The position numbers were made by a program, and so were the translations under genes. A stretch of DNA of 64,000 nt, from positions 3,629,168 to 3,693,167 of the forward strand of contig NZ_JAPNKE010000002.1 of assembly GCF_026626665.1 (NCBI RefSeq). Reading direction: 5' to 3'. Within the stretch, counting starts at the first letter, position 1. Each line of letters starts with the position of its first letter. The notes beneath the pieces were generated by a model, which was given only the letters and a program-made list of their open reading frames with translations, searched no databases and had not been told where the DNA came from. Below, one piece after another: positions 1 to 64,000 of this stretch. Source of the stretch: Nannocystis pusilla. Lineage in GTDB: Bacteria > Myxococcota_A > Polyangia > Nannocystales > Nannocystaceae.

Positions 1-299
1 AGCCACGCCACCTCGGGACGACCCTGCAGCCGATCGGCCAGCGCCTGCGCGCCGGCGATCGCCACGTCCGGCTCACCGCGCTCGTCCGAGACCGACAGCA
101 CCAGCGTGCGCGTCAGCTCCGAGCTGGCCATCCCGCGCGACAGCGCCGCCAGCTTGGGGTCGGCGACGTCGGCCATGAACGCGGTGATGTCGGTGACCAC
201 CTGCAGGCGCAGCGCGCAGAACGCCACCAGCCCGGCCATGAGCGCCGCGCCGAGGCCCGCCCGCCACGCGCTCGGCCTGTCTGATCGGGCAGGTTCCAT
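1..299 (-). CDS. MMPL/RND-type exporter (ApeM-like), N-terminal part; gene continues past window start
   Basis: rc from ATG at 299 reads MEPARSDRPSAWRAGLGAALMAGLVAFCALRL.. with a TM segment; sits downstream of LolA-like gene as in APE clusters. Confidence 0.55.
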   Translation of the reverse strand, partial: MEPARSDRPSAWRAGLGAALMAGLVAFCALRLQVVTDITAFMADVADPKLAALSRGMASSELTRTLVLSVSDERGEPDVAIAGAQALADRLQGRPEVAW

Positions 300-330
300 G
301 GAACAGGTGACCAGCGAGACCGCGCCGCGC

Positions 331-1008
331 TCAGCGGGCGGCCGGCGGCGCCGCGGCCGGCTTCGGCGGCAGGCTGAACAGCGAGCCCAGCTCCTCGGCG
401 GAGAACTTGCGCTTGGCGTCGACGGCCGAGAACGTGGTCACGGCCTCGTCGCCGCCGACCTCGACCACGCGCATGGTCGCGATCACCACCCCGTCGCCCG
501 CGATCTCGACCCGCTCGATCAGCTTGTCGAGCGGCGCCAGCTTCGGCTTCAGCTTCAGCGTCCAGCGCTGGCCCTCGGCCTGCAGGTCCATCGCGTACAT
601 GGTCGTCAGCGCCTCGCGGTCGCCGGCGAAGATCTTGACGAACGAGTCGACGAACAGCCGCACCGCCGGGCTCTTGTCGAGCGCGATCTCCTCGCGCCCG
701 GCGTCGTCGGCCAGCTTGAGCGCGCTGCCGTCGATCACCACCACCGAGCGGGCCGGCTTGGCCGTGTGACGGGCCAGGCGCGGCTTCTTGCCGTTCGGCA
801 CGAAGTAGATGGTGCCCTCGTTGACGAGCGGCGCGGCCAGCAGCGCCATGTGCTTCTCCTCGCGGAAGCTGGCCTGCAGCCCGCTCATCCCGGCGAACTG
901 CCCGAGCAGCTGGTCGAGCGTGATGCTGGCGACCACCGGCGCGGCCACGGTGATCGGCAGCGGCTCGGCGGCGCTCGCCTGGCCGATCGGACCGCTCAGA
1001 AAGACCAT
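331..1008 (-). CDS. LolA-like outer-membrane lipoprotein carrier family protein (ApeL-like)
   Basis: 225 aa ORF; LolA-like fold sequence; in APE-cluster position between thioesterase and MMPL. Confidence 0.65.
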   Translation of the reverse strand: MVFLSGPIGQASAAEPLPITVAAPVVASITLDQLLGQFAGMSGLQASFREEKHMALLAAPLVNEGTIYFVPNGKKPRLARHTAKPARSVVVIDGSALKLADDAGREEIALDKSPAVRLFVDSFVKIFAGDREALTTMYAMDLQAEGQRWTLKLKPKLAPLDKLIERVEIAGDGVVIATMRVVEVGGDEAVTTFSAVDAKRKFSAEELGSLFSLPPKPAAAPPAAR

Positions 1009-1077
1009 GGCCGCGAGGACATGCGCGAAAGACCTGTCCAGGCGGACATGCCCTTACGGGCGGGCGAGGATGGCGAG

Positions 1078-1484
1078 CTACACCAGGCGCTGGAGCAGAG
1101 CATCGGGCGTCTCCGACAAGAGGCGACCTTCCTGGTCGGTGGTGACGAGGATCGTCTGCCCGCGAGCCGAGCAGCGGTCGTCCTTGAGGTTGCGGATGCG
1201 ATAGGCCACGACCAGCCGCGGCGCAACCGCCACGAACCACGCGTCGACGCGGGCGCGGTCCGCGTAGCGCAGCGGGTAGGTGTAGCGGCAGTGGCTGTCG
1301 ACCAGCAGGAGGGCGTAACCCGCGCGGCGGATGTCCTCGACGTCGAGCCCGCGCGAGCGCATCAGCGCGGTCCGGCCGTACTCCATGTACTTGTAGTAAT
1401 GCCCGTGCCAGACGATGTTGAGGATGTCGACGTCGTGGAACGGGACCTCGAACTCGACCGAGACCTCGTGCAGGCGGCTCACGA
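1078..1484 (-). CDS. 4HBT/hotdog acyl-CoA thioesterase (ApeK-like)
   Basis: VSRLHEVSVEFEVPFHDVDILNIVWHGHYYKYMEYGRTALMRS.. YbgC/4HBT motif; GTG start overlaps upstream lyase stop. Confidence 0.7.
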
Positions 1485-3008
1485 CAGCGCTCCGATCGGC
1501 AACGCGCCCGCGCGCAGCAGCGTCAGCACCGCCGCGATGTCCCGGTCCTGACGGCGGTCGGCGTCGACCATCGGGATGACGCCGCGCACCGCCGCGTGCA
1601 GCGTGCGCGCCCGCGCGTGGACGTTGTGCCCCGCGCGCAGGTCGACCGCCTGGCACATGGTGAGCAGCCCGATCGCGGCGACCGTCTCGGTCAGCTCGAC
1701 GATCCGCAGGCAGTCGCGCGCCGCGATCGTGCCCATGCTCACCTTGTCCTGGTTGTGGCATTCGGTGCTGCGGCTGAAGACGCTGGCCGGCATCGTCAGC
1801 TTCAACGCCTCGGCCGCCAGCGCCGAGGCCGAGATCTGCATCGCCTTGAAGCCGTGGTGCGCCGCACGATCGGGGCCGGTGCGCCCGACCAGGTTGGCCG
1901 GCAGGCCCGCGTTCGTGTCCGGGTTGCAGACCAGCGCGATCTGACGGTCGACCAGGTCGGCGAGGTTGGCCACCGCCGTCTTGAGCGAGTCGAGCGCGAA
2001 GCAGGCGTGGCCGCCGTAGAAGTTGCCGCCGTGCAGCACCTCGCCGGTCTCCGGGTCGACCAGGGGGTTGTCGTTGGCGCCGACGATCTCGACCTCCAGC
2101 CACTGCCGGACCCAGGGTAGCGCGTCGACGAGGACCCCGATCACGTGCGGGGCGCAGCGGATCGAGTAGCGGTCCTGGATGCGGGCGGGGGCGGCCGGCC
2201 GCGGGAACTCGATATCCTCGCGGATCCACCCCGCCACGGCCCTCTGGCCGGGGTGCGGCTTGGCGGCGAAGATGCGGTCGTCGAAGTGAGCGGGGTTGCC
2301 GCCGAGCACGTCGCTGCCCATCGCCGTCAGCGCCGCGCACAGGCGCGCCAGCCGCTGCGCGCGCGCGACCGCCAGGCAACCGAGCCCGACCATGACGCTG
2401 GTCCCGTTCATCAGCGCCAGGCTCTCCTTGGGCTGCAGCACGAGCGGCGGGATCCCGGCCTCGCGCAGCGCCTCGGCCGCGGGCGCGACCTGTCCCTTGA
2501 ACCAGACCTCGCGCTCGCCGACCAGCGCCGCCACCACGTACGACAGCGGCGTCAGATCGCCGCTGGCGCCGACCGAGCCCTCGGCGGGGATCCGCGGCAG
2601 CAGGCGGTGCCGCAGCAGGTCGCACAGCCGCTCGAGCACCTCGACGCGCACGCCCGACCAGCCGCGCGCCAGCGCCACCAGCCGCACCGCCACCACCGCG
2701 GCCGCCTCGACCTCGTCGAGGATCCGCCCCGTGCCGCAGCCGTGGAAGCGCATCAGGTTGATCGGCATCGCCGCCACGTGCTCGTCCGGCACGCTCGTCT
2801 CGCACGAGTCGCCGAACCCGGTCGTGACCCCGTAGACGACCTCGCCCGCGGCCAGCCGGCGCGCCAGGTGGTCGGCGCCGCGGCCCAGCAGCGCCCGGTA
2901 CTCCGGGGCGTCGTCGAGCGCCGGGAAAGCTGTCCCTTCGGCCAGCTGAACCACGTCGTCGAGGCCGATGCCCCCGGGCCCCACGATGAGGACGCGCGCG
3001 CTACTCAC
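1479..3008 (-). CDS. aromatic amino-acid ammonia-lyase (HAL/TAL/PAL family, MIO cofactor)
   Basis: ~510 aa; GVTTGFGDS.. and GASGDLTPL (Ala-Ser-Gly MIO triad); GTG start overlaps stop of acyltransferase (GTGA). Confidence 0.85.
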   Translation of the reverse strand: MSSARVLIVGPGGIGLDDVVQLAEGTAFPALDDAPEYRALLGRGADHLARRLAAGEVVYGVTTGFGDSCETSVPDEHVAAMPINLMRFHGCGTGRILDEVEAAAVVAVRLVALARGWSGVRVEVLERLCDLLRHRLLPRIPAEGSVGASGDLTPLSYVVAALVGEREVWFKGQVAPAAEALREAGIPPLVLQPKESLALMNGTSVMVGLGCLAVARAQRLARLCAALTAMGSDVLGGNPAHFDDRIFAAKPHPGQRAVAGWIREDIEFPRPAAPARIQDRYSIRCAPHVIGVLVDALPWVRQWLEVEIVGANDNPLVDPETGEVLHGGNFYGGHACFALDSLKTAVANLADLVDRQIALVCNPDTNAGLPANLVGRTGPDRAAHHGFKAMQISASALAAEALKLTMPASVFSRSTECHNQDKVSMGTIAARDCLRIVELTETVAAIGLLTMCQAVDLRAGHNVHARARTLHAAVRGVIPMVDADRRQDRDIAAVLTLLRAGALPIGALS

Positions 3009-3881
3009 TCCGCCCTCCAGAACTCGTAGAAGTTGAACCAGTTGAGCGGCGCGAGGCGGCAGTAGTGCTCGAGGCGTTCGGCGTAGCGCTGGACATGGGC
3101 GGCGGTGGCGGCCTCGCGGCGGCCTCTGGGGAGTTCTAATTGTTCGGCGAAGGGCTCGCAATACAGATCGTAGCGGCCCTGCCCGTGATAAAGCCCGAAA
3201 GTCAAATAGATCGGGCACTTTAGCAGCGCCGCCAGGGTGTAGGGCCCGGTCGGGAAGCGCGCCGGAGCGCCCAGGAACTCGGCCGTGCAGGTCTTCTCGT
3301 TGACCCCGACCCGGTCGCCCAGCACCGCCACCAGCTCCGCGCTCGATCGCCTCCTTGGCGGCCAGGATGTAGCTGGTGTCGCGCGGGTCGATCGGGATCA
3401 CGCGCACGTCGAAGTCGGCCTGCACCGTGCGCAAGAAGTCGTTGATCATCTTCGCGTTCTGCCAGTACGCGAGGATGTGGATCGGCAGCCGCTTGTCGGC
3501 GCTGCTGGCCCGCATCGCCTCGAACGAGCCGAGGTGGGCCCCGAGCAGCAGCGCCCCCTTGCCCTGCTGCTGCAGCGCCCGCAGGTGCTCGATGCCCGTG
3601 TGCGTGATGCGGAACCGCGACGTCTCGCCGCGGACCAGGAACACGCGGTCGAGGGCGCAGCGGGCGAACGTGTAGATGTGGCGCCAGCTGGCCATAAAAC
3701 CGTGCGGCTGGCCGATCCGCCGCATGTAGTCTTGCGAGGCCCGCCGCGCCGCCCCGGCGAACAGCGCGTAGTAGAAGGTGATCACCGCCAGCAGCACCCC
3801 CGCCCCGCGGCGGCCGAACACCCGGCAGAACAGCAGCGTCGCCTTGATCCCGAGCACCGTCCCGCGCTCGGGCCGGGTCAT
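3005..3881 (-). CDS. LPLAT-superfamily (HtrB/ApeD-like) acyltransferase; reading frame broken near 3335
   Basis: N-part in frame of ORF 1479..4040 (MTRPERGTVLGIKATLLF..AKEAIERG), C-part in ORF 3005..3331 (..VLGDRVGVNEKTCTAEFLGAPARFPTGPYTLAA..); 1-nt shift at cgcgga/gctg. Confidence 0.6.
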
Positions 3882-4073
3882 CCACGCCCGGTCGCCCTCG
3901 ACCGCCGCGGCCCCGCCCGCCTCGCGCTCGCTCCCCTGCCACGCGGTGGTCGCCGGCACACCCGCCCCGCGCTCGCCCGCCGCGGCCCCGGCCCGGTTGT
4001 CCTCCGGGACATGTCCCCTCGTACCTGCCTGATGAGCCATGGCCGATCGAACCTGTCCTCTCGCGCAGCCCGG

Positions 4074-4853
4074 TCAGCGGCCGGCCGGCAGCGCCGGGCG
4101 GCGCAGGCGGCGGTAGAGGTTGACCCATGGGCGCACCATCACCCGCTGGAACGACAGCCGGGTGTGCAGCCACGAGATCTTGACGTTGTCGCCGAACACG
4201 CGGAAGTGCGACACCCCGCCCTCGTCGCGGCCGATGTAGCGGACCCGGGTCGGCAGGTTTATCACCGGCACCCCGGCCCACACCAGGCGGACCGCGATCT
4301 CGATGTCGAAGTCCATGCGGTCGCCGGTGCGCCCGAGCGCCAGCGCGGGCGCCAGCGGGTACACGCGGAAGCCGCACATCGGGTCGGTGATGACCCCGCG
4401 CCCCGCCTCGAAGTTGGTCCAGAACAGCGTGATCTTGCGGGCGACGAGCCGCCCCTTCGGCGCCGACGCGTCGTATAGCGGCGCCCCGAGGACGAGCGCC
4501 TCCGGCCGCTCGCGCGCGGTGGCGAGGAATGCGGGATGTCCCCCAGGTCATGTTGCCCGTCGGCGTCGACCTGCAGCGCGTGGGTGTAGCCGAGCTCGTG
4601 GGCGAACTGGAACCCGGTCTTGACCGCCGCCCCCTTGCCGCCGTTGTGCGGCCGCCGCCGCACGTGCGCCAGCCCCTCCGCCCCGATCGCCTCGACCGCG
4701 GCGCGGCCCTCCGGCCCCGAGCCGTCGTCGATGACCACCACGTCGGGCAGGTGCGCCTTGACCCGCAGCACCACGTCCCGCACCGTCCGCGGATTATCGA
4801 AGGTCGGGATCAGCGCGCACGGCCGGAACGCCGCGGCTTCACCTGTCCCTCGA
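4074..4853 (-). CDS. family-2 glycosyltransferase (ApeJ-like); frame break near 4533 in a C-run
   Basis: N-part ..CALIPTFDNP..VVVIDDGSG..VDADGQHDLGDIP (DxD) then -1 shift to ..AFLATARERPEALVLGAPLYD..MCGFRVYPLA.. Confidence 0.65.
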
Positions 4854-4984
4854 GACACGTCCTGGCCCCTCTCAGCGCTCACGCTCGCCTCCCGCCGCCG
4901 GCCGCACCCGGCCCGCCGCCCGGCGGACGACCTGTCCTCCCGGACATCTGGCAACGACCTGCCCCTTCGGCCATACGCACCGCC

Positions 4985-5290
4985 TCAGCCTCCGCGCGCC
5001 TCGTACTCGAGCGCCCCCGCCGTGACCACCTCGCCCGCCCGCGCCAGCGAGAAGCGGACCTGAGTCCCGCGGACCTCGAGCCGCAGCACCAGCGCGTCGC
5101 CCGGCGCGATCGGCCGGGTGAACTTCAGCCGCGCCGCCCGCCGCAGCGGCCCCAGCTCCGGCCGCAGCGCCGCCACCTGCGGCACCACCAGCGCGGTCAG
5201 CTGCGCCACCCCCGGCAGCACCGGCAGCGCGTCGAAGTGCCCGCGGAAGAACGCCAGGTCGACCGGCACCCCCACCTCGACCTCGTGCAC
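4985..5290 (-). CDS. FabA/FabZ-like hotdog dehydratase (ApeI-like); start uncertain, may be fused in-frame to upstream ligase
   Basis: ..VPVDLAFFRGHFDALPVLPGVAQLTALV.. dehydratase motif; no stop between ligase and this domain in the same frame. Confidence 0.5.
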   Translation of the reverse strand: MHEVEVGVPVDLAFFRGHFDALPVLPGVAQLTALVVPQVAALRPELGPLRRAARLKFTRPIAPGDALVLRLEVRGTQVRFSLARAGEVVTAGALEYEARGG

Positions 5291-5514
5291 CGCCGCCCCG
5301 CCCTCGTCGCGCCGCGTATGCCCGCGCAGCGCGAACGCCGACGCGCCCGGGCCCTCTGTCCCCGCGGACATGTCCCTGGGGCCACTCACCGGCGCTCCCG
5401 GGCCACCTGCCCCTGCGGACATGTCCCGTGAGCCACCCAGTCCCGCTCCCGCGCTGGGCGCGTCACTCGCCGAACTCACGGACATGTCCCTCGGGCCACC
5501 CGGCGCACTCTCCT

Positions 5515-6900
5515 CCTCGCCCGCCAGCCCGAGCAGCGCGTGCAGCTTGCGCCGCGTCAGCTTGCCGCTCGGCTCGCGCGGCAGCGCCGGCACCACCTTG
5601 ATCCGCCGCGGCACCACCACCGGGTCGAACCACGGCAGCAGCGCCCGCCGCAGCTCGGCCACCAGCTCGCCGGCGTCGCGCCCGGCCTCGCGCGCCACCA
5701 CGGCGGCCACCAGCTCGTGCCCGCGGGCGCCCGGCGACTCGACCGCCACCACCGCGGCGTCGGCCACCGCCGCCAGCGCCAGCAGGCGCTGCTCGACCTC
5801 GGCCACCGCCACCCGCTTGCCGGCGATCTTCACCACCCCGTCGAGCCGCCCGCGCAGGTGGAATCCGCCGCGCGCGTCGACCTCGACGCGATCCTCGCAC
5901 GGGTACGGCACCGGCGCGTCCGGGGCCAGAAACGGCGAGCGCAGCAGCAGCCGCCCCTCGGCCGCCACCTCGACCGTCACTCCCGGCAGCGGCGTCCAGG
6001 CTGGCTCCGGGGACATGTCTTTTAAAACATCCTCGTGCCGCCGCCAGCCGATCCCGCCGGTCTCCGACGAGCCGTACACCTCGGTCACCTGCAGGCCCAG
6101 CAGGGTCAGCAGCTCGTCGGCGGTCGCCCGCGGCAGCGGCGCGCCCGACGAGAACACCCGCGACAGCGGCGGCAAGTCGCCGCGCGTCAGCACCGTCAGC
6201 CCGCGCAGGTGCGCCGGCGTGCTGACCAGCACCGTCGCCTCCACCTGCCGCGCCGCCCGGGCCACCGTCTCGGCGTGCAGCGGCGTCTCGCGGGCGAACG
6301 CCGCCCCCGCGGCCAGCGGCGCCAGGATCCCGAACAAAAGCCCGTAGAGGTGGTACGGCGGCACCGTCGCCAGCGCCACCTCCCCGGCCCGCAGGGCGAA
6401 CGTGGCCGCCAGCGCCTGCGCCTCGCCGAGCAGCTGCGCGGCCGTCTTGGCGCACGGCTGGTGGTCGCCGGTGCTGCCCGAGGTGTACACGACCGCCAGC
6501 CGGCGATCGGCCGCCAGCGCTTCGGGCCATGTCGGATCGGCCATGTCCCTTAAAACATGTCCTTCCAGCCACTCCCGGACGTCCTGCGCGTCGGCCAGGT
6601 CGGAGTCGTGCAGCAGCGCGACCACCGACGGCCGCCCGGCCAGCTCGCGCACGGCCGCCGGCTGGGCGTTGGGCGGCAGCGCGACCGCGTGGCCGCGCAG
6701 CCACGCCGCCAGGGTCGTCACCGCCAGGTGGTAGCGGTCGCCGCACACCACCAGCACCTCGCTGCCCGGCGCGGGCCCCGGCAGCCGCGCCGCGACGGCC
6801 CTCGCGTCGCGCATGAGCTCGCCGGCCGTGCGCGCGCCGGCCTCGCCCACGGCGACGAGCGCCGCGGGATCGGTGTGGACGAGCGGGACGAACGACTTCA
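5515..6900 (-). CDS. AMP-dependent acyl-CoA/ACP ligase (ApeH-like)
   Basis: VVYTSGSTGDHQPCAKT.. (A3), YGSSETGG, ..LPREPSGKLTRRKL (A10); ATG at 6900 overlaps upstream stop (ATGA). 3' end approximate. Confidence 0.75.
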
Positions 6901-7497
6901 TGCGCGGAGCAGTCGGCGGAGCAGGCGGTCGGGCAGCCCGTCGCCGAAGCGACGGAAGGTCGCCTTGCGGACGACGAACTCGACGGTGAACATTACCCCG
7001 ATCAGCAGGTAGGCCAAAAGTCCGGTGTAGAGCGTCCACCAGGCCACCGGGGCCCACAGCGCCAGGCCGGCGCTGACGGCCGCGTTGGCGACGAAGAAGC
7101 CGCACCAGATCTTGGTCCACGTGCGGCAGTACGCCGGCCCGCCGGGCGGCAGGTCGGGCTCCTGCAGGCGCGCGAACCGTTCGACCAGCGACACCGGCCC
7201 GCGCAGGCTGGCGGCGAAGTTGGCCAAGAGGCCCAGGTTGACCAGCACCGGCAGGGCCATGAACAGCCGTTGCTCGCCCGACAGCGCCGCCGCCGCGAAC
7301 AGCCCGAACAGCGACAGCGGCACCCGCAGCACCGGCCACAGGTCCTCGCGCCGGGCCTCGCGCAGGCGCAGCAGAAGCCCCGGCAGCAGCGCCACCGCCA
7401 GCACCAGCGCCAGCGTGCGCGGGCTCCAGCGCGTCATGCCGAGGTACACGACCAGCGGATAGCCGCCGATCACCACCGACCGCAGCACCGCGGGCAC
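6898..7497 (-). CDS. integral membrane protein of APE operon (ApeG-like)
   Basis: 199 aa, 4-5 predicted TM helices, stop overlaps ligase start. Confidence 0.5.
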   Translation of the reverse strand: MPAVLRSVVIGGYPLVVYLGMTRWSPRTLALVLAVALLPGLLLRLREARREDLWPVLRVPLSLFGLFAAAALSGEQRLFMALPVLVNLGLLANFAASLRGPVSLVERFARLQEPDLPPGGPAYCRTWTKIWCGFFVANAAVSAGLALWAPVAWWTLYTGLLAYLLIGVMFTVEFVVRKATFRRFGDGLPDRLLRRLLRA

Positions 7498-7555
7498 CCA
7501 CCTCGGGACCCCGCGGCTCGCCGCGGCTCGCCGTTCGGGTCCGCCATGTCGGGCC

Positions 7556-7843
7556 TCAGCTCGCCGCCGGCGCGCGCTGTTCGGCGACGAAGCGGGCCAG
7601 GTTGGTCACGCTGGCGAAGATGTGGCGGTTCTGGGCGTCGTCGGCGCGGGTCTTGACGCCGTACTTCTTGCCGATCGCCATCGCCAGCTCGAGCACGTCG
7701 ATCGAGTCGAGGCCCAGCCCCTCGACCAGGAGCGGCGCCTCCGGGTCGATGTCCTCGGGGGTCATGTCCTGCAGCATCAGGGCCTCGATGATGAGCTCCT
7801 TGATCTCGCGGACCAGGGCTTCGGGCGGCGCGGTCTCTGTCAT
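7556..7843 (-). CDS. acpP: acyl carrier protein
   Basis: 95 aa, LGLDSIDVLEL phosphopantetheine-attachment motif; first gene of minus-strand operon (ApeE-like). Confidence 0.85.
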   Translation of the reverse strand: MTETAPPEALVREIKELIIEALMLQDMTPEDIDPEAPLLVEGLGLDSIDVLELAMAIGKKYGVKTRADDAQNRHIFASVTNLARFVAEQRAPAAS

Positions 7844-8011
7844 GGGGTCGGCGCATCCTACGGGGATCGCCCTGGAGACGACAAGCGGCGCCCATCATCC
7901 TCCGTGGACGCCCGAGCCGCGCGCTGCGGTCACCGACACGGCGCAAGCTCACATCTCACCCTGGCTCTTGGTGCAGGCGACCTCGGCGGCCCTCGGTACG
8001 CTCGCCGCCGC

Positions 8012-8791
8012 ATGACAAGCACCCAGCAACCGCGGATCGCCATCGTCACCGGCGGCGGCAACGGCATCGGCCGCGCCACCGCTCTCAAGTTCGCCGAGGC
8101 CGGCTACGGCGTGGCCGTGTGGGACCTGGCCGAACAGGCAGCCGAGGAGGTCGTGTCCGCGATCACCGCCGCCGGCGGCGTCGCCATCGCCCGCAAGGTC
8201 GACGTCAGCAAGCCCGAGGACTGCGTCGCCGGGGTCGCCGCCGTGCTCGAGCGCTTCGGCCGGATCGACGTCCTCATCAACAACGCCGGCGTCGTCCGCG
8301 ACGGCCAGCTGGTCAAGGTCAAGGACGGACAGGTGGTCGGTCAGATGAGCGCCGACCAGTTCCAGTTCGTCCTCGATGTCTGCCTCAAGGGCGTGTTCAA
8401 CTGCACCCAGGCGGTCGTGCCGACGATGATCGCCCAGAAGTACGGGCGGATCGTCAGCACCAGCTCGGTGGTCGCATTGTACGGCAACTTCGGCCAGACC
8501 AACTACGTCGCCGCCAAGGCTGGCGTCGTCGGCATGACGCGCGTATGGGCGCGCGAGCTCGGCCGCTACGGCATCACGGCGAACGCCGTCGCCCCGGGCT
8601 TCATCGCCACGGACATGGTCAAGAGCATCCCCGAGAAGGTCTACAACGCGCTGATCGAGCACACCCCGGTCGGCCGCGCCGGACTGCCCGACGACATCGC
8701 TCGCGCCTATCTCTTCCTGGCCGACGACAAGTCGAGCTTCATCAACGGCGCCATCTTGAGCGTCGACGGCGGCTCCGTCATCGGCACCTGA
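8012..8791 (+). CDS. fabG: 3-oxoacyl-ACP reductase (SDR family), divergent from APE operon
   Basis: IAIVTGGGNGIGRA.. Rossmann motif, NNAG, S..Y..K triad; strong FabG-like sequence. Confidence 0.85.
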   Translation: MTSTQQPRIAIVTGGGNGIGRATALKFAEAGYGVAVWDLAEQAAEEVVSAITAAGGVAIARKVDVSKPEDCVAGVAAVLERFGRIDVLINNAGVVRDGQLVKVKDGQVVGQMSADQFQFVLDVCLKGVFNCTQAVVPTMIAQKYGRIVSTSSVVALYGNFGQTNYVAAKAGVVGMTRVWARELGRYGITANAVAPGFIATDMVKSIPEKVYNALIEHTPVGRAGLPDDIARAYLFLADDKSSFINGAILSVDGGSVIGT

Positions 8792-8972
8792 ACCGCCGCA
8801 CGCGGTTCTGATCGGGCCTCACGGGCGGCGAACGGCGTCCGTGACGGCGCGCGCGGCGCTGAACAGCCTCCGCCACGGCAGGCCCTCACCCTGCCCGCGC
8901 GGACCTCCGTCCGCGCGCGGCATTTTGCCCCTTCGTTGCAGCAGCAGCGCGAAAAGACTAGCGTAACGGGCG

Positions 8973-10754
8973 ATGCACGACGACGGCGCGCGCTGGCTAC
9001 CCAAGTTTCTCGCGGACAGCGGCTACCGCCACGCGATGTATACCCATCAGTGGACCGAGGTGCTGATCTGGCGCGACACGGAGCGGTGGCTCGGCCGCGG
9101 ACCCGATCGTGACAGCGCCCTCGAAGATGCGCTGACGCAGATGTTTCCGTCGGCGGCCGCGCGTCAACTCTTCGATCGCTTCCGCGACGGCCTCCAGGAG
9201 CCAGCCCGTCCGCAGGCGGCGCCACCCAGCGCCGCAGTATCCGCCGAAGTTATCCCCACCGCCCCGCCCGCCGCGCCCGAGCAGCCCGAGCTACCGCGCA
9301 GCCCGATCGTCGGCCGGATCCAGCTACCGACTTATCCCGCGGCTGCGGTCGCCGAGGCGCGCGAGACCCTGGAAGAGATCCTCAAGGACATCCAGGACAT
9401 GCGGCCCGACTTCGCGCTGATGTCGCCGCGCTATCAGAAGGTCTACATGCTGGCCTGGATCTCCCGCGCGCGCAGCTTCGACGAGCAGTTCCAGGGCGAG
9501 CACAAGATCACCGTGCTGGTGCGGCGGATCGCCCACGAGCTGACGAACCTCAGCAAGACCTTGTGGCCCGGCTCGGTGCAGGCGCTGCAGATGAACGCGG
9601 TGCCCGCGTGCGTGGTCACCGAGCTCGGGCTGAAGACGCTGCACGCGCCGAAGACCTGGGCCGAGGCGCACGAGTTCGTGCAGAACCATCGCGAGCGCGC
9701 GATGACCAGCGAGGTCCCGGTCGACGACTACGGCTGGGCCGACCGCCCGCGCAAGGCCCCGCCGGGCCAGCCCCGCGCCCTCCTGCGCGAGGCCCAGCGC
9801 GCCGTCGAGGCCATCGCCGGCAACGTCACCGACCCGCCGCCGCGCCACCTCACCACGCCGCCCGAGGAGCTGCCGAACGAGCAGCTCGACGCGCTCGTCA
9901 AGCACGCCCAGGCGCTGCGCGACATCCGTCGCTTCATCGCCGCCGAGGACCCCGAGACCTGGGGCGCCGTCATGGGCCGCCTGCGCTGGCTCGCGGGGCG
10001 CCTCGGCGAGCGCCTGCCGCAGCTGCGCCGCTGGCTCGACCCCGAGTTCATCCCGCCGCCCGAGCGCGCCAAGACCGGGCCCTCGGCCGATCAGGTGCGC
10101 CAGCAGCAAGCGGCGGTGCGAGCCGAACGCGACGCCCTGGTCGCCGCCGACAGCTTCGACGACGAGGCCCTGCTCGCCTTCCTCGGCCGGGCCTTCGACG
10201 CCCACAACACGCCCGAGGTCGCGTCGCTGGTCCAGCCGATCCGCCCGCGCATCGACGCCCTGCGCCCCGACCTGTTCGAGGACCGCCGCATGCGTCGCCG
10301 CCTCACCGGCCTGCAGGACGTGATCAAGCGCGGCGAGCTCGGCGTGCTGCCGTCCGACAGCGACAGCGACCTCGAGGAGGAGACCGACGACGTCGACGAT
10401 CCGGGCGCGCACCTGGTCGCCCAGGTCCGGCCCAAGGTCGAGGGCAAGCGGGTCCTGTTCGTCAGCAACCGCGAGGACCCCGACCTCAAGTCGAAGCTCG
10501 AGGAGTCGCTCGGCCTCGACATCACCTGGTGCGACGGCAACGCCCGCAAGGTCCAGGCCCAGTGCGAGAGCATCTCGCGCCACAGCTACGACTACGTGCT
10601 CATCGCCACCGGCTTCCAGGCCCACAACATCGACGGGATCCTCGCCCGCGCCGCCCGGGCCAGCGCCATCCCGTACGTCCGCGTGTTCAAGGGCCGCCCC
10701 CTCGCGGTCGCCCGCGCCCTCGCCCGCACCCTCGGCGTCGCCTCCGCCGCCTGA
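8973..10754 (+). CDS. hypothetical protein, possibly DUF2325-like C-terminal domain
   Basis: 593 aa ORF with balanced amino-acid composition; ATG at 8973. Confidence 0.55.
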   Translation: MHDDGARWLPKFLADSGYRHAMYTHQWTEVLIWRDTERWLGRGPDRDSALEDALTQMFPSAAARQLFDRFRDGLQEPARPQAAPPSAAVSAEVIPTAPPAAPEQPELPRSPIVGRIQLPTYPAAAVAEARETLEEILKDIQDMRPDFALMSPRYQKVYMLAWISRARSFDEQFQGEHKITVLVRRIAHELTNLSKTLWPGSVQALQMNAVPACVVTELGLKTLHAPKTWAEAHEFVQNHRERAMTSEVPVDDYGWADRPRKAPPGQPRALLREAQRAVEAIAGNVTDPPPRHLTTPPEELPNEQLDALVKHAQALRDIRRFIAAEDPETWGAVMGRLRWLAGRLGERLPQLRRWLDPEFIPPPERAKTGPSADQVRQQQAAVRAERDALVAADSFDDEALLAFLGRAFDAHNTPEVASLVQPIRPRIDALRPDLFEDRRMRRRLTGLQDVIKRGELGVLPSDSDSDLEEETDDVDDPGAHLVAQVRPKVEGKRVLFVSNREDPDLKSKLEESLGLDITWCDGNARKVQAQCESISRHSYDYVLIATGFQAHNIDGILARAARASAIPYVRVFKGRPLAVARALARTLGVASAA

Positions 10755-10788
10755 GCCGCTGGCTCCGAGGGCGTGTCCTCTCGGACAG

Positions 10789-11060
10789 GTCTTCGCGCGC
10801 ATGTCCTGGCGCATGTCCTGGCGCGCATGCCCTGGCGCGCATGTCCTGGCGCGCATGTCCTCGCGCGCATGTCCTCGCGCCCATGTCCTGGCGCCCATGT
10901 CCTCGCGCGTATGCCCTGGCGCCCATGTCCTCGCACGCATGTCCTCGCGCATGCCCTCGCACGCACGTCCCCGCGCATGTCCTCGCGCGCATGCCCTCGC
11001 ACGCACGTCCCCGCGCATGTCCTCGCGCGCATGTCCTCGCGCGCATGTCCTCGCAGACAC
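10789..11060. repeat. tandem array of ~18 copies of a 15-bp unit GCGCATGTCCTSGCG
   Basis: read directly: gcgcgcatgtcctggcgcgcatgtcctcgcgc.. continuous; intergenic. Confidence 0.85.
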
Positions 11061-11289
11061 GCGAGGCCGACGCCCGCGTCACCGGGCGCGCGAGCGACTT
11101 CGTGGCGCAACTCGTCCCGACGCGAACGGCTCGATCGCCCGCGCGGATCGATCTTGCGCGACTTCGCCCACCCAAAACCTGGAGCAGATCCGTGTGGCCC
11201 CTGCCACAACGCTCCGGCGCCCGCGCGTCCCCGCGCATCGCTGTCGCTCGACGCCAGCGCCTGCAGGCCAGGCGTTCCGCCACGTTCTC

Positions 11290-11345
11290 GCCACTCATGT
11301 CAAGCTAGCTTGACACCGCTTTCGTGTCGCGTATCTTTGACATCG
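11290..11345. promoter_or_regulatory. three operator-like palindromes upstream of membrane-protein/XRE pair
   Basis: GTCAAGCTAGCTTGAC (perfect 16-bp), GACAC-N7-GTGTC, TTGACA-TCG-TGTCAA. Confidence 0.4.
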
Positions 11346-11377
11346 TGTCAAGCAAAGCTGCCACCCCTGAGGCGCGC

Positions 11378-11797
11378 ATGAGCGCCTCGTTCGCGGAGAA
11401 GAGCGTGTGGATCCAGCTGCTCGGCATGGCGGTCGCGCTGGGCCTCTACTTCGTGGTCGCCGGCTGGATGCTGGCGAGCGGCATCACGATCCTGCCGGAC
11501 TTCGCCGGCGTGTTCGTGGTCGCCGTCGTGCTGCTGGTGGCGATCCTCATCGGCGGTCACCTCGTCGCCGCGCTCATGGGCCGCCCCGAGCCCGCCGACG
11601 TCCGCGACCGCGAGCTCGAGGGACGCGCAGAGGGCCGCACCGGCTGGATCCTCGCCACCGGCGTGATCGGGGCCATCGGCGCCCTCGTCGTCGCGGTCGA
11701 GCCGGTGTGGGTCGCGCACCTGTTGCTGCTGTCGCTGTACCTGTCGGAGCTCGCCCGCCTCGCGCTGCAGCTCGTCTACTACCGGCGCGGGATGTAG
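11378..11797 (+). CDS. small integral membrane protein (DUF2178-like)
   Basis: ~140 aa, 3-4 TM helices; immediately followed by XRE regulator. Confidence 0.55.
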   Translation: MSASFAEKSVWIQLLGMAVALGLYFVVAGWMLASGITILPDFAGVFVVAVVLLVAILIGGHLVAALMGRPEPADVRDRELEGRAEGRTGWILATGVIGAIGALVVAVEPVWVAHLLLLSLYLSELARLALQLVYYRRGM

Positions 11798-11820
11798 CCG
11801 TGGAGCCCGCGCGCGGCAGC

Positions 11821-12027
11821 GTGAAGAACCGGATCCGCCAGCTCCGCTTCGAGCACGGCGAGATGACGCAGCAGGCGCTGGCCGAGCGGATCGGCGTCAG
11901 CCGCCAGACCGTCAACGCGATCGAGGGCGGCAAGTACGCCCCCTCGCTCGAGGTCGCCTTCCGGATCGCCCTCGTCTTCGCAGTCCCGATCGAGGCCGTG
12001 TTTCAGTTCGACCCCGACGCGAAGTGA
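11821..12027 (+). CDS. XRE-family helix-turn-helix transcriptional regulator
   Basis: VKNRIRQLRFEHGEMTQQALAERIGVSRQTVNAIEGGKYAPSLEVAFRIALVF.. canonical Cro/C1 HTH. Confidence 0.8.
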   Translation: MKNRIRQLRFEHGEMTQQALAERIGVSRQTVNAIEGGKYAPSLEVAFRIALVFAVPIEAVFQFDPDAK

Positions 12028-12029
12028 CG

Positions 12030-12295
12030 GCCGCACGCACATGTCCCTCGGGACAGTATTCTCGCGTGCCGAGGTCGTCGCCACGAACCGCCCGCCCCAC
12101 CACGACCACATGTCCCTTCGGACAGTATCATCGCGTGCCGAGATCGTCGCCGCGAACCGCCCGGCCCGCCACGCGCACCTGTCCCTTCGGACATTTTTCT
12201 CACGATACCGAGCTCGTCATGTCGCACCGCTCGGCCCGTCGCACGCACCTGTCCCTTCGGACATTCTCGTCACTGCACCGCGATCGTCACCTCGA
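12030..12295. repeat. ~4 tandem copies of a ~65-70-bp unit each containing CACATGTCCCTTCGGACAGTAT hairpin
   Basis: direct reading; intergenic between XRE gene and convergent lipoprotein gene. Confidence 0.8.
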
Positions 12296-12892
12296 ACGGC
12301 CCGCTCTTGCGCGTGCCCGTGACCGTCCAGCGGTCGAGCGTGCGCAGCTGCGAGTACGCGCGCAGCAACGCCTCCATGTCCCCCACCGCTTGCCCGGCCA
12401 CGGTGCGCACCAGGTCCCCATTTTAAAACCCAGCAGCGCCAGCGGCGACTCGGAGCGGATTGCGAACAGCTTGAAGCCGACCGCCTTGCCGTCCTCCATC
12501 GCCGGGAGCACGCGCGCCAGCCGGGCCATCGCCTCGGGCGCCGCCATGAACGCCTCGAGCTCGCTGCGCTTCACCACGCAGGTCCCCTCGGCGCACGTCG
12601 GCGACAGCGTCGGCGTCGCCTCTCCTGCCGGCGGAGCGTCCGTCGCCGGCGCTGGCGGAGCGTCACCGGCCCCACCGGGCGGAGACCGGTCGATCTCGCA
12701 CAGGACCCGATCGGCCCGCGCCTTCGCCAGCTCGCTCGTCAGCGACTCGATCCGCTGGCCCTGCTCCTTGACCAGCGCCGACGTCGCCGCCAGCTCCGCC
12801 CGCACCGCCGCCAGCTCCCTCTCCTTCGCCGGGTCGCAACCGCCCAGCAGCAGCCCCAGCAACATCCACGCGCCGATCCATCGTCCCGACAT
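12269..12892 (-). CDS. lipoprotein with coiled-coil and PDZ/GspC-like C-terminal domain; frame break at the TTTTAAAA motif (12421-12428)
   Basis: MSGRWIGAWMLLGLLLGGC lipobox; C-terminal ..GDLVRTVAGQAVGDMEALLRAYSQL..FEVTIAVQ in a different frame from body. Confidence 0.45.
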
Positions 12893-13036
12893 CGACGCCA
12901 CTTCAACACGTCTGCCCCGGCCGCGACAAGCGCCCCGGCCTCGGCTTCGGCCCGCGCGTCCCCGCTGCGACGAACCCCACGGCCTCTGCTTCGCCGCGCT
13001 CCGCCTTGGCCGCGACAAGCGCTACAGTCCTCGCGC

Positions 13037-13252
13037 GTGACCTTGCCCGCCGAGCCCCGCGAGCCGTTGCTCCTGGCCCTCCGCCGCGCCGACCCGCTCG
13101 CCTTTCGCCGCGAGGTCCGGGCGGTCCTGGCGGCCCAGTGCAGCGTGAGCGCCGGCGCCCGCGCCCTCGGCGTGCGCGAGGCGACCTTGCGCGATCTGCT
13201 GGCCGGCGACGCCGAGCTGGCCCGCGGCCTCGACCTCGACGACTGGCCCTGA
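13037..13252 (+). CDS. small hypothetical protein with possible HTH
   Basis: 71 aa ORF; weak. Confidence 0.3.
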   Translation: MTLPAEPREPLLLALRRADPLAFRREVRAVLAAQCSVSAGARALGVREATLRDLLAGDAELARGLDLDDWP

Positions 13253-13455
13253 GGACAGCTTTCTTAAGTACGTGGAGTGTGGGCTCCGCCACCATCGATC
13301 AGCCGCGGGACGCAGCTCGCCAGCTCGACGCCTACCGTCCCCGAGGCGCGCGCTGCCGGTTCGGACATGACTCTAGAATCATGTCCCTCAAAACATGTCC
13401 ATCACGCCATGTCGCCCCCATGACAGCGCCCCCGCCGCGTGCCAGACTCGCCGCG

Positions 13456-13886
13456 TGCCGAAGCCCGTCGTCATCAGCGAAGCCGAGCTCGACCACCGCC
13501 ACGGCACCTTCGCCCGCCTCGCCTCGGGCGGCCGTTACGGCTGCGCCTGCGCCGTCTACGACGGCGATGTCACGATCGAGGGCGACGCCTGGCTGAGCGA
13601 CGAGCACTGGTCGCAGCTGCAGCTCGCCGCCGCCCCTGACGACATCGGCACCATCGTCGTCACCGGCAGCCTCACCGTGCGCGGCGACCTCTGCGTGTCC
13701 GACCGGCTGATGTGCGCCGTCGTCCTCGGCGACCTCGTCGCCCGCGAGCTCGCCATCTTCGAGACCGAGTTCTACGTCGGCGGCGACCTCCGGGTCGACC
13801 GCCTGCGCGACCGCGACGAGTACCTCACGGTCGCCGGCGCGCGCCGGGTCGCCGAGCCCGACGTCGATCCGGACGACGAGGATTGA
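13456..13886 (+). CDS. hypothetical protein
   Basis: ORF 13395..13886, probable GTG start at 13456; acidic C-terminus. Confidence 0.4.
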
Positions 13887-13968
13887 TCCTCGCTCGACGC
13901 TCTCGCAACCCGGCACATGCGGGCGCATCCGCGCCGTTCCGCCCCTCCTTCCATGCTAGAGAGGGACC

Positions 13969-14559
13969 GTGACGCGACGTGTCCTGGCGCTCCTCTTCGG
14001 CCTGGCGTCGGCCTGCTTCTACCAGCCTTCTGGTAGCTCCGGCTCCACGGGCGGTCCCTCGACCACGGAGGCCGGATACGCCAGCACCGACCCGCCCTTG
14101 ACGACGACGACGAGCGCACCGACCTCGACGAGCACCTCGTCCACGCCGACCTCCACCTCGACCGAGACCGCCAGCGACTCGACAAGCACGACCACCACCA
14201 CGTCCACCAGCACGACCACCACGTCCACCAGCACGACCACCACGGGCGACCCGGACACGACGACGACCACCACCGCGACGACGAGCTCGACCAGCAGCGG
14301 AGAGCCGGACCCCGGCACGACCGCGATGCCCGAGCCCATGTGCGGCAACGGGGTCGCCGAGACAGGCGAGACCTGCGACGGCACCGACCTCGTGGGCAAG
14401 GCCTGCAGTGACTTCCCCAACTACGGCGGCGGCCTCCTCAAGTGCAACGCGAACTGCCTGGCTCTCGATTTCTCGGGCTGTTGCAAGATCGCTGGCCAGA
14501 GCTGCAACACCGGCGGCCAGTGCTGCAGCGCGACCTGCGTCCTCTTCAGCTGCAGCTGA
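13969..14559 (+). CDS. secreted lipoprotein, Thr/Ser-rich linker and C-terminal Cys-rich (knottin-like) domain
   Basis: MTRRVLALLFGLASAC lipobox; TTTTST linker; 14 Cys in last 75 aa. Confidence 0.6.
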   Translation: MTRRVLALLFGLASACFYQPSGSSGSTGGPSTTEAGYASTDPPLTTTTSAPTSTSTSSTPTSTSTETASDSTSTTTTTSTSTTTTSTSTTTTGDPDTTTTTTATTSSTSSGEPDPGTTAMPEPMCGNGVAETGETCDGTDLVGKACSDFPNYGGGLLKCNANCLALDFSGCCKIAGQSCNTGGQCCSATCVLFSCS

Positions 14560-14832
14560 CCCGACACGCAGCCTGAGCCCGCCGCGTCGCGCCGGCCGCC
14601 TGCCCCTTCGCTCATGTCCGAAGCGCCAGCTCACCGTCGCGTCGGCGCGAGACCCACGCCCGGCGCCGAACATCCGGGCTCCGGCGCTCCGCCTCACGCT
14701 CGCACCGGGCGAAAGCCTGTCCCGAAGGGCAGGCGCCGGCTCAGCCCTTGCGCCGGCGCGCCCGGACCACGCAGCGGGCCGCGCGCTGCGGGCGGAACAG
14801 CGTCCTCGCCAGCGCCCACACCCCCTCGGCGG

Positions 14833-17447
14833 TCACCGCCGCCACGCGCTGCGGGTACGCGAACGCGCGCGCGGCAGCCCGTAGACCTCGGACAGCGCCA
14901 GCAGCGACGCCATCCGGCTGCGGCGCTGCTGGCCGAGCTCGAACTGCCCGACCAGCCACGCCTTGGCGCGCTCGACCTCCGCCGTCGACGGCGGCTCTCG
15001 CACCGCGCGCTCGACCTCCGCCGCGATCGCGGCCATCGCCTTCGGCAGCTTGTCCTGGCTGGTCGACGCGTGGATCGCCACGTGGCCGGCGTCGAGGCCC
15101 TCGACGCTGCTCATCGACACCTCGTACACCAGCCCCTGGACCTCGCGCAGCGCCGTGAACAGCCGCCCGGTCTGGCCGCCGAGCACCGCGCTGAGCACGT
15201 CGAGGGTCGGCTCGCGCTCGTCGCCGACGGCGATGCCCGGCCAGCCGAGGGCGATGTGGGCCTGCTCGCGGTCCTGGAAGATCTCCCGCTCGCGCGGCCC
15301 GGTCGGCGCCGCGAACTTCTTCGGCGCTCCTGGCCCTTCAGACAGCCTGTCCCCGAGGCCAGCCTCGCGCAGCGCCGCCTCGACCTGGGCCGCCGCCGCC
15401 GCCACGTCGATGTCGCCGGCCAGGGCCAGCACCGCCTGCCCGATCGGGTAGTCGCGGCGCCACAGCCCGCGCAGCTTGGCCGGCGTCAGCGCCCGCAGGC
15501 CGGCCGGCGTGCCGCGGCCCGGTCGGCTGAACGGGTGCTCGCCGTACAGCAGCGCGTTGAGCCCGCGGCTGGCCACCGCGCCGGGGTCGTCGACCTCGGC
15601 CGCCAGATCTTGCAGCGCCACCCGCCGCTCCTCCTCGAGCTCGTCGGCCGCGAACTTCGGCGTCGTCGCGCAGTCGAGCGCGTGCCCGAGCACCGCCGGG
15701 AAGTGGCGGCTCAGGCACTCGAAGTGCAGGCCCAGGCTGTTGCGGCCGGCGAAGCCGTCGAGCCCCGCGGCCATCCCGTCGATCGCCCGGCTCAGCGCCT
15801 CGCCGCCGGTGCGGGCGTTGCCGCGGGTCAGCAGCGCCGCGATCACCGAGTTCGCGCCGGCCAGCGCCGCCGGCTCGCGCCGCAGCCCGCCCGGCCAGAT
15901 CAGCCAGCCCGCCGCCACCGGCACCGCCGGCTCGACCCGCGCCAGCAGGCGCAGCCCGCACGCCAGGGTCACCGTCTCGATGCCGTCGCTGGCGCAGCGC
16001 GGCCTCACCCCGGCGCGCCCCGGCGTCGCCGCCGGCTTCAGCGCCTCGGCCACCGCGGCCTTGATCGACCTGGCCTTCGGGACATCCACCTCCGCGCGCG
16101 GCAGCTCGAGGCTGACGCTCGCGCGCGCCGGGTCGAGCCAGCGCGCGCAGGCCGAGCGGACCGCCTCGGGCGTCAGCGCCGCCAGGGCCGCGTAGTACTC
16201 GCGCTCGCGGGCCAGGTCGCCGAACAGCGTCGCGCAGGCCCCGAGCGCGTGCGCCTGGCCCTGCACCGTCTCGCGCCGGTACACCAGGTCGCTCTCGAGG
16301 ATCGCCTTGGCCCGCGCCAGCTCCTCGGCCGACACCGGCGCGTCCGCCAGGCGCCGCACCTGGGCCAGCACCGCCGCCACCGCCGCCGCCGTCTGGCCCG
16401 CGGTCGTGCGCGCCGACACCATCACCGTCCCGCCGTGGCGCAGCGTGTCGCAGTGGGCCTGGATGTCCGAAACGACCTGTTCTTTGCGACGTGTCTCGGC
16501 GACCAGGCGCGACGACTCGCCGTTGCCGAGCACCACCGCCGCCGCGTCGATCGCCGCCGCCTCGGCCGCGCCCGCCGCCGGGGCCGGCCAGGCCAGCAGC
16601 GCGTAGGTCTCCTGGACCTCGGCGCGGCGCAGCGTCACCCCGGCTTCGCCGCCGGCTCGCCCGCCGTCGCGCGCCTCTTGGCCGCCGGCAACGCGCCGAC
16701 GATCGCCCGCGCCACCTTGCGCAGCGCCGCCACGTCGACCGCGCCGACCGCCACCAGAGTCAGCCGCTCGCCGGCATAGGCGCGCCGGTGATACCCGCGC
16801 AGCCGCGCCGCCGAGTGCCCCGCGACCTCCTCCACCAGGCCGAGCACCGGCCGCGCGTACGCGTGCGCTCCGTACACCCGCGACAGCGCCGCCTGCGTCA
16901 CCCGCTGGCCCGGGTCGTCGTCGTACTGCTTGATCTCCTCGATCACCACCTCGCGCTCCTGCCCCAGCGTGGCCGGGTCGAGCGTCGGGAACAGCGTCGC
17001 GGTGGCCACCAGCGCCGCCGCCTCGGCCGCGCGGGCCGCCGGCGTCGTCACGTGGACCACCGTCTCGTCGTGGCTGGTGAACGCGTTGATGTCGCCGCCG
17101 AGCGCCTCGATCGCGCCCGCCAGGTCGAACGCCTCCTCGGCCCGCCGCACCCCGGCCGCCGCCAGGCGCGCGCGGTTGCTCTTCGGGCCATGTCCCAAAA
17201 CACATGGCTTGAAGAGCATGTGCTCGAGCAGGTGGGCGCAGCCGTGCTCGTCCTCTCGCTCGGCCGCCGTGCCCGAACCGACCCACAGCTGCACCGCCGC
17301 CGGCCCGGCCCCGGCCGGTCGCCCGGGCAGGATCAGCAGGCGGGCGCCGTTGGCCAGCCGCTCGTCGACGAGCGGCGCGAATTGAGTGGCGGCGCCGGGG
17401 AGATCGAGGCCGCGGGGCGAAGGAGGCGAGACGGGCAGATCGGGCAC
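14833..17447 (-). CDS. M16-family zinc peptidase, tandem active + inactive halves (pitrilysin-like); frame break near 16640
   Basis: HLLEHMLFK (HxxEH) in N-half (ORF 16635..17447), remainder in ORF 14833..17514 from GVTLRRAEVQETYALLAWP onward. Confidence 0.7.
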
Positions 17448-17842
17448 GGTAAAGCTCGCCGCCCGCCGGTCGCGCGCGGCGCCTCCTCATACCGCGAGTC
17501 GCCGCCGCGCGCATCCTCGCCCGCGCCCGGCGCCGAATCGCAACCGAATCGCCGCTTCGGCCGCCAGCACTCGCGCAGCGCCGCTACCGGCTCCTCGCTC
17601 ACGAACTGCGTCCCGCCCGCTCCTCCGCTCGCGGACCGCCCTCACCGCCCCGACCTGTCGATCTCGTCACGCGCCCCGCCGCGATCTCGACCGCGCCCGG
17701 CCCCGCCGTCACCGACGAGCCCGCTCGGCGATCTCGCCGCCGACACCGCCGCCGTCGCTCCCGGGCCGCCCGCTCCGCCTGCGCGCCCACGCCCGCGCCC
17801 GCAGGCCGGTCCGCCGCCCGTGTTCTGCGGTATGGTCCCGCC

Positions 17843-18214
17843 GTGCTCTCTCCGACGCTCGCGTTGCGCTGCCCGCATTGCCAGCACGCGCTCTCGCTCG
17901 CCGACCTCCGCGACGCCGCCGACTGCCCCGCCTGCCGGCAGCCCCACGGCTTGCCGCCGGCCGTCGCCGACGCGCTGGCCCTCTACGAGCGGGCGATCCA
18001 GCAGGCCGTCAGCGACCTGGTCCACAGCGCACCTGTCCCGAAGGTCAGCCCCGAACCCGACGCCGAGATCCCGCCGCCGAGCCCTCGGCTCCACGCGCGT
18101 CACCAGCCCGGCCCTCGGCCAGGCTGCTCGCCGCGCCCGTCCCGCCGACCACCCTGCTCTCGATCGGCCCGGCCCCGCCGCCCGCCGTCCCGACCCCCAT
18201 GCGACCTGTCCTGA
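17843..18214 (+). CDS. zinc-ribbon protein (CPHC..CPAC); may be N-terminus of a longer repeat-containing membrane protein ending 19838
   Basis: CxxC-N17-CxxC; downstream frames remain coding-like through repeat region. Confidence 0.4.
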   Translation: MLSPTLALRCPHCQHALSLADLRDAADCPACRQPHGLPPAVADALALYERAIQQAVSDLVHSAPVPKVSPEPDAEIPPPSPRLHARHQPGPRPGCSPRPSRRPPCSRSARPRRPPSRPPCDLS

Positions 18215-18379
18215 GGGACAGCAACGCTCCGCTCGCCGCCCCCGAGCCCGGCGACACCCTGGAGGGCCCCGCCCCGGCCGCTGGACCGACGCCCGCCCCG
18301 GCACCCAGGCGGCCGAGCTGGCCGCGGGCCTGCCCGCCCACGGGCACGACGCCGCGCCGGAGCCGGCCCAGCTGTCCCT

Positions 18380-18700
18380 GCCCGTCGACGCGCCTGTCCC
18401 TGCGGACAGCCTCCACCAACCTGCCCTCGCGGACAGCCCCCGGCCACCTGTCCCCATGGACAGCCATGACCTCGACCGCGCGGCCACGCGCTCCCCACCT
18501 GTCCCCACGGACAGCCGTGCCCCCGACCGCGCGGCCACGCGCTCCTCGCCTGTCCCCACGGACAGCCGTGACCTCGACCGCGCGCCCACGCGCTCCCCGC
18601 CTGTCCCCACGGACAGCCGGCCATCATCTGTCCCTTCGGACAGCCACCTCGCCGCCCTCCGCGCCTCCTCGTCACCTGTCCCTGCAGACAGCTCACCCGC
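18380..18700. repeat. cluster of ~9 CCTGTCCC-N2-4-GGACAGC palindromes, ~50-bp period, in-frame encoding PPVPTDSRDLDRAATRS-like repeats
   Basis: read directly from sequence. Confidence 0.75.
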
Positions 18701-18860
18701 CGCGCCGGGCCTCCGCACCGCGGTCGCTCCCGGCTTCGACCCCGCCGCGCTGTCCGGCCCCTTGCCCGCCCCGCGCGAGCAGGTACCTGGCCTCGGGGCC
18801 AGCCTCGCCCGCGACCCGGCCGCGCGCACGGCCGCCGGCGACACCCTCCCGGGCGCCGCG

Positions 18861-19838
18861 ATGAGCCCCTCGAACTCCTCGCTCCTGGCGATCCTCTCCA
18901 ACCGCTCCGGCGCCAGCCTCAGCACCCCCTCGGCCACGGCGGGGCTCGCGGCCCCGCCCGGCGGTCTGGCCGAGGCGCCGCTGGTGGTCGCCGCCGTGCG
19001 CGAGCCCGCCGACAGCCCCGCCTCGCCCGCGACCCGGGACCTGATCGCCGCCGTCCGCTCCTTCCTCCCCGATCGCCCCGACCTCGCCGGCCCCGAGCCG
19101 GAGGGCCGGATCCCCGCCAGCGCCCTCGCGGTCGCCCGCCGCGCCCTCCTGGCCCGCCACGCCGACGAGCGGCGCCAGCAACAGGTCCGCGACGGCGGCC
19201 TCGGCCTCCTGTTCGCCGCCATCGTCTGCGGCGGGCTGCTGCTGTTCGGCCTGTGGTACGCCGCCATCGCCATCGCCGTCCTCGCCATCCTCCTGCGCCT
19301 GCGCCGGGAGGAGCGCGGCGAGCGGTTCGGCGCCGAGGTCCAGCGTCTGGGCGACGCGCTCGGCGGCCAGCGCCTCCCCAGCTACGACGCCATCGCCGCG
19401 TGGTTCGACCGCCTGTGGCCCGCGCCCGTCAGCCCCGAGGCGATGTGGACCAGCCACTTGCACGGGGCGGTCCGCTGCGACGTACACGGCTACCCCGCGC
19501 TGGTCGACGTCCACCTGAACGAAAAGACAGCCGGCGGCGTCGTCTACCCGCCGCGGATCACCGCCTACCTCGCCGCCCTCTGGCCCGGCCGCGTGCCCTC
19601 CCTGCGCATCACCGCCACCGACCTCACCCCCGCCGCCCAGGCCCGGCTCGCCCGCCTGCGCAAGGCCGGCTACACCGTCGTCGCCGACGCCAACGGCGGC
19701 CTCATCATGCGCGCCAGCGAGTCGATCGCCCAGGCCGCGCGGGCCGACATCACCCGTCTGCCCGCGCTGCAGGTCCCGATCGGCGAGCTCGCCGACCTCG
19801 CCCGCGACCTCGGGGCCGAGCCCGTCCCCGCCTCCTAG
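18861..19838 (+). CDS. membrane protein (1-2 TM) with C-terminal soluble domain; N-terminus may extend upstream into Pro-rich repeats
   Basis: LGLLFAAIVCGGLLLFGLWYAAIAIAVLAILL TM; stop 19838. Confidence 0.5.
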   Translation: MSPSNSSLLAILSNRSGASLSTPSATAGLAAPPGGLAEAPLVVAAVREPADSPASPATRDLIAAVRSFLPDRPDLAGPEPEGRIPASALAVARRALLARHADERRQQQVRDGGLGLLFAAIVCGGLLLFGLWYAAIAIAVLAILLRLRREERGERFGAEVQRLGDALGGQRLPSYDAIAAWFDRLWPAPVSPEAMWTSHLHGAVRCDVHGYPALVDVHLNEKTAGGVVYPPRITAYLAALWPGRVPSLRITATDLTPAAQARLARLRKAGYTVVADANGGLIMRASESIAQAARADITRLPALQVPIGELADLARDLGAEPVPAS

Positions 19839-19842
19839 CGCC

Positions 19843-20268
19843 GTGTCGGTCACGCGTGAACACGCGACCACGTCCGCCCGGTGTCCCCAGTGCGGCACCG
19901 GCGTGACCGTGCATCACACCGTCGCCCGCCGCGACGACGGGGTCCGCTGGTCCACCGCGATCCGCTGCCTCGCCTGCGGCCTCTCGCTCGAGTCGGACAG
20001 CAACGCCGGCGACTCGGCCGCGCGAGCGGCCGTCCTCGCCACCAACGGCTCGTGGATCGTCCGCCTCACCAGCCTCGGCCCGCGACCGATCCGCGTCCTG
20101 CAGGCCCTCCGCGACATGCTGGGCCTCTCGCCGGCCGTCGCCCGCACGCGCCTCGACGCCCTCGCGCAGGGCACCCGCGTCGAGATGGAGGCCCTGCTGG
20201 CCAAGTTCGTCCGCGAGGGCGCCGAGGGCACCTGCGTCCGCGTCGAACCGACCTCCGGCCCGCGCTGA
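19843..20268 (+). CDS. zinc-ribbon protein with ribosomal L7/L12 C-terminal-like domain
   Basis: CPQC..CLAC; C-terminus ..LGLSPAVARTRLDALAQGTRVEMEALLAKFVREGAEG resembles L7/L12 CTD. Confidence 0.5.
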   Translation: MSVTREHATTSARCPQCGTGVTVHHTVARRDDGVRWSTAIRCLACGLSLESDSNAGDSAARAAVLATNGSWIVRLTSLGPRPIRVLQALRDMLGLSPAVARTRLDALAQGTRVEMEALLAKFVREGAEGTCVRVEPTSGPR

Positions 20269-20448
20269 CCGACCACGCCGACCCTCCCCGCGGAGCAACG
20301 CGACTCTCCCCGTGCAGCGCCGCCGATGCATCCATTGCATCGAGGACCTCTCACCGCCTCGCGTCGCGCGTGGAGACCTCCGCGGCGCGCTCCGCCGCGA
20401 GCGTTGCCGCGCCGCCGAATCGCCCGCGCCTTTTGGTTATGCTCGCAG

Positions 20449-21212
20449 CATGGTTTCGTTGCGAGACAAGGTCGCGCTGATCGTCGGCGGCAATCGGGCA
20501 TCGGCAAGGCCACCGCCTTCGCCTTCGCCGACGCCGGGGCCAGGGTCGTGGTCGCCGCGCGTCGCCGGGCCGAGGGGCAGGGCGTCGTCGAGCAGCTGCG
20601 CGCCCGCGGCACCCCGGCGATCTTCGTCCCTCTCGACGTCACCGTCGAGGACGACATCGTCGCCGGCGTCGCCGCCACCGTCGCCGAGTTCGGCCGCCTC
20701 GACTGCGCCGTCAACTCCGCCGGGATCTGCGAGGACTTCGGCCCCGTCACCGACGTCGACGGCGCCGCCTTCGATCGCATGATGGCCGTCAACGTCCGCG
20801 GCACCCTGCTCGGCATGAAGCACCAGCTGAAGCAGATGGTCGCCCAGGGCGGCGGCGGCAGCATCGTCAACGTCGCCTCGATCCTCCTCACGTCGGCACC
20901 CCCACCGGTTCGGCCTACGTCGCCACCAAGCACGCCGTCCTCGGCATCACCCGCTCGGCCGCCCTCGGCCACGCCAAGCAGGGCATCCGCGTCAACTGTG
21001 TCGCCCCGACCGCCATCACCGGCACGCCGATGGTCGACAACGCTCTGGCGAACTTCCCCGCCGTCATGGAGCCCGTCATCTCCGCCATCCCGATGGGCCG
21101 CCCCGGCCGCGCCGACGAGGTGGGCCGCGCGATCGCCTGGCTCAGCAGCGACGACGCCGCCTTCATCTCCGGCCACTCGCTGGCGATCGACGGCGCCCAG
21201 CTCGCCATGTGA
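20449..21212 (+). CDS. SDR-family oxidoreductase; two frame breaks (~20490, ~20900)
   Basis: MVSLRDKVALIVGGNR-GIGKATAFAFADAGARVVVAAR.., NSAGI, ..YVATKHAVLGITRSAALGHAKQGIRVNCVAPTAI.. spread over three frames. Confidence 0.7.
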
Positions 21213-21299
21213 GCGCCGCCCCGACGCCAGCCATCTGTCTCGTCGGCCACGTCCGATAAGACATGTCCTATCGGACATATCCTCCCGCTCTGCCGCGCC

Positions 21300-22431
21300 T
21301 CACTTCGGCTGCAGCTCGCGGAGCCGCTCCTCCAGCTCCGCCTTCAGCTCCGGGTCCGTCGCCTTGGCGATCTGCTGCTCGATCAGCTTGACCTGGACCA
21401 CCCGCAGCGCGTCCTCGGCCGGCACTGCGATGTCGGGTTGCACGCCCACCCTCCCAGTTCGTCTTCGAGATCGGGTTTATCGCCCGGCCCGTCGGCACGA
21501 ACGCCCTGAAGTGGTCGCCGAGGCGCACCATGTCGCCCGGGTTCGCCCCGCCCCACGTCACCTCGCCGACGATCGTCGCCCGCTTCAAGTTCTTCAGGTT
21601 GTACGCGAACTCCTCCGCCGCCGACCCCGTGCGCGGGCTCGTCAGCACGTAGACCTCGCGGCCCACGTAGGACTTGCCCGGCACCGGCGCCGTCCAGAAC
21701 TGGCGCGTCTCGTCGGCTGGCCGAAAGTACAGGTCGTTCAGGTGGACCCGCTCGTCGAACAGATAGCTGCACAGGTACGCCACCATCTCCGGCGACCCGC
21801 CTCCGTTGCGGCGCAGGTCGACGATCAGCGCGTCGGTCTCCGCCAGGAACGCCATCGCCGCCGACGCCGCCTCGAACCCGCGGCCGGGGAACGCGAACCC
21901 GCGGACTTCCAGGTAGCCGATGTTGCCGGGCAGCCGCTCGACCTTCTCGAACCCGCCGTTCATGCGGCGCGAGAAGTCCTCGAAGCGGGCCAGCTCCTCG
22001 GCCGACGGCTTCCCCTCGGTCTCCTGCGGCGGCAGCGTCTCCTTGCTGAAGCGGACGTGGAAGTGCGCGTCGCGCAGCACCTCGTTGATGTCGTTCGTCA
22101 GCGTCGTCGCCAGCGCGTGGCCCGTCGTGATCTTGTCGTACTCGCCGCGCTTGCGGCGGGCGCGGATCGCCCTGGCCACCTCGTTCGCCTTGTCCGGGAA
22201 CACGTACTTCGCCGTCAGCGCGCGCGCCAACGCCTCGACCGCCTCGTCGCGCTCCGCCGCCGTGATCGGCCCGTCCGGCCCTCTCGGCGGCGGCGCCTTC
22301 GGCACCGCCATCTGCGGTCCGCCGGAGGTCGGCGGCGCCGCGTCCGGACTGGCCACCGCCGCCTTCGCGCAGCCGAGCGAATACAGGGTAGATAGCGCCA
22401 ACCAACCGCGGATCACTGTCGACAATCGCAT
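21300..22431 (-). CDS. S41-family (tail-specific/C-terminal processing) peptidase lipoprotein; frame break ~21435 in G-run
   Basis: lipobox LYSLGC; GYLEVRGFA, DLRRNGGGSPEMV, TGSAAEEFAYNLKNL; C-terminus ..VGVQPDIAVPAEDALRVVQVKL..ELQPK in shifted frame. Confidence 0.7.
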
Positions 22432-22452
22432 CTTCGCCTCACCTCTTTGTCT

Positions 22453-23138
22453 TCACTTCGCGCCCCGCGTCCGAGCTCGCGCCGGCGCCGGCTTGCCCCG
22501 TGTCGGCTTCGCCCGCGTCGGCCGCTTCGCCACACGTCGAGGCTCCGGCGCGACCACGCTCTTCAGCAGCAGCGCCGCCATGCGCCGGACCTCGACCTCG
22601 ACCTTCGCCCGCTCGCCGAGCTCGGCGACGCTCAGGCTGTACGGCAGGAACGCGTTGGTCGCCTTCACCAGGGTCGACGCCGTCGCCGCCGCGTCCTCGA
22701 CCTCGAACCGCCCGCACGCCACGCCGGCCGCCAGCACCCCGGCCACCAGCGCCACCTCGCGCTCCATGTGGGCTGTCCTTCGGGCCATGTACCCCGGCCG
22801 CACCGCCTCGAACAGCTCGTCGAGGCTCTGGCGGTACGCGCTGACGCTGTCGAGCCGTCGCAGCACCCGCTCGATCAGCACCGAGCGCAGCACCTCGGCC
22901 GGATCGCCGCCCCCGCGGGCCAGCGCCGCCAGCCACGCGTACGTCTGCGCCACCACCCGGTCGATCGACGACAGGCCGACCTCTTCCTTGCTCGGGAAGT
23001 ACATGTAGACAGTCCGGCGGCTGACCCCCGCCTCGCCGGCGATGTCGTCCATCGTCACGCTGCGGAACCCCCGGGTCGTCAGCAGCCGATCGGTGGCGTC
23101 GAGGATCGCCTCGCGCGTCTCGCCGTTGCCCCTGGACC
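22453..23138 (-). CDS. TetR-family transcriptional regulator
   Basis: ..RSVTMDDIAGEAGVSRRTVYMYFPSKEE.. TetR HTH; probable GTG start at 23138. Confidence 0.8.
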
Positions 23139-23165
23139 CGTTCACCGTCGATGCAGCATTGCACA

Positions 23166-23186
23166 CGGCGACGACTTTGTGCAAGC
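23166..23186. promoter_or_regulatory. TetR operator-like inverted repeat TGTGCAA-N7-TTGCACA
   Basis: perfect 7-bp arms immediately upstream of TetR gene, with a degenerate second copy ~30 bp away. Confidence 0.45.
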
Positions 23187-23912
23187 CACCATTGCACACT
23201 TCACGGACTTTGTGCAGCGAACTGGCACGACCCCGGCCTCATCGTCGCCCCGTTCGGCGCGCCGCCGCACCGACCTCGCCTCACCGCCGGCCACCGGCCG
23301 TTCGCTCCCGACTTGCGCGGACGAGGCCTGGCCGGCCCTCGCGGGCCCTTCCCGTCCCGCCCGCCTACATATGCCAACGTCCCGGTTCGCCCCACCTGTC
23401 TCATCGGCCAGCCTCGCTCCTCTTCGCGCTCCCCGCTCGCGGCGACGATGCCCCGCGCGACGCCTCGATCAGGGCCTGCGGCCCCACACGCTGATCAGGG
23501 GCGAGTTGACGGCGACGAGGTCGGGGTCGGCGAGCAGGGCGCAGTACTCGTCGAACTCGGCCTCCGTGAACGAGCCGGAGGCGACCGCGTGGGTCCGCAA
23601 GGCTCGCACGGTCGCAAGCCTGAGGGCGACCTGCGGGCCGGGTCGCAGCAAGTGCGCGGTCTCCTCGGCGCCGACGTCGACCGCGCCGAGCCCGAGCAGC
23701 AGGCCCGGCAGGTGGGCGCCGAAGGTCATCCGCGACGTGACCGCGTTGCACGGGACGAACCGCCGGGCCCCGGATCGACAGCGTACGCGGCGACATGGCG
23801 CTCTCGCTTCCGGCCGACGTGGGTCGCGGCCGCGTACCGCGTGCGCGGACCCGTCCCGCCCGGGTCCTCCGACCACCGATGCGCCTGCCCCGGCGTCCTG
23901 CCGCACGCGGCC

Positions 23913-25258
23913 TCAGGCCAGGCTCAGGGCGCCGGTGCAGTACTCGGGGTTGCCGAAGCTCATCTCGTCGATCCCCATCGCGTGCATGCAGCCGACCCAG
24001 AGGTTGTTGTGCGGCACTTCGCCGTCGACCCGCAGCCAGCGGCCCGTCTTCACCGCGCCGCCCGCCTTCCCGGCGAGGACGTAGGGCATCTGACTGCGAT
24101 CGTGGTTATTGCCCTTCTGATGCTCGTTGACCCACACCACCAGCGTGTTGTCGAGGACCGTGCCGTCGCCTTCGGGGATCGCCCTCAATCTGGCGAGCAG
24201 ATAGGCGAACTGCTCGGCGTACCAGGTGTTGATCTTCGTCAGCTTCTCCTGCGCGTCGTCGTCGCTGTCGCCGCGGTGAGACAGTTCGTGGTGCGCCTCG
24301 TGGATCGACAGCCACGGGAACGGGTCGATGTTCGAGGAGTTCGCCCACATGATCGACGCCACTCGGGTCAGGTCGCAGGCGATCGCCATGGCGAGCAGAT
24401 CCATCTGCAGCTTGCCGAGCGCCGGGACCTTCGCCAGCGTCTGCAGGTCGGGCTCGTCGGAGAGCTCGGGCGGCGCACACACGCCACTCTCGTCGTACCC
24501 GGACTCGAGCCGCCCCTCGATGTCGCGGACCGCCTCGAGGTGCGCCTCCAGCTTGATCCGGTCGGCCGCCCCGACCCTCGGCAGGAGCCGCTCGTAGTCC
24601 GCCGCGACCGCGTCGAGGACCCTGCGGCGCTCGGCGATCTTGCGCGCGCGCTCGTCGGCGGACAGATGGAGGTCGCCGAAGATCCGGGCGAAACCCGCCG
24701 CCGGATCGACCTCGGGAGGAGCGGCTGCGCCGGGCCGCGGTAAGAGATCCGCGAGCTGACCGTGGCGCCCTTGATGCGGACCCCGAACTCGAGCGAGCGA
24801 AACTTCGTCGAGCCCGCGATCGCGTCGGCGATCTTCTGATCGATCGAGATGCCGTCGGCCCACCCGGCCGTGAAGTCGCTGCTGCCCTTGAAATTGCCCT
24901 CTTGCAGCTGGGTGCCGGTCAGCGCCTGCCCCGTCCCCTTCTGGTGGGCGTCTCCCGGCCCGTGATAGGCCGACAGCGCGTCGACGCCGTCGACGATGAC
25001 GAGCTTCTGCTTGAAGGGCTCCAGCGGCTGCAAGATCGGCGAGAGCGTGAATGCGTCCTCGTCACCCGACGGCCGCCAATTCTTCATCACCGTGCCGTTC
25101 GGCGTATAGAACACGATAAAGCGCTGCGGATGGGCCGCTCGCGGCCGCGAGCCCGCGCCGGGTCGCGCCATGGCTTCGAGAAAGGGTAGCGCCACGCACA
25201 CGCCGGCTGCGCCCCGAGCATTGTTCGTCGAGAGAGTGGATCTGTTCATAAACTTCAT
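23913..25258 (-). CDS. DUF1501-family protein (Tat-signal, sulfatase-like fold); frame break ~24730
   Basis: N-half in ORF 24368..25258 (MKFMNRSTLST..RGAAG.. Tat-like), C-half in ORF 23913..24863. Confidence 0.7.
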
Positions 25259-25992
25259 CCTTCGCCCGCGCGAGCGCGGCTATGGGCATTGCTCTCGGTC
25301 CCGGCCCGAACCGCGTTCATGCCGTGGAGGCATTTCGCGCGGCCGGGGCGGCTCCGCCCGCGCCCTGGAGGCCACGGGGAGACCCGCACTTCGATGAATG
25401 AACCACCGCCTCGTCGTAAGGTGTGTTCGCTAGCAACCACGGCAGTCCCCGCCGGCGCGACCGCAGCGCGAAGCGGGGACGTCAGCTCCAGGAGCGCGTC
25501 AACGGCCGCACGCGCTCGACAGCGCGGCGAGCGCCATCGTCAGGCAAATGCCACCCGGCTCATTCCTACCAGCCGAACGTGCGTTCTTTCGCAGGACCGG
25601 ATCTCCTGTCACGTCCCTGCAGCCCGCGCACGCGCGGCTTGCCGCACGGGCAGCCTTTTGCCGATAGCGACACTGTCCGTGCCGCGGCGGCTCAGCCGGC
25701 CTGGAAGAGCGCCCGGCTGTCCCGACCACGAGCTCTATCGAGGCACGGTCGTGCTGCGGCCCTCGCTCGCTCGCGCCCCGCTCGGGGCCTCGCCGGGATC
25801 CGCGGGGGCCGAGAAGGCCAAAATCAGCTGGGCCAGCACCATCGGCTGCTCGACGTTCGGGCGCAGTCGATCCACGATTTCGTCGCAGCAGCCTCCTGAA
25901 CGGCGATGGGATTCGGTGTCTTTTTCTCGGAGCGGGTGAGCGCGCGCGCGAACTGGTTGACCCGGCGAGGAGAGCGTGGCTGACTGGGTTGG

Positions 25993-27114
25993 ATGTCGAT
26001 CTCGAGACCACGCGCGCTCGGGTGGATCGTCGCGCTGAGCGGTGCGATGGGCTGCACGGCCAGCGAGGGCACGGGTGGGAGAGCGAGTGACGGGAAGGCC
26101 GAGGTCGTGGCTGGGCCGGCCGGGCAGGTCGCGGCCGATCGAGCCGCGGACACGGTCGTGGCGGCGAAGGACGGCGCGGCGGTCGGGTCGGAAGAGGTCG
26201 CCCAGGGCAAGGATGTCGGCCCCGGAACGGAGGTCGTTGCGGCGAAGGATGTCGCGTCGCAGGTCGCCGAGGCGCCGAGGCCGGATGTCGCTCCGCCCGC
26301 TGGGTCGGCGGTCGAGCTCGAGGCGCTGGACCGGGTGCTCGCAGGGGAAGACGCGGAGGTGATCGAGGTGGTCGATCGAAAGGCGGTCGGGCGCGACGAG
26401 CTGGTGTTGCTGCGCTGGTACGGCGCGCGGGCGTGGCAGGCACAGGAGCGGCGAGCCGGGCGGCTCGAGGCGGCGCTGACGGGGTTGGAGGCGCAGGTGG
26501 ACGCGTGCGAAGGGACACCGGGGGAGCTCAGCGTGTGCCTCGCCGGGGCGATCGCCGATCCGTACGTGATGTGGTCGGCGGCCGGACGCGAGGTGTTCGC
26601 GTGGGAGGTCGCGCGTGTGCGCGACGGCGCGGTGCTGGGGCGGAGGCGGCTGTTCGAGGGGTCGATGCGGGTCGACGACGTGCCCCACAAGTTCAAGGTG
26701 TACGACGTCGACGGTGACGGGCGCTCGGAGCTGACGGTGATCGTTCCGGTCGAGCGGCCGCAGCACGACCAGGCGATGGACCACGAGAGCGGCGAGGTCG
26801 GGTTCATCCTCGAGGTGGCCGATCTGCACGTGCAGTTCTCGGCGACGCGTCGGCACGTGATGCGCGCCGAGGATGTCGGGGGCAGCGAGTCGACGGCGGA
26901 GACGGTGTGGCTGGCCCGCGATGTCGACGGCGACGGGCACGCGGACCTGCAGCTGCGCGAGACCAGCCGGCTCACGGACATCGCCGCGGACGATCAGCCG
27001 CCGGCAGGGCCGCGATCGAGCGCGCGCACGACGATATGTACATACGAGCCGGTGGCGGATGCGTGGCGCTGCCCGGAGGCGCTCGGGCAGCAGTTGCTGG
27101 AGCCGTCGGGGTGA
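25993..27114 (+). CDS. secreted lipoprotein with FG-GAP/calcium-binding-like DxDGDG motifs
   Basis: MSISRPRALGWIVALSGAMGC lipobox; DVDGDGRSEL, DVDGDGHADL. Confidence 0.55.
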   Translation: MSISRPRALGWIVALSGAMGCTASEGTGGRASDGKAEVVAGPAGQVAADRAADTVVAAKDGAAVGSEEVAQGKDVGPGTEVVAAKDVASQVAEAPRPDVAPPAGSAVELEALDRVLAGEDAEVIEVVDRKAVGRDELVLLRWYGARAWQAQERRAGRLEAALTGLEAQVDACEGTPGELSVCLAGAIADPYVMWSAAGREVFAWEVARVRDGAVLGRRRLFEGSMRVDDVPHKFKVYDVDGDGRSELTVIVPVERPQHDQAMDHESGEVGFILEVADLHVQFSATRRHVMRAEDVGGSESTAETVWLARDVDGDGHADLQLRETSRLTDIAADDQPPAGPRSSARTTICTYEPVADAWRCPEALGQQLLEPSG

Positions 27115-27166
27115 GCAGCCCGGGGCCGAGGCGATGTCTCGAGCCCCGCCCCGCGGCCGTGTCCTC

Positions 27167-28273
27167 TCATTCGCAGGCGACGCGCACGTCGACGACCTCG
27201 CCGGTGCGCTGCTGGCCGGCGGTGCGGTAGACGAAGCTGGCGCGCTCGAGGCCGCAGTTGCCGCGCGCATCGCACTCGCGGCGGGTGGTGAAGCCGAGAT
27301 CGATCTCGACGATCTCGAAGCTCGCGAGCGGGAGCATCTCCCAGCCGCTCGAGCGACGGTCGGCGTCGTGGTCGGCCCACAGCATCAGCTCGCCCCAGCG
27401 CGCGTCCGCGGCGGTGATCTTGCCATCGTGGTCGCTGTCGAGCTCGGCGAGGGCCTGGAAGCCGTTGTGCACACCTGACCCGAAGGACATGCGGGTGGCG
27501 GCGCCGAACAGCTCCTGGCCGCCGTCGATGCTGCCGTTGCCGTCGCGGTCGAGCGCGAGCCACGGGGTGGTGGCCGTCGGCCAGTCGGCGCGGGCGCAGC
27601 TGCCGGCGCCGCCGTGGATGTCGAAGTCCGCCGCCGAGGCGGAGGTCGGCGCGAACTCGATGGCGTCGCCGAAGCTCAGCACCAGCGGGGTGTTGCAGTC
27701 TTCCCAGTTCCACACGTGGCGGCCGGTCTCCTCGTCGACCATGCAGCCCATGTCGATGTCGAACTCTTCCTCGCCGAAGCCGCACGACTGACTGTCGCCC
27801 GGCTTGCACTCGTCGGCCTCGCCGCACTCGCCCCAGCGCGTCTCGCCGGTGTCGGGGGTCGCCTCGTAAGCGACGCAGTGCTGGGTGCCGCCCTCACAGG
27901 CGCGCGAGTCGCCCTCCTTGGCGCACGTCTCCGTCAGACAGGCGGTCCAGATGTGGTTGTACTGATCGAGCGACCACACGCAGAACTCGAGGCCGGCGAC
28001 GCCGCCGATCTGGCACTCGCTGGACAGCTGACTCTGGTCGCAGACCTCGCCCGCGCGGCCGAAGTCCGCCTTGGGCTCGGGCTCGGGCTCGCCTTCGTCC
28101 TCGCTCTTGACCTCGCCCTCGCTGTCGCCCTCGCCTTCCTCGTCGCCCTCGCTGTCGCCCTCGCCGGCCGCGGAGTCGCCGTCGTTCGCGTGATGACCCT
28201 CGACCTTCGAGTCACAGGCCGGCAGTGCGAGGAAGAGCGAGGACAAGGTGAGGAGGCGAGTCGTGGTCGTCAT
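27167..28273 (-). CDS. secreted lipoprotein, acidic linker, Cys-rich region, EF-hand/dockerin-like Ca-binding repeats
   Basis: MTTTTRLLTLSSLFLALPAC lipobox; DRDGNGSIDGGQELFG and DSDHDGKITAADA. Confidence 0.55.
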   Translation of the reverse strand: MTTTTRLLTLSSLFLALPACDSKVEGHHANDGDSAAGEGDSEGDEEGEGDSEGEVKSEDEGEPEPEPKADFGRAGEVCDQSQLSSECQIGGVAGLEFCVWSLDQYNHIWTACLTETCAKEGDSRACEGGTQHCVAYEATPDTGETRWGECGEADECKPGDSQSCGFGEEEFDIDMGCMVDEETGRHVWNWEDCNTPLVLSFGDAIEFAPTSASAADFDIHGGAGSCARADWPTATTPWLALDRDGNGSIDGGQELFGAATRMSFGSGVHNGFQALAELDSDHDGKITAADARWGELMLWADHDADRRSSGWEMLPLASFEIVEIDLGFTTRRECDARGNCGLERASFVYRTAGQQRTGEVVDVRVACE

Positions 28274-28721
28274 GCGGATGGGCCTTAGCAGGGGCCGTGC
28301 CAAGCCGCCCAGAGGACGTGCAGGCGACCTGGACGCCGTTTGCAGCGCGGGTCGGTGAAGCCCCTGCGACGAGGCTGGAGCCCACCGGCGTCCTGGTCTG
28401 ACGGGAGTGTCGTGCGATCTCGCCGAGGCGAGGCGAGCCGAGCCGCGCCGGCCGAGTCGGTGAACGGCCCCCGGGCGTCGCCCGGCAGCGCGGCCGAGCG
28501 GCTCGCATCGTGGGCGCACCTCTTCGAGGGACGCCGAGCCGAGGCGAGCGGGCACCTGCGCCGGCGACTTCGGGATCTGCGCCCCCGCAGCAGACGGAGA
28601 GCCGGCCCCCGGCTGAGAGCGCGCCGGCGCCCGCGAGCCCCTCGCTCACGTGCGAGCGCGCCCTGCCCCCATTAAAGCGCGGGCGCCGGGGCTCCCTGCA
28701 GCCGCGCGCCGCCTCGCCTTC

Positions 28722-29010
28722 ATGCCCGAGCCCACCGCCGCCTCGCGTCACCTGACCACGCTCCTCGTGCTCGCCTACCTCGGCTTTATCAGCCTCGGGC
28801 TGCCCGACGCGGTGCTCGGAGTGGCCTGGCCGTCGCTGCGCGCCGCCTTCTCGCTGCCCCAGGCGGCACTCGGCGCGCCGCTGGCCGCTCTGGCGGTCTC
28901 GTACTTCCTCCGGGGCTGGCGGCCGGCAGCCTCATGCGTCGCGTCGCCCTCCTGCACGAGACGCTGGTGGCGACCGTGGACCGGCCAGGTCCCCCTCGCT
29001 CATCACTTCG
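28722..29010 (+). pseudogene. MFS transporter N-terminal remnant (truncated after ~95 aa, with frame shift)
   Basis: ..LLVLAYLGFISLGLPDAVLGVAWPSLRAAFSLPQAALGAPLAALAVSYF.. then shifted ..GLAAGSLMRRVALLHETLVATVDRPGPP*. Confidence 0.45.
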
Positions 29011-29206
29011 ATGAAGCGGCCGCGACACGATGCCGTGGGTGCGCCTCCTCGTGCCGCCCGTCACCCTTTGCCAGAGCTTTGCCGAGGATGGATCGCCGCT
29101 GATAACGCACGCCTGAGCACCCATGAAAACGGCCACGAGACGAGGGGCCCGAATGAGAGGAGTCATCGTTCGTGCTCGGGCAGGAGCCCTCGCGGCCGGT
29201 TCGCCG

Positions 29207-30526
29207 CTATCGCTTCGGCGGCTTGTAGCCCGACACGATCGTCCGCTTGCGCCCCTCGAGCTTGTCGAGCTGCGCCTCGAGCCCCTCGCGGCGGGCGTAC
29301 GCGCGGGCCAGGATCAGCGCCACGTACTCGCCGAGCGAGTCGGCCGCGATCGTCGCCACCAGCGCCTGATCGTGGCGATAGCGGATCACCGGCGCCGCGT
29401 TCGCCTCCGACTTCGCCCCCGTCGCCAGGAAGAACAGGTCGCCGGACGGATCGCTGCCCAGCGGGATCGCCTTCTTCGCCGGATCGAAGCCACGCACGTC
29501 GTAGCGCCCGCGGCCGCTCGGCGGGTCGTCGGCCTCCTCCTCGTCGTCCTCGATCGTCCCCACCATTTCGCGGACCAGCTGGCGCATGCGCGCCGGCGGC
29601 CCGAAGTCGCGCGACCCGAGCGCCGCGTGCGTCGCCAGCAATTGCCTCAATTCCTGCGGCAGCCGGGCGCTCACGTGCTTCGCCAGCGCCTCGATCTCGC
29701 GCGCCCGCGCCGGCCCCTTCGCCTCCACCTCGGCGGGCCTCAGCTCCCACGCGGTCATCAACGCCAGCGCCTCCGCCACCGTGTGCGGCAGCTGCTTCGG
29801 CAACTTCGCCAGCACGATCCCCGGCGCCATCGCCTTCGGGATGATCTTCGCCCGCAGCAGCAGCGCGCGCAGTCTGTCCGCCCCCGAACCCGCGATCGTC
29901 GCAGTCGCCGCCACCAGCCGCCCCAGCGCCATTGCGGCCGCCGGTCCGCGGTTCGCCGGGTCCAGCGAGTTCCCGTCTGCCAGCACGCGGAACAGCAGCC
30001 ACAGCCGCTCGTCGTTCCACTCGATCTTCATCAGCCCGGCCGCGACCGCCTCGCCGTCCGCGTACGCCAGCAAGCGGCTCACCGCCTCGCCCGCCAGCTT
30101 GAAGCCGACCTCGTTGTTCGGGTTGTACTCGCCGAGCGCCTCGATCGCCGCTCGCGTCGTCCGTCGCAGCCCGCCGTCCAGCAGCGCCACCAGCAGCGGG
30201 ATCGCCGACGGCCCCAGCGTCGCCGCCGGCCGGAAGCCGTACGGCACCCCGAGGGTCTCCGGATGGGCCGCGATCGCCCGCAGGAACGGCCCCGCGAGCT
30301 GGCCCAGCGTCGCCGATCGATCGGCCCCCTCGGCCTCGAGGAACACGTCGAACGCCTTGAACGCCACGCTCCCGGGCCGCGGCCAGCCCTCGCGGCACGC
30401 CGGCGCCTCGGCCAGCGCCTCCAGCTCGCGCGCCAGCGATCGCGCCGCCTCTGCGTCCCCGCCGGCGGCCCCCGTCGCCAACCCCGTCAATCGCGCCTCG
30501 AGCTCCGCGTACGTCCCGGTCTGCAT
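29207..30526 (-). CDS. HEAT-like repeat protein with C-terminal SUKH (SMI1/KNR4)-like domain
   Basis: C-terminus ..IPLGSDPSGDLFFLATGAKSEANAAPVIRYRHDQALVATIAADSLGEYVALIL matches SUKH-1 pattern. Confidence 0.55.
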   Translation of the reverse strand: MQTGTYAELEARLTGLATGAAGGDAEAARSLARELEALAEAPACREGWPRPGSVAFKAFDVFLEAEGADRSATLGQLAGPFLRAIAAHPETLGVPYGFRPAATLGPSAIPLLVALLDGGLRRTTRAAIEALGEYNPNNEVGFKLAGEAVSRLLAYADGEAVAAGLMKIEWNDERLWLLFRVLADGNSLDPANRGPAAAMALGRLVAATATIAGSGADRLRALLLRAKIIPKAMAPGIVLAKLPKQLPHTVAEALALMTAWELRPAEVEAKGPARAREIEALAKHVSARLPQELRQLLATHAALGSRDFGPPARMRQLVREMVGTIEDDEEEADDPPSGRGRYDVRGFDPAKKAIPLGSDPSGDLFFLATGAKSEANAAPVIRYRHDQALVATIAADSLGEYVALILARAYARREGLEAQLDKLEGRKRTIVSGYKPPKR

Positions 30527-30712
30527 CGCTGGACGCCCAATGTAGCCCGACCCGGACGTCCTCTGCCAGCAGGGCGTCCATCGGGCTCGACCCGGACATC
30601 CTCTACCAGCGAAGCGCGATCAACGCACCTCCGAGCCTGCGAATCACCTGTCCCCAAAGCCACCTCCTTCGGCGCCGCCGGCCTGCGATTGGGCATACTC
30701 GTCCGACCGAGC

Positions 30713-31990
30713 ATGTCGCGCTGCCTGTCTCTGGCCCTGGTCTTCGCCCTCGCCGCCCCGCCCGCGGCCGCCCACCCGCTGGCGCGCACCCCCGACCCGG
30801 GCGCCTGGCAGCCCGCCGGACCCTCGGGACATGTCTCGGATGACATGCCCGAGAGGACACCCTCACGGACCCTCCCGCCGGCTGCTCCGGCGTCCGCCTC
30901 CGCCAACCTGTCCCCAAGAACATCCCCCCTGGCCGCGTCCCCAGGGTCAGTCCGCATGACCACGGCCGCGCCCGTCAACCTGTCCCTACGGGCAGCCGAT
31001 CCGCCCTCGCCTACCCCGCCGTCCCCTCTCGACGAAACACCCTCGGGGACAGCCGACCCGGCCGCCACCGACAACCTGTCCCCGGGGACGCCCGCCCCTG
31101 CCCCGCCTCGCCCCACCTCAAGTGTCCCGGGAGACATGTCTTCCGGGACATCTCCCCCACCGAGCCCGTTCGCCTCGCTCCCGCCGCCGATCCGCCGCTC
31201 CCGCCCGCCCCGCCGGCCCTCCCGCCGCACCTCATGCGCCTGCGGCCGGCCGTCGACGTCCCCGTCATCGCCCTCGGCCTCGTCATGTGGCTAGGCACCG
31301 ATCTCGCGGCCCGCGACATGCGGTGGTCCGGCTGTCAGGCCTGTGATCGCAGCCACATCAACGGCCTCGATCGGCGCGTCCTCGGCAACGAGAGCCTCGC
31401 GGCCGCCCACGCCTCCGACGCCCTGCTCTACACCGCGATCGCCGCTCCGATCGTCGCCGACCTCGCCGACACCCTCCTCGCCGGCCGCCGCGCCCCGGCT
31501 CCTACCGTCACGCCGCCGGCGGCTGGGCCCGCGACGTGGTCGTCCTGTTCGAGGTCCTCGCCGTCAACGTCGGCCTCAACAACCTCGTCAAGTACGCCGT
31601 GCGCCGCCCGCGGCCCTACAGCTACGAGCCCGAGAGCGAGCTCGGCGACGTCCAGGCCGAGGAGTCGCGCCTGTCCTTTATTCAGGTCACACCTCGACCG
31701 CTTTCGCCATGATGAGCGCCTGGGCCACCCTCTTCACCCTGCGTCACCCGCGGGCCCGCGCCGCCGTCCCGGCCTGGCTGCTCGCCGTCGGCCTCGGCGC
31801 CACCACCGGCGTCCTGCGCGTCGAGGCCGGCAAGCACTTCTGGACCGACGTCCTGTTCGGCTCCGTCGCCGGCACCGCCATCGGCGTCCTCGTTCCGCTG
31901 CTCCACCGCAACGATCGCGGCCGCCGCTTCTCCGCCGGCATGAGCCCCACCCCGCGCGGCGCCCTCGTCAGCCTCACCGGCCGCTTCTGA
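30713..31990 (+). CDS. PAP2-family phosphatase with signal peptide and N-terminal Pro/Ser-rich repeat region; two frame breaks (~31500, ~31680 in T-run)
   Basis: KYAVRRPRPY (KxxxxxxRP), SGHTS, ..RVEAGKHFWTDV (SRxxxxxHxxxD) PAP2 motifs across three frames. Confidence 0.65.
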
Positions 31991-32100
31991 CAGCGCCCGC
32001 CTGCCAGGCGGGCTCTGCCGCACAATCACCCCACTCGCGCGTCGACTGCCCGCATTCGCACGCACGGTGGAGGATCGGCCACGTGCTAAACTCCTCACCC

Positions 32101-33141
32101 ATGCTCGGCGCTCGTCGGCTCCCCCTCCTCTTCGCCTCGATCCTCGCCGAGGTCGCCGCGTCCGGGTGCGGGGCCGACGACCCCTGTAGTTACGAACAAG
32201 TCACTGCCATCGGCGCCAACCGGCTCGCGCCCTACATCGAGGACGGCAACCTCACCCTCGCCGAGTGCCAGGTCCTGTGCCCCATGATGGCTTCGCCGGC
32301 CGTCCCCGACGAGCCGAGCAGCCCGAGCTCGAGCACCTCGACCACTGACCCCACCACCGGCGACACCACCTCGACGACCACCGGCGCCGTCGACGACGAT
32401 CACGCCCCGCGAATGACCACCGTGCTCGGTTGCGCCGCTATTCCCGCCAGCAAGAGCGACATCCGCTGCCAGTACGAGACCGACTGCAAGGGCGGCCGGC
32501 GACCCGCCGGCCTGCGCTCCGAGGGCCGCGGCGGCGGCGACGATCCCGTCGCGCGGTGGTTCGCCGAAGTCGCCCACCTCGAGGCCGCCAGCGTCCCCGC
32601 CTTCGAGCGCCTCGCCGCCGAACTCCGCGAACACCACGCCCCCGCCGAGCTGATCACCGCGGCTCTCCGCGCAACGGTCGACGAGGCCCGCCACGCCGAC
32701 CTCCTCGGCGCGATCGCCAAGCGCCTCGGCGGCCGCCCCAGCCCCGTCGAGCTCGCGCCCGCCCGCAGCCGCTCGCTCGTCGAGCTCGCGCTCGAGAACG
32801 CCGTCGAGGGCTGCGTCGGCGAGACCTGGGCCGCCTTGCTCGCCGCCCACCAGGCGCGAGTCGCCGAGGATCCCGAGATCCGCGCCTGCATGGCCGAGGT
32901 CGCCGCCGACGAGGCCGCCCACGCCGACCTCGCCTGGGCCGTCGACGCCTGGATCGCCCCCCGCCTGAGCGCCGACGAACGAACTCGAGTTCTCGCGGCC
33001 CGCTCACGCGCCGTCCTCGCTCTCCGCGATCCTCCCATCCTCGACGAGACCCTCGAACGGCGCGCCGGCCTGCCCACACCCGACCTCGCGCGCCGCCTCT
33101 GGGAGGCCCTGGGGCGCGAGCTCTGGTCCTCAGCCGCCTGA
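32101..33141 (+). CDS. ferritin-like (diiron, DUF455/rubrerythrin-like) lipoprotein
   Basis: lipobox ..AASGCGADD; two ExxH-containing helices (DEARHADL, DEAAHADL). Confidence 0.65.
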   Translation: MLGARRLPLLFASILAEVAASGCGADDPCSYEQVTAIGANRLAPYIEDGNLTLAECQVLCPMMASPAVPDEPSSPSSSTSTTDPTTGDTTSTTTGAVDDDHAPRMTTVLGCAAIPASKSDIRCQYETDCKGGRRPAGLRSEGRGGGDDPVARWFAEVAHLEAASVPAFERLAAELREHHAPAELITAALRATVDEARHADLLGAIAKRLGGRPSPVELAPARSRSLVELALENAVEGCVGETWAALLAAHQARVAEDPEIRACMAEVAADEAAHADLAWAVDAWIAPRLSADERTRVLAARSRAVLALRDPPILDETLERRAGLPTPDLARRLWEALGRELWSSAA

Positions 33142-33400
33142 ACGCCGCCGAGCTCCGAATCGCCGGAATCACCGCACCGCCGCCTGCCCGGCTCGCGCCG
33201 CCGAGCTCCGATCGCCGGAATCACCGCACCGCCGCCTGACCGGCTCCCGCCGCCGAGCTCCGCTCGCCGGAATCACCGCACCGCCGCCTGACCGGCTCCC
33301 GCCCCTGAGCTCCGAATCGCCGGCATCACCGCACCGCCACCGGACCGGCTCCCGCCGCCGAGCTTCGATCGCCGGAATCACTGCACAGCCGACGCGAACC
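33140..33400. repeat. ~4.5 tandem copies of a 57-bp unit CCGCCGAGCTCCGAWYCGCCGGAATCACCGCACCGCCGCCTGMCCGGCTCSCG
   Basis: direct reading; intergenic. Confidence 0.8.
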
Positions 33401-33705
33401 TCCGTCGCCGTCCTGCCTCCTCGCGCGATGAAGCCTCACACGCTCGTCTCCGACAGACGCACGCAGCCCGGATCGTGAATCGCGTCGGTCGGCGGCCAGC
33501 CCTGGCCGTCGCAAGACGTCCTGTCGCCGTCACGCCCCGGATCCACGCGCCGACGCGCGATCGAATTTTTTTGTCCGCGCGCTGCGACAACGGATCCGTC
33601 CGCCTGTCATGCCCGCAGGAGGCCGGATCACGCCAGCGTCGTGCTCGGCGGCGGCCTCTGCCTGCGCCCCGCCGCGAGCCTGCGCGGCCACCAAGGAATT
33701 CGTCC

Positions 33706-34488
33706 ATGTTCATCACCTTCACGCGCCCTCACGCCTCGCTCTCGCGCCGTCTCCTCTCCGCCTCGCGCCTCGGCGCCGCCCTGCTGCTGAGCGCCTCCGT
33801 GCTCGCCCCGCTGGCCTGCGACGACCCACCAGCGGCGCGCGCCGACGCGTCCGCGGTCGACCTGCGCGACGGCGGCGGGTGTCCGTGCGACGGCGGCACC
33901 GATCACCTCGGCAACCCCGTGGACACCGACGTCTGCGGCTATCAGGTCTGCGGCGAAGACTTCCAGTACTACGTCTGCGGCCAGGACGGCTGGGTCGCCC
34001 AGGGCGGCGTCTGCGGCGGCGACGACGGCTGCCATTGCCCTGGTGGCAAGGACTACCTCGGAAACACCGTGAACGCCACCGAATGCGGCCATCAGGTCTG
34101 CGGCGAGGACTTCCATTACTACGTCTGCGGGCAAAACGGCTGGGTCTCCCAGGGCGGCGTCTGCGGCGACGGCGACGACGACGGCGACGAATGCGATTGC
34201 CCCGACGGCACCGACAACCTCGGCAACCCCGTGCACGCGACCGCCTGCGGCCAGCAGATCTGCGGCGAAAACTTCCAGTACTACGCCTGCGAGCCGAACG
34301 GCTGGGTCGCCAAGGGCGGCGTCTGCGGCGGCGACGACGGCTGCGACTGCCCCGGCGGCAAGGACTACCTCGGCAACACCGTGTATGCGACCGAATGCGG
34401 CCACCAGGTCTGCGGCGAGAATTTCCAGTACTACGTCTGCGACCAGGACGGCTGGGTCGCCCAGGGCGGCCCCTGCAGCGGCTACTAG
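33706..34488 (+). CDS. secreted protein with four tandem ~50-aa Cys-rich repeats (C-C-CG-QxCGE-FxYYxC-GWV-GG-CG)
   Basis: signal peptide MFITFTRPHASLSRRLLSASRLGAALLLSASVLA; AAGGA RBS 8 nt upstream. Confidence 0.7.
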   Translation: MFITFTRPHASLSRRLLSASRLGAALLLSASVLAPLACDDPPAARADASAVDLRDGGGCPCDGGTDHLGNPVDTDVCGYQVCGEDFQYYVCGQDGWVAQGGVCGGDDGCHCPGGKDYLGNTVNATECGHQVCGEDFHYYVCGQNGWVSQGGVCGDGDDDGDECDCPDGTDNLGNPVHATACGQQICGENFQYYACEPNGWVAKGGVCGGDDGCDCPGGKDYLGNTVYATECGHQVCGENFQYYVCDQDGWVAQGGPCSGY

Positions 34489-34563
34489 ACGACCGCACCC
34501 TGCGTGAGAATGCGTGCTCCTGGGACAACGCCGCGCTCGCCTTCTGTAGCGAGCGCTGGTAGC

Positions 34564-35181
34564 ATGACATCCATGAGTCCATGGAAGGCTGCGCTTCGTC
34601 AACTCCGTGAAACGATGGATCCGCGAAGCCCCGAGACCCGACGCGAGCACGCGCTCCACGAAGCCGCCCATTTTGTGGCATTTACCATCCTTGCAGATAC
34701 GTTCCCGAAAGAGCTCAATTTCAGAATAGTACACATATCCATTTGCCCTGGAGATGGCTCTGACGGCGAGCTTTATTGCAAATACGAAGACTCTCTGCCG
34801 CTGCCTCAAAGCGCCGTTCTGGTCTTGTTGGCCGGAATCGCAGCTCAAGTGCACGCGCGGCACGTCGGCGGACTCGCTGACTGCATCCTGATCGCAAAGG
34901 ATGTTGGTCGAAAATCCGGACGATATGATATTGAAATGATCTATGAGCACTTCAAGGAGCGGCTTTGGAGTGCTGACGACTGCCCTGGCGAGAGCTCTAT
35001 TGAGGGTTTCAGCGAGCGGCTATTGGAAGCTCACTTCGAATCCGCCCTTGAATTGGTCAAAGTGAACTGGGCACGAGTCTTGCGGGTCGCCGACGCGCTC
35101 CTAGAAAAATGGGATTGGACATTGACACCGGACGAGGCCCTCGAAGCGTACAAGGAAGCGGACGAAGGAAGCTGTGGATAG
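34564..35181 (+). CDS. hypothetical HExxH (zinc-metallopeptidase-like) protein; markedly lower GC (~55%) than surroundings
   Basis: ..REHALHEAAHFVAF.. ; codon usage A/T-richer (aaa, att, tat, gat); alternative start 34504. Confidence 0.5.
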   Translation: MTSMSPWKAALRQLRETMDPRSPETRREHALHEAAHFVAFTILADTFPKELNFRIVHISICPGDGSDGELYCKYEDSLPLPQSAVLVLLAGIAAQVHARHVGGLADCILIAKDVGRKSGRYDIEMIYEHFKERLWSADDCPGESSIEGFSERLLEAHFESALELVKVNWARVLRVADALLEKWDWTLTPDEALEAYKEADEGSCG

Positions 35182-35897
35182 GTATCGCGCCCTGGGGCGG
35201 GGCCAGCTGAAGAAACTCTGAAGCGGCCCGTCGGCATCGGGCCGAACGAGGCGCTCGAGTACTTCCGCAAGAAAAACTCTCGCCCGACCTTGAACTCGAG
35301 AAGGTCGCCCTGCTCGCTCAACACGACAATCACGGCACCGACGCGGGCCCCCTCACCGCAATCGTCATCGCGCCCCCGAGCCCCCCGAGCCCGCACGATC
35401 GTCTCCGACGAACGCACGCCGCCCGGCTCGTGAAATGGCGTCTGTTCGGCGGCCAGCCCTGGCCGTCGAACAGACGCCTCTCGCTCTCCGCCGGAGCAGC
35501 CTTCGCATCGAAGCCCACGACGGCGTGCGGGCCTCTCACGGCTGCAGCCGTGCCAGGGGTCCGGGGAAGCGGCGGCCGCGATTGGAGGTGAGATGGGCGC
35601 GAGGAACGAGTGTCCATCTCGCCGGTTAACTCGCGGCCGTCGCTTCCCCGGACCCCCCGCGAGGCGCAGTCGGCAATATGCGGACTGCCAGAACCACCGA
35701 GCCTCCGCGCAGAAGCCCGGCCCCCCGCCCATCCAGACGAGCGCGCCAGCGCCCCGAAGCTCGGGCCTCCCGCCCCCAATCGCCGACCCTCCGTCGCCCC
35801 GTCCCGCGCGATCTTGCCCACGGTCACCTGTCCGCCCACAAACCACACGCCCGGGCGGCCGTGGTACCTTGGGCGGCCCCGCTCGCGGCCCACGCCC

Positions 35898-38800
35898 ATG
35901 CCCGAAACCGCCGTCGCGCCCAAGCGCCAGCCCTCGCCTCACGATCTGCCTTGCCCGCTGCCGCCCGTGGCTCCTGGAGAGCCGCCCGAGCTCGGGGCGT
36001 TTCGCGCCAAGCCCAGCGACGACGCCTTCTTGAAGCTGCGGCGGGCCTTCCGCGAGGCCGAGAACTGGAGCGCCCTCGCCACCTTGCTCGTCGTGCACGC
36101 TGCGGCGATCAGCGGCCCGCCCAAGGTCGCCGAGCTGTGCGTCCAGGCCTACGAGCTCTGGTACGACCGCGTCAAGGACAAGCCCCAGGCCGCCTACGCC
36201 CTCGTGCGTGCGCTTCAGGCCGAGCCGCACAACAGCCGCGCCTTCGAGCAGCTGCGCAAGGTCTACGGCGAGCTCGGCAGCCTCGACGAGCTCGCCACCT
36301 TGCTCAAGTTCCGCCTCGACCATTTGCGGCGGCACGACCGGACTGCCGTCCCTGGTGCGCTCGTCGAGCTCGGCAAGGTCGACGAGCAGCGCTGTCAGGT
36401 CGACGAGGCGATCGCTTGCTACAGGGCCGCCCTCGAGATCAACCCCCAGGAGCGCGACGCCAGCGATCAGCTCATCCGTCTCCATCTTCAGGCCGGCGCC
36501 TGGCTGCGCGTCATCGATCTGATCAACGCCGAGCTCGCGCGCACCGACAGCGTCCGCGAGCGCGAGCGCTTCGCCGCCCTCCACCTCCGCCTCGCGCGGA
36601 TCGAGGCCGAGCAGCTCGAGAACATCCCCTCCGCCGCGCTCCACCTGCAGGCCGCGCTCAAGGCCAACCCTGACGACGTCGCCGCCCTGCGGGCTTCGGC
36701 GCCCTCTACCTCGGCAGCGGCAAGGCCAGCGACGAGGGCTTGCAAAAAGCGGCCGACGTGTTCTTCCGCGCCGCCAAGCTCGCGCGCAGCCAGGGCGACG
36801 ACAAGATCGCCTACAGCCTCCTGCGCCGGGCCATGAGCCTGCGTCCCAACCATCACGAGGCCGGCAACGCCCTCGCCGAGCTCCTGATGGCGCAGGAGAA
36901 GTGGATGGAGCTCGACGACCTCTACGGGGCGTGGATCGGCTACGTCACCGAGGCCGACAGCTACGGCCTGTGGCTGTCGCGCGGCGAGCTGCTGGAGACC
37001 CGCCTCGCCCGCCGCGAGGAGGCCCGCGCCTGCTACGAGCAGGCCTCGCGGCTCGAGCGGCCCGGCGGCGACGCCTGGCTGCGGCTCGAGGCCCTGCTCG
37101 TCGAGCTCGGCGACAACCATGGCCTCGTCAGCCTCTACGAGCGCTGGTCCGAGCAGGACCCCGGCGGCCTGCCGACCGACAAGCTGCTGTGGGCCGCCCG
37201 CGTCGCCCGCGAGGACCTCGGCGACGAGGAGCGGGCCGCCGTCAGCTTCTACCGCGTGCTCGAGCGCGAGCCCTTCAACCACGAGGCCTTCGAGGGCTAC
37301 AAGGAGCACTGGCGGCGCAAGAACAACTGGTCGCACCTGGCCGGCCTCATCCTCTACCAGGGCGACCAGGCGCTGCAGATGGGCGGCGGACCCGACAGCC
37401 CGCTCGCCCGCTCCGAGTTCGCCGAGCACTTCGTCGAGCTGGCCGAGATCTACGAGCGCCGCCTCGGCGACCTCGCCGGGGCCCTCGACGCCTGGAACCG
37501 GCTCGCCCTCGCCTATCCCAACGACTGGCGCCCGCGCGACCAGATCGCCCGCATCGACAAGCGCGCGCGCATGCTCGACGCCAACCTCGCCACCCTCGAG
37601 GCCGAGCTGCAGCGCACCATCGACCCGCAGCGCCGCTTCGAGGTCCTGCGCCGGCTGTCGCAGGCCCACCGCGAGCGCATGACCGACCCGCAGCGCACCA
37701 TCGTCCTCTTGCAGGAGATGCTGGCGCTCGCGCCCGGCCACGAGGGGGCCCTGCGCGCGCTCGCCGAGATGTACGAACGGACAGGTGCTTACGACCAGGT
37801 CATCGACCTGCTGCGGCGCCAGCACGACGTCACCCGCAGCATCTCGCAGCGCGTGGTCCTGCTGCGGCGCATGGCCGAGCTGTGGCAGTACGAGCTGCAC
37901 AGCCCGCGCGAGGCGCTGTGGGCCTGCGAGCAGATCCTCGGCTACAGCCCCTCCGACATGGACGCCGTCCACCGCATGCAGGGCCTGTGCGCCGAGCTCG
38001 GCGACGCCGGCGGCGAGTACGAGGCGCTGTCGCGCGAGCTCGGCCTCGTCGGCGACCCGGCCCAGCGCACCCGCATCATCCGCCGCATGGCCGACGTCGC
38101 CGACCGCAAGCTGCAGGACCCGCAGCGCTCGGCCCAGGCGTGGACGCAGCTGCAGGCCGGCGACCCGCACAACCTCGAGGTCACCGACAAGCTCATCGCC
38201 GCCTACGAGGCGCTCGGCAACCGCGAGGAGCTCGCCAACCTGCTCGGCAAGGCCGCCAGTTCGGCCCGCACCCCGCCGATCCGCCAGCTCGACTACCTCA
38301 TGCGTTTGGGCCACGTCGCCGAGTCGTCGCTCGGCGACGCCGACCTGGCCTGCTCGGCCTTCGAGCGCGCGCTGCGGATCCACCGCGACCACCGCGGCGC
38401 CACCGAGGCGCTGACCCGCCTCTACCGCAACCTCGGCAGCTGGCACGGCCTGGCCGCCTCGCTCGGCACCCTGCAGGAGATGGCCGACAGCGACGAGGAG
38501 GCCCTCAACATCGGCTGGGAGCGCGCCGAGGTCCTCGCCGACCGGCTCGACAACCCGGCCGCCGCCATCCGCGTGCTCGAGCAGCTGAGCTCGAACGCCG
38601 CCGTCGGCAACCGCGACGTCGCCCTCAAGCTGCTCGAGCTGTACGAGCGCGCCGGCCAGTTCGACCGCCTGATCCGCCACGCCGAGATCCTCCTGCTCTC
38701 CGCGCTCGAGACCGACGAGCGGCGCGAGCTGTTCTCGCTGGTCGCCCGCACCTACGTCGTCAACCTCAGCGCCCCGCAGAAGGCCATCGCCGCCTTCCAG

Positions 38801-41800
38801 CGGTTCATGCGCGAGGAGCCCGACGACGGCGAGGGCCTCAAGATCCTCGGCGAGCTGCAGGCCCTGGCCGGCGATCACCAGGCCACCCTCGACACCCTCG
38901 GCAAGCGCCTCGAGAGCCTCACCGACGCCGCCCAGCAGGTCGTCACCCTCGAGCAGATGGCCGAGGTGTGCGAGTTCGGGCTCGGCCACGCCAAACGGGC
39001 GCTCGCGCTGCTCGGGCGGGCCCTCGGCATCGCCCCCGGCAGCCGCGACCTCAAGCAGAAGATCGAGGCGTTCGCCGAGCGCCACGGCATGTACAAGGAC
39101 CTGCTCGTCGTCTACGGCGAGCGCTTCACCGAGATGAGCGGCCGGGCCGAGAGCCGCGGCCAGATCGACCTGTGCCTCGGCGCCTCGGCCACCGCCGAGA
39201 AGAAGATCGGCGACCCCGACCTCGCCTTCGCCTGGGCGCGCAAGGCCTACTTCGTGGCCCTGCGCGCCGGCCTCGACGCCGGCCCGGTGCAAGGCCGCCT
39301 CGAGGGCCTGGCCCAGGCCCACGGCCTGTGGCCGCAGATGCTCGACGTCAGCGAGCAGGAGCTCGCCTTCCAGGAGAAGACCCCCAACTACGGCGACTAC
39401 GGCACCATCGCCCTGTTGATGTCGGCCGCCGAGATCGCCCGCGAGCGCCTCGGCGACCCCGCGCGCGCGATCGGCTACCTGCAGCGCGCCTACAAGCTGC
39501 GCCCCGACGACGACGACCTCGGGCGCCAGATCGAGGCCCTCGGCGAGGCCCACCAGATGTGGCAGGCGCTGATCGACCTGCAGGAGCTGCGGCTCGGCCG
39601 CGCCAAGACCGGCCTCGGCCGCTTCGACGCCTGCGTCGCCATCGCCAAGATCTACGAGCGCCACCTGAGCGACCCGAAGCGCGCCTTCCAGTGGCTGCGC
39701 CGGGCCGAGACCGACCTGCGCCCCGCCGACCCCTCGCTCGCCGAGGAGGCCGCCGGCCTGATGACCGAGCTGGCCCAGCGCCATCAACTGTGGCCCGAGC
39801 TCGCCGATCACCACCGCGGCCTCGCCCTCGCCAAGCTGCAGCGCAACGAGCGCGGCGGCCTCAATCAGCTCAAGGACTCGGCGCGCATCGACTACGAGAA
39901 GCGCCAGGACCCGCTCGCGTCCCTGCGCACCCTCCGGCTCGGCGTCGCCTACGACCGCGACGGCACCGCGCTGATGCCCGCGATCGAGGCGATGGCCGCC
40001 AAGGTCGACGAGAAGCGCAGCCCCGACACCCCGCCGACCGGCGCGCTCACCCTGCTCTCGGTCACCCAGCAGATCATCGGCCAGACCGTCGACCCCGCGG
40101 TCAAGCTGTCGCTGCTCAAGCGCCGCGCCGAGCTGCGCGCCGGCCTCGGCGACACCGCCGGCGCGATCGCCGAGTGGCTGCGCGCCCTCTCGCTCCACCC
40201 CGGCAGCGAGGAGGCCCGCTTCGAGCTCGACCGCCTGGCCGAGCGCGACAACCTGTGGCACCTGCTCCTGCTCGCGCCCGCGAGCGAGCTGCACTTCGGG
40301 ACAGGCAAGGCCCAGCAGGGCAAGCTCCTGACCCAGATCGCCGAGCTCTACGAGAACTGCCTCGGCCGGCCCGAGTACGCGCTCAGGGCCCGGATCGCCG
40401 CCTGGAAGCTGCAGGGCGACCTGCCCCCCGAGACAGGTGACCTCGGGCCCGTCCACAGCAAGATGTGGCACCTCGCCAGCCTGACCGGCACCTACACCGC
40501 CCCGCCGCCGGCCCGCGACCCGCTGCTGTGGCCGCAGATCGTCCCGCCCGAGCTGGCCGACCGCGACCAGTGGCGCAAGCTCGGCCTCGACCCCGACACC
40601 CTGGCCCCGCGCATGCCCGTCAAGCCGCGCGCCACCAACAAGGAGGAGTCGAGCGTGATGGAGCTCGACGACCTCGAGGAGGTGTCGCGCCCGACCGCCG
40701 AGATCCAGCTGTCCGAGCTCGAGCCGCTCGAGGAGCTGCGGCGCGGCGGCGGCAAGGAGGTCGTCGCCCGCCCGGGCAAGACCGTCCGCAGCGAGACGCA
40801 CACCAACATCGTCGACCTCGCCGACCTCGAGCCCGTCGAGCTGTCGGCCACGGCGGTCAAGATCCGCGCCCCGCGGCCGGCCCGCGGCGAGACCGACATC
40901 GTCGACATCGCCGACCTCGAGGCCGTCGAGGCCTCGGGCTCCGTCAGCGTGCGCGCGGCCGGCCTCCCCCGTCAGGAGTCCGGCGTATTCGACCTCGCCG
41001 ACCTCGAGCCGATCGAGGACAGCCTGGTCGGCCCGGCGCCGAAGCGCCCGAGCGCCGAGGTCTCGGGCGTGCTCGACCTCGACGAGATGCTCGAGCTCGA
41101 CGACGACGCCCCGCGGCCCACCTCGCACAAGCGCTCGCTGCCGCGGCCCGCCGCCAAGCCGCGGGGGCCGAACCCGCCGCTCAAGCCGGCCCCGCCGCGC
41201 CCGCCGGGCGGCAAGCCGGTCGCCAAGGCCCCGCCGCCGGCGCGCCGCCCTGCCGCTCCGCCGCCGCCCTCGCGCCCGCCCGAGCCTGTCCCCGCGGCCA
41301 GCGTGCCGCCGCCGCCCCCGGTCGCCAGCCGCGAGCTCATCGACGCCGTCACCGCCGGCCTGCCGGCCCTGCCCGAGCTCGACGCCCCGGTCCTGCCCGG
41401 CCGCCCGTCCGCCAGCTCTGCCTGGCACGAGCTGGCCCATGCCTACGCCTCGGTGGTCCCCGCCAGCAAGTCCGAGCGCGCCGGCCTGCAGCGCCTGCTC
41501 GCCCGCCTGTGGGACGAGGGCGCCGGCATGCCCGACGCCGCCCTCGAGCGCTACGAGGAGGCCCTCGCCCTGGTGCCCGACGACGCGGTCGCCCTCTCGG
41601 GCCTCGTCCACATGGCCGAAAGGACAGCCGACCCCGAGCGCCTGATCGCCGCGCTGTCGCGCCTGCTGTCCGACCTCACCCTGCCCGAGCACATCGTCGC
41701 CTATCACCTGCGCCTCGCCGACCTGTACGAACAGACAGCTCAGCCCGAGCGCGCCGAGGAGCAGTACCGCGGCGTGCTCGCCGTCTCGCCGAAGCACCTG

Positions 41801-44800
41801 GGCGCGCTGCGCAGCCTGGCCGCGCTGCACGCCAAGACCGGCCGCGAGCGCGAGGCCGCCGAGGCCTCGGCGCGCCTCTACGACGTCGAGGCCGACGGCC
41901 TCCCGCTGGAGGAGCGGATCCCCCGCGTCCTGCAGCTCGCGCGCGACCTCGCCTACCGCGCCGACCGCTCGCTCGAGGCCATCCGCCGCCTCGAGGCGCT
42001 GGTCAAGGAGACCCCCGAGACCGCCGACGTCCACGCCGAGCTGATCGAGATCCTCCAGCGCGAGGGCCTGTGGGTCCGCGCCGTCGAGGCCCTGCGCGCC
42101 GCCGCCGAGGTCGTGCCCAACCCCGACGCCCGCGTGCGCTGCCTGGCCCGCGCCGCCACCCTCACCGAGGAGCGCCTCGGCCAGCCCGACGCCGCGATCG
42201 CCGGCTGGTCCGAGGTCCTCGACCACAACCCCGGCGACCCCGACGCCCTGGTGCGCCTGCAGAGCCTCTACCTGCGCACCGAGCAGTACGCCAAGCTGCT
42301 GCCGATCCTCGACCGCCGCCTGGCCCAGGTCGCGCCCGGCGACCGCGACGCCCGCATCGCCCTCCTCGTCGTCAAGGCCCGCGCCCTGCAAGAGGGCCAG
42401 GGCGACGAGGCCGCCGCGCTCGAGACCCTCGAGACCCTCGCCGCCGAGGCCCCCGAGAACGACGACGTCGTGCTCGGCCTGTCCCGCCTCTACCGCAAGG
42501 GCGGGCGCATGGACGACGGCGTCGAGATGCTGCGCCGGCGCCTGGCCGAGATCGTCAGCGACATGGAGGTCCGCGTCGAGCCGCTCGACGAGGAGCCGCT
42601 GCCGTTCGACATCCCCGAGCCGGTCTCGCCGGCGCTGGCGGCCCGCCGCGTGCGGATCGCCGAGGCCCTGGCGACCGCCCTGGCCGAAGAGGCAGGTGAC
42701 CCCCGCGGCGCGCTCGAGACCCTCGACGAGGCGCTCGCCGCCGCCCCGCCCGACGCCGCGCTCGGCCTGCAGCGGCGCCGCGTCGCCCTCGCGCGGACCC
42801 TCGGCGACGACCGGGCCCTCACCGTCAGCCTCGCCGCCGTCGGCGAGCCCGACGGCATCCTCGAGGCCGCCGCGATCGCCCGCGACCGCCTGCACGAGCC
42901 CGAGCTGGCCGCCCATGTACACCCGCGTCCTCGCCGAGCTGGCCCCCGGCGCCCCGCAGCGCAGCCGCCGGCTGTCGCAGGCGATCGAGGGCCTGGTCGG
43001 CCTGCGCCTGGCCGCCGGCGACCTCGACGGCGCCGACGCCCTGCTCGACGCCCAGCTGGCCCAGATCGACGACCCCGAGATCCGCGCCCGGATCCTCACC
43101 GAGAGCGGCCGCGCCCTGCTGCGCGGCGGCCAGGAGCTCGCGCGCGCCCGCCAGCGCTTCGAGGCCGCCCTCGCCGCCGACCCCGACCACGCGCCCGCGC
43201 GCCTGGCCCTCGGCGCGGCCCTCATCGACGCCGGCCTGCACGCCGAGGCCGAGGCCATCCTCGAGGCCGCGGTCGAGGCGTTCGGCCTCACCCGCGACCA
43301 GCCGCGCCTGGTCGAGGGCCTCTTGATGCTGGCCCACCTGTTCGAACAGACCGACCGCGCCAACGAGGCCTACCGCCGCCTCTCGATGGCCCTGCGCCAC
43401 GTCCCCGACGACCTCGAGATCCGCGCCGCCATGGCCCACAACCGCGCCGCCGCCGGCCGCCACCGCGACGCCGTCGCCGCCCTCGAGCCGGTCGAGCAGC
43501 GCCTCGCCGCCGGCACCCCGGTCCCGCCCGAGCGCGCCCCCGTGGTCGCCGACCTGCTGATCCTCGCCGCCGAGTGCGACGCCAAGCAGAACGCCCCCGC
43601 CGAGCGCCTCGCCGCCCGCTACGCCCGCGCCCTCGAGCTGGCCCCGCGCCACCGCAAGGCCCGCGCCGCGCTGGCTCAGCTGGCCCAAGAGTCAGGCAGA
43701 CTGGTCGACGCCGCCGAGCACACCCTCGCCCTCGCCGACCTCGAGCAGGACCCCGAGGCCCGCGGCCGGGCCCTGCTCGCCGCCGGCATGCTGTTCCACG
43801 AGGCGGCCGGGGCCGCCGCCGAGACCGGCGAAGAGACCGTCGTCAGCGCCTCCGCGCAGAAGATCCTCGGCGCCGCCTTCGACGCCGTCCAGGCCGGCCT
43901 CGCCCTGATCCAGCACATCCCGCACCCGGTTCTCGACCGCCGCCAGCTCGAGGCCGCCTTCTGGACCGCCGTCTCGCGCAACGCCGGCATCGCCCTCGGC
44001 TGCCTCGACCGCCTGCTGCACCACCCCGACCTGCGCGAGGCCAAGCGGGCCGGCTTCCTGCTCGAGGGCGTCAAGATCGCCCTCCAGCGCGGCGAGCCCG
44101 GCGACCCCGAGCGCGCGCTCGCCTACGCCCGCGCCGCCGTCGAGCTGCTGCCCGACGCCGCCGCCCCGATCCACGGCCTCGTCGACGCCCTGCGGGCCTG
44201 TGGCACCGTCGAACAGATCGAGCCGGCGGTGGGCGCCTACCTGGCGCGCGACAGCGTCCAGAAGCCGCCTGGTGACCTGAGCGAGGCCCGCGATCGCCAG
44301 CGCCTGCTGGTCCGCCTGGCCGACCTCGTGGTCCAGGCCGAGCCCCCGCCTGACCCGAAGGACAGCCGGCCCGCGCAGGCGATCCGGCTGCTCGAGCGGG
44401 CCGCCGAGCTCGACCCCACCGGCCTCGGCCTGGCCCCGCGGCGCCAGCTCGCCCGGCTCTACGCCGACGAGAAGATCCAGGGCCCGCAGGTGCGCAGCAA
44501 CTCCGACGCCCTGCTCCACCTCGACCCGCTCGACGAGGCCAGCCTGGCCGCGCTCGCCCGCCACTGCGCCGAGAACGGCGAGGAGGGCCGCGCCCACGCC
44601 ATCCACCAGCTCTTGCGGATCGTCAGCCCCGGCCACGCCGAGGCCGGCGCCTTCCTCACCAGCCACGAGCTGCTGTCGGTGCGCGGCGGCAAGCTCGACC
44701 CCACCATGGTCATCGACCCGGCCCCCGCCGACGCCGGCGTGGTCCCGGCCCTCACCGCCCTGTGGGAGGGCGCCGCCGAGCTGTTGGCGGAGGAGCTGCC

Positions 44801-45536
44801 GCGCCCGCAGTTCAGCGAGGCCGCCTGGATCGAGGCCGAGACCGACAAGGACACCCTCCTGTGGAAGGTCTGGACCGAGCTCGGCACCCAGATGCCGGCC
44901 CAGGGCGTGCGCCTCGCCGACGTCGAGCTGCTCCCCGACATGCGCGTCGAGGGCGGCTGGACCAGCGTCTCGTGCGTGCATCCGCCGGTGATCGTCGTCG
45001 GCCCGGCCGCCCGCGCCGAGACCACCGCCCCGCGGCTGCGCTTCGCCCTCGGGCGCGCGCTGTTCTTCACCCGCCCCGCCGCGATCCTCGTCTCCGGCCT
45101 GCCGAAGCCGCTGTTCGCCGGCGTCCTCGCGGCCGCGCTGCAGGCCTTCCACCCGCGCCACACCCGGCGGGTGCGCGCCCGCGACGAGGCCGACCTGGCC
45201 ACACGGCTCGGCCAGACCCTCGCGCGCAAGCTGCCGATCCGCCTGGCCCGTCAGCTCAGCACCGGCTTCAAGGAGCGCGAGCAGGAGGGCTTCGACAGCC
45301 GCGACTGGCGGGCGTGGGTCCAGCGCTCCGGCGACCGCGTCGGCCTGTGCCTGTCGCGCAACCTCGGCGCCGCCCTCGACATCCTCGGCCTGCCCCAAGA
45401 GCCAGGCGAACGCAGCGCCGCCCTCAAGGCCCGCGCGGCCTTCGACGCCGACCTGCGCGACCTCCTGGTGTTCGCGGTCAGCCCCGCCTACGTCGGAGCC
45501 CGCCGCGCCCTCGGCTTCGAGGTCAAGTCCCGCTGA
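35898..45536 (+). CDS. giant (~3200 aa) TPR-repeat protein with central acidic DLADLEP repeats and Pro-rich segment; two frame breaks (~36690, ~42905)
   Basis: continuous TPR-like sequence across ORFs 35610..36836, 36740..44275, 42696..45536; possibly GltI/AgmK-like. Confidence 0.75.
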
Positions 45537-45679
45537 CACGCCCCCCGGCCGTCCACGAGGCCGCGAGCCCGTCAGGGTCCGCGGCCTCTTCACGTCCCCC
45601 GTCCGACGCCCGCAGCCGTGTCGCAGCGCCCGTCCGCCAGGTCGCGGCTGCAAGGCCGCGTCGAAGCGGCACGACCGCA

Positions 45680-46020
45680 TCTCACGACCTTCACCGTCCC
45701 CGGGTCCGCGTCACGCCGACCTCTGCCTCGCAGCTCAAGACCTCGCCCTCACCGTCCCCGAGTCTGCGTCACGCCGACCTCTGCCTCGCATCTCACGACC
45801 TTCACCGTCCCCGGATCCGCGTCACGCCGACCTCTGCCTCGCATCTCACGACCTCGCCCTCACCGTCCCCGAGTCCTCGTCACGCCGACCTCTGCCTCGT
45901 CTCACGACCTCGCCCTCGAGGTCCCCCGAGTCCGAGTCACGCGACCTCTGTCTCGTCTCACGACCTCGCCCTCACCGTCCCCGAGTCCGCGTCACGCGAC
46001 CTCTACCTCGTCCACCGCGC
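45680..46020. repeat. ~5.5 tandem copies of a ~62-bp unit (TCTCACGACCTYSMCCTCACCGTCCCCGRGTCYGCGTCACGCCGACCTCTGCCTCGCA)
   Basis: direct reading; intergenic. Confidence 0.8.
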
Positions 46021-46211
46021 CGCTCACGACCTCGAAGTCGGCCCCGCGGGTCGCCTCGCCCGCGCCCGCCTCACGAGACCGCGAGCCACGCCCGGCGTCG
46101 CACCGCGCCACCTCTCACGACCTCGACGCCGCGCCCCCTGTCTTTTGATTCAGCTCGCCTCGCCTCGCGCCCCTTGCGGCCCCGGCTGAATCGTGGACAA
46201 ATCCCTCGAAC

Positions 46212-47411
46212 ATGCCCACCGCGCCGCGCCTCTGGATCTCGCTGCAACTGAGCGTCACGGCCCTGGCCCTGCAGGCCTGCCTCGACCCCAACGCCAACAC
46301 CGAGACCGAGTCGACCGCGAGCACCGGCCCCGGCACCACCACCGGCGTCGACACCACCGGCCCCTCCGCGACCGAGCCGACCACCGGCGAGCCGACCACG
46401 AGCGAGCCCGGCACCACGGGCGAGCCCGTGTGCGGCGACGGCTTCGTCGACGCCGACGAGCAGTGCGACCTCGGCCCCGACAACGCCGACGACGGCGCCT
46501 GCACGAGCGACTGTCGCAACGCCACCTGCGGCGACGGCCTCGTCGCCAAGGACGCCGAGGAGTGCGACCTCGGCCCCGACAACGCCGACGACGGCGCCTG
46601 CACCACCGCCTGCCTCCTGCCCGCCTGCGGCGACGGCGTCCTCAACGGCGACGAGGTCTGCGACGACGGCACCAACGACGGCACCTACGGCAGTTGCCTC
46701 GCCGACTGCAGCGCCGCCGCCCCCGGCTGCGGCGACGGCCAGGTCGACCCCGAGAACGAGGACTGCGAGGACGGCCCCGACTGCCTGCCCACCTGCCGGT
46801 ACGCCCACAGCTGCCTCGAGTGGCAGGAGGCCGCCCCCGAGGCCGTCAGCGGCGTCTTCAGCGTCCGCCGCGAGGGCATCATGGACCCGATCGACGTCTG
46901 GTGCGCCCTCGATCCGGCCGTCGACGGCGGCGGCTACACCTTCCTCAAGGTCGACGTCGCCGCCGGCATGAACCCGAGCCCGGCCACCGCCGCCACCGCC
47001 GAGGCCGCCTGCGCCGACTGGGGCATGCAGCTGTTCATCCCGCGCAGCGCGGCGCACCTGGGGGCCGCCTTCCAGGTCGCCACCGGCGACAACCTCGAGC
47101 CGGTCGGGGGCGGCACCGTGAAGAGCGGCGCCGACTACCTGCAGATCCTCGGGATTTATCCGGTCACCGCGGGCGAGAGCTGCGTCGACGCGCCGCTCAA
47201 CGGGCTCGACTGTCCCGAGTGGCGCGCCGGCGACGACCAGGCGTGGTTCGTCAGCGACGTCGCCGTCGGCAGCGGCGAGCCCGACGAGCTCGGGGCGTGC
47301 GACGGCTGCTCGATGCTCTACCAGTGGAACCAGGACGGCAGCGTGAAGAGCTACAAGGCCCTGCCCCAGCCGGGCGGCTACAGCTTCCGCTTCCTGTGCG
47401 ACACGGGCGAT
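46212..47411 (+). CDS. lipoprotein with myxobacterial Cys-rich repeats (CGDGxV..EECD) and C-terminal fibrinogen-/C-type-lectin-like domain; 3' end uncertain (no in-frame stop)
   Basis: lipobox LALQAC; 4-5 CGDG repeats; ..SCLEWQEAAPEAVSGVFSV..DVWCALD..GGGYTFLKVD. Confidence 0.6.
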
Positions 47412-47454
47412 AACTGCCCTGACGCGCGCGGCGGGTTTGTGTCATTTTTTCGCC

Positions 47455-48324
47455 ATGGCTCGCTTACCTCGCAAAATCGCGCTCCTGGCCCTCCTGGGGC
47501 TCGCGTCGGCCTGCATCATCGGCGGCGGCAACACCACGAACACCTCCGACTCCGACACCGGCGAGTTCGTGTGCGACGACCCCAACTCGTACCTCGACGG
47601 CGAGACCTGCTACTGCAACGAGGGCTTCGAGTACTGCAGCGACGACCTGGACGACCTGTCCTGCTGTCCGGTCGAGGACACCACCACCGTCTCGAGCGTC
47701 GGCACCACCACCGTCGAGCCGACCTCGACCAGCGAGCCGACCACCACCACCGGCCCCGGCACCACCGAGTCGACCACGCTGCCCGAGACCAGCTCGACCA
47801 CGACCACCACCGAGGCGACGGCGAGCACCACCGAGACCACCGAGACCAGCGAGGGCACCACCACCGGCGGCGTCGAGTGCCAGGGCGAGCAGCCCCCGCC
47901 GGAGGACTGCCAGAACGGCCAGTTCTGGTGCACGATGACCGAGGCCTGCGGCCCCGAGGGCAGCCAGGTCTACCGCTGCGACGGCGCCACCTGGGTGCTC
48001 GAGCCCAACCTCGCCAAGGACAGCTGCAGCTTCGACGGCTACGACTTCGCCTACGGCTGCGTCGACACCGGCAAGACCGTCGAGTTCATCTGCGGCGACG
48101 GCCCCGGCACCCCCTGCGAGAACAGCGACCCCGCCAGCTGCGAGGACGACACCAACCTCAACACCTGCATCTACGGCAAGCTGTCGCAGTTCGACTGCTT
48201 CGTCCAGTGCACCGAGGTCGGCGACGCCATGATGACCCTGTACGACCACGGCTTCTGCGGCGAAGACATGGGCACCTCCGCCTGCCTCTGCTGCGACATG
48301 GGCGAGCCCGGCTGTCCCGTCTGA
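47455..48324 (+). CDS. lipoprotein, Thr-rich linker, Cys-rich C-terminal domain
   Basis: MARLPRKIALLALLGLASAC lipobox; TTTTEATASTTETTETSEGTTTGG linker. Confidence 0.65.
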   Translation: MARLPRKIALLALLGLASACIIGGGNTTNTSDSDTGEFVCDDPNSYLDGETCYCNEGFEYCSDDLDDLSCCPVEDTTTVSSVGTTTVEPTSTSEPTTTTGPGTTESTTLPETSSTTTTTEATASTTETTETSEGTTTGGVECQGEQPPPEDCQNGQFWCTMTEACGPEGSQVYRCDGATWVLEPNLAKDSCSFDGYDFAYGCVDTGKTVEFICGDGPGTPCENSDPASCEDDTNLNTCIYGKLSQFDCFVQCTEVGDAMMTLYDHGFCGEDMGTSACLCCDMGEPGCPV

Positions 48325-48329
48325 CCTGT

Positions 48330-48620
48330 CCCGCAGGCCAGGTCCGCCCGCGCGAGCAGGCCTGTCCCCTCGGCCAGGTTCCTGGATCGCGCGGACGACC
48401 GCGCCCGCGCGAACGTCTCCGCGGATGAGACCTGCCCCATCGGCCAGGTCTTCCTGAACCGCGGCGACCGCGTCCGCGCGAACATCTCCGCGGCCGGGAC
48501 ATGTCCCATCAGCCAGGTCTTCCGCGCCGCGCCGACGACCGCGTCCCCGCGAACGTCCCCCGCGCCCAGCACCTGCCCCATCGACCAGGTCCTGCCGGGC
48601 CGGGCGGACGACCGCGCCGC
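48330..48620. repeat. ~4.5 tandem copies of ~70-bp unit each starting CCTG(T/C)CCC-N3-GGCCAGGT
   Basis: direct reading; intergenic. Confidence 0.75.
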
Positions 48621-48718
48621 GAGCGAACCGAGCCGCCCCCGCGCGGCCGCCGGCGGTCCAAACGCCCCCAGTGCGGCCATGCGTCGCGCCGCCGCCCCGG
48701 ACCGGCTACCATCCCCGC

Positions 48719-48964
48719 GTGACTCGCCTCTACAACAAGCAGACCGGCGCCCTGATCGGACCTATCACCGACGACCAGCTGCGCGACCTCATCGATCTCC
48801 TCGTCGAGGAGAGCGCCGACGACCGCGACTACTACATCGACCGCGACACCCTCGATTACCTCGAGGAGAACCAGGTCGACGCCGAGCTGCTCGCCCTGCT
48901 GCGCAAGCACGTGCCCGAGGAGGGCGAGGGCATCGACATCGAGTGGCGCCACGATCTCGCCTGA
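48719..48964 (+). CDS. small acidic hypothetical protein (81 aa)
   Basis: VTRLYNKQTGALIGPITDDQLRDLIDLLVEES.. clean ORF, GTG start. Confidence 0.5.
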   Translation: MTRLYNKQTGALIGPITDDQLRDLIDLLVEESADDRDYYIDRDTLDYLEENQVDAELLALLRKHVPEEGEGIDIEWRHDLA

Positions 48965-49150
48965 CCTGTTCGCACCACCGATGCTCTCCCCTCGCTGCCC
49001 GAGGCGGCGAGAGCATCGACCTCGACTGGGCGCGACGAGCCCGCCTGACCTGTTCGCATCGTCGATGCTCTCCCTCGCGGCCCGAGGTTCAGCCAGGAGG
49101 TCGCGCCCTGTTCGCATCGTCGAACGGCTCGCCCCGCAGCCGCGGAGGGC
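48965..49150. terminator. repeated hairpins (CGATGCTCTCCC..GAGAGCATCG) downstream of small gene
   Basis: inverted repeat read directly; 2-3 similar copies. Confidence 0.35.
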
Positions 49151-49473
49151 GAAGTCTCGCCATCGAGCGGCGCGCCTCCTCTCGACCCGTCCTCGCCGCG
49201 GAAGCGATCGCCGCGCTCCACCTTCGTGGTCCTCGCGTCGTTCGGCGTGAGGACCCGCCGCGCCTGCCGCCTTCACGTCGCTATCGCGCGGCGGCCTGCG
49301 CCGACCTGACGCCCGCGTAACGGTCCGCGCACGGACGCGCTGCATCTTCCTCCGTCGCCGCTCCGCGGGCGCGGCTTCGGCCGGATGGGTGGGCCCAGGG
49401 CGCACCTGCCCGCGGACGTCGGCTGCGGCGGCGCGAGTTGCCGGCCTTCGTTCGACTCTCGTACCCTCGCGAC

Positions 49474-51399
49474 ATGCTCGCTTACAGCTTCGCTTGTCGT
49501 TCGCTGGGTCTCGTGATGCTCGCCTCGGCCCTCGCCTGTGGTCGCACCGACACCGCAGTGCTCACGGACTCCGGCACCGGCACCACCGACACCGACGGCA
49601 CCACCACGGCGGGCAGCACCACCGGCCCCGATCTGCCGACCACGACTGCGCCGACCACCGAGACCGGCACCATGAGCGGCACCGAGACCGGCACCACCCT
49701 GGAGCCGACCACCGAGCCTGCCACCGACACCGCGATCACGAGCACCGACGGCACCGTCACCGACGGCACCATCACCGACGGCACCGCCACCTCGACCACC
49801 ACTTCGACCTCGACCACCACCACCACCGGCGAGACCGACAGCACCACCGGTCCGCCGCCGATCTGCGGCGACGGTCAGATCGATCCGGGCGAGGAGTGCG
49901 ACGACGGCGACCTCGTCGATCTCAACGCCTGCTCCAACGCCTGCATCGCCGCCGTGTGCGGCGACGGCATCGTCCAGGAGCTCGTCGGCGAGGAGTGTGA
50001 CGACGGCAACGACATCGAGGGCGACGGCTGTTCGACCGGCTGTCGCCTCCCCGTGTGCGGCGACGGCATCGTCCAGCTCACCGAGGATTGCGACGACGGC
50101 AACCTCGACGACGGCGACGATTGCACCAACGCCTGCACCACCGCCGTGTGCGGCGACGGCGTCATCCAGGTCGGCGTCGAGCCGTGCGACGACGGCAACG
50201 ACCTCGACAACGACGACTGTCTGGTCGGCTGCGTCCTCGCCGAGTGCGGCGACGGCATCGTCCACGAGCTGCTCGAGGCCTGCGACGACGGCAACGACGT
50301 CAACGACGACGCCTGCACCAACGCGTGCGCCCTCGCCACCTGCGGCGACGGCATCTTGCAGATGGACGAGGCGTGCGACGACGGCAACGCCCTCGACGAC
50401 GACGCCTGCACCACCCTGTGCAAGCTCGCGGTGTGCGGCGACGGCTTCGTCCTCGCCGGCACCGAGGAGTGCGACGACGCCGGCGACAGCCCCGCCTGCG
50501 ACAGCGACTGCACCCTCCCGCAGTGCGGCGACGCCCACCACAACCCGGCCAGCGGCGAGGCCTGCGACACCGGCGGCGACAGCCCCACCTGCGACAGCGA
50601 CTGCACCCTCGCGGTGTGCGGCGACCAGACCGTCAACGGCGCCGCCGGGGAGACCTGCGACGCCGGCACCGAGACCGCCACCTGCGACGACGACTGCACC
50701 GCCGTCGTCTGCGGCGACGAGGTCCTCAACGAGAGCGCCGGCGAGGCCTGCGATCACGGCGGCCAGACCTCCACCTGCGACCTCGACTGCACCTTCGCCG
50801 CCTGCAACGACGGCGTCATCAACAGCGCCGCCGGCGAGAACTGCGAGGACGGCAACCTCGCCGAGGGTGACGGTTGCAGCTCGAAGTGCAAGGCGCACAA
50901 GGTCGTGTTCGCCACCAGCCAGGGCTTCGACGGCAACCTCGGCGGCCTCGCCGGCGCCGACATGAAGTGCCAGGCCGCCGCCCAGGCCGCCGGCCTCCCC
51001 GGCACCTACCGCGCCTGGCTGAGCGACGACACCGGCACCCCCGTCACCCGCTTCACCAAGTCGGCCATCCCCTACGCCCGCCGCGACGGCGTCCTCGTCG
51101 CCAACAACTGGGCCGACCTCATCGACGGCACCATCGCCGCCGCCATCAACCTCTCCGAGCTCAAGACCCCGCCCGGCTCCGACGCCAACGTCTGCAGCGG
51201 CGTCTCCCAGCTCACCTTCACCAATACCATCACCAACGGCACCATGTTCGCCGACTTCACCGATTGCCAGAACTGGACCAGCAACGCCCCCGGCTTCACC
51301 GGCGGCGGCCAGTGGAACAAGGCCGACGGCCTGTGGACGCAATTCGTCTGCCAGCAATCGTGCGCCTGGAAGAAGCCGATCTATTGCTTCATGCAGTAG
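49474..51399 (+). CDS. lipoprotein with ~11 myxobacterial Cys-rich repeats (TIGR02232-like) and C-terminal DUF1554 domain
   Basis: lipobox LASALAC; repeated CGDGIVQ..EECDDGN; C-terminus KVVFATSQGFDGNLGGLAGADMKCQ.. Confidence 0.8.
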   Translation: MLAYSFACRSLGLVMLASALACGRTDTAVLTDSGTGTTDTDGTTTAGSTTGPDLPTTTAPTTETGTMSGTETGTTLEPTTEPATDTAITSTDGTVTDGTITDGTATSTTTSTSTTTTTGETDSTTGPPPICGDGQIDPGEECDDGDLVDLNACSNACIAAVCGDGIVQELVGEECDDGNDIEGDGCSTGCRLPVCGDGIVQLTEDCDDGNLDDGDDCTNACTTAVCGDGVIQVGVEPCDDGNDLDNDDCLVGCVLAECGDGIVHELLEACDDGNDVNDDACTNACALATCGDGILQMDEACDDGNALDDDACTTLCKLAVCGDGFVLAGTEECDDAGDSPACDSDCTLPQCGDAHHNPASGEACDTGGDSPTCDSDCTLAVCGDQTVNGAAGETCDAGTETATCDDDCTAVVCGDEVLNESAGEACDHGGQTSTCDLDCTFAACNDGVINSAAGENCEDGNLAEGDGCSSKCKAHKVVFATSQGFDGNLGGLAGADMKCQAAAQAAGLPGTYRAWLSDDTGTPVTRFTKSAIPYARRDGVLVANNWADLIDGTIAAAINLSELKTPPGSDANVCSGVSQLTFTNTITNGTMFADFTDCQNWTSNAPGFTGGGQWNKADGLWTQFVCQQSCAWKKPIYCFMQ

Positions 51400-51433
51400 G
51401 CGTAAGCCGAATTCTTTCTAAAGTTCCGAGCAC

Positions 51434-52519
51434 TTAGGCGTGCTCGGGAGTGCGTCTCCCCGACGTCTCCAACGCGCGAATCGCGCCAGAGCTGCCGCCA
51501 CGGCGGTCAACATAGTCGCTCGCGGTCTGCAGACTCTTGTGGCGGAGGTGGCTAGCGACGGCTGCCACGCCCCCACCGCCCTCCGCGATCCGGGTGCCGC
51601 ACGACTTGCGGAGCACATGAGTGCCACGCCAGGGCAAGCCCGCGCCCTTCACGAGCGCCCTCATCCATTTGTTCATGTTGTTCTCCTTGAAATGGCTCCC
51701 GTTGTTGTCCAGCACGAACGGGCCGAGGGCCGGGAACCCGCGCAAGACCTCAGCGAGGCGCGCCGTGAGGCCGACCTCGTCCTCGGTCCTGCCCTTCGGG
51801 AGGTCCAGCTTACCCCGGACGAGGTTGTGACGGATGGTCATCAGCCCTCGCTTGAGATTGATGTCCGTCTATTTGAGAGCGAGGATTTCTCCACGGCGAA
51901 GACCACCGTCGAGCCCCAACAAGACGATGACGACGAACCTCGGCCCGAGCGCTTGGGCCGCGGCAAGCAGCGCCGCCTGCTCCTGGTCGTCGTACGCGAC
52001 CGCGGGCTTGCGCTTCCGACGAGGAATCTCGAAATCCACCGGAGCGCACTGGATCTCCTTCTCTGCGATGGCCCGGTTGAACAGCCGGCGGAGAGTCTTG
52101 AGCACCTCGCACATCGTGTTGTGCGACTTGCTCACCAGAGACTTCTTGATCGCGGTGATGTCCTTGGGCGTCACCTCGTCGAGGCGCCGCCGAGCCAGTA
52201 CCGGGAGCAGGTACACGCGCAGATGGACGTCGTAGTTCACGAGCGTGTTGGTCCCGAGTCGGTCGGCCTGGCACAGGTCGAGGAAGGTCTTGGCAAACTC
52301 CTCGAACGTCGGGGGTGGCGGCTTCTCGGGCTCGGGCTCGGGCGCGAGGAGTTGAGCGAGGAGCTCCTGCTCGAGCGCCTTGGCCCACCGTTCGGCAGCG
52401 GACCTGCCGGTGACCGGCGCCTTGACTCGTTGGCGGAGCTTGCGCCCCACTGCGTTTTCGACGCGAACGTCAACTTCGAATTCATTCTTCGATCCCTTCC
52501 ACGGGCGCAGCGTGATCAT
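51434..52519 (-). pseudogene. tyrosine recombinase/phage integrase with in-frame TAG (expected TGG, Trp) near 51856
   Basis: ..LLGLDGGLRRGEILALK*(W)TDINLKRGLMTIRHN.. and C-terminus HVLRKSCGTRIAEGGGGVAAVASHLRHKSLQTASDYV. Confidence 0.7.
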
Positions 52520-52691
52520 GGTTGACCTCCCGCGCTCGCACTTTTCGCCGAGAGCCATTGTGCGATGATCCGAGGGTCGAAGCGAATGGTTCGGCCGAGC
52601 CGCACTACCCCAGGTACGCCGCCGCGGGAGACCCTGGCGTAGACGGCTCCTTTGCTCGTGCGGAGCAGTACAGCGAGCTCCTCAACGGTCA
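52516..52691 (-). CDS. excisionase/AlpA-like HTH protein
   Basis: MTVEELAVLLRTSKGAVYARVSRGGVPGVVRLGRTIRFDP; stop overlaps integrase start (ATGA). Confidence 0.5.
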
Positions 52692-52867
52692 TGAGAGGCG
52701 GCGGGAGGTTTTGAGTTTGGCGAGAGCTCACTCCGTCGAAACGTTGTTCGGGGCAGATCCCCTCGGGAATGTTCGCGGTGACCGAGAGAGCCCGACGACC
52801 CCCTATATTATAAGGAAGAGCTCTCGCATTCACTGTCCACCTCATCCGCCCTCAAGAGGGTCGCTCG

Positions 52868-53652
52868 TCAAGAAGTCCGAACGAAGCTGGAAACGCTGGC
52901 GAGGCCGCCCGCCGCTCGCTCGAGCGCCGGAGCGAGCGCCGCGCCCATGCTCGAAAGGCCATGTCCCGCAAGGCGCAGCGTCGTTAGACGGACTGGATAG
53001 CCCATTGCCTGGAAGGTCCGCGCCGTCGCCTGACCAGCGCTGTAGGGGACCACGGGGTCACGCATGCCGTGGACCGCTTCGATCCGCACCTGTCGGGACG
53101 GACGCGGCGGCTTGAAGCTCTCCGGTAACGCACCCGACATGGCGACCACACGATCGACGCGGCCGCTGGTCGCCAACCACCAGGCGATGTGCGCGCCCTG
53201 GCTGTATCCGACGACGATCCGCTCCGTGTAGAGCCGCTGAGTGGCGATCTGGTCCAGCACCGTCACGATCTCGGACGCGGCGCGTGAGACATCGGAGATG
53301 AATGCCGCTGCGTTGTCCTTGTAGCGCGCGCGGAACCACTGAAACCCGCTACCGCTCTTGAGACCACCACGCAGAAACACGAGCCGCATGGGCCGGTTGG
53401 AGAGCACGTACGGCGCGAGCTGCGTCTCGTCTGCGCCGACGCCATGCAAAAACAGCACGAGCGGAGCCTTCGTCCGAGCATCGCCACCTCCGAAGAGGCG
53501 CTCGACCGCGACGCGACCGGGGATCACGAGCGGAACCTGCGTGTCGGGCTCGGGGGGAGAAGCTGCGACTGTTGCGTGACCTGTCGCTTGAGCCAGACCC
53601 CTGCACCGACCACGCCCGCCGCGGCGAGCCCGCCAACAACCATGCGCTTCAT
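52868..53652 (-). CDS. alpha/beta-hydrolase (esterase/phospholipase-like) with signal peptide; frame break in CCCCCC run ~53575
   Basis: MKRMVVGGLAAAGVVGAGVW signal in one frame; LVLFLHGVGADE, GYSQGA (GxSxG) in other. Confidence 0.6.
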
Positions 53653-54079
53653 CATCCACCCCCTACTTGAAGTCCTCGTCGACCTGCACGATCGCGTGGG
53701 CGTCGATCGTCTCGTCGTCGTCGTCGCCCTAGGCGTCGTCCGCTGCGCGTTCCGCCGTTGCCGACACCGCGGCGAGACCGACGAGGACGCTCGCCGCGAA
53801 CCCGCGGTGCAACGCCGTGATCGGCCCCATCGAGCAGGTGTGCGTGTCAGCGATGCCGGCCCACCGCGCACGCGGGTGCAGGGTCGCCGTGAGCGTCCAG
53901 GGCTGAACCGTCACCACGTAGACGTTCTCAACCGTCCCAGCCATGCGCAGGATCTCGTCCATCGCTGCGCCCCTACCTGACAATGTCTTGTGAGACACGG
54001 TCCCCGCGAAGTTTAGAGAGCAGGGCGAGTCCGTGAATCCAGAGCATGAGCAAACCAACCATCCAGAGAAGCGGCAACC

Positions 54080-54450
54080 CGGAGCAATCGAGTAGGCGTT
54101 GTGTGAGCAGGACGAGGTCGTTGGCCGCCGATGCAACGAGTCAGCAACGGCGTAGTCTGGTCGAAAGTCTTGCTGCGCCTGCGGCGGCATCGAGCACCAG
54201 GAGGGTTTTCCAAGAGAGCGGCAGCCCGGAGCAATCGCGTAGGCAGGGTGTGAGCAGGACGAGGTCGTCGGCCATCGATGCGACGAATCAGCAACGGTGT
54301 AGTCCGGTCGAAAGTCTTGCTGTGCCTGCGGCGACCACGAACATCAGGCGCGCCTTCGAAACGAGGAGCAACGAGGAGCCGTCGAGTAGGCGGGATGAGA
54401 GCGGGTCGAGATCGTCGGCCGGCGATGCGACGAGTCAGCAACGGTGTAGC
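54080..54450. repeat. ~3 tandem copies of a ~125-bp unit; lower GC
   Basis: repeated CGGAGCAATCG.GTAGGC..GTGTGAGCAGGACGAGGTCGT.GGCC..CGATGCRACGAGTCAGCAACGG.GTAG.C.GRTCGAAAGTCTTGCTG. Confidence 0.7.
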
Positions 54451-54499
54451 CCGATCGAAATCCTTGCTTCGCCGGGTTCGATGCCCCGCGAAGAGCACC

Positions 54500-56080
54500 T
54501 GAGGGTGGAGTTCTACCTGGAATCGGGCGATGCAACGGAGGCATGGACCTGATGGCGACTCAAGCACGAGAGCCTAACCCCGAGACCGCCGAGAAGACGC
54601 CGCGACGCCGCTTCACGCCCGCGTACAAGTTGAAGATCCTCGCGCAGACCGACCACGCGAGCGAGGGACAGATCGGCGCCATCCTGCGCAAGGAGGGCCT
54701 GTACAGCTCGCTGTTGTCGACCTGGAGGCGCCAGCGGGACGAGGGTACCCTGGGGGCGTTGAAGCCGAAGAAGCGTGGACCGAAGCCGAAGCAGGACCCC
54801 GAGCAGAAAGAACTGGAGCGCCTGCGCCGCCGGGTGGCGCAGCTCGAGCACAAGCTCGAGACGGCGGAGCTGATCATCGACGTCCAAAAAAGTCTCGCAA
54901 TTGCTCGGGATCCCGCTCGCGACGATCGAGCCGTCCGAGAAGACCTGATCGCGCAGGCGGGCGAGCTGTCTGAGAGGACAGGTCTGCGGCAGGCGTGCGA
55001 GGCGCTGGGCGTCTCGCGCGCCACCGTGTACCGCCGTCGCCGCCCCGCGCCGGTGAAGTCGCCGAGACCGCGGAGGACGCCGCGAGCGCTGAGCCCTGGA
55101 GAGCGCCAGGAGGTGCTGGAGATGCTGCACAGCGAGCGCTTCGTCGACAAGGCGCCCGAGGTCATCGTGGCGCTCCTGCTCGACGAGGGGCGCTGGGTGT
55201 GCAGCGCGCGGACGATGTATCGCCTGCTCGCGCAGGATGGCGAGGTCCGGGAGCGCCGGCAGCAGCGGCGGCACACCGAGTACAAGCGCCCCGAGCTGCT
55301 GGCGACCGCGCCGAACCAGGTGTGGTCGTGGGACGTCACCTGGCTGCGAGGACCGACCCGGGGCCAATACTACTACCTGTACGTCCTGCTCGACATCTAC
55401 AGCCGCTGCGTCGTCGGCTGGACCCTGGCGCACCGCGAGAGCGCCGACCTCGCCGCGCGCCTGCTCCGCACCACCTACGACAAACAACAATTAGACCTGA
55501 TCAATTGACCATTCACGCCGATCGCGGCGCCGTCCAGACGTCCCGCGAGCTCGCCGACCTCTACCAAGCCCTGGGCGCCCGCCGCTCGCACAGCCGGCCC
55601 CACGTCAGCGACGACAATCCCTACTCCGAGGCCCACTTCAAGACCCTCAAGTACACCCACGACTACCCCGACCGCTTCGCCTCCTACGACGAAGCACACA
55701 CCTTCTGCGCCCGCTTCATCGACGGCTACAACCACCACCACCGTCACTCCGGCATCGCCTTCCTCGCCCCCGCGGACGTGCATTACGGCCGCACCGAGGC
55801 CGTCCTGTCCGTCCGGACTGCCGCCCTCCACGCCGCCTACGCCGCCCACCCGGAGCGCTTCGTCCATGGAAGACCCACGCCGCACCGGCCTGCCGCCGCG
55901 GTCTACATCAACCCTCCGGGCCGCCCCGAGCGCGGCCCTCGCGAGTACGAAGTCCATGTCCTTACGGACAGGTGCATCGCGATGGATCCACCTTCGGAGC
56001 ACCTCTCCGGTGAAATCTCACATTCACTAAACCTGATCAGCACCGTGTCTCAAAGTCATTGACAGGCTCCGTCCCGCCGT
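54500..56080 (+). mobile_element. IS3-family insertion sequence (boundaries approximate)
   Basis: OrfA-like HTH/leucine zipper, A6G slippery heptamer at 54889-54895, OrfB DDE domain; low-GC termini. Confidence 0.75.
54543..56062 (+). CDS. IS3-family transposase OrfA-OrfB (orfA and orfB N-part share one frame here; further shift ~55495)
   Basis: ..KPKKRGPKPK..LERLRRRVAQLEHKLETAELIIDVQKK; ..QVWSWDVTWL..YYLYVLLDIYSRCVVGW..IHADRGAVQTS..HVSDDNPYSEAHFKTLKY. Confidence 0.85.
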
Positions 56081-56204
56081 CTTGGAGCGCCCTCTCGCAG
56101 AGGAGTCGCTCGGCGGCGTGGAGGTCAAAGCTCTCGAGGACGATCGGGGTCAGCAGCTTCTCGGTCATGCAAACCAAGACTCTTGAGCAAGCCGACCGAT
56201 TCGG

Positions 56205-56720
56205 GTGAGCGGCGCGCGAACGCTCACGAACTCGGGCGGCATCGAGCATCGCCGCCAGAACGAGAGGTCTCTCATCTGCAGACAGCCCCCCACATCCGAG
56301 GGGGAAATCCCTATCATCGCCGGCCGGATGTTCGACGAGGAGGCTGAAGTACGACTCGGCTTGGGACAACGCGTGCTGCTGGTGCGGCGCACGGCGCTCC
56401 ATCGGCCCTCCTCGAACGGTTCGGTTGAAATCCGCCGCAACCGAGAGGTGATCTCTGTGGCGTCGCATCGGGTGCATGCGATCACGCCGACCCTGGCTGT
56501 GTCGCTCGCCCGAGAACTGCTGCGCCCCGACGTGATGGGCTTCGGCACGGGTTTCTTGGGGGACCTGACCATGCGGTACGGCTTCGATCGACGGCAGCAG
56601 GGTCTCGAGCATCTCCTGACTAGCTCCTTCCTGATGATCGAGCTCGAGGACGAGCGCGGGCGATGGGGGGTCCTGCGGTTCAGACGCGGCGGCAGGAAGC
56701 AGAGCCCGAGATCCGCATGA
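56205..56720 (+). CDS. hypothetical protein (first of three translationally coupled ORFs)
   Basis: 171 aa, GC3-biased frame; stop overlaps next start (ATGA). Confidence 0.35.
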   Translation: MSGARTLTNSGGIEHRRQNERSLICRQPPTSEGEIPIIAGRMFDEEAEVRLGLGQRVLLVRRTALHRPSSNGSVEIRRNREVISVASHRVHAITPTLAVSLARELLRPDVMGFGTGFLGDLTMRYGFDRRQQGLEHLLTSSFLMIELEDERGRWGVLRFRRGGRKQSPRSA

Positions 56721-56926
56721 AGCCGCTGACTTGGGTCGCGTTGAGCGTCGTGGACGACGAAGAACCTGCGCGGCCGCTGCCAAAGCTGCGCTTCCAGATG
56801 CGCTTGCCGGACGGTTCTACTCGGACCGGTGCACTCGATGGGCAAGGCTACGTCCTTGTCGAGGACATCGACCCGGGTCGGTGCTGGGTCGAGCTCAAGG
56901 ACATTCGGCGAGGCTTCACACGATGA
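56717..56926 (+). CDS. small hypothetical protein
   Basis: MKPLTWVALSVVDDEEPARPLPKLRFQMRLPDGSTRTGALDGQGYVLVEDIDPGRCWVELKDI; ATGA overlap both sides. Confidence 0.4.
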   Translation: MKPLTWVALSVVDDEEPARPLPKLRFQMRLPDGSTRTGALDGQGYVLVEDIDPGRCWVELKDIRRGFTR

Positions 56927-57330
56927 CCGCGCGCACGATCAAAGTCCGGGCGCGCCTCGACGGTTCGCTCGACTTGTTCCCTCTCGACACCGGCGCCGAG
57001 ACTCGGATCGTCGTGCAGCGCCCCAACTGCACATCCTCGAGGTCGCGCGGTTCTCGTTCTTCGAGGACCGCGAGATCTTGCTGCCGGACGTCGAGCGCCT
57101 GGCACCCGACGAGCCCGGTCCTGATCGGGTCCCGGGCATCGAGGTCGCCGCCGCAGCTCTGCGGTTTCTCTACGAGCACCAGGACAAGAAGCTGCTCGTC
57201 GTGGGGCACACCGACACTGTCGGCTCCAAGAAGGACAACAAGACGCTGTCCGAGGACCGGGCCAAGAACGTCTGGTTCTACCTCTCCGGCGACATCGACG
57301 GCTGGGCGGCGCACTCTCTCAAGAAACGGC
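56923..57330 (+). CDS. OmpA/MotB-like peptidoglycan-binding domain protein, frame break ~57030 and 3' end truncated at IS110
   Basis: ..FFEDREILLPDVERLAPDEP..ALRFLYEHQDKKLLVVGHTDTVGSKKDNKTLSEDRAKNVWFYLSGD.. then no canonical OmpA C-terminal end. Confidence 0.5.
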
Positions 57331-57339
57331 CCTCTCCGC

Positions 57340-58960
57340 GCGGCCTGGGCCTGGGTTCACGGGACGTCTGTTCGTCGCGCGGCCCGGGCTTTGCGGGGGC
57401 GGGGTTGTCAGGCCGCCGGGCGCATCTCGACCTCGTAGCCGAGGTCGCGGATGCGGCGAACGAGGCGGGACGCAGCGCGCTCGCGGTCGTGGCGGTTGAA
57501 ATGTTCGGCGCCGAGGTCGCGGTAAGGTTCCCCGTCACGGAGCATCCCGTGGACCGCGGTGAGGATCGCGGCGGCGACGGCGGCGATCGCCTTCTTCTTG
57601 CCCTGTCGCGCTCGGACGCGATGAAAGAGCGCGCAGAGGTAGCCTTCCTTGCGGATGCCGGACCATGCGCTTTGGATGAGGATCGTCTTGAGCCACGCAT
57701 TGCCCTTGCGCATGCGGTTGGAGCGGCGCTTGCCGGCGCTCTCGTCCATGCGGGGGCACAGGCCTGCCCACGAGCGCAGATGGCCTGCGGAACGGAAGCG
57801 GCTCATATCGACGCCGACCTCGGCGATGATGGTCTGCGCGGCCGTCGGTCCGACTCCAGGGATCGTCTGGAGTAGCTCGACGGCCTTAGCAAAAGGGCGC
57901 AGCTCTTCCTCGATCCGCTTCTCGAGTTCAGCGATCGATGCCTGCAGCGAGTCGATGAGCCGGAGGTGGGTCGAGATGAGCATGCGGTGATGATCGCGCA
58001 CGCGGCCGCGGAGCGCTTCCATGAGCTTGCCGCGCTTGCCCTTCAGCGTCCCGCGAGCGAGGCCGGCGAGCTTCACGGGATCGGACTCGCCCGCAACCAT
58101 CGCCTCGAGCATCGCCCGCCCGCTCTTGCCGAGAATGTTGGAGGCGACCGAGGCGAGCTTGATGTTGCAGGTCTCCAGCACCTTCTGGATCCGCTGTGTA
58201 TGCTCGACGACCTCGCGCGAGAGCTGCTTGCGCGTCCGGGTCAGATCCCGCAGATCTGCGATCGGCTCGGGGGGCACGAAGCTCGCGCGCACGAGCCCGT
58301 GCGCGATCAAGTCCGCGAGCCACATCGCGTCGTTCATGTCGGTCTTGCGACCAGGCACGTTGCGAACCTCGTGCGCGTTCGCCAGCACCAGTTCGACACG
58401 ACCCGCGAGGAGTTGCCAGACGGGCTTCCAGTACACGCCGGTCGCTTCGATGACTGCGATCGTACAGCCGCTGTCCTCGAGCCAGTCCCCGAGCCGAATC
58501 AACTCCGAGGTCATCGTGCCGAAGGTCCGGACCTCCCGGTCGACCTTGTTGCCCTTCATGCGTCGCACGCAGACAACGATGCTGTCCTTGTGGACATCCA
58601 TGCCTGCACAAGTCCCGTACATCACTTCCATGGCGATCCTCCGTGAAGAACGCCGGCATGAGGGCCCCTAACTCGAAGTCTCTCAAACGCGCTCCAGCAG
58701 GTCCAAGGACCTCCTGCTCGCAACCAAGGGTGCTCACGGGCCCTCCGGTCCAACTCAGAAACGGGCTCACCCTGCACCAGTGCGTGAACGACCTCTTCGC
58801 CGGCATTCGCGGCGAAATACTCCGCCGCGCGAAACCGCGCAATGCCCGCCAAGGCCCCTCCGGGGGGCCCAGGGCCGTTTCATCCCCGCGGGTCGGCGCC
58901 AGCCGGTGGAAACTCAGAGGGTGGCGACACCGCGGGGTAGAGCTCTTTCCAGCGCTTGAC
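57340..58960 (-). mobile_element. IS110-family insertion sequence (boundaries approximate)
   Basis: contains IS110 transposase 57408..58631. Confidence 0.7.
57408..58631 (-). CDS. IS110-family transposase
   Basis: MEVMYGTCAGMDVHKDSIVVCV..IAVIEATGVYW..(DEDD N-domain) and ..IPGVGPTAAQTIIAEVG..RSAGHLRSWAGLCP.. C-domain. Confidence 0.9.
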   Translation of the reverse strand: MEVMYGTCAGMDVHKDSIVVCVRRMKGNKVDREVRTFGTMTSELIRLGDWLEDSGCTIAVIEATGVYWKPVWQLLAGRVELVLANAHEVRNVPGRKTDMNDAMWLADLIAHGLVRASFVPPEPIADLRDLTRTRKQLSREVVEHTQRIQKVLETCNIKLASVASNILGKSGRAMLEAMVAGESDPVKLAGLARGTLKGKRGKLMEALRGRVRDHHRMLISTHLRLIDSLQASIAELEKRIEEELRPFAKAVELLQTIPGVGPTAAQTIIAEVGVDMSRFRSAGHLRSWAGLCPRMDESAGKRRSNRMRKGNAWLKTILIQSAWSGIRKEGYLCALFHRVRARQGKKKAIAAVAAAILTAVHGMLRDGEPYRDLGAEHFNRHDRERAASRLVRRIRDLGYEVEMRPAA

Positions 58961-59143
58961 CTGCTTGTCAGTCGGCTGTCCCCCTCGACCAATGCCATGC
59001 CGGATGCACACGGCTCGCCAGCCTTGGCCGGCTCAGCCTCGGACGCCCGCACTTCTGCCTTGTCTGACCCCACGTCCGGCTGAGACGTTGAAGCCTGGGG
59101 TTGCACGGGTGCTTTCTGCGGCTCGCGGCAGGAAACGAGCGAA

Positions 59144-60081
59144 GTGGACGCCATCAAGGCTATTGAAAAACGAAGTCCTCTCACCGGCCCACATGCTAAC
59201 CCAGCTTCTGACCGGCACACAGCGTCGACGAAGAGGTGGGACCGTAGCGCGTCGAGCCCGGGCCGGCCTCGCGTCGTATCCTTCGTCGCGCTCGGCGGCG
59301 AAGGTAAGACGGCACGACCAAGTGCGCTTTGAGGAGGCGGACGTTGAGGAGCAGGGCGGGCATGCGTTCCTGGTAATGGACCGCTACGTGGCATGGTTCG
59401 AGGCCGACGAGGCGGGCCGGCAGGCGATGGCGCTGCTCCGTCTGATGGGCCTCTTCGATCGGCCGGCGGCCGACCCTGTCTTCACATCGCTGCTGGCGGA
59501 GCCTGTTATCGTAGGGTGGACCGAGGCAGCGGCCGGCCTGAGCGAGGTGCAGCGCAACGTGGCGCTCAAGCGCTTGAAGGCCGTGCAGTTGCTGACTGTG
59601 GAGCGCGAGGGCCAGACGCAAGTCGCCTACGACGCCCACCCGCTGGTGCGCGAATACTTCGCCCAGCGGCTTCAGGAGACCCGCGGCGAGGCGTGGCGGG
59701 CGGGGCACCGCCGGCTCTTCGAGTATCTGCGTGCCTCGGTGGCACCAACCGGCGACCCTCAAGGGGCTGCAGCCGCTCTACCAGGCGGTGGCTCACGGCT
59801 GCTTGGCGGGGCTGGACCGCGCGGCCTGCGACGAGGTGCACAACGACCGCATTCTCCGCGGGACGGGCCCTGGCGGCTTCTACAGCGTTAAAATGCTCGG
59901 TGCGATCGGTGTCTCGCTGGGCGCGGTCGCCAGCTTCTTCGACCCGCCGTGGCGCCGCCCGAGTCCGTCGCTTGAATCGGCTGCTCGGGGTGAGCTCGGG
60001 CGCGCCAATGTGCTCGCCGTCCCCCGCGGCGATGCAGATAGGCCGGACATCCACGCCACACACGTTGGCATCCTCATCTGA
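59144..60081 (+). pseudogene. degraded NB-ARC/STAND NTPase remnant (Walker A then internal deletions and frame shifts)
   Basis: VVSFVALGGEGKTA (P-loop), ..LLRLMGLFDRPAADPV.., ..LQPLYQAVAHGCLAGLDRAACDEVHNDRILRG..GFYSVKMLGAIG.. in three frames. Confidence 0.5.
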
Positions 60082-60156
60082 AGAGGAGAAGGAAGGCCCA
60101 TCCACTTGTGAGATGCGGCACACTCGCCGTGGCGTTATGATGATGCGCCCGCGTCC

Positions 60157-63100
60157 ATGGCCACAGAGCAGCAGCTCGCCCTTGTCGATGCGCTCGAGCG
60201 CCACAAGCTGCTCGTGTGCGTCGGGCCGCTCGTGCCGATGGCGGCCGGGCTGCCGGGACTCCGCGATCTGATCGAGCGCTGTCGACTGCGGCTCGTGGAG
60301 CTCGGGCACCACGAGCCGGACCTATCGGGGTCCTTCGCGGACGCGCTCGAGCACGCTGAGCGTCTAATCGGCAGCGCCCCGTTCACGAGCCTCGTGCGTG
60401 CGGCCTGGGAGCCCGTGGTGCCGGTACCGGTGCCGGCGTCGGCGCAGGCGTTGGTCGGGTTGTCGACAGGCCTGAACGCGCTCGTCACCACCAACCTCGA
60501 CCGACTGCTCGAGCGTGCCTTCGAGGGCCGCTGGCACACCATCGAGGAGTTCACTCCGGACCTGGCCAAACGGACACGTGTGATCTTCAAGGTCCGCGGG
60601 ACAGTCGGCCAGTCGACCACGTGGAGGCTGACGGCTCGGCAGCAAGCCAACGACCACCTCGCCGACGCTCCGCGCCGGCACGCGTTGGCGGCGCTGCTGC
60701 GGAACCATGTCGTGCTGTTTGTCGGCTTCGCGCCGGACGACGAGGCACTCTCAGAGTTACTCGACGTCCGCGGGCATCCGGTCGCCGACGAGCGCCGTCG
60801 AGCGACTGAGACCTCGCACCCCGACGTCGCGCTGGTGCCCGCAGCGACCCTGCGCGAGCGGGCCGCGCTCGGCGCTCGCGGCGTCGAGGTGGTGCCCCTC
60901 GCCGGCGAGTACGACGCCGCGGCCGCGGCCTACCTGCAGACGCTCGCCGACGAACTCGGGCGCCGCACCCATCGGCCCGTACCGACCGTGGCGGCCGAAG
61001 TCGACGCGGCCGAGCCGGACGAGGAGAACCCGTACCCCGGCCTTCAACCCTTCACCGCCAGAAACCGCCGCTACTTCTTCGGCCGCGAGGAGGACCTGTC
61101 GCGCGTGGTTGCCCAACTCGGGCAGACCGGCAGGACCTCGCACTCGTGGCTGCTGGTCGACGGACCGAGTGGGGTCGGCAAGTCATCGCTGCTGCAGGCG
61201 GGCCTGTTGCCGGCGCTGGAGCAAGGCGAGCTGCAAATCCTGGCCGTGCCGCGGGCCTGGCGAACCGTCACCCTGCGACCCGGCCCCGCACCGGTGGTCG
61301 AGCTCGCCAACCAGTTCCATCGCGCGCTCATCGGCGACGGCCTATGCGACCTGACGGCAAGCGCGCTCGGGGCCGCGGTCCAGCACCGGGCCGCGGCGCT
61401 CGTTGAGTTCGTCGCGGCGTGCCTGCCCGCGAGCGACGGCCTCGTGCTGCTCGTCGACCAGCTTGAGGAGGCCCTGCTCGTACCCGACGCCGGCGCACGC
61501 GAGGGCTTCGCCGCGGCGCTTGCCGAGTTGCTCATGCGCTCGCCCCGACCGCTGCTGCTCATCACCGCGCTGCGCAGCGACTTCTTGGGCGACCTGCCGC
61601 GCCTGCCGGCCCTGTACGAGCGCATAACGAGCACGAGCCCGCCGGCTCGCTACACCCTGGCGACATTGAGGTCGGCGCAGCTCGCCGCGGCGATCGAGCA
61701 CCCAGCCCGCAAGGCGCGCGCTGAGCTCGAGCCGGGCCTCGCCGCGCGCGTCCTCGCCGACGCCGGAAACATCGAGCGCGGCGGAGGTGAAGACGCGACG
61801 CCCGAGACGGCCCTGCCGCTGGTCGCCGCGGTAATGACGAGCCTGTACGACCAGCGCGCCGGACGGCACCTGACCCACGCGCAATACGAGGCGCTTGGCG
61901 GCGTCGCCGGCGCACTGACCGGGCGTGCCGACGAGGCCCTCGTACCGCTGCGCTCGAGGGTTGCCGAGGCCGAGCTGTGGACCTTCTTCCGCCAATTCGT
62001 TGCGGCCGACTCGCAGGGACGTATGACCCGGCGCTCGGTGCCGCGGACCGACGCCCTGACCCCGCTCGGTGGTGGCCTGGCTGCCGAGAACCTGCTCGCC
62101 CACCTGACCGGCAGCGCGCGGTCGATGCGGCTAATCATCGTCCGCGCCGAGGGCGACGGCCGGCGCGTCGACCTCGCCCATGACGCGCTCTTACGGAATT
62201 GGAAATGGCTGCGCGACCACATCGACCGCGACCGTGTTGAGGTGCTGCGGGAGTCGGAGCTCGCGCAGGCTGCCGCGCGTTGGGACCGACTCGGCCGCCC
62301 CCGCGACGGCCTGCCGAGCGGCGCCGAGGCAAAGTATTTCCTGCGCGCTAGCACCGTTGCCGGTTCGCTGCCGAGGGCATATCAAGACGCCCTGCGCGCG
62401 CACATGCGACGGCGCCGTCGCGCTGGTCTTGCGGTCATCGCCGTGCTGGCAAGCGGCGTGTTGACGTTGGCCGGGGTCAGCGTCTACGCGTGGAAGCAGC
62501 GCGGCGAGACACTGGCGAAGACACAGCTCGCCGAGGAGTGGCTCGACGCAGCGAACTCCATCTCCCTGGAGGAGCGCGGGAGCATGGAGGAGAGCGCGGG
62601 CAACCTCGCCGCCGCCCGCGGCCACTTCGAACGTTCCGTCAAGGCACGCGAACTGCTGGCTGCCGCCGACCCGACCGGCGCCCAGGCCCAGCGCGCTCTC
62701 TCCATCGCCCTGGAGAGGCTTGGGAACCTGGAAGTGCAGGCGGGCAACCTCGTAGCCGCCCGCGGCTACTTCGAGCGTTCCGTCAAGGCCCGCGAAGTGC
62801 TGGCCACCACCGACCCGACCAGCAATCGGGTTCAGAGCGACCTCTCTGAATCTCTGGAGAGGCTCGGGGACGTGGAGGTGCAGGCGGGCAACCTTATCGC
62901 CGCACGCGGCCTCTTCGAACGGTCCGTCAAGGCCCGCGAGATGCAGGCTGCCGATCTGACCGGTATCCAGGACCAGTTCGAGTTCCAGTGGGCCTTGGGC
63001 GGCCTCTCCATCTCCCTGCTCAAGCTCGGGGAGGTGGAGGTACAGGCGGGCAACCTCGTCGCCGCCCGCGGCCACTTCGACCGTTCCCTCAAGATCGCCG

Positions 63101-64000
63101 AAGCGGTGGCCGCCGCCGACCCGATCCTGGGCCAGTCGGCCGCCCAGCGCGACCTCTCCGTTGCCCTGGAGAGGCTTGGAAACCTGGAGGTACAGGTGGA
63201 AACCTGGCCGCCGCTCGCGGTCACTTCGACCGCTCCCTCAAGATCAGCGATGCGCTGGCCGCCGCCGACCCGACCAGCACCGAGGCGCAGCGCGACCTCT
63301 TCATCTCTCTGGATAAGCTCGGGGACGTGGAAGTGCAGGCGGGCAACCTCGCTGCCGCCCGTGGCCACTTCGACCGTCTCCTCAAGATCGCCGAAGCGCT
63401 GGCTGCCGCCGACCCGACCAGCACCCAGCCCCAACGCGACCTCTCCGTTGCCCTGGAGAGGCTTGGGAACCTGGAGGTACAGGCGGGCAACCTCGCCGCC
63501 GCTCGCGGCCACGTCGACCGCTCTCTCAAGATCGGCGAAGCGCTGGCCGTCGCCGACCCGACCAGCACCCAGGCCCAGCGCGACCTCTCCGTCTCTCTGA
63601 TCAAGCTCGGGAAGGTGGAAGTGCAGGCGGGCAACCTCGCTGCCGCCCGCGGCCACTTCGACCGTTTTTTCCAGATCGCCGAAGCGCTGGCCGCCGCCAA
63701 CCCGACCAGCAGCCAGGCCCAGCGCGACCTCTCCGTCTCTCTGATCGAGCTCGGGGATGTGGAAGTGCAGGCGGGCAACCTCGCTGCCGCTCGCGGCCAC
63801 TTCGACCGCTCCCTCAAGATCGACGAAGTGCTGGCCGCCGTCGACCCGACCAGCACCAAGGCCCAGCGCGACCTCTCCGTCTCCTTGACGAGGCTCGGGG
63901 ACGTGGAAGAGAAGGCGGGCAACCTCGCTGCCGCCCGCGGCCACTTCGACCGCTCCCTCAAGTCTACGAAGCGCTGGCCGCCGTGGACCCGACCAGCACC
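60157..64000 (+). CDS. SIR2-like domain / STAND P-loop NTPase / TM helix / tandem 48-aa helical repeats; runs past window end, with frame breaks ~63195 and ~63960
   Basis: LLVCVGPLVPMAAGLPG.. and HVVLFVGFAPDDEAL (SIR2/DHS-like); NPYPGLQPFTARNRRYFFGREEDL + GPSGVGKSS (Walker A); RAGLAVIAVLASGVLTLAGVSVYAW TM; repeats AGNLAAARGHFERSVKARELLAAADPT.. Confidence 0.8.

Follow-up and report, generated by a model that had tools for sequence, protein, structure and literature searches.

AT-cored motifs in Nannocystis pusilla as probable diverged copies of a short, REP-like palindromic repeat

The 64,000-nucleotide stretch of Nannocystis pusilla DNA analyzed here (the window) carries a gene for an AMP-ligase/hotdog fusion, which matches an NCBI Nannocystis pusilla AMP-binding protein at 100% identity, along with 4HBT, LolA-like, acyltransferase, GT2 and M16 peptidase genes and a GspC/PDZ-like lipoprotein gene with a broken reading frame (Table 1). 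An original prediction had picked out five sites in this DNA as related copies of an AT-cored motif: 6011-6032 (GGACATGTCTTTTAAAACATCC), 6542-6562 (CATGTCCCTTAAAACATGTCC), 12413-12434 (GGTCCCCATTTTAAAACCCAGC), 13380-13400 (CATGTCCCTCAAAACATGTCC) and 17186-17208 (GGCCATGTCCCAAAACACATGGC). The rarity of such a core is borne out, as TTAAAA occurs only four times in the 64 kb and three of these occurrences lie within the listed sites. The translations given for the first two sites, EDVLKDMSP and EGHVLRDMAD, are also correct, and both are in the frame of the AMP-ligase. When up to three mismatches are allowed, CATGTCCCNNAAAACATG matches the window eight times (0.07 expected from shuffles), with exact matches at 6542 and 13380, one mismatch in a shifted register at 17189, and three mismatches at 6014. 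Four of the five sites are related in this way, and the fifth, 12413, shares only TTTTAAAAC with them.

Table 1. Coordinates of the genes, palindromes and arrays discussed in the text (window positions)
Feature	Position	Strand	Context
Family copy	1035..1048	-	26 nt past 4HBT stop codon
TGTCC-TCCG-GGACATGTCC	3998..4016	-	Inside first ~14 codons of acyltransferase gene
Two family copies	4844..4946	-	Ligase-GT2 junction
AMP-ligase/hotdog fusion gene, 638 aa	4985..6901	-	Contains copies 6014, 6542 and those of the linker
Disordered ligase linker	5357..5489	-	TGTCC-CCGC-GGACATGTCC at its start
Intragenic palindrome GATGTTTTAAAAGACATG (minus strand)	6014..6031	-	Codons D-V-L-K-D-M; most AT-rich centre of the set
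Intragenic palindrome CATGTTTTAAGGGACATG (minus strand)	6542..6559	-	Codons H-V-L-R-D-M
~20 tandem 14-bp units CATGTCCTCGCGCG	10774..11059	.	Bounded by palindromes 10774 and 11046
Four family copies in 69-bp tandem units	12042..12263	.	Between convergent genes
1-nt deletion (~12420-12424), no family member	12413..12434	-	GspC/PDZ-like lipoprotein gene
Intergenic copy CATGTCCCTCAAAACATG	13380..13397	.	~55-75 nt upstream of annotated start, ORF ending 13886
Degenerate copy CATGTGTTTTGGGACATG (minus strand)	17189..17206	-	M16 peptidase, codons (P)C-V-L-G-H-G
Eight family copies (four within tandem units of 51 bp, or 17 codons)	18207..18690	.	Weak coding signal
Palindrome ATGTCC-TATC-GGACAT	21264..21277	-	First ATG of ORF 19914-21278
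Three family copies, two back to back: TGTCCCGGGAGACATGTCTTCCGGGACA	30909..31150	.	

Read on the minus strand, the AT-cored sites have the form CATGT(C/T)(C/T)-N4-(G/A)GACATG and are degenerate members of a much larger 14-nt palindrome family, TGTCC-N4-GGACA. This palindrome occurs in 19 exact copies in the window, where 0.17 are expected from shuffles, and in 30 copies when transitions are permitted (0.10 expected). The extended consensus of the family is GGACA|TGTCC-N4-GGACA|TGTCC, which spans 24 nt around the 14-nt core, and an alignment of 80 distinct copies yields nnACATGTCCnnnnGGACAnGTCn. Similarity among copies is limited to these 14-24 nt, their flanks are unrelated, and no target-site duplication is seen at them. 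The palindromy of the copies and the family to which they belong had both been missed by the original prediction.

Because each copy is palindromic, it counts both as an inverted and as a 14-nt direct repeat, and the fact that adjoining units fall on a 14-nt lattice explains why a direct repeat was first perceived. Examples are the run of four CATG at 14-nt spacing that contains copy 13380 (13366-13408) and a third CATG located 14 nt beyond the 6542 copy, at 6528. A direct repeat with this period was nevertheless rejected as the primary structure, since the inverted pairing of TGTCC with GGACA is restricted to N4 spacing (19 of 25 pairings) and the period results from abutting units. A perfect 24-mer of the form GGACATGTCC-N4-GGACATGTCC is absent from all Nannocystis loci compared, and its one match in viral contigs is uninformative. 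A further palindrome at 58583, inside an IS110 transposase, is not counted as a family copy because conserved G-x-D-V-H-K-D codons explain its sequence.

Nine Nannocystis loci contain 2.5-10 family copies per 10 kb, whereas other Nannocystaceae have just 1-2 copies per 9-18 kb; any genome-wide copy number for Nannocystis is an extrapolation based on ~190 kb of sampled DNA. The copies are enriched between genes and at gene edges. Clear through-coding sequence holds 9 of 83 copies (11%) compared with 865 of 1559 random positions (55%), and a coding signal is missing on both sides of 39% of copies but only 10% of random positions. Several copies lie 20-40 nt 3' of stop codons or overlap start codons. 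At the junction downstream of the ligase, for example, copy 4933 is 38 nt past the ligase stop codon, and copy 4844 overlaps the likely GT2 start codon, reading (A/G)TG TCY CGA GGG ACA; the annotated GT2 starts in L001 and L003 are the ATG within this palindrome. The copy at 1035 similarly overlaps a likely LolA-like start (ATG TCC GCC TGG ACA). In-frame coding copies are a small minority, found in disordered linkers and surface loops.

The family also forms tandem arrays in which the number of units varies from strain to strain. The array at 10774 starts 20 nt past the stop codon of the upstream plus-strand gene and contains about 20 units here versus 2-3 in a second N. pusilla strain. Spacing and copy number in the array at 12042 vary among L001, L002 and L003. 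Within the ligase linker, three GGACATGTCC units (5366, 5417 and 5480) encode three PRDMS/SRDMS repeats; other strains have 0-5 such units, and the linker is modeled with a pLDDT of ~30.

The coding copies among the listed sites are peculiar neither to this strain nor to this species: they occur at the same position and with the same length in the second N. pusilla strain and in N. exedens and N. punicea, and relatives with 56-63% identical ligases retain one or the other of the two ligase palindromes that lie outside the linker. Site 6011 adds exactly six amino acids (18 nt) relative to the ~50%-identical homologs P0051, P0052 and P0058, and 18 nt is the length of CATGTCC-N4-GGACATG. The orthologous N. 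punicea site is a perfect CATGTCC-TCGG-GGACATG. Site 6542 shows no indel in any homolog aligned. Its arms are identical across four Nannocystis genomes, and L013, with a 63%-identical ligase, retains CAT GTT. Both sites are coil loops of reduced confidence in the AlphaFold model, 6011 between strands 282-288 and 302-304 with a pLDDT of 63 and 6542 with a pLDDT of 67.

The M16 peptidase copy is more degenerate, matching 12 of the 14 core positions. It immediately follows HLLEHMLFK and opens a lineage-specific insertion, so that the additional residues originally noted after HxxEHMLFK are indeed present. HxxEH and NAFT are separated by 49 aa here, by 45 aa in the closest representative and by 28-31 aa in most relatives, which amounts to +19 aa relative to typical relatives and +4 aa relative to the nearest representative. 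The proposal that the motifs are small insertions in loops is supported in part, by 6011 and the M16 site and by the coil context of the ligase sites, but not by 6542, where there is no change in length. That they are recent, lineage-specific insertions does not agree with the shared positions of the coding copies in the other Nannocystis genomes: since these insertions predate the species compared, none is recent. The intergenic copy at 13380 has a diverged version, GGACATGTGCTTCGGAACATG, in the second N. pusilla strain and no counterpart in N. exedens or N. punicea. A simple scan of this region, considered as a promoter, found no sigma-70-like site.

The break in the lipoprotein frame at 12413 had been placed at a copy of the motif. 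The break itself is confirmed: when the proteins of N. exedens and N. punicea are aligned to the DNA by tblastn, the frame changes at ~12416, where the N. exedens sequence GGC TTC AAG AAC GGG corresponds to GGT TTT AAA A-T GGG in N. pusilla, and this 1-nt deletion is common to two N. pusilla strains. Its connection with the motif is lost, however, because the site has no CATGTCC arms and is thus not a motif copy. Judged from the aligned orthologs, the frameshift is genuine and unrelated to the palindrome. A programmed -1 frameshift was also considered, given the slippery-like G GGT TTT and the hairpin that follows it, but TAA is reached immediately after a -1 slip, and the ancestral frame could be recovered only by a non-canonical slip. 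The broken gene is more likely a pseudogene.

Comparison of orthologous sites indicates how the AT cores arose. A graded series can be arranged from CATGTCC-TCGG-GGACATG through CATGTCT-TGGG-GGACATG and GATGTTT-TAAG-GGACATG to GATGTTT-TAAA-AGACATG, and the centres at orthologous sites are TCGG, TGGG, CGGG, TGAG or TGGA while the arms are unchanged. In N. pusilla the central changes are C-to-T and G-to-A, producing TTTTAAAA-like centres. Ligase divergence between the two N. pusilla strains is 2.8% of positions, yet 3 of 8 and 2 of 8 central positions have changed at the two sites (p = 0.001 and 0.02) and none of 10 arm positions has. The central ~8 nt evolve much faster than the host gene around them. 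As read from these alignments, the AT core is not the defining feature that it had been taken to be, but the fast-changing centre of the palindrome, comprising the predicted loop and two inner stem pairs. Directional decay of centres from GC to AT by deamination is not general, as the sister strain has a GC-rich CGGG at 6542.

These comparisons bear directly on the idea, which builds on the original prediction, that CATGTCCC-TYAAAA-CATGTCC is a distinct small element whose recent lineage-specific insertions are tolerated in loops. A scan of 185,579 GTDB species genomes lends it some substance. Seven of the eight matches to the strict AT-cored form are in Nannocystis (0-3 per genome), at non-orthologous or orthologous places in four species, and the form occurs essentially nowhere else. 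Identical 17-18-mers are moreover found at differing sites in different genomes, with TGTTTTAAGGGACATG shared by 6542 in the window and 6011 in L001, and CATGTTTTGAGGGACATG by 13380 in the window and 6542 in L003, and two copies coincide with the +6 aa and +19 aa insertions. Against this, the orthologous sites in sister species are equal in length and GC-rich at the centre, which implies that the AT core arose in place. Zero to three strict copies per 12-Mb genome is also very few beside several general palindromes per 10 kb, 6542 involves no indel, 12413 is no copy at all, and the insertions are older than the species compared. We consider a separate element of this kind improbable.

It is also conceivable that selection acts on the protein, with HVxxDM or DMS a favored peptide or a single conserved codon context, or that chance is responsible, and that the likeness of the DNA is secondary. 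Both HVxxDM and DMS do appear repeatedly in the ligase and in its linker. Nonetheless, one and the same DNA motif is read in three frames and on both strands in different genes (HVLRDM, CVLGHG, PVPTDS), is abundant in non-coding DNA, is expected only 0.07-0.17 times in shuffles, and is missing as a peptide from distant homologs. Its codons make up just 0.1-10% of their synonymous sets (GGA 2.5%, CAT 10%, GTT 2.7%, TTA 0.1%, AGG 1.8%, AAA 1.3%), and these rare codons persist at 56-63% ligase protein identity. For practical purposes these observations refute the peptide and chance explanations, and they likewise dispose of the single codon context that had been named as an alternative at the outset.

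Most copies lie between genes and only a few are in frame within enzyme surface loops, a distribution that points to a REP-like family and not to a separate new element. The reading that we prefer, with a probability of roughly 60%, is that the AT-cored motifs are diverged copies of a hairpin-capable short palindromic repeat that has been amplified in Nannocystis. Each copy could fold into a short hairpin, either in RNA transcripts or in single-stranded DNA, in the fashion of REP sequences. Hairpins at gene junctions could act as 3'-end or stability elements and mask start codons, and the coding copies may derive from old insertions, or from local duplications of 14/18 nt, that are tolerated by the proteins. 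The AT core would weaken the hairpin (to about -6 to -8 kcal/mol) and reflect rapid turnover of an exposed centre, in which case the AT-cored copies would form no separate functional class.

Folding predictions give hairpins with energies from -6 to -16 kcal/mol and z-scores from -1.2 to -4.6, and the AT-cored hairpins barely surpass shuffled sequence (z = -1.2 at 6011 and 13380). Covariation between copies is not detected. Compensatory double changes at the inner pair number 5 across the family copies against 4.1 expected, and the five outer positions are paired in 49.3% of cases versus 48.4% in column shuffles. The sole orthologous double change at site 6011, from C-G to U-A, is a single case. 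A sense-strand RNA hairpin maintained by G-U wobble would fit the three coding copies in the window, but 13380 and the N. radixulma coding copy at L007 2512 have the wobble on the opposite strand, and the copy-to-copy covariation tests are negative. An Rfam search of the window at the gathering threshold gives zero matches, so the family shows neither the excess of compensatory changes nor the match to a curated family that would mark a structured RNA.

Given the lack of covariation, it is the sequence of the arms that is conserved, and this pattern is no less compatible with protein recognition than with a free hairpin. The palindrome might therefore be a duplex site for a putative abundant dimeric DNA-binding protein, either nucleoid-associated or a global regulator. 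The 5-N4-5 arrangement would then correspond to that of FNR- or Cro/CI-type operators, with each monomer reading TGTCC and the centre free to vary, AT-rich centres merely altering bendability, and arrays serving as platforms for multiple dimers. The strict spacing, the sequence-conserved half-sites with a free centre between them, and the independent match of each half-site to the consensus that is implied by the lack of covariation all favor this explanation, and so do the maintenance of the arms within coding sequence across genera despite rare codons and the overlap of copies with start codons and 5' regions. Its difficulty is that several copies per 10 kb is far denser than any known operator regulon and that many copies lie just past stop codons or between convergent genes. 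Whole 45-69-bp units with non-palindromic flanks are also repeated in tandem in strain-variable numbers, which looks replicative and unlike selection site by site. On balance a binding site of this type seems rather unlikely, but it is a serious rival and would account for the conservation of the arms.

Among comparable systems are the 14-bp palindromic operators of the FNR/CRP and phage Cro/CI types. The Nannocystis palindrome resembles these in having two inverted 5-bp half-sites around a fixed, free 4-bp centre, but it departs from them in copy number, in tandem amplification and in its positions 3' of genes and within them. Its copies do not form a limited, promoter-confined regulon and instead occur after stops, between convergent genes, in arrays and inside genes. 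We know of no operator consensus that matches the half-site TGTCC. The DNA uptake sequences (DUS) of Neisseria are likewise short, strongly over-represented, present in coding DNA, and often arranged as inverted pairs after genes. A DUS, however, consists of one oriented 10-12-mer associated with natural transformation, whereas the inverted N4 arrangement is obligatory in the Nannocystis palindrome and nothing links it to DNA uptake.

REP sequences have been characterized as palindromic stem-loops of ~14-40 nt that share a common consensus, occur in multiple copies and are usually extragenic (PMC12306157). The Nannocystis palindrome has stem-loop capacity, short length, a common consensus, multiple copies and a mainly extragenic location. 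Like the REP/BIME of Enterobacteria and Pseudomonas, it is a short, GC-rich, imperfect palindrome (14-24 nt, compared with 14-40 nt in E. coli) with many copies after stop codons and at operon-internal junctions, in tandem clusters of strain-variable number. It differs in its shorter stem and very strict 5-N4-5 core, in clusters built from direct tandem units and not from alternating orientations, in having a visible minority of copies in frame in conserved enzyme genes and over start codons, and in that no flanking GTAG-type tetranucleotide is seen. The family has no known REP-associated tyrosine transposase (RAYT), and the gene tables of the loci compared contain no Y1 transposase.

The coding copies can be compared with Rickettsia palindromic elements (RPEs) and similar repeats, which occur in frame inside protein genes and add residues without destroying the protein (PMC3184786). 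The Nannocystis coding copies are likewise in frame in surface or linker regions, and they coincide with extra residues at ligase site 6011 and in M16 but not at ligase site 6542. RPEs, however, are about 105-146 bp long and similar over their full length, while the unit shared among Nannocystis copies is 14-24 nt (6 codons); the Nannocystis coding copies are in addition ancient and orthologous across species, and the family as a whole is predominantly extragenic. In Neisseria, the REP2 units found directly upstream of genes include an initiating ATG codon together with a promoter and ribosome-binding site (PMC3184786). Several Nannocystis palindromes similarly contain a start codon (ATG TCC), although REP2 is a longer unit that includes the promoter and ribosome-binding site. 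Literature searches on the motif return only papers on p53 half-sites, a coincidence of sequence, and searches for Nannocystis repeats or REPs return nothing; the REP survey likewise describes neither the motif nor REPs in Nannocystis (PMC12306157). Within the literature searched, the palindrome represents an apparently undescribed, genus-specific family that is present at several copies per 10 kb.

In its narrow form this result is deflationary, as the AT core is no new element but just the variable part of a repeat whose kind is already known. Nannocystis genomes are among the largest in bacteria, and within them the repeat breaks short-read assemblies, seeds strain-variable tandem arrays, contributes residues to proteins and provides start codons. 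A bolder proposal is that the palindrome is functional even inside genes, where an 18-nt (6-codon) unit with a hypermutable centre would be spread or re-templated sequence-specifically, for instance by a hairpin-recognizing recombinase or by gene conversion among copies, and would be maintained by selection across genera, both in enzyme loops and at start codons. We regard this as quite doubtful. If it were true, no smaller in-frame repeat element in coding sequence would be known, and the palindrome would also be a conserved hairpin or operator within genes that couples genome-wide repeat biology to translation. The coding copies have kept their rare codons across long divergence even as their centres changed rapidly, and they offer a good system for studying intragenic hairpin-forming DNA and a test case for how such DNA is tolerated or used within genes.

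Read on the minus strand, the copies at 6542 (CATGTTT-TAAG-GGACATG), 6011 (GATGTTT-TAAA-AGACATG), 13380 (CATGTTT-TGAG-GGACATG) and 17189 (CATGTGTTTTGGGACATG) each form an inverted repeat with a 4-nt centre. All five stretches singled out in the original prediction have the sequence described there, but the structure they were said to share is present in these four and absent from 12413, which lacks the CATGTCC arms. With up to three mismatches allowed, CATGTCCCNNAAAACATG has eight matches (0.07 expected); 6542 and 13380 are exact, 17189 has one mismatch and 6014, the 6011 copy, has three. The window contains 19 copies of the palindrome TGTCC-N4-GGACA versus 0.17 in shuffles, and 30 of its transition-degenerate form TGTYY-N4-RRACA versus 0.10. 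The N4 spacing accounts for 19 of the 25 TGTCC to GGACA pairings that are at most 40 nt apart, and the half-sites taken alone are scarcely enriched (103 versus 61 and 72 versus 55 expected). Because the flanks extend the consensus to GGACA/TGTCC-N4-GGACA/TGTCC, abutting units fall on a 14-nt lattice, which explains the direct repeat noted originally, the runs of CATG (6528/6542/6556; 13366-13408) and the 20-unit array of 14-bp repeats (Table).

The motif had been defined by its AT-rich core. Comparison of orthologous sites in the AMP-ligase/hotdog fusion gene shows instead that the palindrome has fixed arms and that this core is its fast-evolving centre. In four Nannocystis genomes, ligase site 6011 reads CATGTCC-TCGG-GGACATG, CATGTCT-TGGG-GGACATG, GATGTTT-TAAG-GGACATG and GATGTTT-TAAA-AGACATG. 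Site 6542 has TAAG, CGGG, TGGA or TGAG at its centre, or TCGA in a 63%-identical relative, between constant arms. A comparison of the two N. pusilla strains gives differences at 2.8% of ligase positions, at 3/8 and 2/8 positions of the 8-nt centres (P = 0.001 and 0.02) and at 0/10 of the arms. The centre is not uniformly drifting to AT, since the sister strain carries CGGG. Both ligase translations given originally are right and in frame, and the motif is maintained at the nucleotide level rather than as a single conserved codon context. It employs GGA (2.5% usage), CAT (10%), GTT (2.7%), TTA (0.1%), AGG (1.8%) and AAA (1.3%), and CAT GTT or CAT GTC C persists in relatives with 56-63% protein identity, within loops that are variable at their other residues.

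The strict AT-cored 21-mer CATGTCCCNNAAAACATGTCC has eight matches among 185,579 species (one genome each). Nannocystis accounts for seven of them (N. punicea, N. bainbridge, N. radixulma and sp. RBIL2), just one of which is the ligase ortholog, and the eighth is a stray in an Actinomycetota MAG. The AT-cored form is therefore genus-restricted yet rare (0-3 per genome). Throughout the Nannocystis sampled, the general palindrome is frequent (nine loci with 2.5-10 copies per 10 kb), and it is scarce in three other Nannocystaceae genomes with 56-64% identical ligases (1-2 per 9-18 kb), where three of the five copies lie within the ligase gene itself. Clear through-coding sequence holds 11% of copies versus 55% of random positions in the same DNA, and 39% versus 10% have no coding signal on either side. 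A frequent placement is 20-40 nt 3' of a stop codon (10774, 4933, 1035 and 12250 in the window; 5002, 11965 and 15890 in L001, the locus of N. pusilla CP185339). Other copies span start codons, as in GT2, whose annotated start in L001 and in N. punicea (L003) is (A/G)TG TCY CGA GGG ACA. Several loci carry 45-69-bp tandem units with one palindrome per unit, and unit number varies between species; about 20 units make up the 14-bp array in the window, and the second N. pusilla strain has just 2-3. Directly ahead of this array lies a break in a short-read assembly of the same strain, and the array of Nannocystis locus L011 sits within a long coding-like repeat (gcttccggcttcgcctcgc...). Beyond the zinc-ribbon TGA, eight palindromes, four of them within 51-bp (17-codon) units, precede the return of clear coding signal at ~18740 in a different frame; the L001 ortholog is annotated as a single 622-aa protein.

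Published criteria describe REPs as short, palindromic, mostly extragenic sequences with many copies and a common consensus (PMC12306157), and by these the family qualifies as REP-like. The underlying object is probably a new, Nannocystis-specific REP-like bacterial repeat. Its copies could form short hairpins in transcripts or single-stranded DNA, which at gene junctions may serve as 3'-end or stability elements and mask start codons; arrays might be produced by local slippage on the 14-nt lattice together with duplication of longer units. The sequences argue only weakly for structure as such. Compensatory changes at the inner pairs of family copies show no excess (5 versus 4.1 expected). Pairing at the five outer positions (49.3%) is well over that in slid registers (24-35%), but column composition explains all of it (48.4% in shuffles). 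The predicted AT-cored hairpins reach just -6 to -8 kcal/mol, and Rfam has no match in the window. Arms conserved as sequence around a free centre would be equally expected if a dimeric DNA-binding protein recognized the palindrome. This main rival is nevertheless unlikely, given how dense the copies are, how whole units have been amplified in tandem and how copies are positioned 3' of genes.

Intragenic copies were originally proposed to be small insertions tolerated in loops, detectable as length changes among orthologs, and this seems to be partly correct. At 6011, the ligase exceeds the homologs P0051, P0052 and P0058 (~50% identical) by exactly six residues, and these 18 nt equal the length of CATGTCC-N4-GGACATG. 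The extra residues occur in every closer relative, including the Nannocystaceae locus L013, in which the palindrome later decayed. In the M16 peptidase, HxxEH and NAFT are 49 aa apart, whereas solved structures and most of 50 representatives have 28-31 aa (45 aa in the nearest representative), and the insertion begins with the palindrome (P-C-V-L-G-H-G). No ligase homolog differs in length at 6542. In the ligase structure modelled with AlphaFold (mean pLDDT 79), both sites fall in coil (local pLDDT 63-67) and the RDMS linker is predicted as disordered (near 30); GGACATGTCC units in that linker number 0-5 across strains and orthologs. Because all coding copies are common to the Nannocystis species compared, they are old and not strain-specific. 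What stands is a nucleotide-level element that loops tolerate, with extra residues at two copies; the insertions are not recent, and one site has no indel. The original observation is largely real, and its interpretation partly right and partly wrong. The M16 gene also has two frame breaks: a G run has lost one base, and a (CG)n run lacks 4 nt (CGCG). These could be true mutations or long-read assembly errors; in L001 this gene is split at another position.

The 12413 stretch was rejected as a family copy, having only TTTTAAAAC in common. The sequence here is GGC TTC AAG AAC GGG GAC in N. exedens and N. punicea and GGT TTT AAA A-T GGG GAC in both N. pusilla strains, so the reported lipoprotein frame break is a real 1-nt deletion, but it bears no relation to the palindrome. 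The break site is G GGT TTT AAA A (minus-strand fold, -10.7 kcal/mol). Programmed frameshifting is less likely because a -1 slip runs into TAA at once, and the gene is more likely a pseudogene.

Features of the window and of other Nannocystis loci
Feature	Position	Strand	Remarks
Conserved gene cluster	1-10750		aromatic ammonia-lyase, 4HBT thioesterase, LolA-like, MMPL, DUF3261, GT2, lipid-A-type acyltransferase, ligase-hotdog fusion, ACP, KR
AMP-ligase	4985-6901	-	100% identical to NCBI Nannocystis pusilla protein
Ligase linker, AMP-binding_C to hotdog	5338-5500		three GGACATGTCC units encoding PRDMS/SRDMS
14-bp array	10774-11054		~20 tandem CATGTCCTCGCGCG units, 20 nt 3' of stop codon
GspC/PDZ-like lipoprotein gene	12273-12892	-	break ~12420-12424; intact in N. 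exedens, N. punicea
M16 gene	14786-17447	-	further breaks versus N. exedens, ~16640 and ~14865
Zinc-ribbon ORF region	17844-19838	+	terminal TGA in loop of palindrome 18207 (TGTCC-TGAG-GGACA)
Tandem repeat	33143-33391		52-bp units, 90% identity; unrelated to palindrome
Tandem repeat	33891-34482		150/312-bp coding-like units, Cys- and Gly-codon-rich; unrelated to palindrome
IS110-family transposase	57408-58667	-	DEDD_Tnp_IS110 + Transposase_20; in lower-G+C stretch (0.655-0.67), 52-60 kb
Palindrome array	L001 20301-20475		57-59-bp units
Palindrome array	L011 7399-7825		45-48-bp units
Palindrome array	L008 4997-5065		68-bp units

The 64-kb window is 72% G+C, and its first 10.7 kb are a conserved lipid or aryl-polyene-like cluster whose synteny is kept in N. 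pusilla CP185339, N. exedens (L002) and N. punicea. This cluster resembles aryl-polyene or xanthomonadin-type pathways, and its synteny extends across Nannocystaceae (L001-L003, L013-L015). REP-like sequences are known targets of IS110 elements, and the window contains an IS110-family transposase.

In-frame repeats inside genes have a precedent in the Rickettsia RPEs and others (PMC3184786), although those elements are 5-10 times longer. The unusual trait of the Nannocystis palindromes is that intragenic copies are conserved over a long time while their centre is hypervariable.

What the first reader, a model, noticed from the sequence alone, without database searches (positions are those of the whole stretch)
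18380..18700. Dispersed palindromic motif family CTGTCCC-N(2-6)-GGGACAG (core GGACATGTCC) occurring in clusters, intergenic and in-frame inside ORFs
At least 40 copies are in the window. Examples: 1010-1060, 4840-4960, 5360-5500 (3 copies between ligase and dehydratase domains, encoding PRDMS), 18380-18700 (9 copies, encoding PVPTDS), 21260-21283 (hairpin between convergent genes), 30800-31160 (encoding xNLSP), 48290-48520, and the 15-bp array at 10789-11060. When intragenic the unit length keeps the frame. This looks like a REP/MITE-like element family or a frequently used protein-binding site, and it also generates low-complexity protein linkers.
Basis: seen in the sequence. Interest (0 to 1): 0.6.

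Follow-up and report, generated by a model that had tools for sequence, protein, structure and literature searches.

The report
Nannocystis-wide iterated interrupted palindrome motif
A 16-20 bp interrupted palindrome (ACCTGTCC-N4-GGACAGGT) is scattered about once every 4-6 kb through Nannocystis genomes only, between genes and in-frame inside floppy protein linkers, where it seeds fast-changing tandem arrays; it has the shape of a LuxR-type protein-binding site, but nothing shows what reads it.

Summary
The true unit is [C/A]TGnCC-N4-GGnCA[G/T], ideally ACCTGTCC-N4-GGACAGGT, with a strictly 4-bp spacer. The window holds 19 exact TGTCC-N4-GGACA sites (about 0.1 expected) and 54 sites with up to 2 mismatches (4.1 expected).

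It is not confined to the window. In a scan of 185,579 species genomes, 25 of 119 hit loci are Nannocystis or Nannocystaceae. Only those loci carry extra copies: 45 in 194 kb, against 1 in 700 kb elsewhere.

The focal copies at 18380-18700 are coding. They lie in the disordered linker of a zinc-ribbon membrane protein (PVPxDS). That gene looks broken only because the window has 1-nt homopolymer indels. Other copies sit in two more linkers, in different frames and on the other strand, and in intergenic minisatellites. All arrays change copy number between strains that are 95-98% identical.

It is not a MITE: nothing is conserved beyond about 20 bp. It is not a canonical REP, terminator or CRISPR. 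The apparent strand polarity matches the compositional baseline.

The pattern of invariant and free positions matches the CviR box and the lux box. I therefore favour a dimeric helix-turn-helix protein site that expands by replication slippage. The mechanism remains inferred.

The parts
18394..18691 (+). Focal cluster. Eight motif copies, including a 51-bp x3.5 tandem array at 18444-18619. They encode the PVPxDS repeats of the disordered linker of a zinc-ribbon/TM protein.
   Evidence: Homologues P0002 and P0004-6 have an N-terminal zinc ribbon, a PVPAD-containing linker and a conserved C-terminus. Alignment to L136-L138 shows an intact 619-631 aa ORF and 102-nt in-frame length differences.
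17843..19838 (+). Host gene of the focal cluster. Zinc ribbon at 17843-18022, linker at about 18023-18860, conserved TM/C-terminal domain to 19838. In the window it is interrupted by 1-nt deletions near 18111 and 18266.
   Evidence: tblastn of the P0002 N-terminus; alignment with L136/L137; gene calls in L136-L138.
18033..18221 (+). Two single copies in the same linker: 18033-18048 (CTGTCCcgaaGGTCAG) and 18206-18221 (CTGTCCtgagGGACAG). Both are conserved in place in three sister genomes.
5338..5490 (-). Three copies (51-bp unit) in the linker between the AMP-binding and ApeI/FabA dehydratase domains of gene 4985-6901. They are read on the minus strand as (G)xRDMSAGT. Strain L136 has an expanded 48-bp unit array, 138 nt longer.
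4843..4947 (.). Two copies (4843-4858 and 4932-4947) in the spacer and gene start between the ligase and glycosyltransferase genes of the same operon.
3997..4068 (.). Two copies at the glycosyltransferase/acyltransferase gene junction. This region is 165 bp in L136 against 91 bp in the window.
1034..1049 (.). Single intercistronic copy between the thioesterase and LolA-like genes. Arms are kept in four strains while the spacer and flanks differ.
10773..11054 (+). A palindrome 19 nt after a stop codon, followed by a 14-bp x20 array (CATGTCCTSGCGCG), which is a head-to-tail run of degenerate units. The region is 316 bp here against 154, 99 and 76 bp in sister strains.
12030..12303 (+). Intergenic 69-bp x4 minisatellite between convergent genes. 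Each unit carries [A/C]TGTCCCTTCGGACA[G/T]. Sister strains have 2 units.
13243..13258 (.). Single copy overlapping the stop codon of a 71-aa ORF (TGA lies in the spacer).
14717..14732 (.). Single intergenic copy. The mismatch sits in a different arm in strain L137.
21263..21278 (.). ATGTCCTATCGGACAT between convergent genes.
30908..31091 (+). Three copies in the post-signal-peptide linker of a PAP2-like membrane protein, read as NLSPxT. This is a different frame from the focal cluster.
   Evidence: The gene is intact in the same-strain contig L145.
48326..48590 (+). Intergenic 69-bp x3.7 minisatellite starting 2 nt after a stop codon. Its five units are of the full 20-bp form ACCTG[T/C]CC-N4-GGCCAGGT.
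41286..41301 (.). Single 1-mismatch copy inside the giant TPR protein gene.
44350..44365 (.). Single 1-mismatch copy near the end of the TPR gene region.
   Evidence: It is orthologous to a copy in L011.

Best explanation
What is shown:
- The motif is a genus-specific, highly iterated interrupted palindrome of Nannocystis. The ideal form is ACCTGTCC-N4-GGACAGGT and the constrained form is [C/A]TGnCC-N4-GGnCA[G/T].
- Exact 14-mers occur about once every 4-6 kb, roughly 2,000 per 12-Mb genome. Degenerate copies are several-fold more numerous.
- Copies sit wherever sequence is tolerant: short intercistronic spacers, the regions just after stop codons, and disordered protein linkers. They occur in any frame and on either strand.
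- They are embedded in tandem arrays with 14-, 48-, 51-, 69- and 78-bp units that gain and lose units between closely related strains. Inside genes these changes keep the reading frame.

What is inferred:
- The unit is most likely read as double-stranded DNA by a dimeric helix-turn-helix protein with LuxR/CviR-like geometry. The half-sites are one helical turn apart, with base-specific invariant positions and a free spacer.
- Array expansion and contraction are most likely replication slippage or unequal recombination between neighbouring copies.
For: Enrichment and strict spacing:
- 19 exact copies with N4 against 0-1 at all other spacings.
- 54 against 4.1 expected at up to 2 mismatches.
- ACCTG-N10-CAGGT at up to 1 mismatch: 15 against 1.1 expected.
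- 55-65% of all CTGTCC hexamers have a partner matching at least 4 of 6 bases at N4, against about 4% background.

Genus-wide and genus-specific:
- Additional copies: 45 in 194 kb there, 0 in 71 kb of other myxobacteria, 1 in 632 kb of other taxa.
- Loci not chosen for the motif also carry it.

Protein-site-like constraint:
- Arm positions 2, 3, 5 and 6 are invariant. Position 4 varies without compensation (T-A 58, T-C 16, compensated G-C 4 and C-G 2).
- The spacer has no consensus.
- Both half-sites share the flank pattern R-S-M.
- The constrained pattern equals the published CviR box CTGNCCNNNNGGNCAG. The CsuR site CTGTCCGATAGGACAG is an exact instance (PMC12114271).
- The outer hexamers equal those of the V. 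fischeri lux box ACCTGTAGGATCGTACAGGT.

Conservation: with independent ascertainment, arms diverge 3-7% between strains against 9-25% for flanks.

DNA-level rather than peptide-level or RNA-level:
- Three frames and both gene strands are used.
- Orientation is independent of the direction of transcription.

Copy-number variation.
Against: - No reader protein has been identified, and the LuxR-box resemblance could be coincidence.
- Thousands of sites, many inside coding linkers and in arrays of up to 9-20 units, is not how ordinary operators are distributed. Most copies are not at promoter distance.
- At single-copy sites the arm conservation is only about 2-fold and not significant (p = 0.07-0.2). 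In arrays the aligner may favour arm-to-arm matches.
- The outermost arm pair covaries (C-G or A-T, odds ratio 4-5). A hairpin model also predicts this.
- The DNA hairpin is real though weak (-5 kcal/mol, z about -3).
Confidence: 0.4

Rival explanations
1. REP-like element. The unit acts as a single-stranded DNA hairpin that is recognised and spread by a RAYT-type (Y1/HUH) transposase, as with REP/REPIN families.
For: - It is a short palindrome with hundreds to thousands of copies, and it is lineage-specific.
- It lies in intercistronic and post-stop-codon positions.
- The hairpin is more stable than shuffles.
- There is an 'AC' tag 5' of the stem, and the outermost pair covaries.
- The 69-bp unit at 12030 can extend into a longer imperfect hairpin.
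Against: - At least half the copies are intragenic.
- Neighbouring copies are direct repeats, never inverted doublets.
- The stem is only 6 bp and about -5 kcal/mol.
- Internal position 4 varies without compensation.
- The same motif is shared across all sampled Nannocystis species rather than forming species-specific classes.
- All 10 single-copy sites compared are shared by the four strains, so no recent insertions were seen.
- The presence of a RAYT gene was not tested.
Confidence: 0.2
2. No reader at all. The sequence is slippage-prone and spreads passively by tandem duplication, unequal crossing-over and gene conversion in tolerant DNA. The motif is then just the most successful seed of the genome's many minisatellites.
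For: - The window is full of minisatellites, including arrays without the motif (33143-33391, 45691-46010).
- Arrays change copy number between strains that are 95-98% identical.
- Copies concentrate in tolerant DNA.
- The right arm decays asymmetrically in line with strand mutation bias (GGACAG to GGCCAG).
Against: - Duplication explains arrays but not about 70 independent clusters at unlinked loci in several species that share only the 20-bp core.
- The strict N4 spacing and the position-specific invariance, together with slower arm divergence, point to sequence-specific maintenance.
Confidence: 0.2
3. RNA-level hairpin, acting as a transcription terminator or a 3'-end mRNA stabiliser.
For: Several copies lie 2-40 nt after stop codons or between convergent genes (10773, 12041, 21263, 48326, and L136 5896/13036/17020).
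Against: - Only one copy has a T tail.
- Many copies are inside ORFs.
- Flank asymmetry does not follow the direction of transcription.
- The stem is short, and there is no Rfam match.
Confidence: 0.08
4. DNA-uptake-signal-like 'self' mark that accumulates through biased uptake and recombination, as with DUS/USS.
For: - It is lineage-specific.
- It occurs in coding and non-coding DNA, in all frames, preferentially in poorly conserved protein segments and after stop codons as inverted repeats.
- It is sparse in the low-GC IS/integrase island at 51-60 kb and in low-GC loci L142/L143.
Against: - Its density is about 5-10 times lower than DUS/USS.
- Tandem arrays are not a DUS/USS feature.
- Competence has not been shown for Nannocystis, and nothing here tests uptake.
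Confidence: 0.06
5. Replichore-polar signal (KOPS/Chi-like), with GGGACAGG on the leading strand.
For: - CCTGTCCC is 21:1 on the C-rich strand in the window and 93:16 overall.
- Orientation flips with the sign of GC skew within a genome.
Against: - 8-mers of the same composition give a 0.71 baseline, and the cluster-level ratio is 66:21 (0.76), which is indistinguishable from it.
- The core is a palindrome.
- The two half-site profiles are alike except at one semi-degenerate S position.
Confidence: 0.04

Closest known systems
HIP1, the highly iterated palindrome GCGATCGC of cyanobacteria (PMC5861425)
   Same: Both are lineage-specific short palindromes, 15- to 300-fold or more over-represented. 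Both occur in coding and non-coding DNA in all frames, are apparently maintained rather than neutral, and have an unknown function.
   Different: HIP1 is a contiguous 8-bp palindrome with a GATC core, present about once per kb and not in arrays. Here the palindrome is interrupted (6-8 bp arms with a fixed 4-bp spacer), about 5 times sparser, and seeds variable tandem arrays.
LuxR-family operators: CviR/CsuR box CTGNCCNNNNGGNCAG and lux box ACCTGTAGGATCGTACAGGT
   Same: Identical dyad geometry and identical constrained positions. CTGTCCGATAGGACAG, the CsuR site, is an exact instance of the motif, and the outer ACCTGT/ACAGGT hexamers equal those of the lux box.
   Different: Those are a handful of promoter-proximal sites per genome. 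Here there are thousands of sites, mostly not promoter-proximal, many intragenic or in arrays. No cognate protein is known.
REP/BIME/REPIN elements with RAYT transposases
   Same: Abundant short palindromes in intercistronic and post-stop positions, specific to a lineage.
   Different: Half the copies are intragenic, neighbours are direct rather than inverted, the stem is very short, there is no GTAG tag, and no RAYT link has been tested.
MIRU-type intergenic minisatellites (VNTRs) of mycobacteria
   Same: Tandem units of 50-80 bp in intergenic spacers of operons, with copy number varying between strains (12030, 48361, L092 6657-7400).
   Different: Here the arrays at different loci share only a 20-bp palindromic core. 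The same core also occurs singly and inside genes.
Rickettsia palindromic elements (RPE)
   Same: Palindromic repeats found in-frame inside protein-coding genes as well as between genes.
   Different: RPEs are 100-150 bp mobile-element-like insertions with a conserved body. Here the conserved unit is about 20 bp.

Membership tests
REP/REPIN (RAYT-associated) | Imperfect palindrome of 20-40 nt preceded by a conserved GTAG-type 5' tetranucleotide | tested here: not met
   6-bp arms with a 4-nt spacer. The 5' flank is R-S-M (consensus A-C-C) and is mirrored on the other side. No GTAG.
REP/REPIN (RAYT-associated) | Predominantly extragenic location | tested here: not met
   37 of 46 copies with up to 1 mismatch lie inside called genes in 127 kb. 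In the window at least 13 copies are in coding linkers.
REP/REPIN (RAYT-associated) | Inverted doublets (REPIN/BIME organisation) | tested here: not met
   Arrays are head-to-tail direct repeats.
REP/REPIN (RAYT-associated) | A Y1-transposase (RAYT) gene flanked by the repeats | not tested
   Whole Nannocystis genomes could not be scanned for PF01797 with the calls available.
MITE | Conserved body of roughly 100-400 bp bounded by terminal inverted repeats and target-site duplications | tested here: not met
   All-against-all comparison of 58-nt flanks on each side of 124 copies with the core masked: the only matches between loci are neighbouring cores or orthologues. Flank profiles are at background beyond +/-3.
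Highly iterated palindrome (HIP1-like) | Short palindrome hyper-abundant relative to composition, lineage-specific, in coding and non-coding DNA | tested here: met
Highly iterated palindrome (HIP1-like) | Sites conserved between related genomes more than neighbouring sequence | tested here: inconclusive
   Arms diverge 3-7% against flanks 9-25%. The effect is only 2-fold and not significant at single-copy sites.
Highly iterated palindrome (HIP1-like) | Contiguous 8-bp palindrome containing a methylation site (GATC) | tested here: not met
   The palindrome is interrupted and the spacer is unconstrained.
LuxR-type operator (lux/CviR box) | 16-20 bp dyad CTG-N10-CAG, specifically CTGNCCNNNNGGNCAG | tested here: met
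   The pair table shows positions 2, 3, 5 and 6 fixed and position 4 free. Published consensus in PMC12114271. ACCTG-N10-CAGGT: 15 against 1.1 expected.
LuxR-type operator (lux/CviR box) | Promoter-proximal position in a small regulon | tested here: not met
   Most copies are intragenic, downstream of stop codons, or in arrays.
LuxR-type operator (lux/CviR box) | Bound by a cognate LuxR-family dimer | not testable with these tools
   Needs DAP-seq, EMSA or ChIP.
Intrinsic terminator | GC-rich stem followed by a T tract | tested here: not met
   In 10-22 kb only the copy at 12180 qualifies, and the total number of terminator-like sites is no more than in shuffles.
CRISPR array | Conserved repeats separated by unique spacers | tested here: not met
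   Whole 51- and 69-bp units repeat at 77-92% identity.
KOPS/Chi-type polar octamer | Strand bias relative to replication beyond what composition gives | tested here: not met
   0.76 at cluster level against a 0.71 baseline from same-composition 8-mers.
MIRU-like VNTR minisatellite | Tandem 40-100 bp intergenic units with copy number polymorphic between strains | tested here: met
   12028-12310 is 283 bp against 127-137 bp. 10755-11070 is 316 bp against 76-154 bp. L092 has a 78-bp x9 array.

The most novel reading that the evidence does not exclude
Nannocystis maintains thousands of copies of one LuxR-box-like palindrome under purifying selection, even inside protein-coding linkers. A dedicated abundant dimeric DNA-binding protein would use them as a genome-wide signal for nucleoid organisation or for marking DNA as 'self'. 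The same sites would drive rapid length variation of protein linkers and intergenic spacers.
Probability: 0.2. Interest if true: 0.7.

Novelty: new variant of a known kind. Interest (0 to 1): 0.45.

Why it matters
- Hyper-abundant lineage-specific motifs such as HIP1, REP and uptake sequences remain poorly understood. This one has an unusually informative architecture, matching a known class of protein-binding site. That makes a search for its reader directly testable by DAP-seq or pull-down in a culturable genus.
- It shows a DNA-level motif shaping proteins. The same 16-20 bp is translated in three ways into disordered linkers whose length differs between strains.
- It gives a ready set of variable tandem-repeat markers for typing Nannocystis strains.
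- It is a simple sequence signature for assigning metagenomic contigs to the genus.
- It carries a practical warning. In this 72% GC long-read assembly, homopolymer indels break real genes around these repeats.

Tried and rejected
1. Replichore polarity (KOPS/Chi-like). This looked striking at first: 21:1 in the window, flipping with GC skew in other loci. It dissolved against a control of same-composition 8-mers (baseline 0.71; clusters 66:21). The two half-site profiles are also alike. The residual oddity is that no exact site has both ACC and GGT flanks (0 against about 4.7 expected; p = 0.03 after de-duplication). Degenerate full 20-mers do exist at 48324-48590.
2. MITE. No conserved body beyond the core.
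3. Sampling the source genome through its IS110 transposase. Only metagenomic contigs of 3 kb or less were returned. A homologue in N. exedens (P0009) did give four loci not chosen for the motif.
4. IS110 targeting of the motif. Junctions do not split a motif, although 3 of 4 right flanks have CATGTC within 25 bp.
5. The exact 14-mers inside the IS110 and IS3 transposase genes. The IS110 one encodes the conserved DVHKDS peptide and is probably coincidental.
6. Rfam: no family matches in the window.
7. Terminator scan: not terminators.
8. Viral-contig scan for a two-unit pattern: one hit, uninformative.
9. Literature searches for a Nannocystis or myxobacterial repeat of this kind found nothing.
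10. Compensatory covariation in the stem. It is absent at position 4 and present only at the outermost pair.
11. Peptide-level explanation. Rejected because three frames and both strands are used.

Full report
OBSERVATION

The window is 72% GC with negative GC skew throughout. At 18380-18700 the sequence shows repeated CTGTCC-N4-GGACAG units.

A spacing scan shows what the real unit is. TGTCC followed by GGACA occurs 19 times with exactly 4 intervening bases and 0-1 times at every other spacing from 0 to 30. It is the most frequent 5+4+5 palindrome in the window.

With up to two mismatches, CTGTCCNNNNGGACAG occurs 54 times against 4.1 +/- 2.0 in dinucleotide-preserving shuffles. It is the junction where one unit abuts the next. 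The array at 10774-11054 is a 14-bp head-to-tail run of degenerate units.

SOURCE AND QUALITY OF THE WINDOW

Protein homologues are from Nannocystis. A Logan contig (ERR2215891) is 99.9% identical to the window. Three NCBI genomes are 95-98% identical and syntenic over 1-19 kb.

Alignment shows that the window lacks single bases in G/C homopolymers near 18111 and 18266. In strains L136 and L137 the gene is an intact 620-630 aa ORF. The same-strain contig differs from the window by 3 gaps in 4.4 kb, and these gaps restore a PAP2-like gene. The M16 peptidase is likewise split in the window. The apparent frameshifts are therefore most likely assembly errors.

WHAT THE FOCAL REGION IS

Homologues of the downstream protein have three parts: a conserved N-terminal zinc ribbon (MLSPTLALRCxQC...), a proline-rich low-complexity linker that itself contains PVPAD(S) motifs, and a conserved TM/C-terminal domain. 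In the window the zinc ribbon is at 17843-18022.

The repeats at 18394-18691 are therefore coding and are read as PVPxDS. The 51-bp unit is 17 codons. The window has 102 nt more than L136 in this array.

TWO OTHER CODING CLUSTERS

- One lies in the linker between the AMP-ligase and ApeI-dehydratase domains of a minus-strand gene. It is read as RDMSAGT, and L136 has five 48-bp units there.
- The other lies in the post-signal-peptide linker of the PAP2-like protein. It is read as NLSPxT.

Three different readings of one DNA motif show that the conserved entity is the DNA, not a peptide.

INTERGENIC COPIES

These lie in short intercistronic spacers (1034, 4932), just after stop codons (10773, 48326), and between convergent genes (12030-12303, 21263). 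Only one copy has a T tail, and Rfam finds nothing.

GENOME-WIDE AND GENUS-SPECIFIC DISTRIBUTION

Of these, 25 are Nannocystis or Nannocystaceae (N. exedens, punicea, radixulma, bainbridge, RBIL2 and MAGs). The rest are single hits in unrelated taxa.

Beyond the copy that brought each locus in, exact 14-mers number:
- 45 in 194 kb of Nannocystis
- 0 in 71 kb of other myxobacteria
- 1 in 632 kb of everything else

Loci not chosen for the motif carry it too (L011 and L014; four N. exedens loci). This gives roughly one exact copy per 4-6 kb. Low-GC island-like stretches are poorer in the motif.

ANATOMY

In 375 kb of Nannocystis sequence, 55-65% of all CTGTCC hexamers have a partner matching at least 4 of 6 bases at N4. 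The background is about 4%.

The pair-by-pair table shows:
- arm positions 2, 3, 5 and 6 are invariant
- position 4 is free and uncompensated (T-A 58, T-C 16, G-C 4, C-G 2)
- position 1 is C-G or A-T

The spacer has no consensus. With one site taken per cluster, both half-sites show the same flank, R-S-M, giving the ideal 20-mer ACCTGTCC-N4-GGACAGGT. ACCTG-N10-CAGGT is itself 13-fold enriched.

Nothing beyond about 20 bp is shared between loci. As DNA the hairpin is weak, at -5 kcal/mol.

DYNAMICS

All arrays differ in length between strains that are 95-98% identical:
- 171 bp against 309, 180 and 171 bp
- 316 bp against 154, 99 and 76 bp
- 283 bp against 127-137 bp
- 531 bp against 396-430 bp

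Single copies stay in place. Two-thirds of neighbour spacings are multiples of 3.

With sites ascertained in one genome and divergence measured between two others, arms diverge 3-7% against 9-25% for flanks. At single-copy sites the effect is 2-fold and not significant. The right arm on the C-rich strand decays more often (GGACAG to GGCCAG), in line with strand mutation bias.

POLARITY

CCTGTCCC is 21:1 on the plus strand, and its orientation follows GC skew in other loci. However, 8-mers of the same composition show a 0.71 bias, and the cluster-level ratio is 0.76. I therefore do not claim a replication-polar signal.

COMPARISON WITH KNOWN SYSTEMS

The constrained pattern equals the published CviR box CTGNCCNNNNGGNCAG. 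The CsuR site CTGTCCGATAGGACAG is an exact instance of the motif (PMC12114271). The outer hexamers equal those of the lux box ACCTGTAGGATCGTACAGGT.

In abundance and distribution the closest analogue is cyanobacterial HIP1 (PMC5861425). In array behaviour it resembles MIRU-type VNTRs, and in coding occupancy it resembles Rickettsia RPEs. It fails the tests for MITE, canonical REP, terminator, CRISPR and KOPS/Chi. I found no description of it in the searchable literature.

VERDICT

The finding is real, genus-wide and apparently undescribed, but it belongs to a familiar class of lineage-specific iterated palindromes.

- Shown: enrichment, strict geometry, genus specificity, coding occupancy in several frames, and copy-number variation between strains.
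- Inferred: recognition by a dimeric helix-turn-helix protein and expansion by slippage.
- Untested: which protein reads it, and whether a RAYT transposase is present.

Noticed in passing
window ~18111, ~18266, 16635-16638, 30.7-31.5 kb, ~42.9 kb: The window carries 1-nt homopolymer indels relative to sister genomes and to a same-strain short-read contig (3 gaps in 4.4 kb). They split real genes: the zinc-ribbon protein, the M16 peptidase (270+601 aa), the PAP2-like protein, and probably the giant TPR protein. This is typical of an unpolished long-read assembly.
   Followed up: partly
window 1-8800 (minus strand): An aryl-polyene/flexirubin-like lipid gene cluster: ACP, AMP-ligase fused to an ApeI dehydratase, GT2, lipid A-type acyltransferase, aromatic ammonia-lyase, 4HBT thioesterase, LolA-like, MMPL, and an adjacent SDR. 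It is conserved in sister genomes.
   Followed up: partly
window 33143-33391, 45691-46010, 54070-54473: Further minisatellites (52 bp x4.8, 58 bp x5.7, 147 bp x2.7) that do not obviously contain the motif. The genome is generally rich in tandem arrays.
   Followed up: no
window 11297-11355: A perfect 18-bp palindrome TGTCAAGCTAGCTTGACA and a second TTGACA-N3-TGTCAA overlap the only sigma-70-like promoter match. They lie upstream of a small membrane protein and XRE-family HTH operon, and are a likely operator for that regulator.
   Followed up: no
window 51400-60000: A lower-GC (0.655-0.685) island with a split phage-type integrase, an IS3-family element (54543-56062) and an IS110-family element (57408-58631). 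Motif copies here are found only inside the transposase genes.
   Followed up: partly
L140-L143 (N. exedens), IS110 right junctions at locus position ~11315: Three of four IS110 copies have CATGTC(C/T) within 10-25 bp of the right end. The junctions themselves do not split a motif. This may be a weak target preference or chance.
   Followed up: partly
window 19838-36740 versus L011: In the more distant relative L011 the giant TPR gene follows the zinc-ribbon gene directly. The window has about 17 kb of extra genes between them.
   Followed up: no
L092 2400-2590 and 6657-7400 (N. punicea, 7.34 Mb): A TonB-dependent-receptor-like gene has a PAPSTS linker built from the degenerate variant CCTGCCCCTTCGACCAGC. 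The spacer between an ExbD-like gene and the downstream (possibly TonB-like) ORF holds a 78-bp x9 minisatellite carrying CACCTGTCCCTCGGGMCAGCC. Gene identities here were judged by reading the sequence, not by a domain search.
   Followed up: partly
window 46200-47400, 49500-51400, 62556-64000: Myxobacterial cysteine-rich repeat proteins (93-99 bp DNA periodicity) and a TPR-like protein with a 144-bp periodic repeat running off the end of the window.
   Followed up: no
all exact sites: No exact TGTCC-N4-GGACA site carries both the ACC and GGT flanks (0 observed, about 4.7 expected). Degenerate sites at 48324-48590 do carry both. It is not clear whether perfect 20-bp palindromes are avoided.
   Followed up: partly

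Follow-up and report, generated by a model that had tools for sequence, protein, structure and literature searches.

Genes and features of the segment

The window analyzed here is a 64,000-nt stretch of the Nannocystis pusilla genome, with exact matches among the N. pusilla proteins carrying OV079_ locus tags. From base 51400 onwards, it harbors an integrase-excisionase gene pair, an esterase-like ORF, two insertion sequences, and truncated or frameshifted accessory genes (Table 1). Nearly all components listed in the original prediction were found at or near the positions it gave, including the Xis, the remnant of a STAND gene, and an integrase with a TGG-to-TAG stop.

Table 1. Features at and to the right of the junction, with coordinates in the window.
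Feature	Position	Strand	Evidence
Candidate att core TATTGCTTCATGCAGTAG	51382..51399	+	Last 5 codons and stop of DUF4215-family gene; boundary 51399/51400; homology end in 2 N. pusilla strains
Conserved element arm: GAATTC box and hairpin CCGAGCAC-N6-GTGCTCGG	51400..51447	.	Kept in all occupied junctions, missing from empty sites
Tyrosine integrase pseudogene, 361 codons	51434..52519	-	Pfam PF00589/PF14659/PF22022; Phage_integrase 5e-16
Excisionase-type HTH_17 protein (Xis), 58 aa	52516..52692	-	PF12728; TIGR01764; exact match MCY1007056
Abhydrolase_2 carboxylesterase-like ORF	52868..53659	-	PF02230 3e-16; true start uncertain
77-aa hypothetical ORF, hydrophobic C-terminus	53729..53962	-	GC3 frame plot; exact match MCY1007058
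IS3-family element, ~2.1 kb	53976..56066	+	Imperfect 25/26-bp inverted repeats 53976-54001 / 56042-56066
Tandem array, 3 x 147 bp	54070..54510	+	TRF period 147, 2.7 copies, 81% matches; repeat family D5
IS3 transposase	54543..56062	+	Pfam; frame plot
Small ORF start, ~33 N-terminal codons (MTEKLLTPIVLESFDLHAAERLL...)	56067..56168	-	Direct reading; low confidence
Hypothetical ORF, 130 aa from MFDEE	56328..56720	+	Frame plot; open from 56205
OmpA-like gene fragment	56923..57315	+	PF00691 24-64/98; NCBIfam OmpA-type matches; frame plot; ATG 56923
IS110-family element, 1603 bp	57316..58918	-	10 metagenome copies, 98.9-99.5% identity; NF033542 280 bits
NACHT/STAND-TPR gene remnant	59238..60000	+	147 homologues, alignment spans the join; frame change ~59746-59759
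SIR2_2-nSTAND1-TM-TPR gene	60157..64000, off window end	+	Pfam nSTAND1 7e-80 (PF20703, 270 bits), SIR2_2 6e-15 (56 bits)

The segment thus has a site-specific recombinase at its border: 35 nt separate the junction from the stop codon of the integrase, whose neighbor is the Xis gene. Xis overlaps the integrase start by 4 nt, and the same gene pair is found in loci L063-L066. The integrase shares 89% identity with P0001, an intact protein of N. punicea, and possesses the catalytic domain together with the GLRRGE, HVLRKS, HLRHKS, and SDY motifs. Its reading frame, however, is interrupted by a single in-frame TAG (51869-51871), located directly after the Arg-I box at a position occupied by Trp in every intact homologue (6 homologues). 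Because of this nonsense codon, the element now looks immobile.

Both proteins match phage integration and excision PHROGs, and in N. pusilla CP185339 an integrase with 70% identity stands at the head of a long operon on the same strand (M23 peptidase, S49-type protease, SNF2 helicase), which might suggest a degraded prophage. This origin is nonetheless very improbable, as no structural, packaging, or lysis gene was found in the 12.6 kb, nor any relative of the integrase family in IMG/VR.

The esterase had been described as secreted. Its Abhydrolase_2 assignment holds, while no signal peptide is evident in the ORF, whose coding signal is weak upstream of ~53400 in the frame plot. Between it and the 77-aa ORF lie two in-frame stops, and searches that included PADLOC, NCBIfam, and PHROGs returned no family match for the 77-aa product. 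The 130-aa ORF has no match in Pfam, NCBIfam, PADLOC, or PHROGs. The small ORF preceding it runs into the IS3 right end and matches no family; it is possibly, at low confidence, a Fis-type HTH gene cut by IS3.

Insertion sequences

The IS3 element has the features expected of its family, an OrfA-like part with HTH_Tnp_1 ahead of an OrfB part of the DDE (rve) type, and its inverted repeats end in TG...CA (53978 and 56064 by inverted-repeat alignment). It differs from family members in several respects. It is longer than the usual ~1.2-1.5 kb because its 565-bp leader harbors a tandem array of three 147-bp units. OrfA and OrfB share one frame, in which HTH_Tnp_1, HTH, and N-terminal rve are found (54543-55508). 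A frame change falls inside the rve core: the remainder (rve_3) lies in another frame, owing to a disabling frameshift near 55490-55510. Finally, no target duplication of 3-5 bp is seen, the flanks CTACC and GGCTC being mismatched. The tandem array had been anticipated as a separate feature with a 125-bp period; it does exist, with the longer period given above, and belongs to IS3, in the leader that runs from the left inverted repeat to the transposase. It shows no unusual fold and no Rfam match. The array is also present in an IS3 copy of Nannocystis sp. RBIL2, which is 87.5% identical to that of the window, with homology starting and stopping within 5-8 nt of the window IS3 ends.

The second element is an IS110-family member (NF033542, RNA-guided transposases), combining the DEDD_Tnp_IS110 and Transposase_20 domains with a long 5' non-coding end, and lacking terminal inverted repeats. 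Outside its transposase (57408-58631), it has 287 nt of non-coding DNA at the 5' end and 92 nt at the 3' end. Both element ends are defined by the ten independent metagenome copies, which have different flanks, and multiple near-identical copies are found in N. pusilla and N. exedens. A bridge (seek) RNA could not be demonstrated in the 287-nt 5' end, which has a fold z-score of 0.09 and no Rfam match, the 99% identity precluding covariation. No common target is obvious in the flanks of 11 copies.

IS110 interrupts the OmpA-like gene at profile position ~64-74 of the 98-position domain, and translation of the junction reveals no continuation past the element. The gene also carries a probable 1-nt frameshift in the C-run 57018-57027. 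The anticipated IS110 truncation is therefore real, but the three-gene operon is reduced to at most two plus-strand ORFs before the element.

NLR-like genes and the defence label

The STAND remnant is devoid of its NTPase domain. Its alignment with P0151 spans the frameshift and covers residues 208-407, immediately beyond the NACHT domain of that protein (residues 18-179); an independent assembly (L069) confirms the sequence of the remnant. The SIR2-STAND gene starts at 60157 and displays an N-terminal SIR2_2 effector (60478-60888), an nSTAND1 NTPase (61030-62304), a predicted transmembrane helix (~62450-62520, from hydropathy), and 48-aa TPR-like repeats that continue past the window end. It is frameshifted twice, a feature missing from the original description. 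The 1-nt deletions, at ~63199/63200 and ~63962/63963, both fall in the repeat array, where the repeat spacing is 293 and 143 instead of 288 and 144; the first is accompanied by substitutions. The gene looks inactivated. It is annotated as a 1147-aa "SIR2 family protein" (MCY1007065).

The combination of a SIR2 effector, a STAND NTPase, and a C-terminal repeat sensor is shared with SIR2-STAND proteins of the Avs type and with nSTAND1 NLR-like conflict proteins (Kaur et al. 2021, PMC8195603). The window protein departs from these in its two frameshifts, in the predicted transmembrane helix between NTPase and repeats, and in having no Avs model match in PADLOC, which returned only weak ThsA-SIR2 matches (E ~3e-4). 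In relatives, the effector is swapped for a TIR or a kinase. The SIR2-nSTAND1-TPR architecture is rare: a word-indexed search retrieved only 3-4 other database proteins with it, and the window copy appears inactivated. An intact protein of this type would be expected to sense invaders via its repeats, to oligomerize through the NTPase, and to deplete NAD+ through SIR2. PADLOC recognized no defence system among the 9 island proteins, and the NLR-like genes amount to one remnant and one frameshifted copy. Of the "defence/accessory" label proposed originally, the accessory part stands and is the safer one, defence being weakly supported.

Left boundary and strain comparison

Two N. pusilla genomes, CP185339 and JBMEQO01, align to the window with 92-97% identity from ~37000 to 51400. 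Beyond this base homology stops, the sequences are unrelated, and no integrase is present at the orthologous locus of either strain. As both strains are collinear up to 51400 and then lack the segment, everything from 51400 to past the window end is an insertion specific to this strain, and the comparison establishes its exact position as well. Collinearity reaches base 51400, the DUF4215-family gene 49438-51399 ending with its stop codon one base earlier. This corrects the start of the island from the anticipated 51434 to 51400, the integrase remaining the border gene. The right end lies beyond the window, ~11 annotated genes further on according to accession order. Synteny, which could have spoken against an island, favors it instead: two conspecific strains are without the whole segment, integrase included.

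Composition differs as well. The GC content is 0.675 in 51400-64000 and 0.728 in 1-51399 (Mann-Whitney p = 1e-5, 1-kb windows). The lower GC noted initially is thus confirmed, values of 57-62% being restricted to some 180-nt windows rather than the ~58-62% stretches reported. GC3 ranges from 0.80 to 0.87 in island ORFs versus 0.86 to 0.98 in upstream ORFs, a set that had been chosen for GC3 > 0.85. The cargo proteins fall in clusters of 1-2 members, none having a counterpart of at least 90% identity in other N. pusilla genomes.

Absence from the two strains could in principle reflect loss, the segment being ancestral and precisely excised from both. A boundary that is base-precise at a recombinase core, as after clean excision, would suit such a scenario, as would the wide distribution of related integrases in Nannocystis. 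Low GC and GC3, however, point to a foreign origin, and the rarity of the cargo in the species argues in the same direction. Ancestral presence is hence improbable, and the segment would be a mobile island in either direction.

Junction anatomy and target

The junction core is an 18-bp near-palindrome, TAYTGCTTCNWGCAGTRR, at the end of a gene encoding a DUF4215/endostatin-like secreted protein. The empty site of the two strains reads ...TATTGCTTCATGCA[A/G]TAG and, past the break, GACCCGG. On the element side, the hairpin (51426-51447) overlaps the integrase stop codon. Integrase orthologues (72-94% identical) from four other Nannocystis-like genomes, those of RBIL2, N. punicea, SCPEA4, and a metagenome organism, adjoin different DUF4215 paralogs, only 33-47% identical to the DUF4215 gene of the window, and all these junctions share the core, the GAATTC box, and the hairpin. 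The core motif occurs at every occupied junction (L063, L064, L065, L024/25) and also at empty paralog sites (L023, L026, L027, L033); it is over-represented, with 3 matches versus 0.21 expected. A mirrored junction in L066 hints at both insertion orientations.

We would give even odds to a broader proposal, according to which the attB of this Nannocystis integrase lineage is the near-palindromic stretch of the last six codons (Y-C-F-x-Q-stop) common to secreted DUF4215/endostatin-like paralogs. One element type would then find many landing sites per genome, perhaps in both orientations, and these 3' ends would be hotspots for NLR-like and other accessory cargo. The core identified here is a candidate att site of an integrase lineage spread across the genus, and could serve as an integration tool in Nannocystis, for which few genetic tools exist.

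Only one core copy (51382-51399) and a single junction are visible in the window. As no second copy was found in 51400-64000, a single clean element bounded by two att sites is not demonstrated. Besides, the two strains do not share the same DNA immediately right of the empty site (3.3 kb and 1.8 kb), which makes the locus a variable hotspot where the island may have grown by accretion of several insertions. At least two independent insertions could accordingly be stacked there, with the OmpA, NACHT, and SIR2-STAND cargo acquired apart from an int-xis-esterase module. The differing downstream DNA of the two strains fits this arrangement, as does the cargo beside the conserved int-xis pair, wholly different in N. 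punicea, RBIL2, SCPEA4, and the window. Also in its favor are the rise in GC from 0.661 (51400-60156) to 0.707 (60157-64000) and the unrelated neighbor genes of the closest SIR2-STAND homologue (63%, L011). Nevertheless, no internal att core or second integrase was found within 51400-64000, and stacking appears somewhat unlikely; it would moreover be compatible with the insertion of an integrative island, and not an alternative to it.

Proposed integration and decay of the island

Taken at a probability of roughly 85%, the region from 51400 to beyond 64000 represents the left-hand portion of an integrative genomic island in N. pusilla, inserted at the 18-bp core, immobilized, and eroded by IS elements. 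The tyrosine recombinase, with the excisionase-type HTH protein, would have inserted the element at the near-palindromic core, the element-side arm regenerating the end of the target gene. Position and insertion come from the strain comparison, and the recombination chemistry is deduced from the integrase family. The TGG-to-TAG change would then have locked the island in place. Erosion probably began with IS3, placed early because a ~12% diverged copy occupies the same relative position in RBIL2; its catalytic core is now frameshifted. The IS110 insertion would be recent, as copies elsewhere are ~99% identical. The 3' end of the OmpA-like gene would then have been lost through a neighboring deletion or IS-IS recombination, probably together with the NTPase part of the NACHT-TPR gene. 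The remaining large cargo gene, SIR2-nSTAND1-TM-TPR, carries two 1-nt deletions in its repeat array.

Islands and prophages that insert in the 3' end of a protein gene and regenerate it are exemplified by phage 21 and e14 in E. coli icd. The N. pusilla island shares with them a tyrosine integrase and Xis at one edge, a crossover in the last codons of a target whose end is kept functional, a foreign composition, and absence from sister strains. It differs in that the target is a near-palindromic C-terminal motif of a multigene family, that related elements occupy different paralogs in different genomes, and that its integrase is dead, with only a single junction to be seen. The segment is thus an ordinary decaying integrative island of a well-known kind, leaving current concepts unchanged. 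It provides a base-precise case of strain-level gene flux in a very large (~12 Mb) myxobacterial genome, and illustrates how an island becomes locked in place and is then dismantled by IS elements.

The ongoing remodeling proposed at the outset is supported by a young (~99%) IS110, an older decayed IS3, three truncated genes, and reading frames broken by one nonsense mutation and several frameshifts. Part of this decay might be an assembly or sequencing artefact, the cargo genes being intact in the organism. Indeed, the sister assembly JBMEQO01 is full of single-base homopolymer deletions, the OmpA-like frameshift sits in a CCCC run, those of the TPR region in a highly repetitive array, and PGAP annotated the SIR2 gene as a normal protein. 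However, the window displays no unique homopolymer indel over 8.4 kb aligned to two strains, and the independent read set L069 reproduces 58923-62628 with only one homopolymer difference, STAND-remnant frameshift included; the OmpA and the two TPR frameshifts fall outside any independent sequence. The integrase defect is a base substitution, substitutions also accompany the first TPR deletion, and the IS-caused truncations are structural. An artefactual origin of the decay is therefore hardly likely. Frameshifts are also met outside the island, where a giant TPR gene of the core genome carries a 2-nt deletion at 42915.

Strain comparison and composition

The stretch from 51400 onwards is indeed an integrase-borne accessory island that is specific to this strain, and its left junction is well defined. 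The island had originally been predicted to be still under remodelling; it is now immobilised and in the course of dismantling. Comparison loci from two other N. pusilla strains (CP185339.1, locus L067, and JBMEQO010000002.1, locus L068) were fetched via orthologues of a lipoprotein gene that is conserved across Nannocystis. Both match the window at 92-97% from ~37000 to exactly 51400, do not align to it past 51400, and lack an integrase at this locus. After their DUF4215-family gene they read ...TATTGCTTCATGCA[A/G]TAG followed by GACCCGG..., the window reading ...TATTGCTTCATGCAGTAG followed by GCGTAAGCCGAATTC.... The segment is thus not syntenic in either conspecific strain, which upholds the island and makes it a strain-specific insertion beginning at 51400. 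Past the stop, the two strains have ~250 nt in common and then diverge (3.3 kb vs 1.8 kb), collinearity resuming at ECF sigma factor and CarboxypepD_reg genes. One CarboxypepD_reg gene has the OV079 orthologue MCY1007077, and the SIR2 gene bears the accession MCY1007065. Provided that accessions are numbered in gene order, ~11 further annotated proteins would separate the end of the window from the conserved right flank, and the part of the island inside the window would be roughly its left half. The right-flank proteins of CP185339 have no 90% cluster mates in OV079, save the distal CarboxypepD_reg and sigma genes. A metagenome scan with the flank protein returned no near-identical strain (best 63%) and yielded both occupied and empty paralog sites.

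The window has a GC content of ~73%, falling from 0.728 (1-51399) to 0.675 (51400-64000; Mann-Whitney p = 1e-5 on one-kb windows). Within the island, GC rises from 0.661 in the part ending at 60156 to 0.707 in the SIR2-STAND gene. GC3 is 0.80-0.87 in island ORFs vs 0.86-0.98 in upstream ORFs that had been picked for GC3 > 0.85. OV079_ proteins identical to window ORFs map to an 11.95-Mb N. pusilla contig. Clear Pfam/NCBIfam support was obtained for the integrase, an Xis-like HTH_17 protein, an Abhydrolase_2 esterase, an IS3-type transposase, an OmpA fragment, an IS110 transposase, and a SIR2_2, nSTAND1 and TPR protein. The window contains no tRNA gene and matches no Rfam family. Far to the left, a 225-aa ORF coinciding with a GC dip may be another small foreign gene.

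Features of the island and its left flank (accessions denote exact protein matches)
Feature	Position	Accession	Remark
225-aa ORF	34504-35181		HEAAH metalloprotease-like motif; GC 0.62
Giant TPR gene	36740-45536		~2900 codons
Tandem repeat	48361-48621		69 bp x 3.7
Small ORF	48671-48964
Tandem repeat	48912-49087		84 bp x 2.1
Lipoprotein gene	3 kb left of island	MCY1007051
Integrase stop	51869-51871		TAG
58-aa HTH protein		MCY1007056
77-aa ORF		MCY1007058
IS3 inverted repeats	53976-54001, 56042-56066		imperfect, 25/26 bp, TG...CA
Tandem array	54070-54510		three copies
Short ORF start	between IS3 and IS110		minus strand; runs into IS3 end
Hypothetical ORF	56328-56720		no family hit
OmpA-like gene	56923-57315		probable 1-nt frameshift in C-run 57018-57027
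IS110 element	57316-58918
IS110 transposase		MCY1007062
ORF		MCY1007063
STAND-TPR remnant	59238-60000
'SIR2 family protein'		MCY1007065	SIR2-STAND gene
Predicted transmembrane helix	~62450-62520		residues ~766-788, RRRRR in front

Integrase and candidate attachment site

The integrase is open over 361 codons apart from one TAG. The proposed TGG->TAG change is borne out by the Trp found at this position in all intact homologues, within the motif GLRRGEIL-x-L-[KQ]-W-[ST]-D. Across Nannocystis, each genome has a single orthologue of the repaired protein, with identities of 94% (RBIL2), 89% (N. punicea), 85% (SCPEA4), 71% (N. bainbridge), and 70% (N. pusilla CP185339); IMG/VR holds no relatives. 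The closest orthologue, that of RBIL2 (L063 10001-10906), has been inactivated independently of the window copy by a ~177-bp internal deletion that takes out the Arg-I box.

A DUF4215-family gene stands tail-to-tail with the HTH_17-integrase pair in the window as well as in RBIL2, N. punicea, SCPEA4, and two metagenome contigs. The DUF4215-family genes at those sites are only 33-47% identical to that of the window and their outer flanks are unrelated; the targets are therefore different paralogs. Occupied sites share nucleotide homology from the final 17-25 nt of the target gene onwards, across a GAATTC box and the hairpin CCGAGCAC-N6-GTGCTCGG, and on into the 3' end of the integrase. The common core, TAYTGCTTCNWGCAGTRR, encodes Y-C-F-x-Q-stop and forms an almost perfect palindrome (in N. 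punicea, TACTGCT-TCG-AGCAGTA). Integrase-free family members (the empty paralog sites L023, L026, L027, and L033, together with L067 and L068) also have this core, with unrelated sequence after it. Chance alone would give 0.21 occurrences of the core pattern in the window; there are three, of which two represent the junction read on either strand. No second core lies in 51400-64000, and no att repeats were found in the window. Judged from sequence, the junction has the anatomy of an att junction, with a predicted crossover within the terminal codons of the target gene. An att core common to a paralogous gene family is mildly novel, the island itself being an ordinary phenomenon.

In CP185339, the 70%-identical integrase (locus L066) and a long same-strand cargo are followed by an orphan core, TATTGCTTCGAGCAGTGA, and then by the hairpin of the integrase 3' end in mirrored form (both at 11083-11260); 9.9 kb further on there is a direct repeat of 24 nt (21055-21078). 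This layout hints at possible tandem or inverted integrations at the palindromic core.

Insertion sequences

The IS3-family element encloses the tandem array, as the positions of its inverted repeats place the array in a 565-bp leader, which is unusually long. The array, first described with a 125-bp period, has in fact a period of 147 bp. An IS3 bearing tandem repeats is mildly novel. The RBIL2 copy is 87.5% identical, is ordered and oriented alike with respect to int-xis, and carries a 537-bp internal deletion; the homology stops only a few bases from the IS ends. The 3 x 147-bp array is conserved in it (L063 ~4830-5235). The IS3 identity is similar to the integrase divergence range (84-90%), and the element is therefore old; it may have come down together with the int-xis module or been a separate acquisition. 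In the window copy the frame changes within the rve core, and there is no target duplication. Structured RNA in the 147-nt units was considered and rejected (fold z-scores about 0), the array showing no exceptional RNA fold and no Rfam match.

The bounds of the IS110 element were set by ten metagenome copies (98.9-99.5% identity), all with different flanks. Both N. pusilla and N. exedens carry the family in multiple copies, and an independent contig breaks 5 nt from the IS110 end; the insertion is therefore recent. As predicted, the OmpA-like gene is truncated by IS110: its frame ends at the element without continuation on the far side, implying an adjacent deletion or IS-IS recombination. In the stretch 58900-58936, the window copy has one C fewer near its 5' end (TTTCC-ACCGG) than nine other copies. 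A fold z-score of about 0 speaks against a structured RNA in the 5' end of the element. The 15-mer CCCGCGGTGTCGCCA in the flank recurs in the flank of another copy (L005); it is not a repeated motif in the window, and its reading as a repeated target was rejected. A metagenome copy adjoins a Coq4 gene (L001 1736-2413), and a Coq4 gene of N. punicea (L064 16317-16961) lies ~6 kb from the orthologous integrase, which may be a coincidence.

Other cargo genes

The "secreted esterase" retains its Abhydrolase_2 assignment, but no signal peptide could be recognised in it. The coding signal is weak over its 5' region, and two in-frame stops lie between the esterase and the 77-aa ORF. The three-gene OmpA-like operon proposed between IS3 and IS110 was not recovered.

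NLR-like genes

The segment 59238-60000 has 147 homologues, with alignments crossing the join once two frames are joined. It corresponds to residues 208-407 of P0151, immediately past the NACHT domain of that protein. This match confirms the predicted STAND remnant, which is a STAND-TPR remnant without the NTPase and with one frameshift. It has no PDB relatives. A derivation from a paralog of the SIR2-STAND gene next to it was rejected, the two being unrelated.

The SIR2-STAND gene is substantiated by its SIR2_2, nSTAND1 and TPR domains. It is annotated at 1147 aa, an intact relative (P0260) having 1370 aa. Its 144-bp repeat register has spacings of 293 and 143, and the sequence itself shows apparent 1-nt deletions at about 63199/63200 and 63962/63963. 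PADLOC matched no Avs or other system model, and the gene is therefore not filed under Avs. Among relatives, the nSTAND1 module is kept, SIR2 being exchanged for TIR or kinase and TPR for WD40, which is in keeping with the modular NTPases of conflict systems that Kaur et al. 2021 (PMC8195603) described. A single hydrophobic helix after an Arg run, between the NTPase and the repeats, is found in the window protein and in seven of the eight SIR2-, TIR-, kinase- and WD40-containing relatives examined, P0261 being the one without it. This suggests a membrane-spanning sensor, of which the repeat part would, by the positive-inside rule, be periplasmic. Such a predicted TM-containing nSTAND1 architecture is mildly novel.

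Reliability of the lesions

The window shows no unique homopolymer indels in 8.4 kb compared with the two other strains, and an independent assembly of run ERR2215891 gives the same 58923-62628 sequence bar one C5/C6 run. A substitution accounts for the lesion in the integrase, and the truncations are structural; the OmpA-like and TPR frameshifts are putative lesions in the window sequence. Relative to the two other strains, a 2-nt (GC) deletion at 42915 shifts the reading frame of the giant TPR gene, which belongs to the core region. Frameshifts are therefore not confined to the island, but are far denser inside it. Elsewhere in the core flank, the stretch around the small ORF flanked by two tandem repeats displays the lowest strain-to-strain conservation (84-85%).

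Follow-up and report, generated by a model that had tools for sequence, protein, structure and literature searches.

The gene at the end of a 64,000-nucleotide stretch of the Nannocystis pusilla genome (hereafter the window) codes for a STAND receptor of the nSTAND1 family with a single membrane pass, an architecture and family assignment that we regard as nearly certain. The product contains, in order, a SIR2 fold, an nSTAND1 NTPase module, one transmembrane (TM) helix and an array of 48-aa TPR repeats. The family is part of predicted conflict or defence systems of bacteria, and such a role is plausible for this gene. The annotated ORF is identical to P0001, "SIR2 family protein [Nannocystis pusilla]", and the features of the locus are as follows.

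60157..63600, + strand: annotated ORF, 1147 aa, with the stop codon at 63598-63600 in frame 0
60157..60966, + strand: SIR2-like domain, aa 1-270 (Pfam SIR2_2, fold prediction)
61030..62304, + strand: nSTAND1 NTPase module, aa 292-716 (Pfam PF20703)
62422..62490, + strand: single predicted TM helix, approximately aa 756-778, AGLAVIAVLASGVLTLAGVSVYA
62556..64000, + strand: TPR-type array of 48-aa (144-nt) repeats, approximately 10 units, cut by the window end
63196..63197, + strand: frame break 1, one base missing relative to the repeat consensus, caggcgggcaac -> cagg-tggaaac
63962..63963, + strand: frame break 2, one base missing, aag[a]tc, a second -1 shift

In the Pfam search of the frame-corrected product, nSTAND1 (PF20703) matches aa 292-716 with an E value of 5.9e-80 (270.2 bits against a gathering cutoff of 27.1) and spans profile positions 1-378 of 379. 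The module carries NPYPGLQPF..YFFGRE together with an intact Walker A motif (GPSGVGKSS, 61162-61188) and an intact Walker B motif (LLVDQLEE), so that the STAND-type P-loop proposed in the earlier note is borne out. A sequence search of the PDB gave no match to the module at E<=1. SIR2_2 (PF13289) matches aa 108-244 of the same product (E 6.5e-15; 55.9 bits against a cutoff of 24.5), and the AF2 model of the SIR2-like domain has a pLDDT of 93.1. Foldseek returned KomC as the best PDB match of this model (E 7.7e-13, TM 0.73), followed by ThsA and DSR2, with E values of about 1e-12 and TM scores of 0.70-0.77 for the three proteins. The N-terminal SIR2 fold that had been suspected is thus confirmed at the level of the predicted model. 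One hydrophobic helix (approximately aa 756-778), directly preceded by RRRRR, corresponds to the single TM helix described before. The repeat array has a period of 144 nt with 9.9 copies and 78% matches (TRF over 62556-64000), and contains ten AGNL anchors; between its distal units the DNA identity is 79-90%. TPR_12 (PF13424) matches seven stretches (83.9 bits against a cutoff of 30.1), with TPR_12 and related families found from approximately aa 850, which agrees with the claim of at least nine tandem 48-aa helical repeats.

The same reading had described a single ORF of more than 1280 aa, which does not hold: frame 0 ends at 63600 after 1147 aa, and the final ~134 aa form an out-of-frame tail rich in Pro, Ser and Arg. 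The repeat frame breaks suspected at 63195 and 63960 are both present, at 63196/7 and 63962/3. Because one base is missing between 63196 and 63197, the repeats carry on in the -1 frame, and the repeat reading is restored throughout the array only by correcting the two 1-nt deletions. Programmed frameshifting was rejected, since no slippery heptamer (X_XXY_YYZ) is found at either break and both breaks need a -1 shift at non-slippery codons. If the breaks are real, the N. pusilla copy is truncated after approximately five repeats; this truncation, along with the lack of a visible partner gene in the window (see below), suggests that the copy may be a decaying remnant or pseudogene. There is an almost even chance that the breaks instead arose by error when a tandem repeat was assembled or polished and that the gene is really intact, encoding ~1400-1600 aa, a reading that concerns the state of this copy and is compatible with any of the mechanisms considered below. 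It would fit the length of the closest full-length relatives (1414-1578 aa), the loss at break 1 of one G from a GGG run, a third frame switch at ~42.88 kb beside a CCC run in an unrelated giant TPR gene, and the source, a single 11.9-Mb contig that appears to be a long-read assembly. However, break 2 lies outside any homopolymer, the same 1147-aa product stands in NCBI, and the nonsense substitution in the integrase, the OmpA fragment and the IS insertions of the surrounding island indicate real decay.

This island comprises the following elements.

51437..52558, - strand: tyrosine integrase pseudogene, with the in-frame stop LALK*TDINL
52519..52845, - strand: Xis-like HTH_17 protein, 109 aa
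54543..56062, + strand: IS3-family transposase orfA/B in two frames (HTH_Tnp_1/rve, then rve_3)
57408..58631, - strand: IS110-family transposase (DEDD_Tnp_IS110 and Transposase_20)
59331..60078, + strand: two-frame ORF remnant directly upstream of the gene, previously read as a degraded NB-ARC

The GC content is 0.655-0.685 over 50-60 kb, compared with 0.70-0.78 for most of the window, and the mobile elements within this segment substantiate the earlier description of a lower-GC, mobile-element-rich island with an integrase pseudogene, a Xis-like gene, IS3 and IS110. The integrase is a pseudogene because the in-frame stop interrupts its reading frame. An OmpA fragment is also located within the island. 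Two further 2-kb bins of low GC lie at 24-26 kb (0.68) and 34-36 kb (0.66), and no tRNA gene marking an integration site is found in the window. The NB-ARC identity of the remnant at 59331-60078 found no support in Pfam (E<=1), phmmer against the PDB, tblastn against plasmids, or BLAST against the collected proteins and loci, and the remnant shows no similarity to the nSTAND1 gene. In other genomes, the ortholog from a Nannocystis MAG (63% identical) adjoins a type I R-M system and a cNMP-binding CAP12/Pycsar-TIR protein, and other relatives lie near MAD7, NERD-kinase and caspase genes and integrases. These neighbourhoods make a role of the gene in defence or conflict plausible.

nSTAND1 is a conflict-system NTPase clade (Kaur, Iyer, Burroughs & Aravind 2021, eLife, PMC8195603). 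Neither a conserved TM helix nor a SIR2-CHAT partner is described in the paper that defines the clade (PMC8195603), and no experimentally tested nSTAND1 protein was found in the literature searched. The relatives carry N-terminal TIR, caspase, trypsin, kinase or HTH domains and C-terminal WD40, TPR or FGE modules; an N-terminal SIR2-like domain is rare (3-4 of 168 first-search matches). A single TM helix is located ~412 aa past the P-loop in 85 of 114 nSTAND1 relatives, and the same 48-aa TPR repeat follows the TM helix of a TIR-nSTAND1 protein (P0005), which contradicts the view that the TM helix and the repeat sensor are not standard. Lys and Arg residues are more abundant before the helix than after it (5.5 vs 2.8), with 78 proteins richer before and 2 richer after. 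The Arg-rich flank N-terminal to the helix predicts an N-in, C-out topology that would place the TPR sensor outside the cytoplasm. The post-TM modules of the relatives include CHASE2 (P0013) and YbbR-like (P0002), both of which are extracytoplasmic domains.

A sensor predicted to face outwards would also fit extracellular cues, and the protein may have no antiviral role: it could serve a multicellular myxobacterium in social or developmental signalling or in kin discrimination, as a membrane receptor that detects a cue in the envelope or outside the cell and responds by switching on regulated cell death or arrest. The nSTAND1 relatives come mostly from Myxococcota, Actinomycetota and other multicellular lineages; at the N-terminus they carry not toxins alone but also regulators and kinases (HTH, SARP/BTAD, Ser/Thr kinases), and ECF sigma, kinase and caspase genes are among the neighbours. 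We nevertheless consider signalling of this kind improbable, given the R-M, Pycsar-type TIR, MAD7, integrase and IS elements in the neighbourhoods, the patchy distribution, and the location of the copy on a mobile island instead of a conserved chromosomal position.

The active site of the SIR2-like domain is altered. The SIR2 family consensus reads G[AP]G[VLI]S / TTN[LI]D / KLHG, and among 143 members the third residue of the first motif (GAGxS) is G in 97 and the fifth is S in 101. In the N. pusilla domain, the NAD-binding loop GAGxS is replaced by GPLVP and KVRG stands in place of KLHG, while TTNLD is kept, with Asn113 and Asp115. Alignment with ThsA places Arg147 at the catalytic His152 and Asn113 at N112. 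The catalytic-His site is Arg or Leu in all four close homologs; Arg147 is conserved in the Nannocystis subclade and also across homologs of 56-64% identity. An exhaustive profile search with the SIR2 domain yielded 2586 relatives. His is missing from 40 and Asn from 26 of the 45 SIR2 domains that are followed by a P-loop NTPase, compared with a missing His in 18 of 63 long unfused members. The NJ tree shows that the N. pusilla domain belongs to a clade that lost the catalytic His: one His-less clade of 48 members includes it, with Cys (18), Arg (16), Leu (6), Asn (3), Phe (3) or Met (2) at the site and a P-loop NTPase fused to 36 of the members, whereas 118 of 128 domains outside this clade have His. 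The NAD-depleting effector proposed in the earlier note is accordingly doubtful, in view of Arg147 at the ThsA His152 site, GPLVP in place of GAGxS, and the His-less state of the NTPase-fused clade. In PaAvs5-1, however, NG takes the place of HG and NADase activity persists, which means that the loss of His alone is no proof of inactivity.

A canonical SIR2-CHAT gene adjoins or lies near the SIR2-nSTAND1 relatives in five loci, twice at a distance of 1-3 nt; several of these loci derive from the same metagenome and are therefore not fully independent.

L016/L019: 3-nt gap, flanked by two SIR2-nSTAND1 genes
L021, Nannocystaceae ST9: 1-nt gap
L013/14: 1.7 kb away
L022/23: one gene between
L015: 8 kb away

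The SIR2_2+CHAT partners retain the canonical motifs GAGVS / TTNLD / KLHG (LQLHG in L015). The presence of a canonical SIR2-CHAT beside the relatives in these five loci suggests that the His-less SIR2 serves in assembly or as an adaptor. The SIR2 domain of the partner shows no special closeness to the His-less clade, and a recent duplication of the His-less SIR2 from that of the partner was rejected on the NJ distances (0.84 vs 0.80). No SIR2-CHAT gene is located in the window up to position 64000, none named N. pusilla is among the 52 matches, and none lies beside the closest homologs with flanking sequence (L001 and L020) within the short flanks available.

We propose that the N-terminal SIR2-like and NTPase parts would be cytoplasmic and the TPR array extracytoplasmic, and that ligand binding outside the cell would be relayed via the TM helix to NTP-dependent oligomerisation of nSTAND1. 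The clustered His-less SIR2-like domains would then act mainly as a homotypic assembly platform that recruits or seeds a competent SIR2 effector, which in the relatives would be the SIR2 fused to a CHAT caspase-like protease, as the CARD of Apaf-1 does with caspase-9; the outcome would be NAD+ loss and/or proteolysis, and growth arrest. We put this whole sequence of events, from extracytoplasmic sensing to the SIR2 effector, at slightly below an even chance. The activity of PaAvs5-1, the retention of Asn113 and Asp115 and the conservation of Arg147 in the Nannocystis subclade count against it, as do the lack of SIR2-CHAT in the window and the distance between its SIR2 and the His-less clade. 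A tentative and rather doubtful elaboration is that the His-less SIR2 is a pseudo-enzyme serving as a death-fold-like adaptor, in which the TM nSTAND1 protein, with its TPR or WD40 sensor, would respond to an extracytoplasmic ligand by nucleating SIR2-SIR2 co-assembly with the separately encoded SIR2-CHAT, an NADase and caspase-like protease. Such an arrangement would amount to a bacterial outside-in apoptosome with SIR2 in the role of CARD. To our knowledge, the bacterial STAND immune receptors characterised to date (Avs, bNACHT) are portrayed as sensing within the cytoplasm and as carrying an effector of their own. If the proposal is true, most nSTAND1 proteins would be membrane receptors with one TM pass and a sensor outside the cytoplasm, threats could in this way be sensed before or at envelope crossing, and one clade would have turned the SIR2 NADase fold into a non-catalytic assembly domain. 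The conserved pairing with a SIR2-CHAT effector would constitute a directly testable two-gene system, for which Nannocystaceae ST9 and the metagenomic loci offer intact candidates; the N. pusilla copy itself may be dead.

The alternative closest to the earlier note is a self-contained, Avs-like abortive infection, in which the TPR array would recognise a phage protein, nSTAND1 would form oligomers, and NAD+ would be hydrolysed by the SIR2 domain of the same chain, with 'RG' as a variant of its HG motif. Its closest SIR2 fold matches are defence NADases, Asn113 and Asp115 of TTNxD are kept, Arg147 persists across homologs of 56-64% identity, Avs5 makes an active NADase from a His-less SIR2 on a STAND protein, and the ortholog is in a defence-island setting. 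Nonetheless, we judge it unlikely. GAGxS has decayed to GPLVP, the His site has drifted across the clade to C, R, L, F, M or N, and over half of the fused members have lost the Asn; Avs5 no longer conferred defence once its His-site residue was changed to Ala or Gln. The TM helix places the sensor, by prediction, outside the cytoplasm, unlike the recognition of phage proteins by Avs, which is described as cytoplasmic, and relatives keep a canonical SIR2-CHAT gene as a neighbour. PADLOC matched no Avs model, returning only ThsA SIR2, weakly, at 3e-4 and mad8 at 7.6e-3; the NTPase is of the nSTAND1 clade, and the Avs-type assignment made before is not supported.

The protein still resembles Avs5 (AVAST type 5) in having a SIR2 domain ahead of a STAND NTPase and a helical-repeat sensor, and in the replacement of the HG histidine (NG in PaAvs5-1). 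However, Avs5 has an NTPase of another clade, keeps GAGxS and is a proven NADase, whereas the N. pusilla protein has GPLVP, Arg at the His site and a TM helix between the NTPase and the sensor. Compared with the nSTAND1 family, it shares the order of a variable N-terminal domain, an NTPase and a repeat sensor, and differs in its SIR2-like N-terminal domain. ThsA, DSR2 and KomC are its best structural matches and share TTNxD; in contrast, they keep GAGxS and the catalytic His (ThsA H152, DSR2 H171, KomC H146), and in all three a fusion to nSTAND1, to a TM helix or to TPR repeats is missing. ThsA and KomC assemble SIR2 helical filaments, which are one precedent for the proposed mechanism. The other is SAMD9/SAMD9L, antiviral STAND proteins of animals, in which the STAND NTPase has TPRs behind it and, immediately on its N-terminal side, a variant Sir2-like domain; in SAMD9L this Sir2-like domain mediates dimerisation, and a scaffolding rather than an enzymatic role has been proposed for it. 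SAMD9L differs in being a cytosolic protein of eukaryotes that has SAM, AlbA and OB domains and the AlbA nuclease as its effector; the likeness seen here is one of shared domain types. In the apoptosome of Apaf-1 and caspase-9, a STAND oligomer displays a non-catalytic homotypic domain and recruits a caspase-fold protease bearing the same domain. By analogy only, the SIR2-like domain would pair with SIR2-CHAT in the same manner, although the adaptor fold would be SIR2 instead of CARD and the pairing is drawn from gene adjacency alone.

The gene at 60157–64000 on the forward strand belongs, by sequence, to the known nSTAND1 family, which Kaur et al. (2021; PMC8195603) defined as a STAND clade from systems predicted to counter invaders. 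Its SIR2-nSTAND1 architecture is real and statistically highly significant, and both NTPase motifs are intact (Walker A GPSGVGKSS and Walker B LLVDQLEE). No solved structure matched the nSTAND1 module by sequence. An earlier note had called the gene an Avs-type, NAD-depleting system. This interpretation is only partly right: the NTPase falls in the nSTAND1 clade, and a PADLOC search of the frame-corrected product returned no Avs model, only weak matches to the ThsA SIR2.

60157–63600 (+): annotated ORF, 1147 aa, product identical to homolog P0001, 'SIR2 family protein [Nannocystis pusilla]'
aa 108–244: SIR2_2 (Pfam, E 6.5e-15)
aa 292–716: nSTAND1, full length (Pfam, E 5.9e-80)
about aa 756–778: predicted TM helix, preceded by RRRRR
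from about aa 850: TPR_12 and related families (Pfam)
62556–64000: tandem repeat, period 144 nt, 9.9 copies, 78% matches, leaving the ORF's frame partway
63196/63197: frame break 1, one base short of the repeat consensus (caggcgggcaac to cagg-tggaaac)
63962/63963: frame break 2, one base short of the repeat consensus (aag[a]tc)

The single ORF of more than 1280 aa described before exists only after two frame corrections, at the two breaks that the same description had flagged. Past the first break, frame 0 is a Pro/Ser/Arg-rich nonsense tail up to the stop at 63600, while TPR-like coding shifts to the -1 frame and, at the second break, by -1 once more, reaching the window end. The frame-corrected product used for the domain search has 1282 aa as far as the window edge; intact relatives from the profile search are 1414–1578 aa long. 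Programmed frameshifting is unlikely, because neither break has a slippery heptamer. Whether the breaks are real or artefactual is nearly evenly balanced. Genuine frameshifts are favoured by the decay of the surrounding island, which contains an integrase split by an in-frame stop, an Xis-like HTH_17 ORF, IS3, IS110 and an OmpA fragment, and has a GC content below that of most of the window, much as first described; the degraded NB-ARC gene reported upstream (59331–60078) found no support in any search run. This copy is possibly a pseudogene. Assembly indels are also possible, because an unrelated giant TPR-repeat gene changes frame beside a CCC run (GCCGCCC) near 42880–42900 (about 42.88 kb). 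One frame loses its high GC3 at this junction (...HEPELAA followed by MYTRVLAELAPG...), falling from 0.97 to about 0.5, as GC3 in the other reaches about 1.0; the switch is due either to a frameshifting mutation or to an indel in the assembly.

1479–7498 (-): aromatic amino acid lyase (E 2.6e-157) adjoining an AMP-binding enzyme, a pair possibly belonging to a secondary-metabolite cluster
36740–45536 (+): the giant TPR-repeat gene, which would encode about 2900 aa as one continuous frame
49321–51396 (+): 692-aa protein carrying seven DUF4215 repeats as well as an endostatin/NC10-like segment, just outside the island's integrase end
56829–57872 (+): ORF wedged between IS3 and IS110, with a partial OmpA-family match (profile positions 24–64 of 98), probably a gene fragment

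The SIR2 fold of the N-terminal domain is borne out by a confident AF2 model built from a 50-sequence alignment (pLDDT 93.1, pTM 0.90). In the PDB, this model comes closest to three NADases of defence systems, KomC, ThsA and DSR2 (E about 1e-12, TM 0.70–0.77). The lack of a SIR2 fold, which the earlier note had named as grounds for refutation, is thereby contradicted. The aligned residues indicate a non-canonical active site. Asn113 (TTNLD) lies opposite Asn112 of ThsA and Asp115 is also retained, whereas the catalytic His152 of ThsA is replaced by Arg147 (KVRG) and the GAGxS loop by GPLVP. The His position is R or L in the four closest homologs as well. The fold and the retained residues speak for the proposed NAD-depleting effector, the His and loop positions against it.

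An exhaustive profile search with the SIR2 domain recovered 2586 relatives, and the best 150 of these give the consensus G[AP]G[VLI]S / TTN[LI]D / KLHG. The residue at the His position varies with protein architecture: His is absent in 40/45 domains fused to a P-loop NTPase 20–140 aa downstream (Asn also in 26/45), in 18/63 long unfused proteins and in 3/41 short ones. The His-less sequences fall essentially into a single clade of an NJ tree (n = 48, 36 of them fused), with C18, R16, L6, N3, F3 and M2 at this position, and His is present in 118 of the 128 sequences outside it. This looks like a single ancestral loss followed by drift, the pattern that would be expected of a domain released from selection for catalysis. 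The main rival to the mechanism proposed below is the earlier note's model, in which the protein's own SIR2 acts as a self-contained NADase, and the PaAvs5-1 precedent keeps this model viable. PaAvs5-1 is an active NADase despite NG in place of HG, so the missing His is suggestive of lost catalysis rather than proof; Ala or Gln at that site of PaAvs5-1 kills defence.

The TM helix and the repeat sensor, both considered not standard at first, recur in the family. Of 120 nSTAND1 homologs (P0001–P0120), 114 have a recognisable P-loop, and 85 of these carry a hydrophobic 19-mer (Kyte-Doolittle ≥ 2.0), its median distance past the P-loop being 412 aa; every SIR2-nSTAND1 relative has a hydrophobic segment at this position. 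The helix is therefore a standard family feature, found with N-terminal domains as varied as TIR, kinase, caspase, trypsin, HTH and SARP and with WD40, TPR or FGE sensors, and the TIR-nSTAND1 protein P0005 has the same 48-aa repeat behind it, so the sensor type is not unique to this gene. The 15 flanking residues hold 5.5 K+R before the helix vs 2.8 after (richer before in 78 proteins, after in 2), and this positive-inside pattern predicts a cytoplasmic SIR2 and NTPase and an extracytoplasmic sensor. Most nSTAND1 proteins share the single TM and Arg-rich N-flank, which implies extracytoplasmic WD40, TPR, FGE or CHASE2 sensors. Consistent with this, the post-TM module is CHASE2 in P0013 and YbbR-like in P0002 (60% identical), both extracytoplasmic domains. 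The paper defining nSTAND1 (Kaur et al., 2021) does not mention the helix.

The ortholog in a Nannocystis MAG (L001, 63% identical) has immediately upstream of it (L001 1–6675) type I R-M genes (HsdS, HsdR), a YgjP-like metallopeptidase and a 426-aa protein in which a cNMP-binding domain and a CAP12/Pycsar-type TIR are joined to an N-terminus faintly resembling EAD1. P0003 is surrounded by NERD-kinase and MAD7 genes, and an integrase occurs on both flanks at L022/23. These neighbourhoods make a non-immune signalling role less likely. A gene of about 490 aa that fuses SIR2_2 to CHAT recurs near relatives; its SIR2 is canonical (GAGVS / TTNLD / (K)LHG) and its CHAT keeps the His-Cys dyad.

L016 (785–11353) and L019 (4397–14245): SIR2-CHAT between two SIR2-nSTAND1-TPR sensor genes, 3 nt from the upstream one
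L021 (5716–11407; Nannocystaceae ST9 genome): 1 nt behind a SIR2-nSTAND1-WD40 gene
L013/14: 1.7 kb downstream
L022/23: one gene away, convergent
L015: 8 kb away

These loci are not fully independent, since some share one metagenome, yet their SIR2-CHAT identities range over 37–72%. L016, L019 and L021 are operon-like, joining His-less SIR2-nSTAND1-repeat genes to the canonical SIR2-CHAT with gaps of 1–3 nt. No SIR2-CHAT occurs within the 64-kb window, past whose end at 64000 the gene's repeat array runs. In L013, a 321-aa ORF (14330–15295) between the STAND gene and SIR2-CHAT is a truncated paralog: it copies the P0003 N-terminus, with the His-less SIR2 and the opening nSTAND1 motif (NPYPGLVPFSE), before breaking off. 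A CTD6-MC2-AAA_23 set of three genes lies directly upstream of SIR2-CHAT in the integrase-flanked island of L022/L023 (6392–9845), with a Mu-type transposase and IstB-like fusion in place of the integrase in L023. Two unrelated contigs (L015 15525–22851 and L024 3565–10921) conserve a cluster of SIR2-CHAT, Ser/Thr kinase-TPR, small ORF, caspase (Peptidase_C14) and ECF sigma factor, with a SIR2-nSTAND1-WD40 gene 8 kb off in one. The literature searched describes neither the His-less SIR2 clade, the family-wide TM topology nor the conserved SIR2-CHAT neighbour.

We propose that the TPR array would sense an extracytoplasmic ligand and that nSTAND1 would then oligomerise in an NTP-dependent manner. 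The clustered His-less SIR2-like domains could form a platform on which a catalytic SIR2 effector, in relatives SIR2-CHAT, assembles homotypically, and the outcome would be NAD+ loss and/or proteolysis. Such a platform is plausible by precedent, because the SIR2 domains of ThsA and KomC, the best structural matches, act as helical filaments, and because in SAMD9L a variant Sir2-like domain, adjacent to a STAND NTPase as in the N. pusilla protein, mediates dimerisation and is a proposed scaffold.
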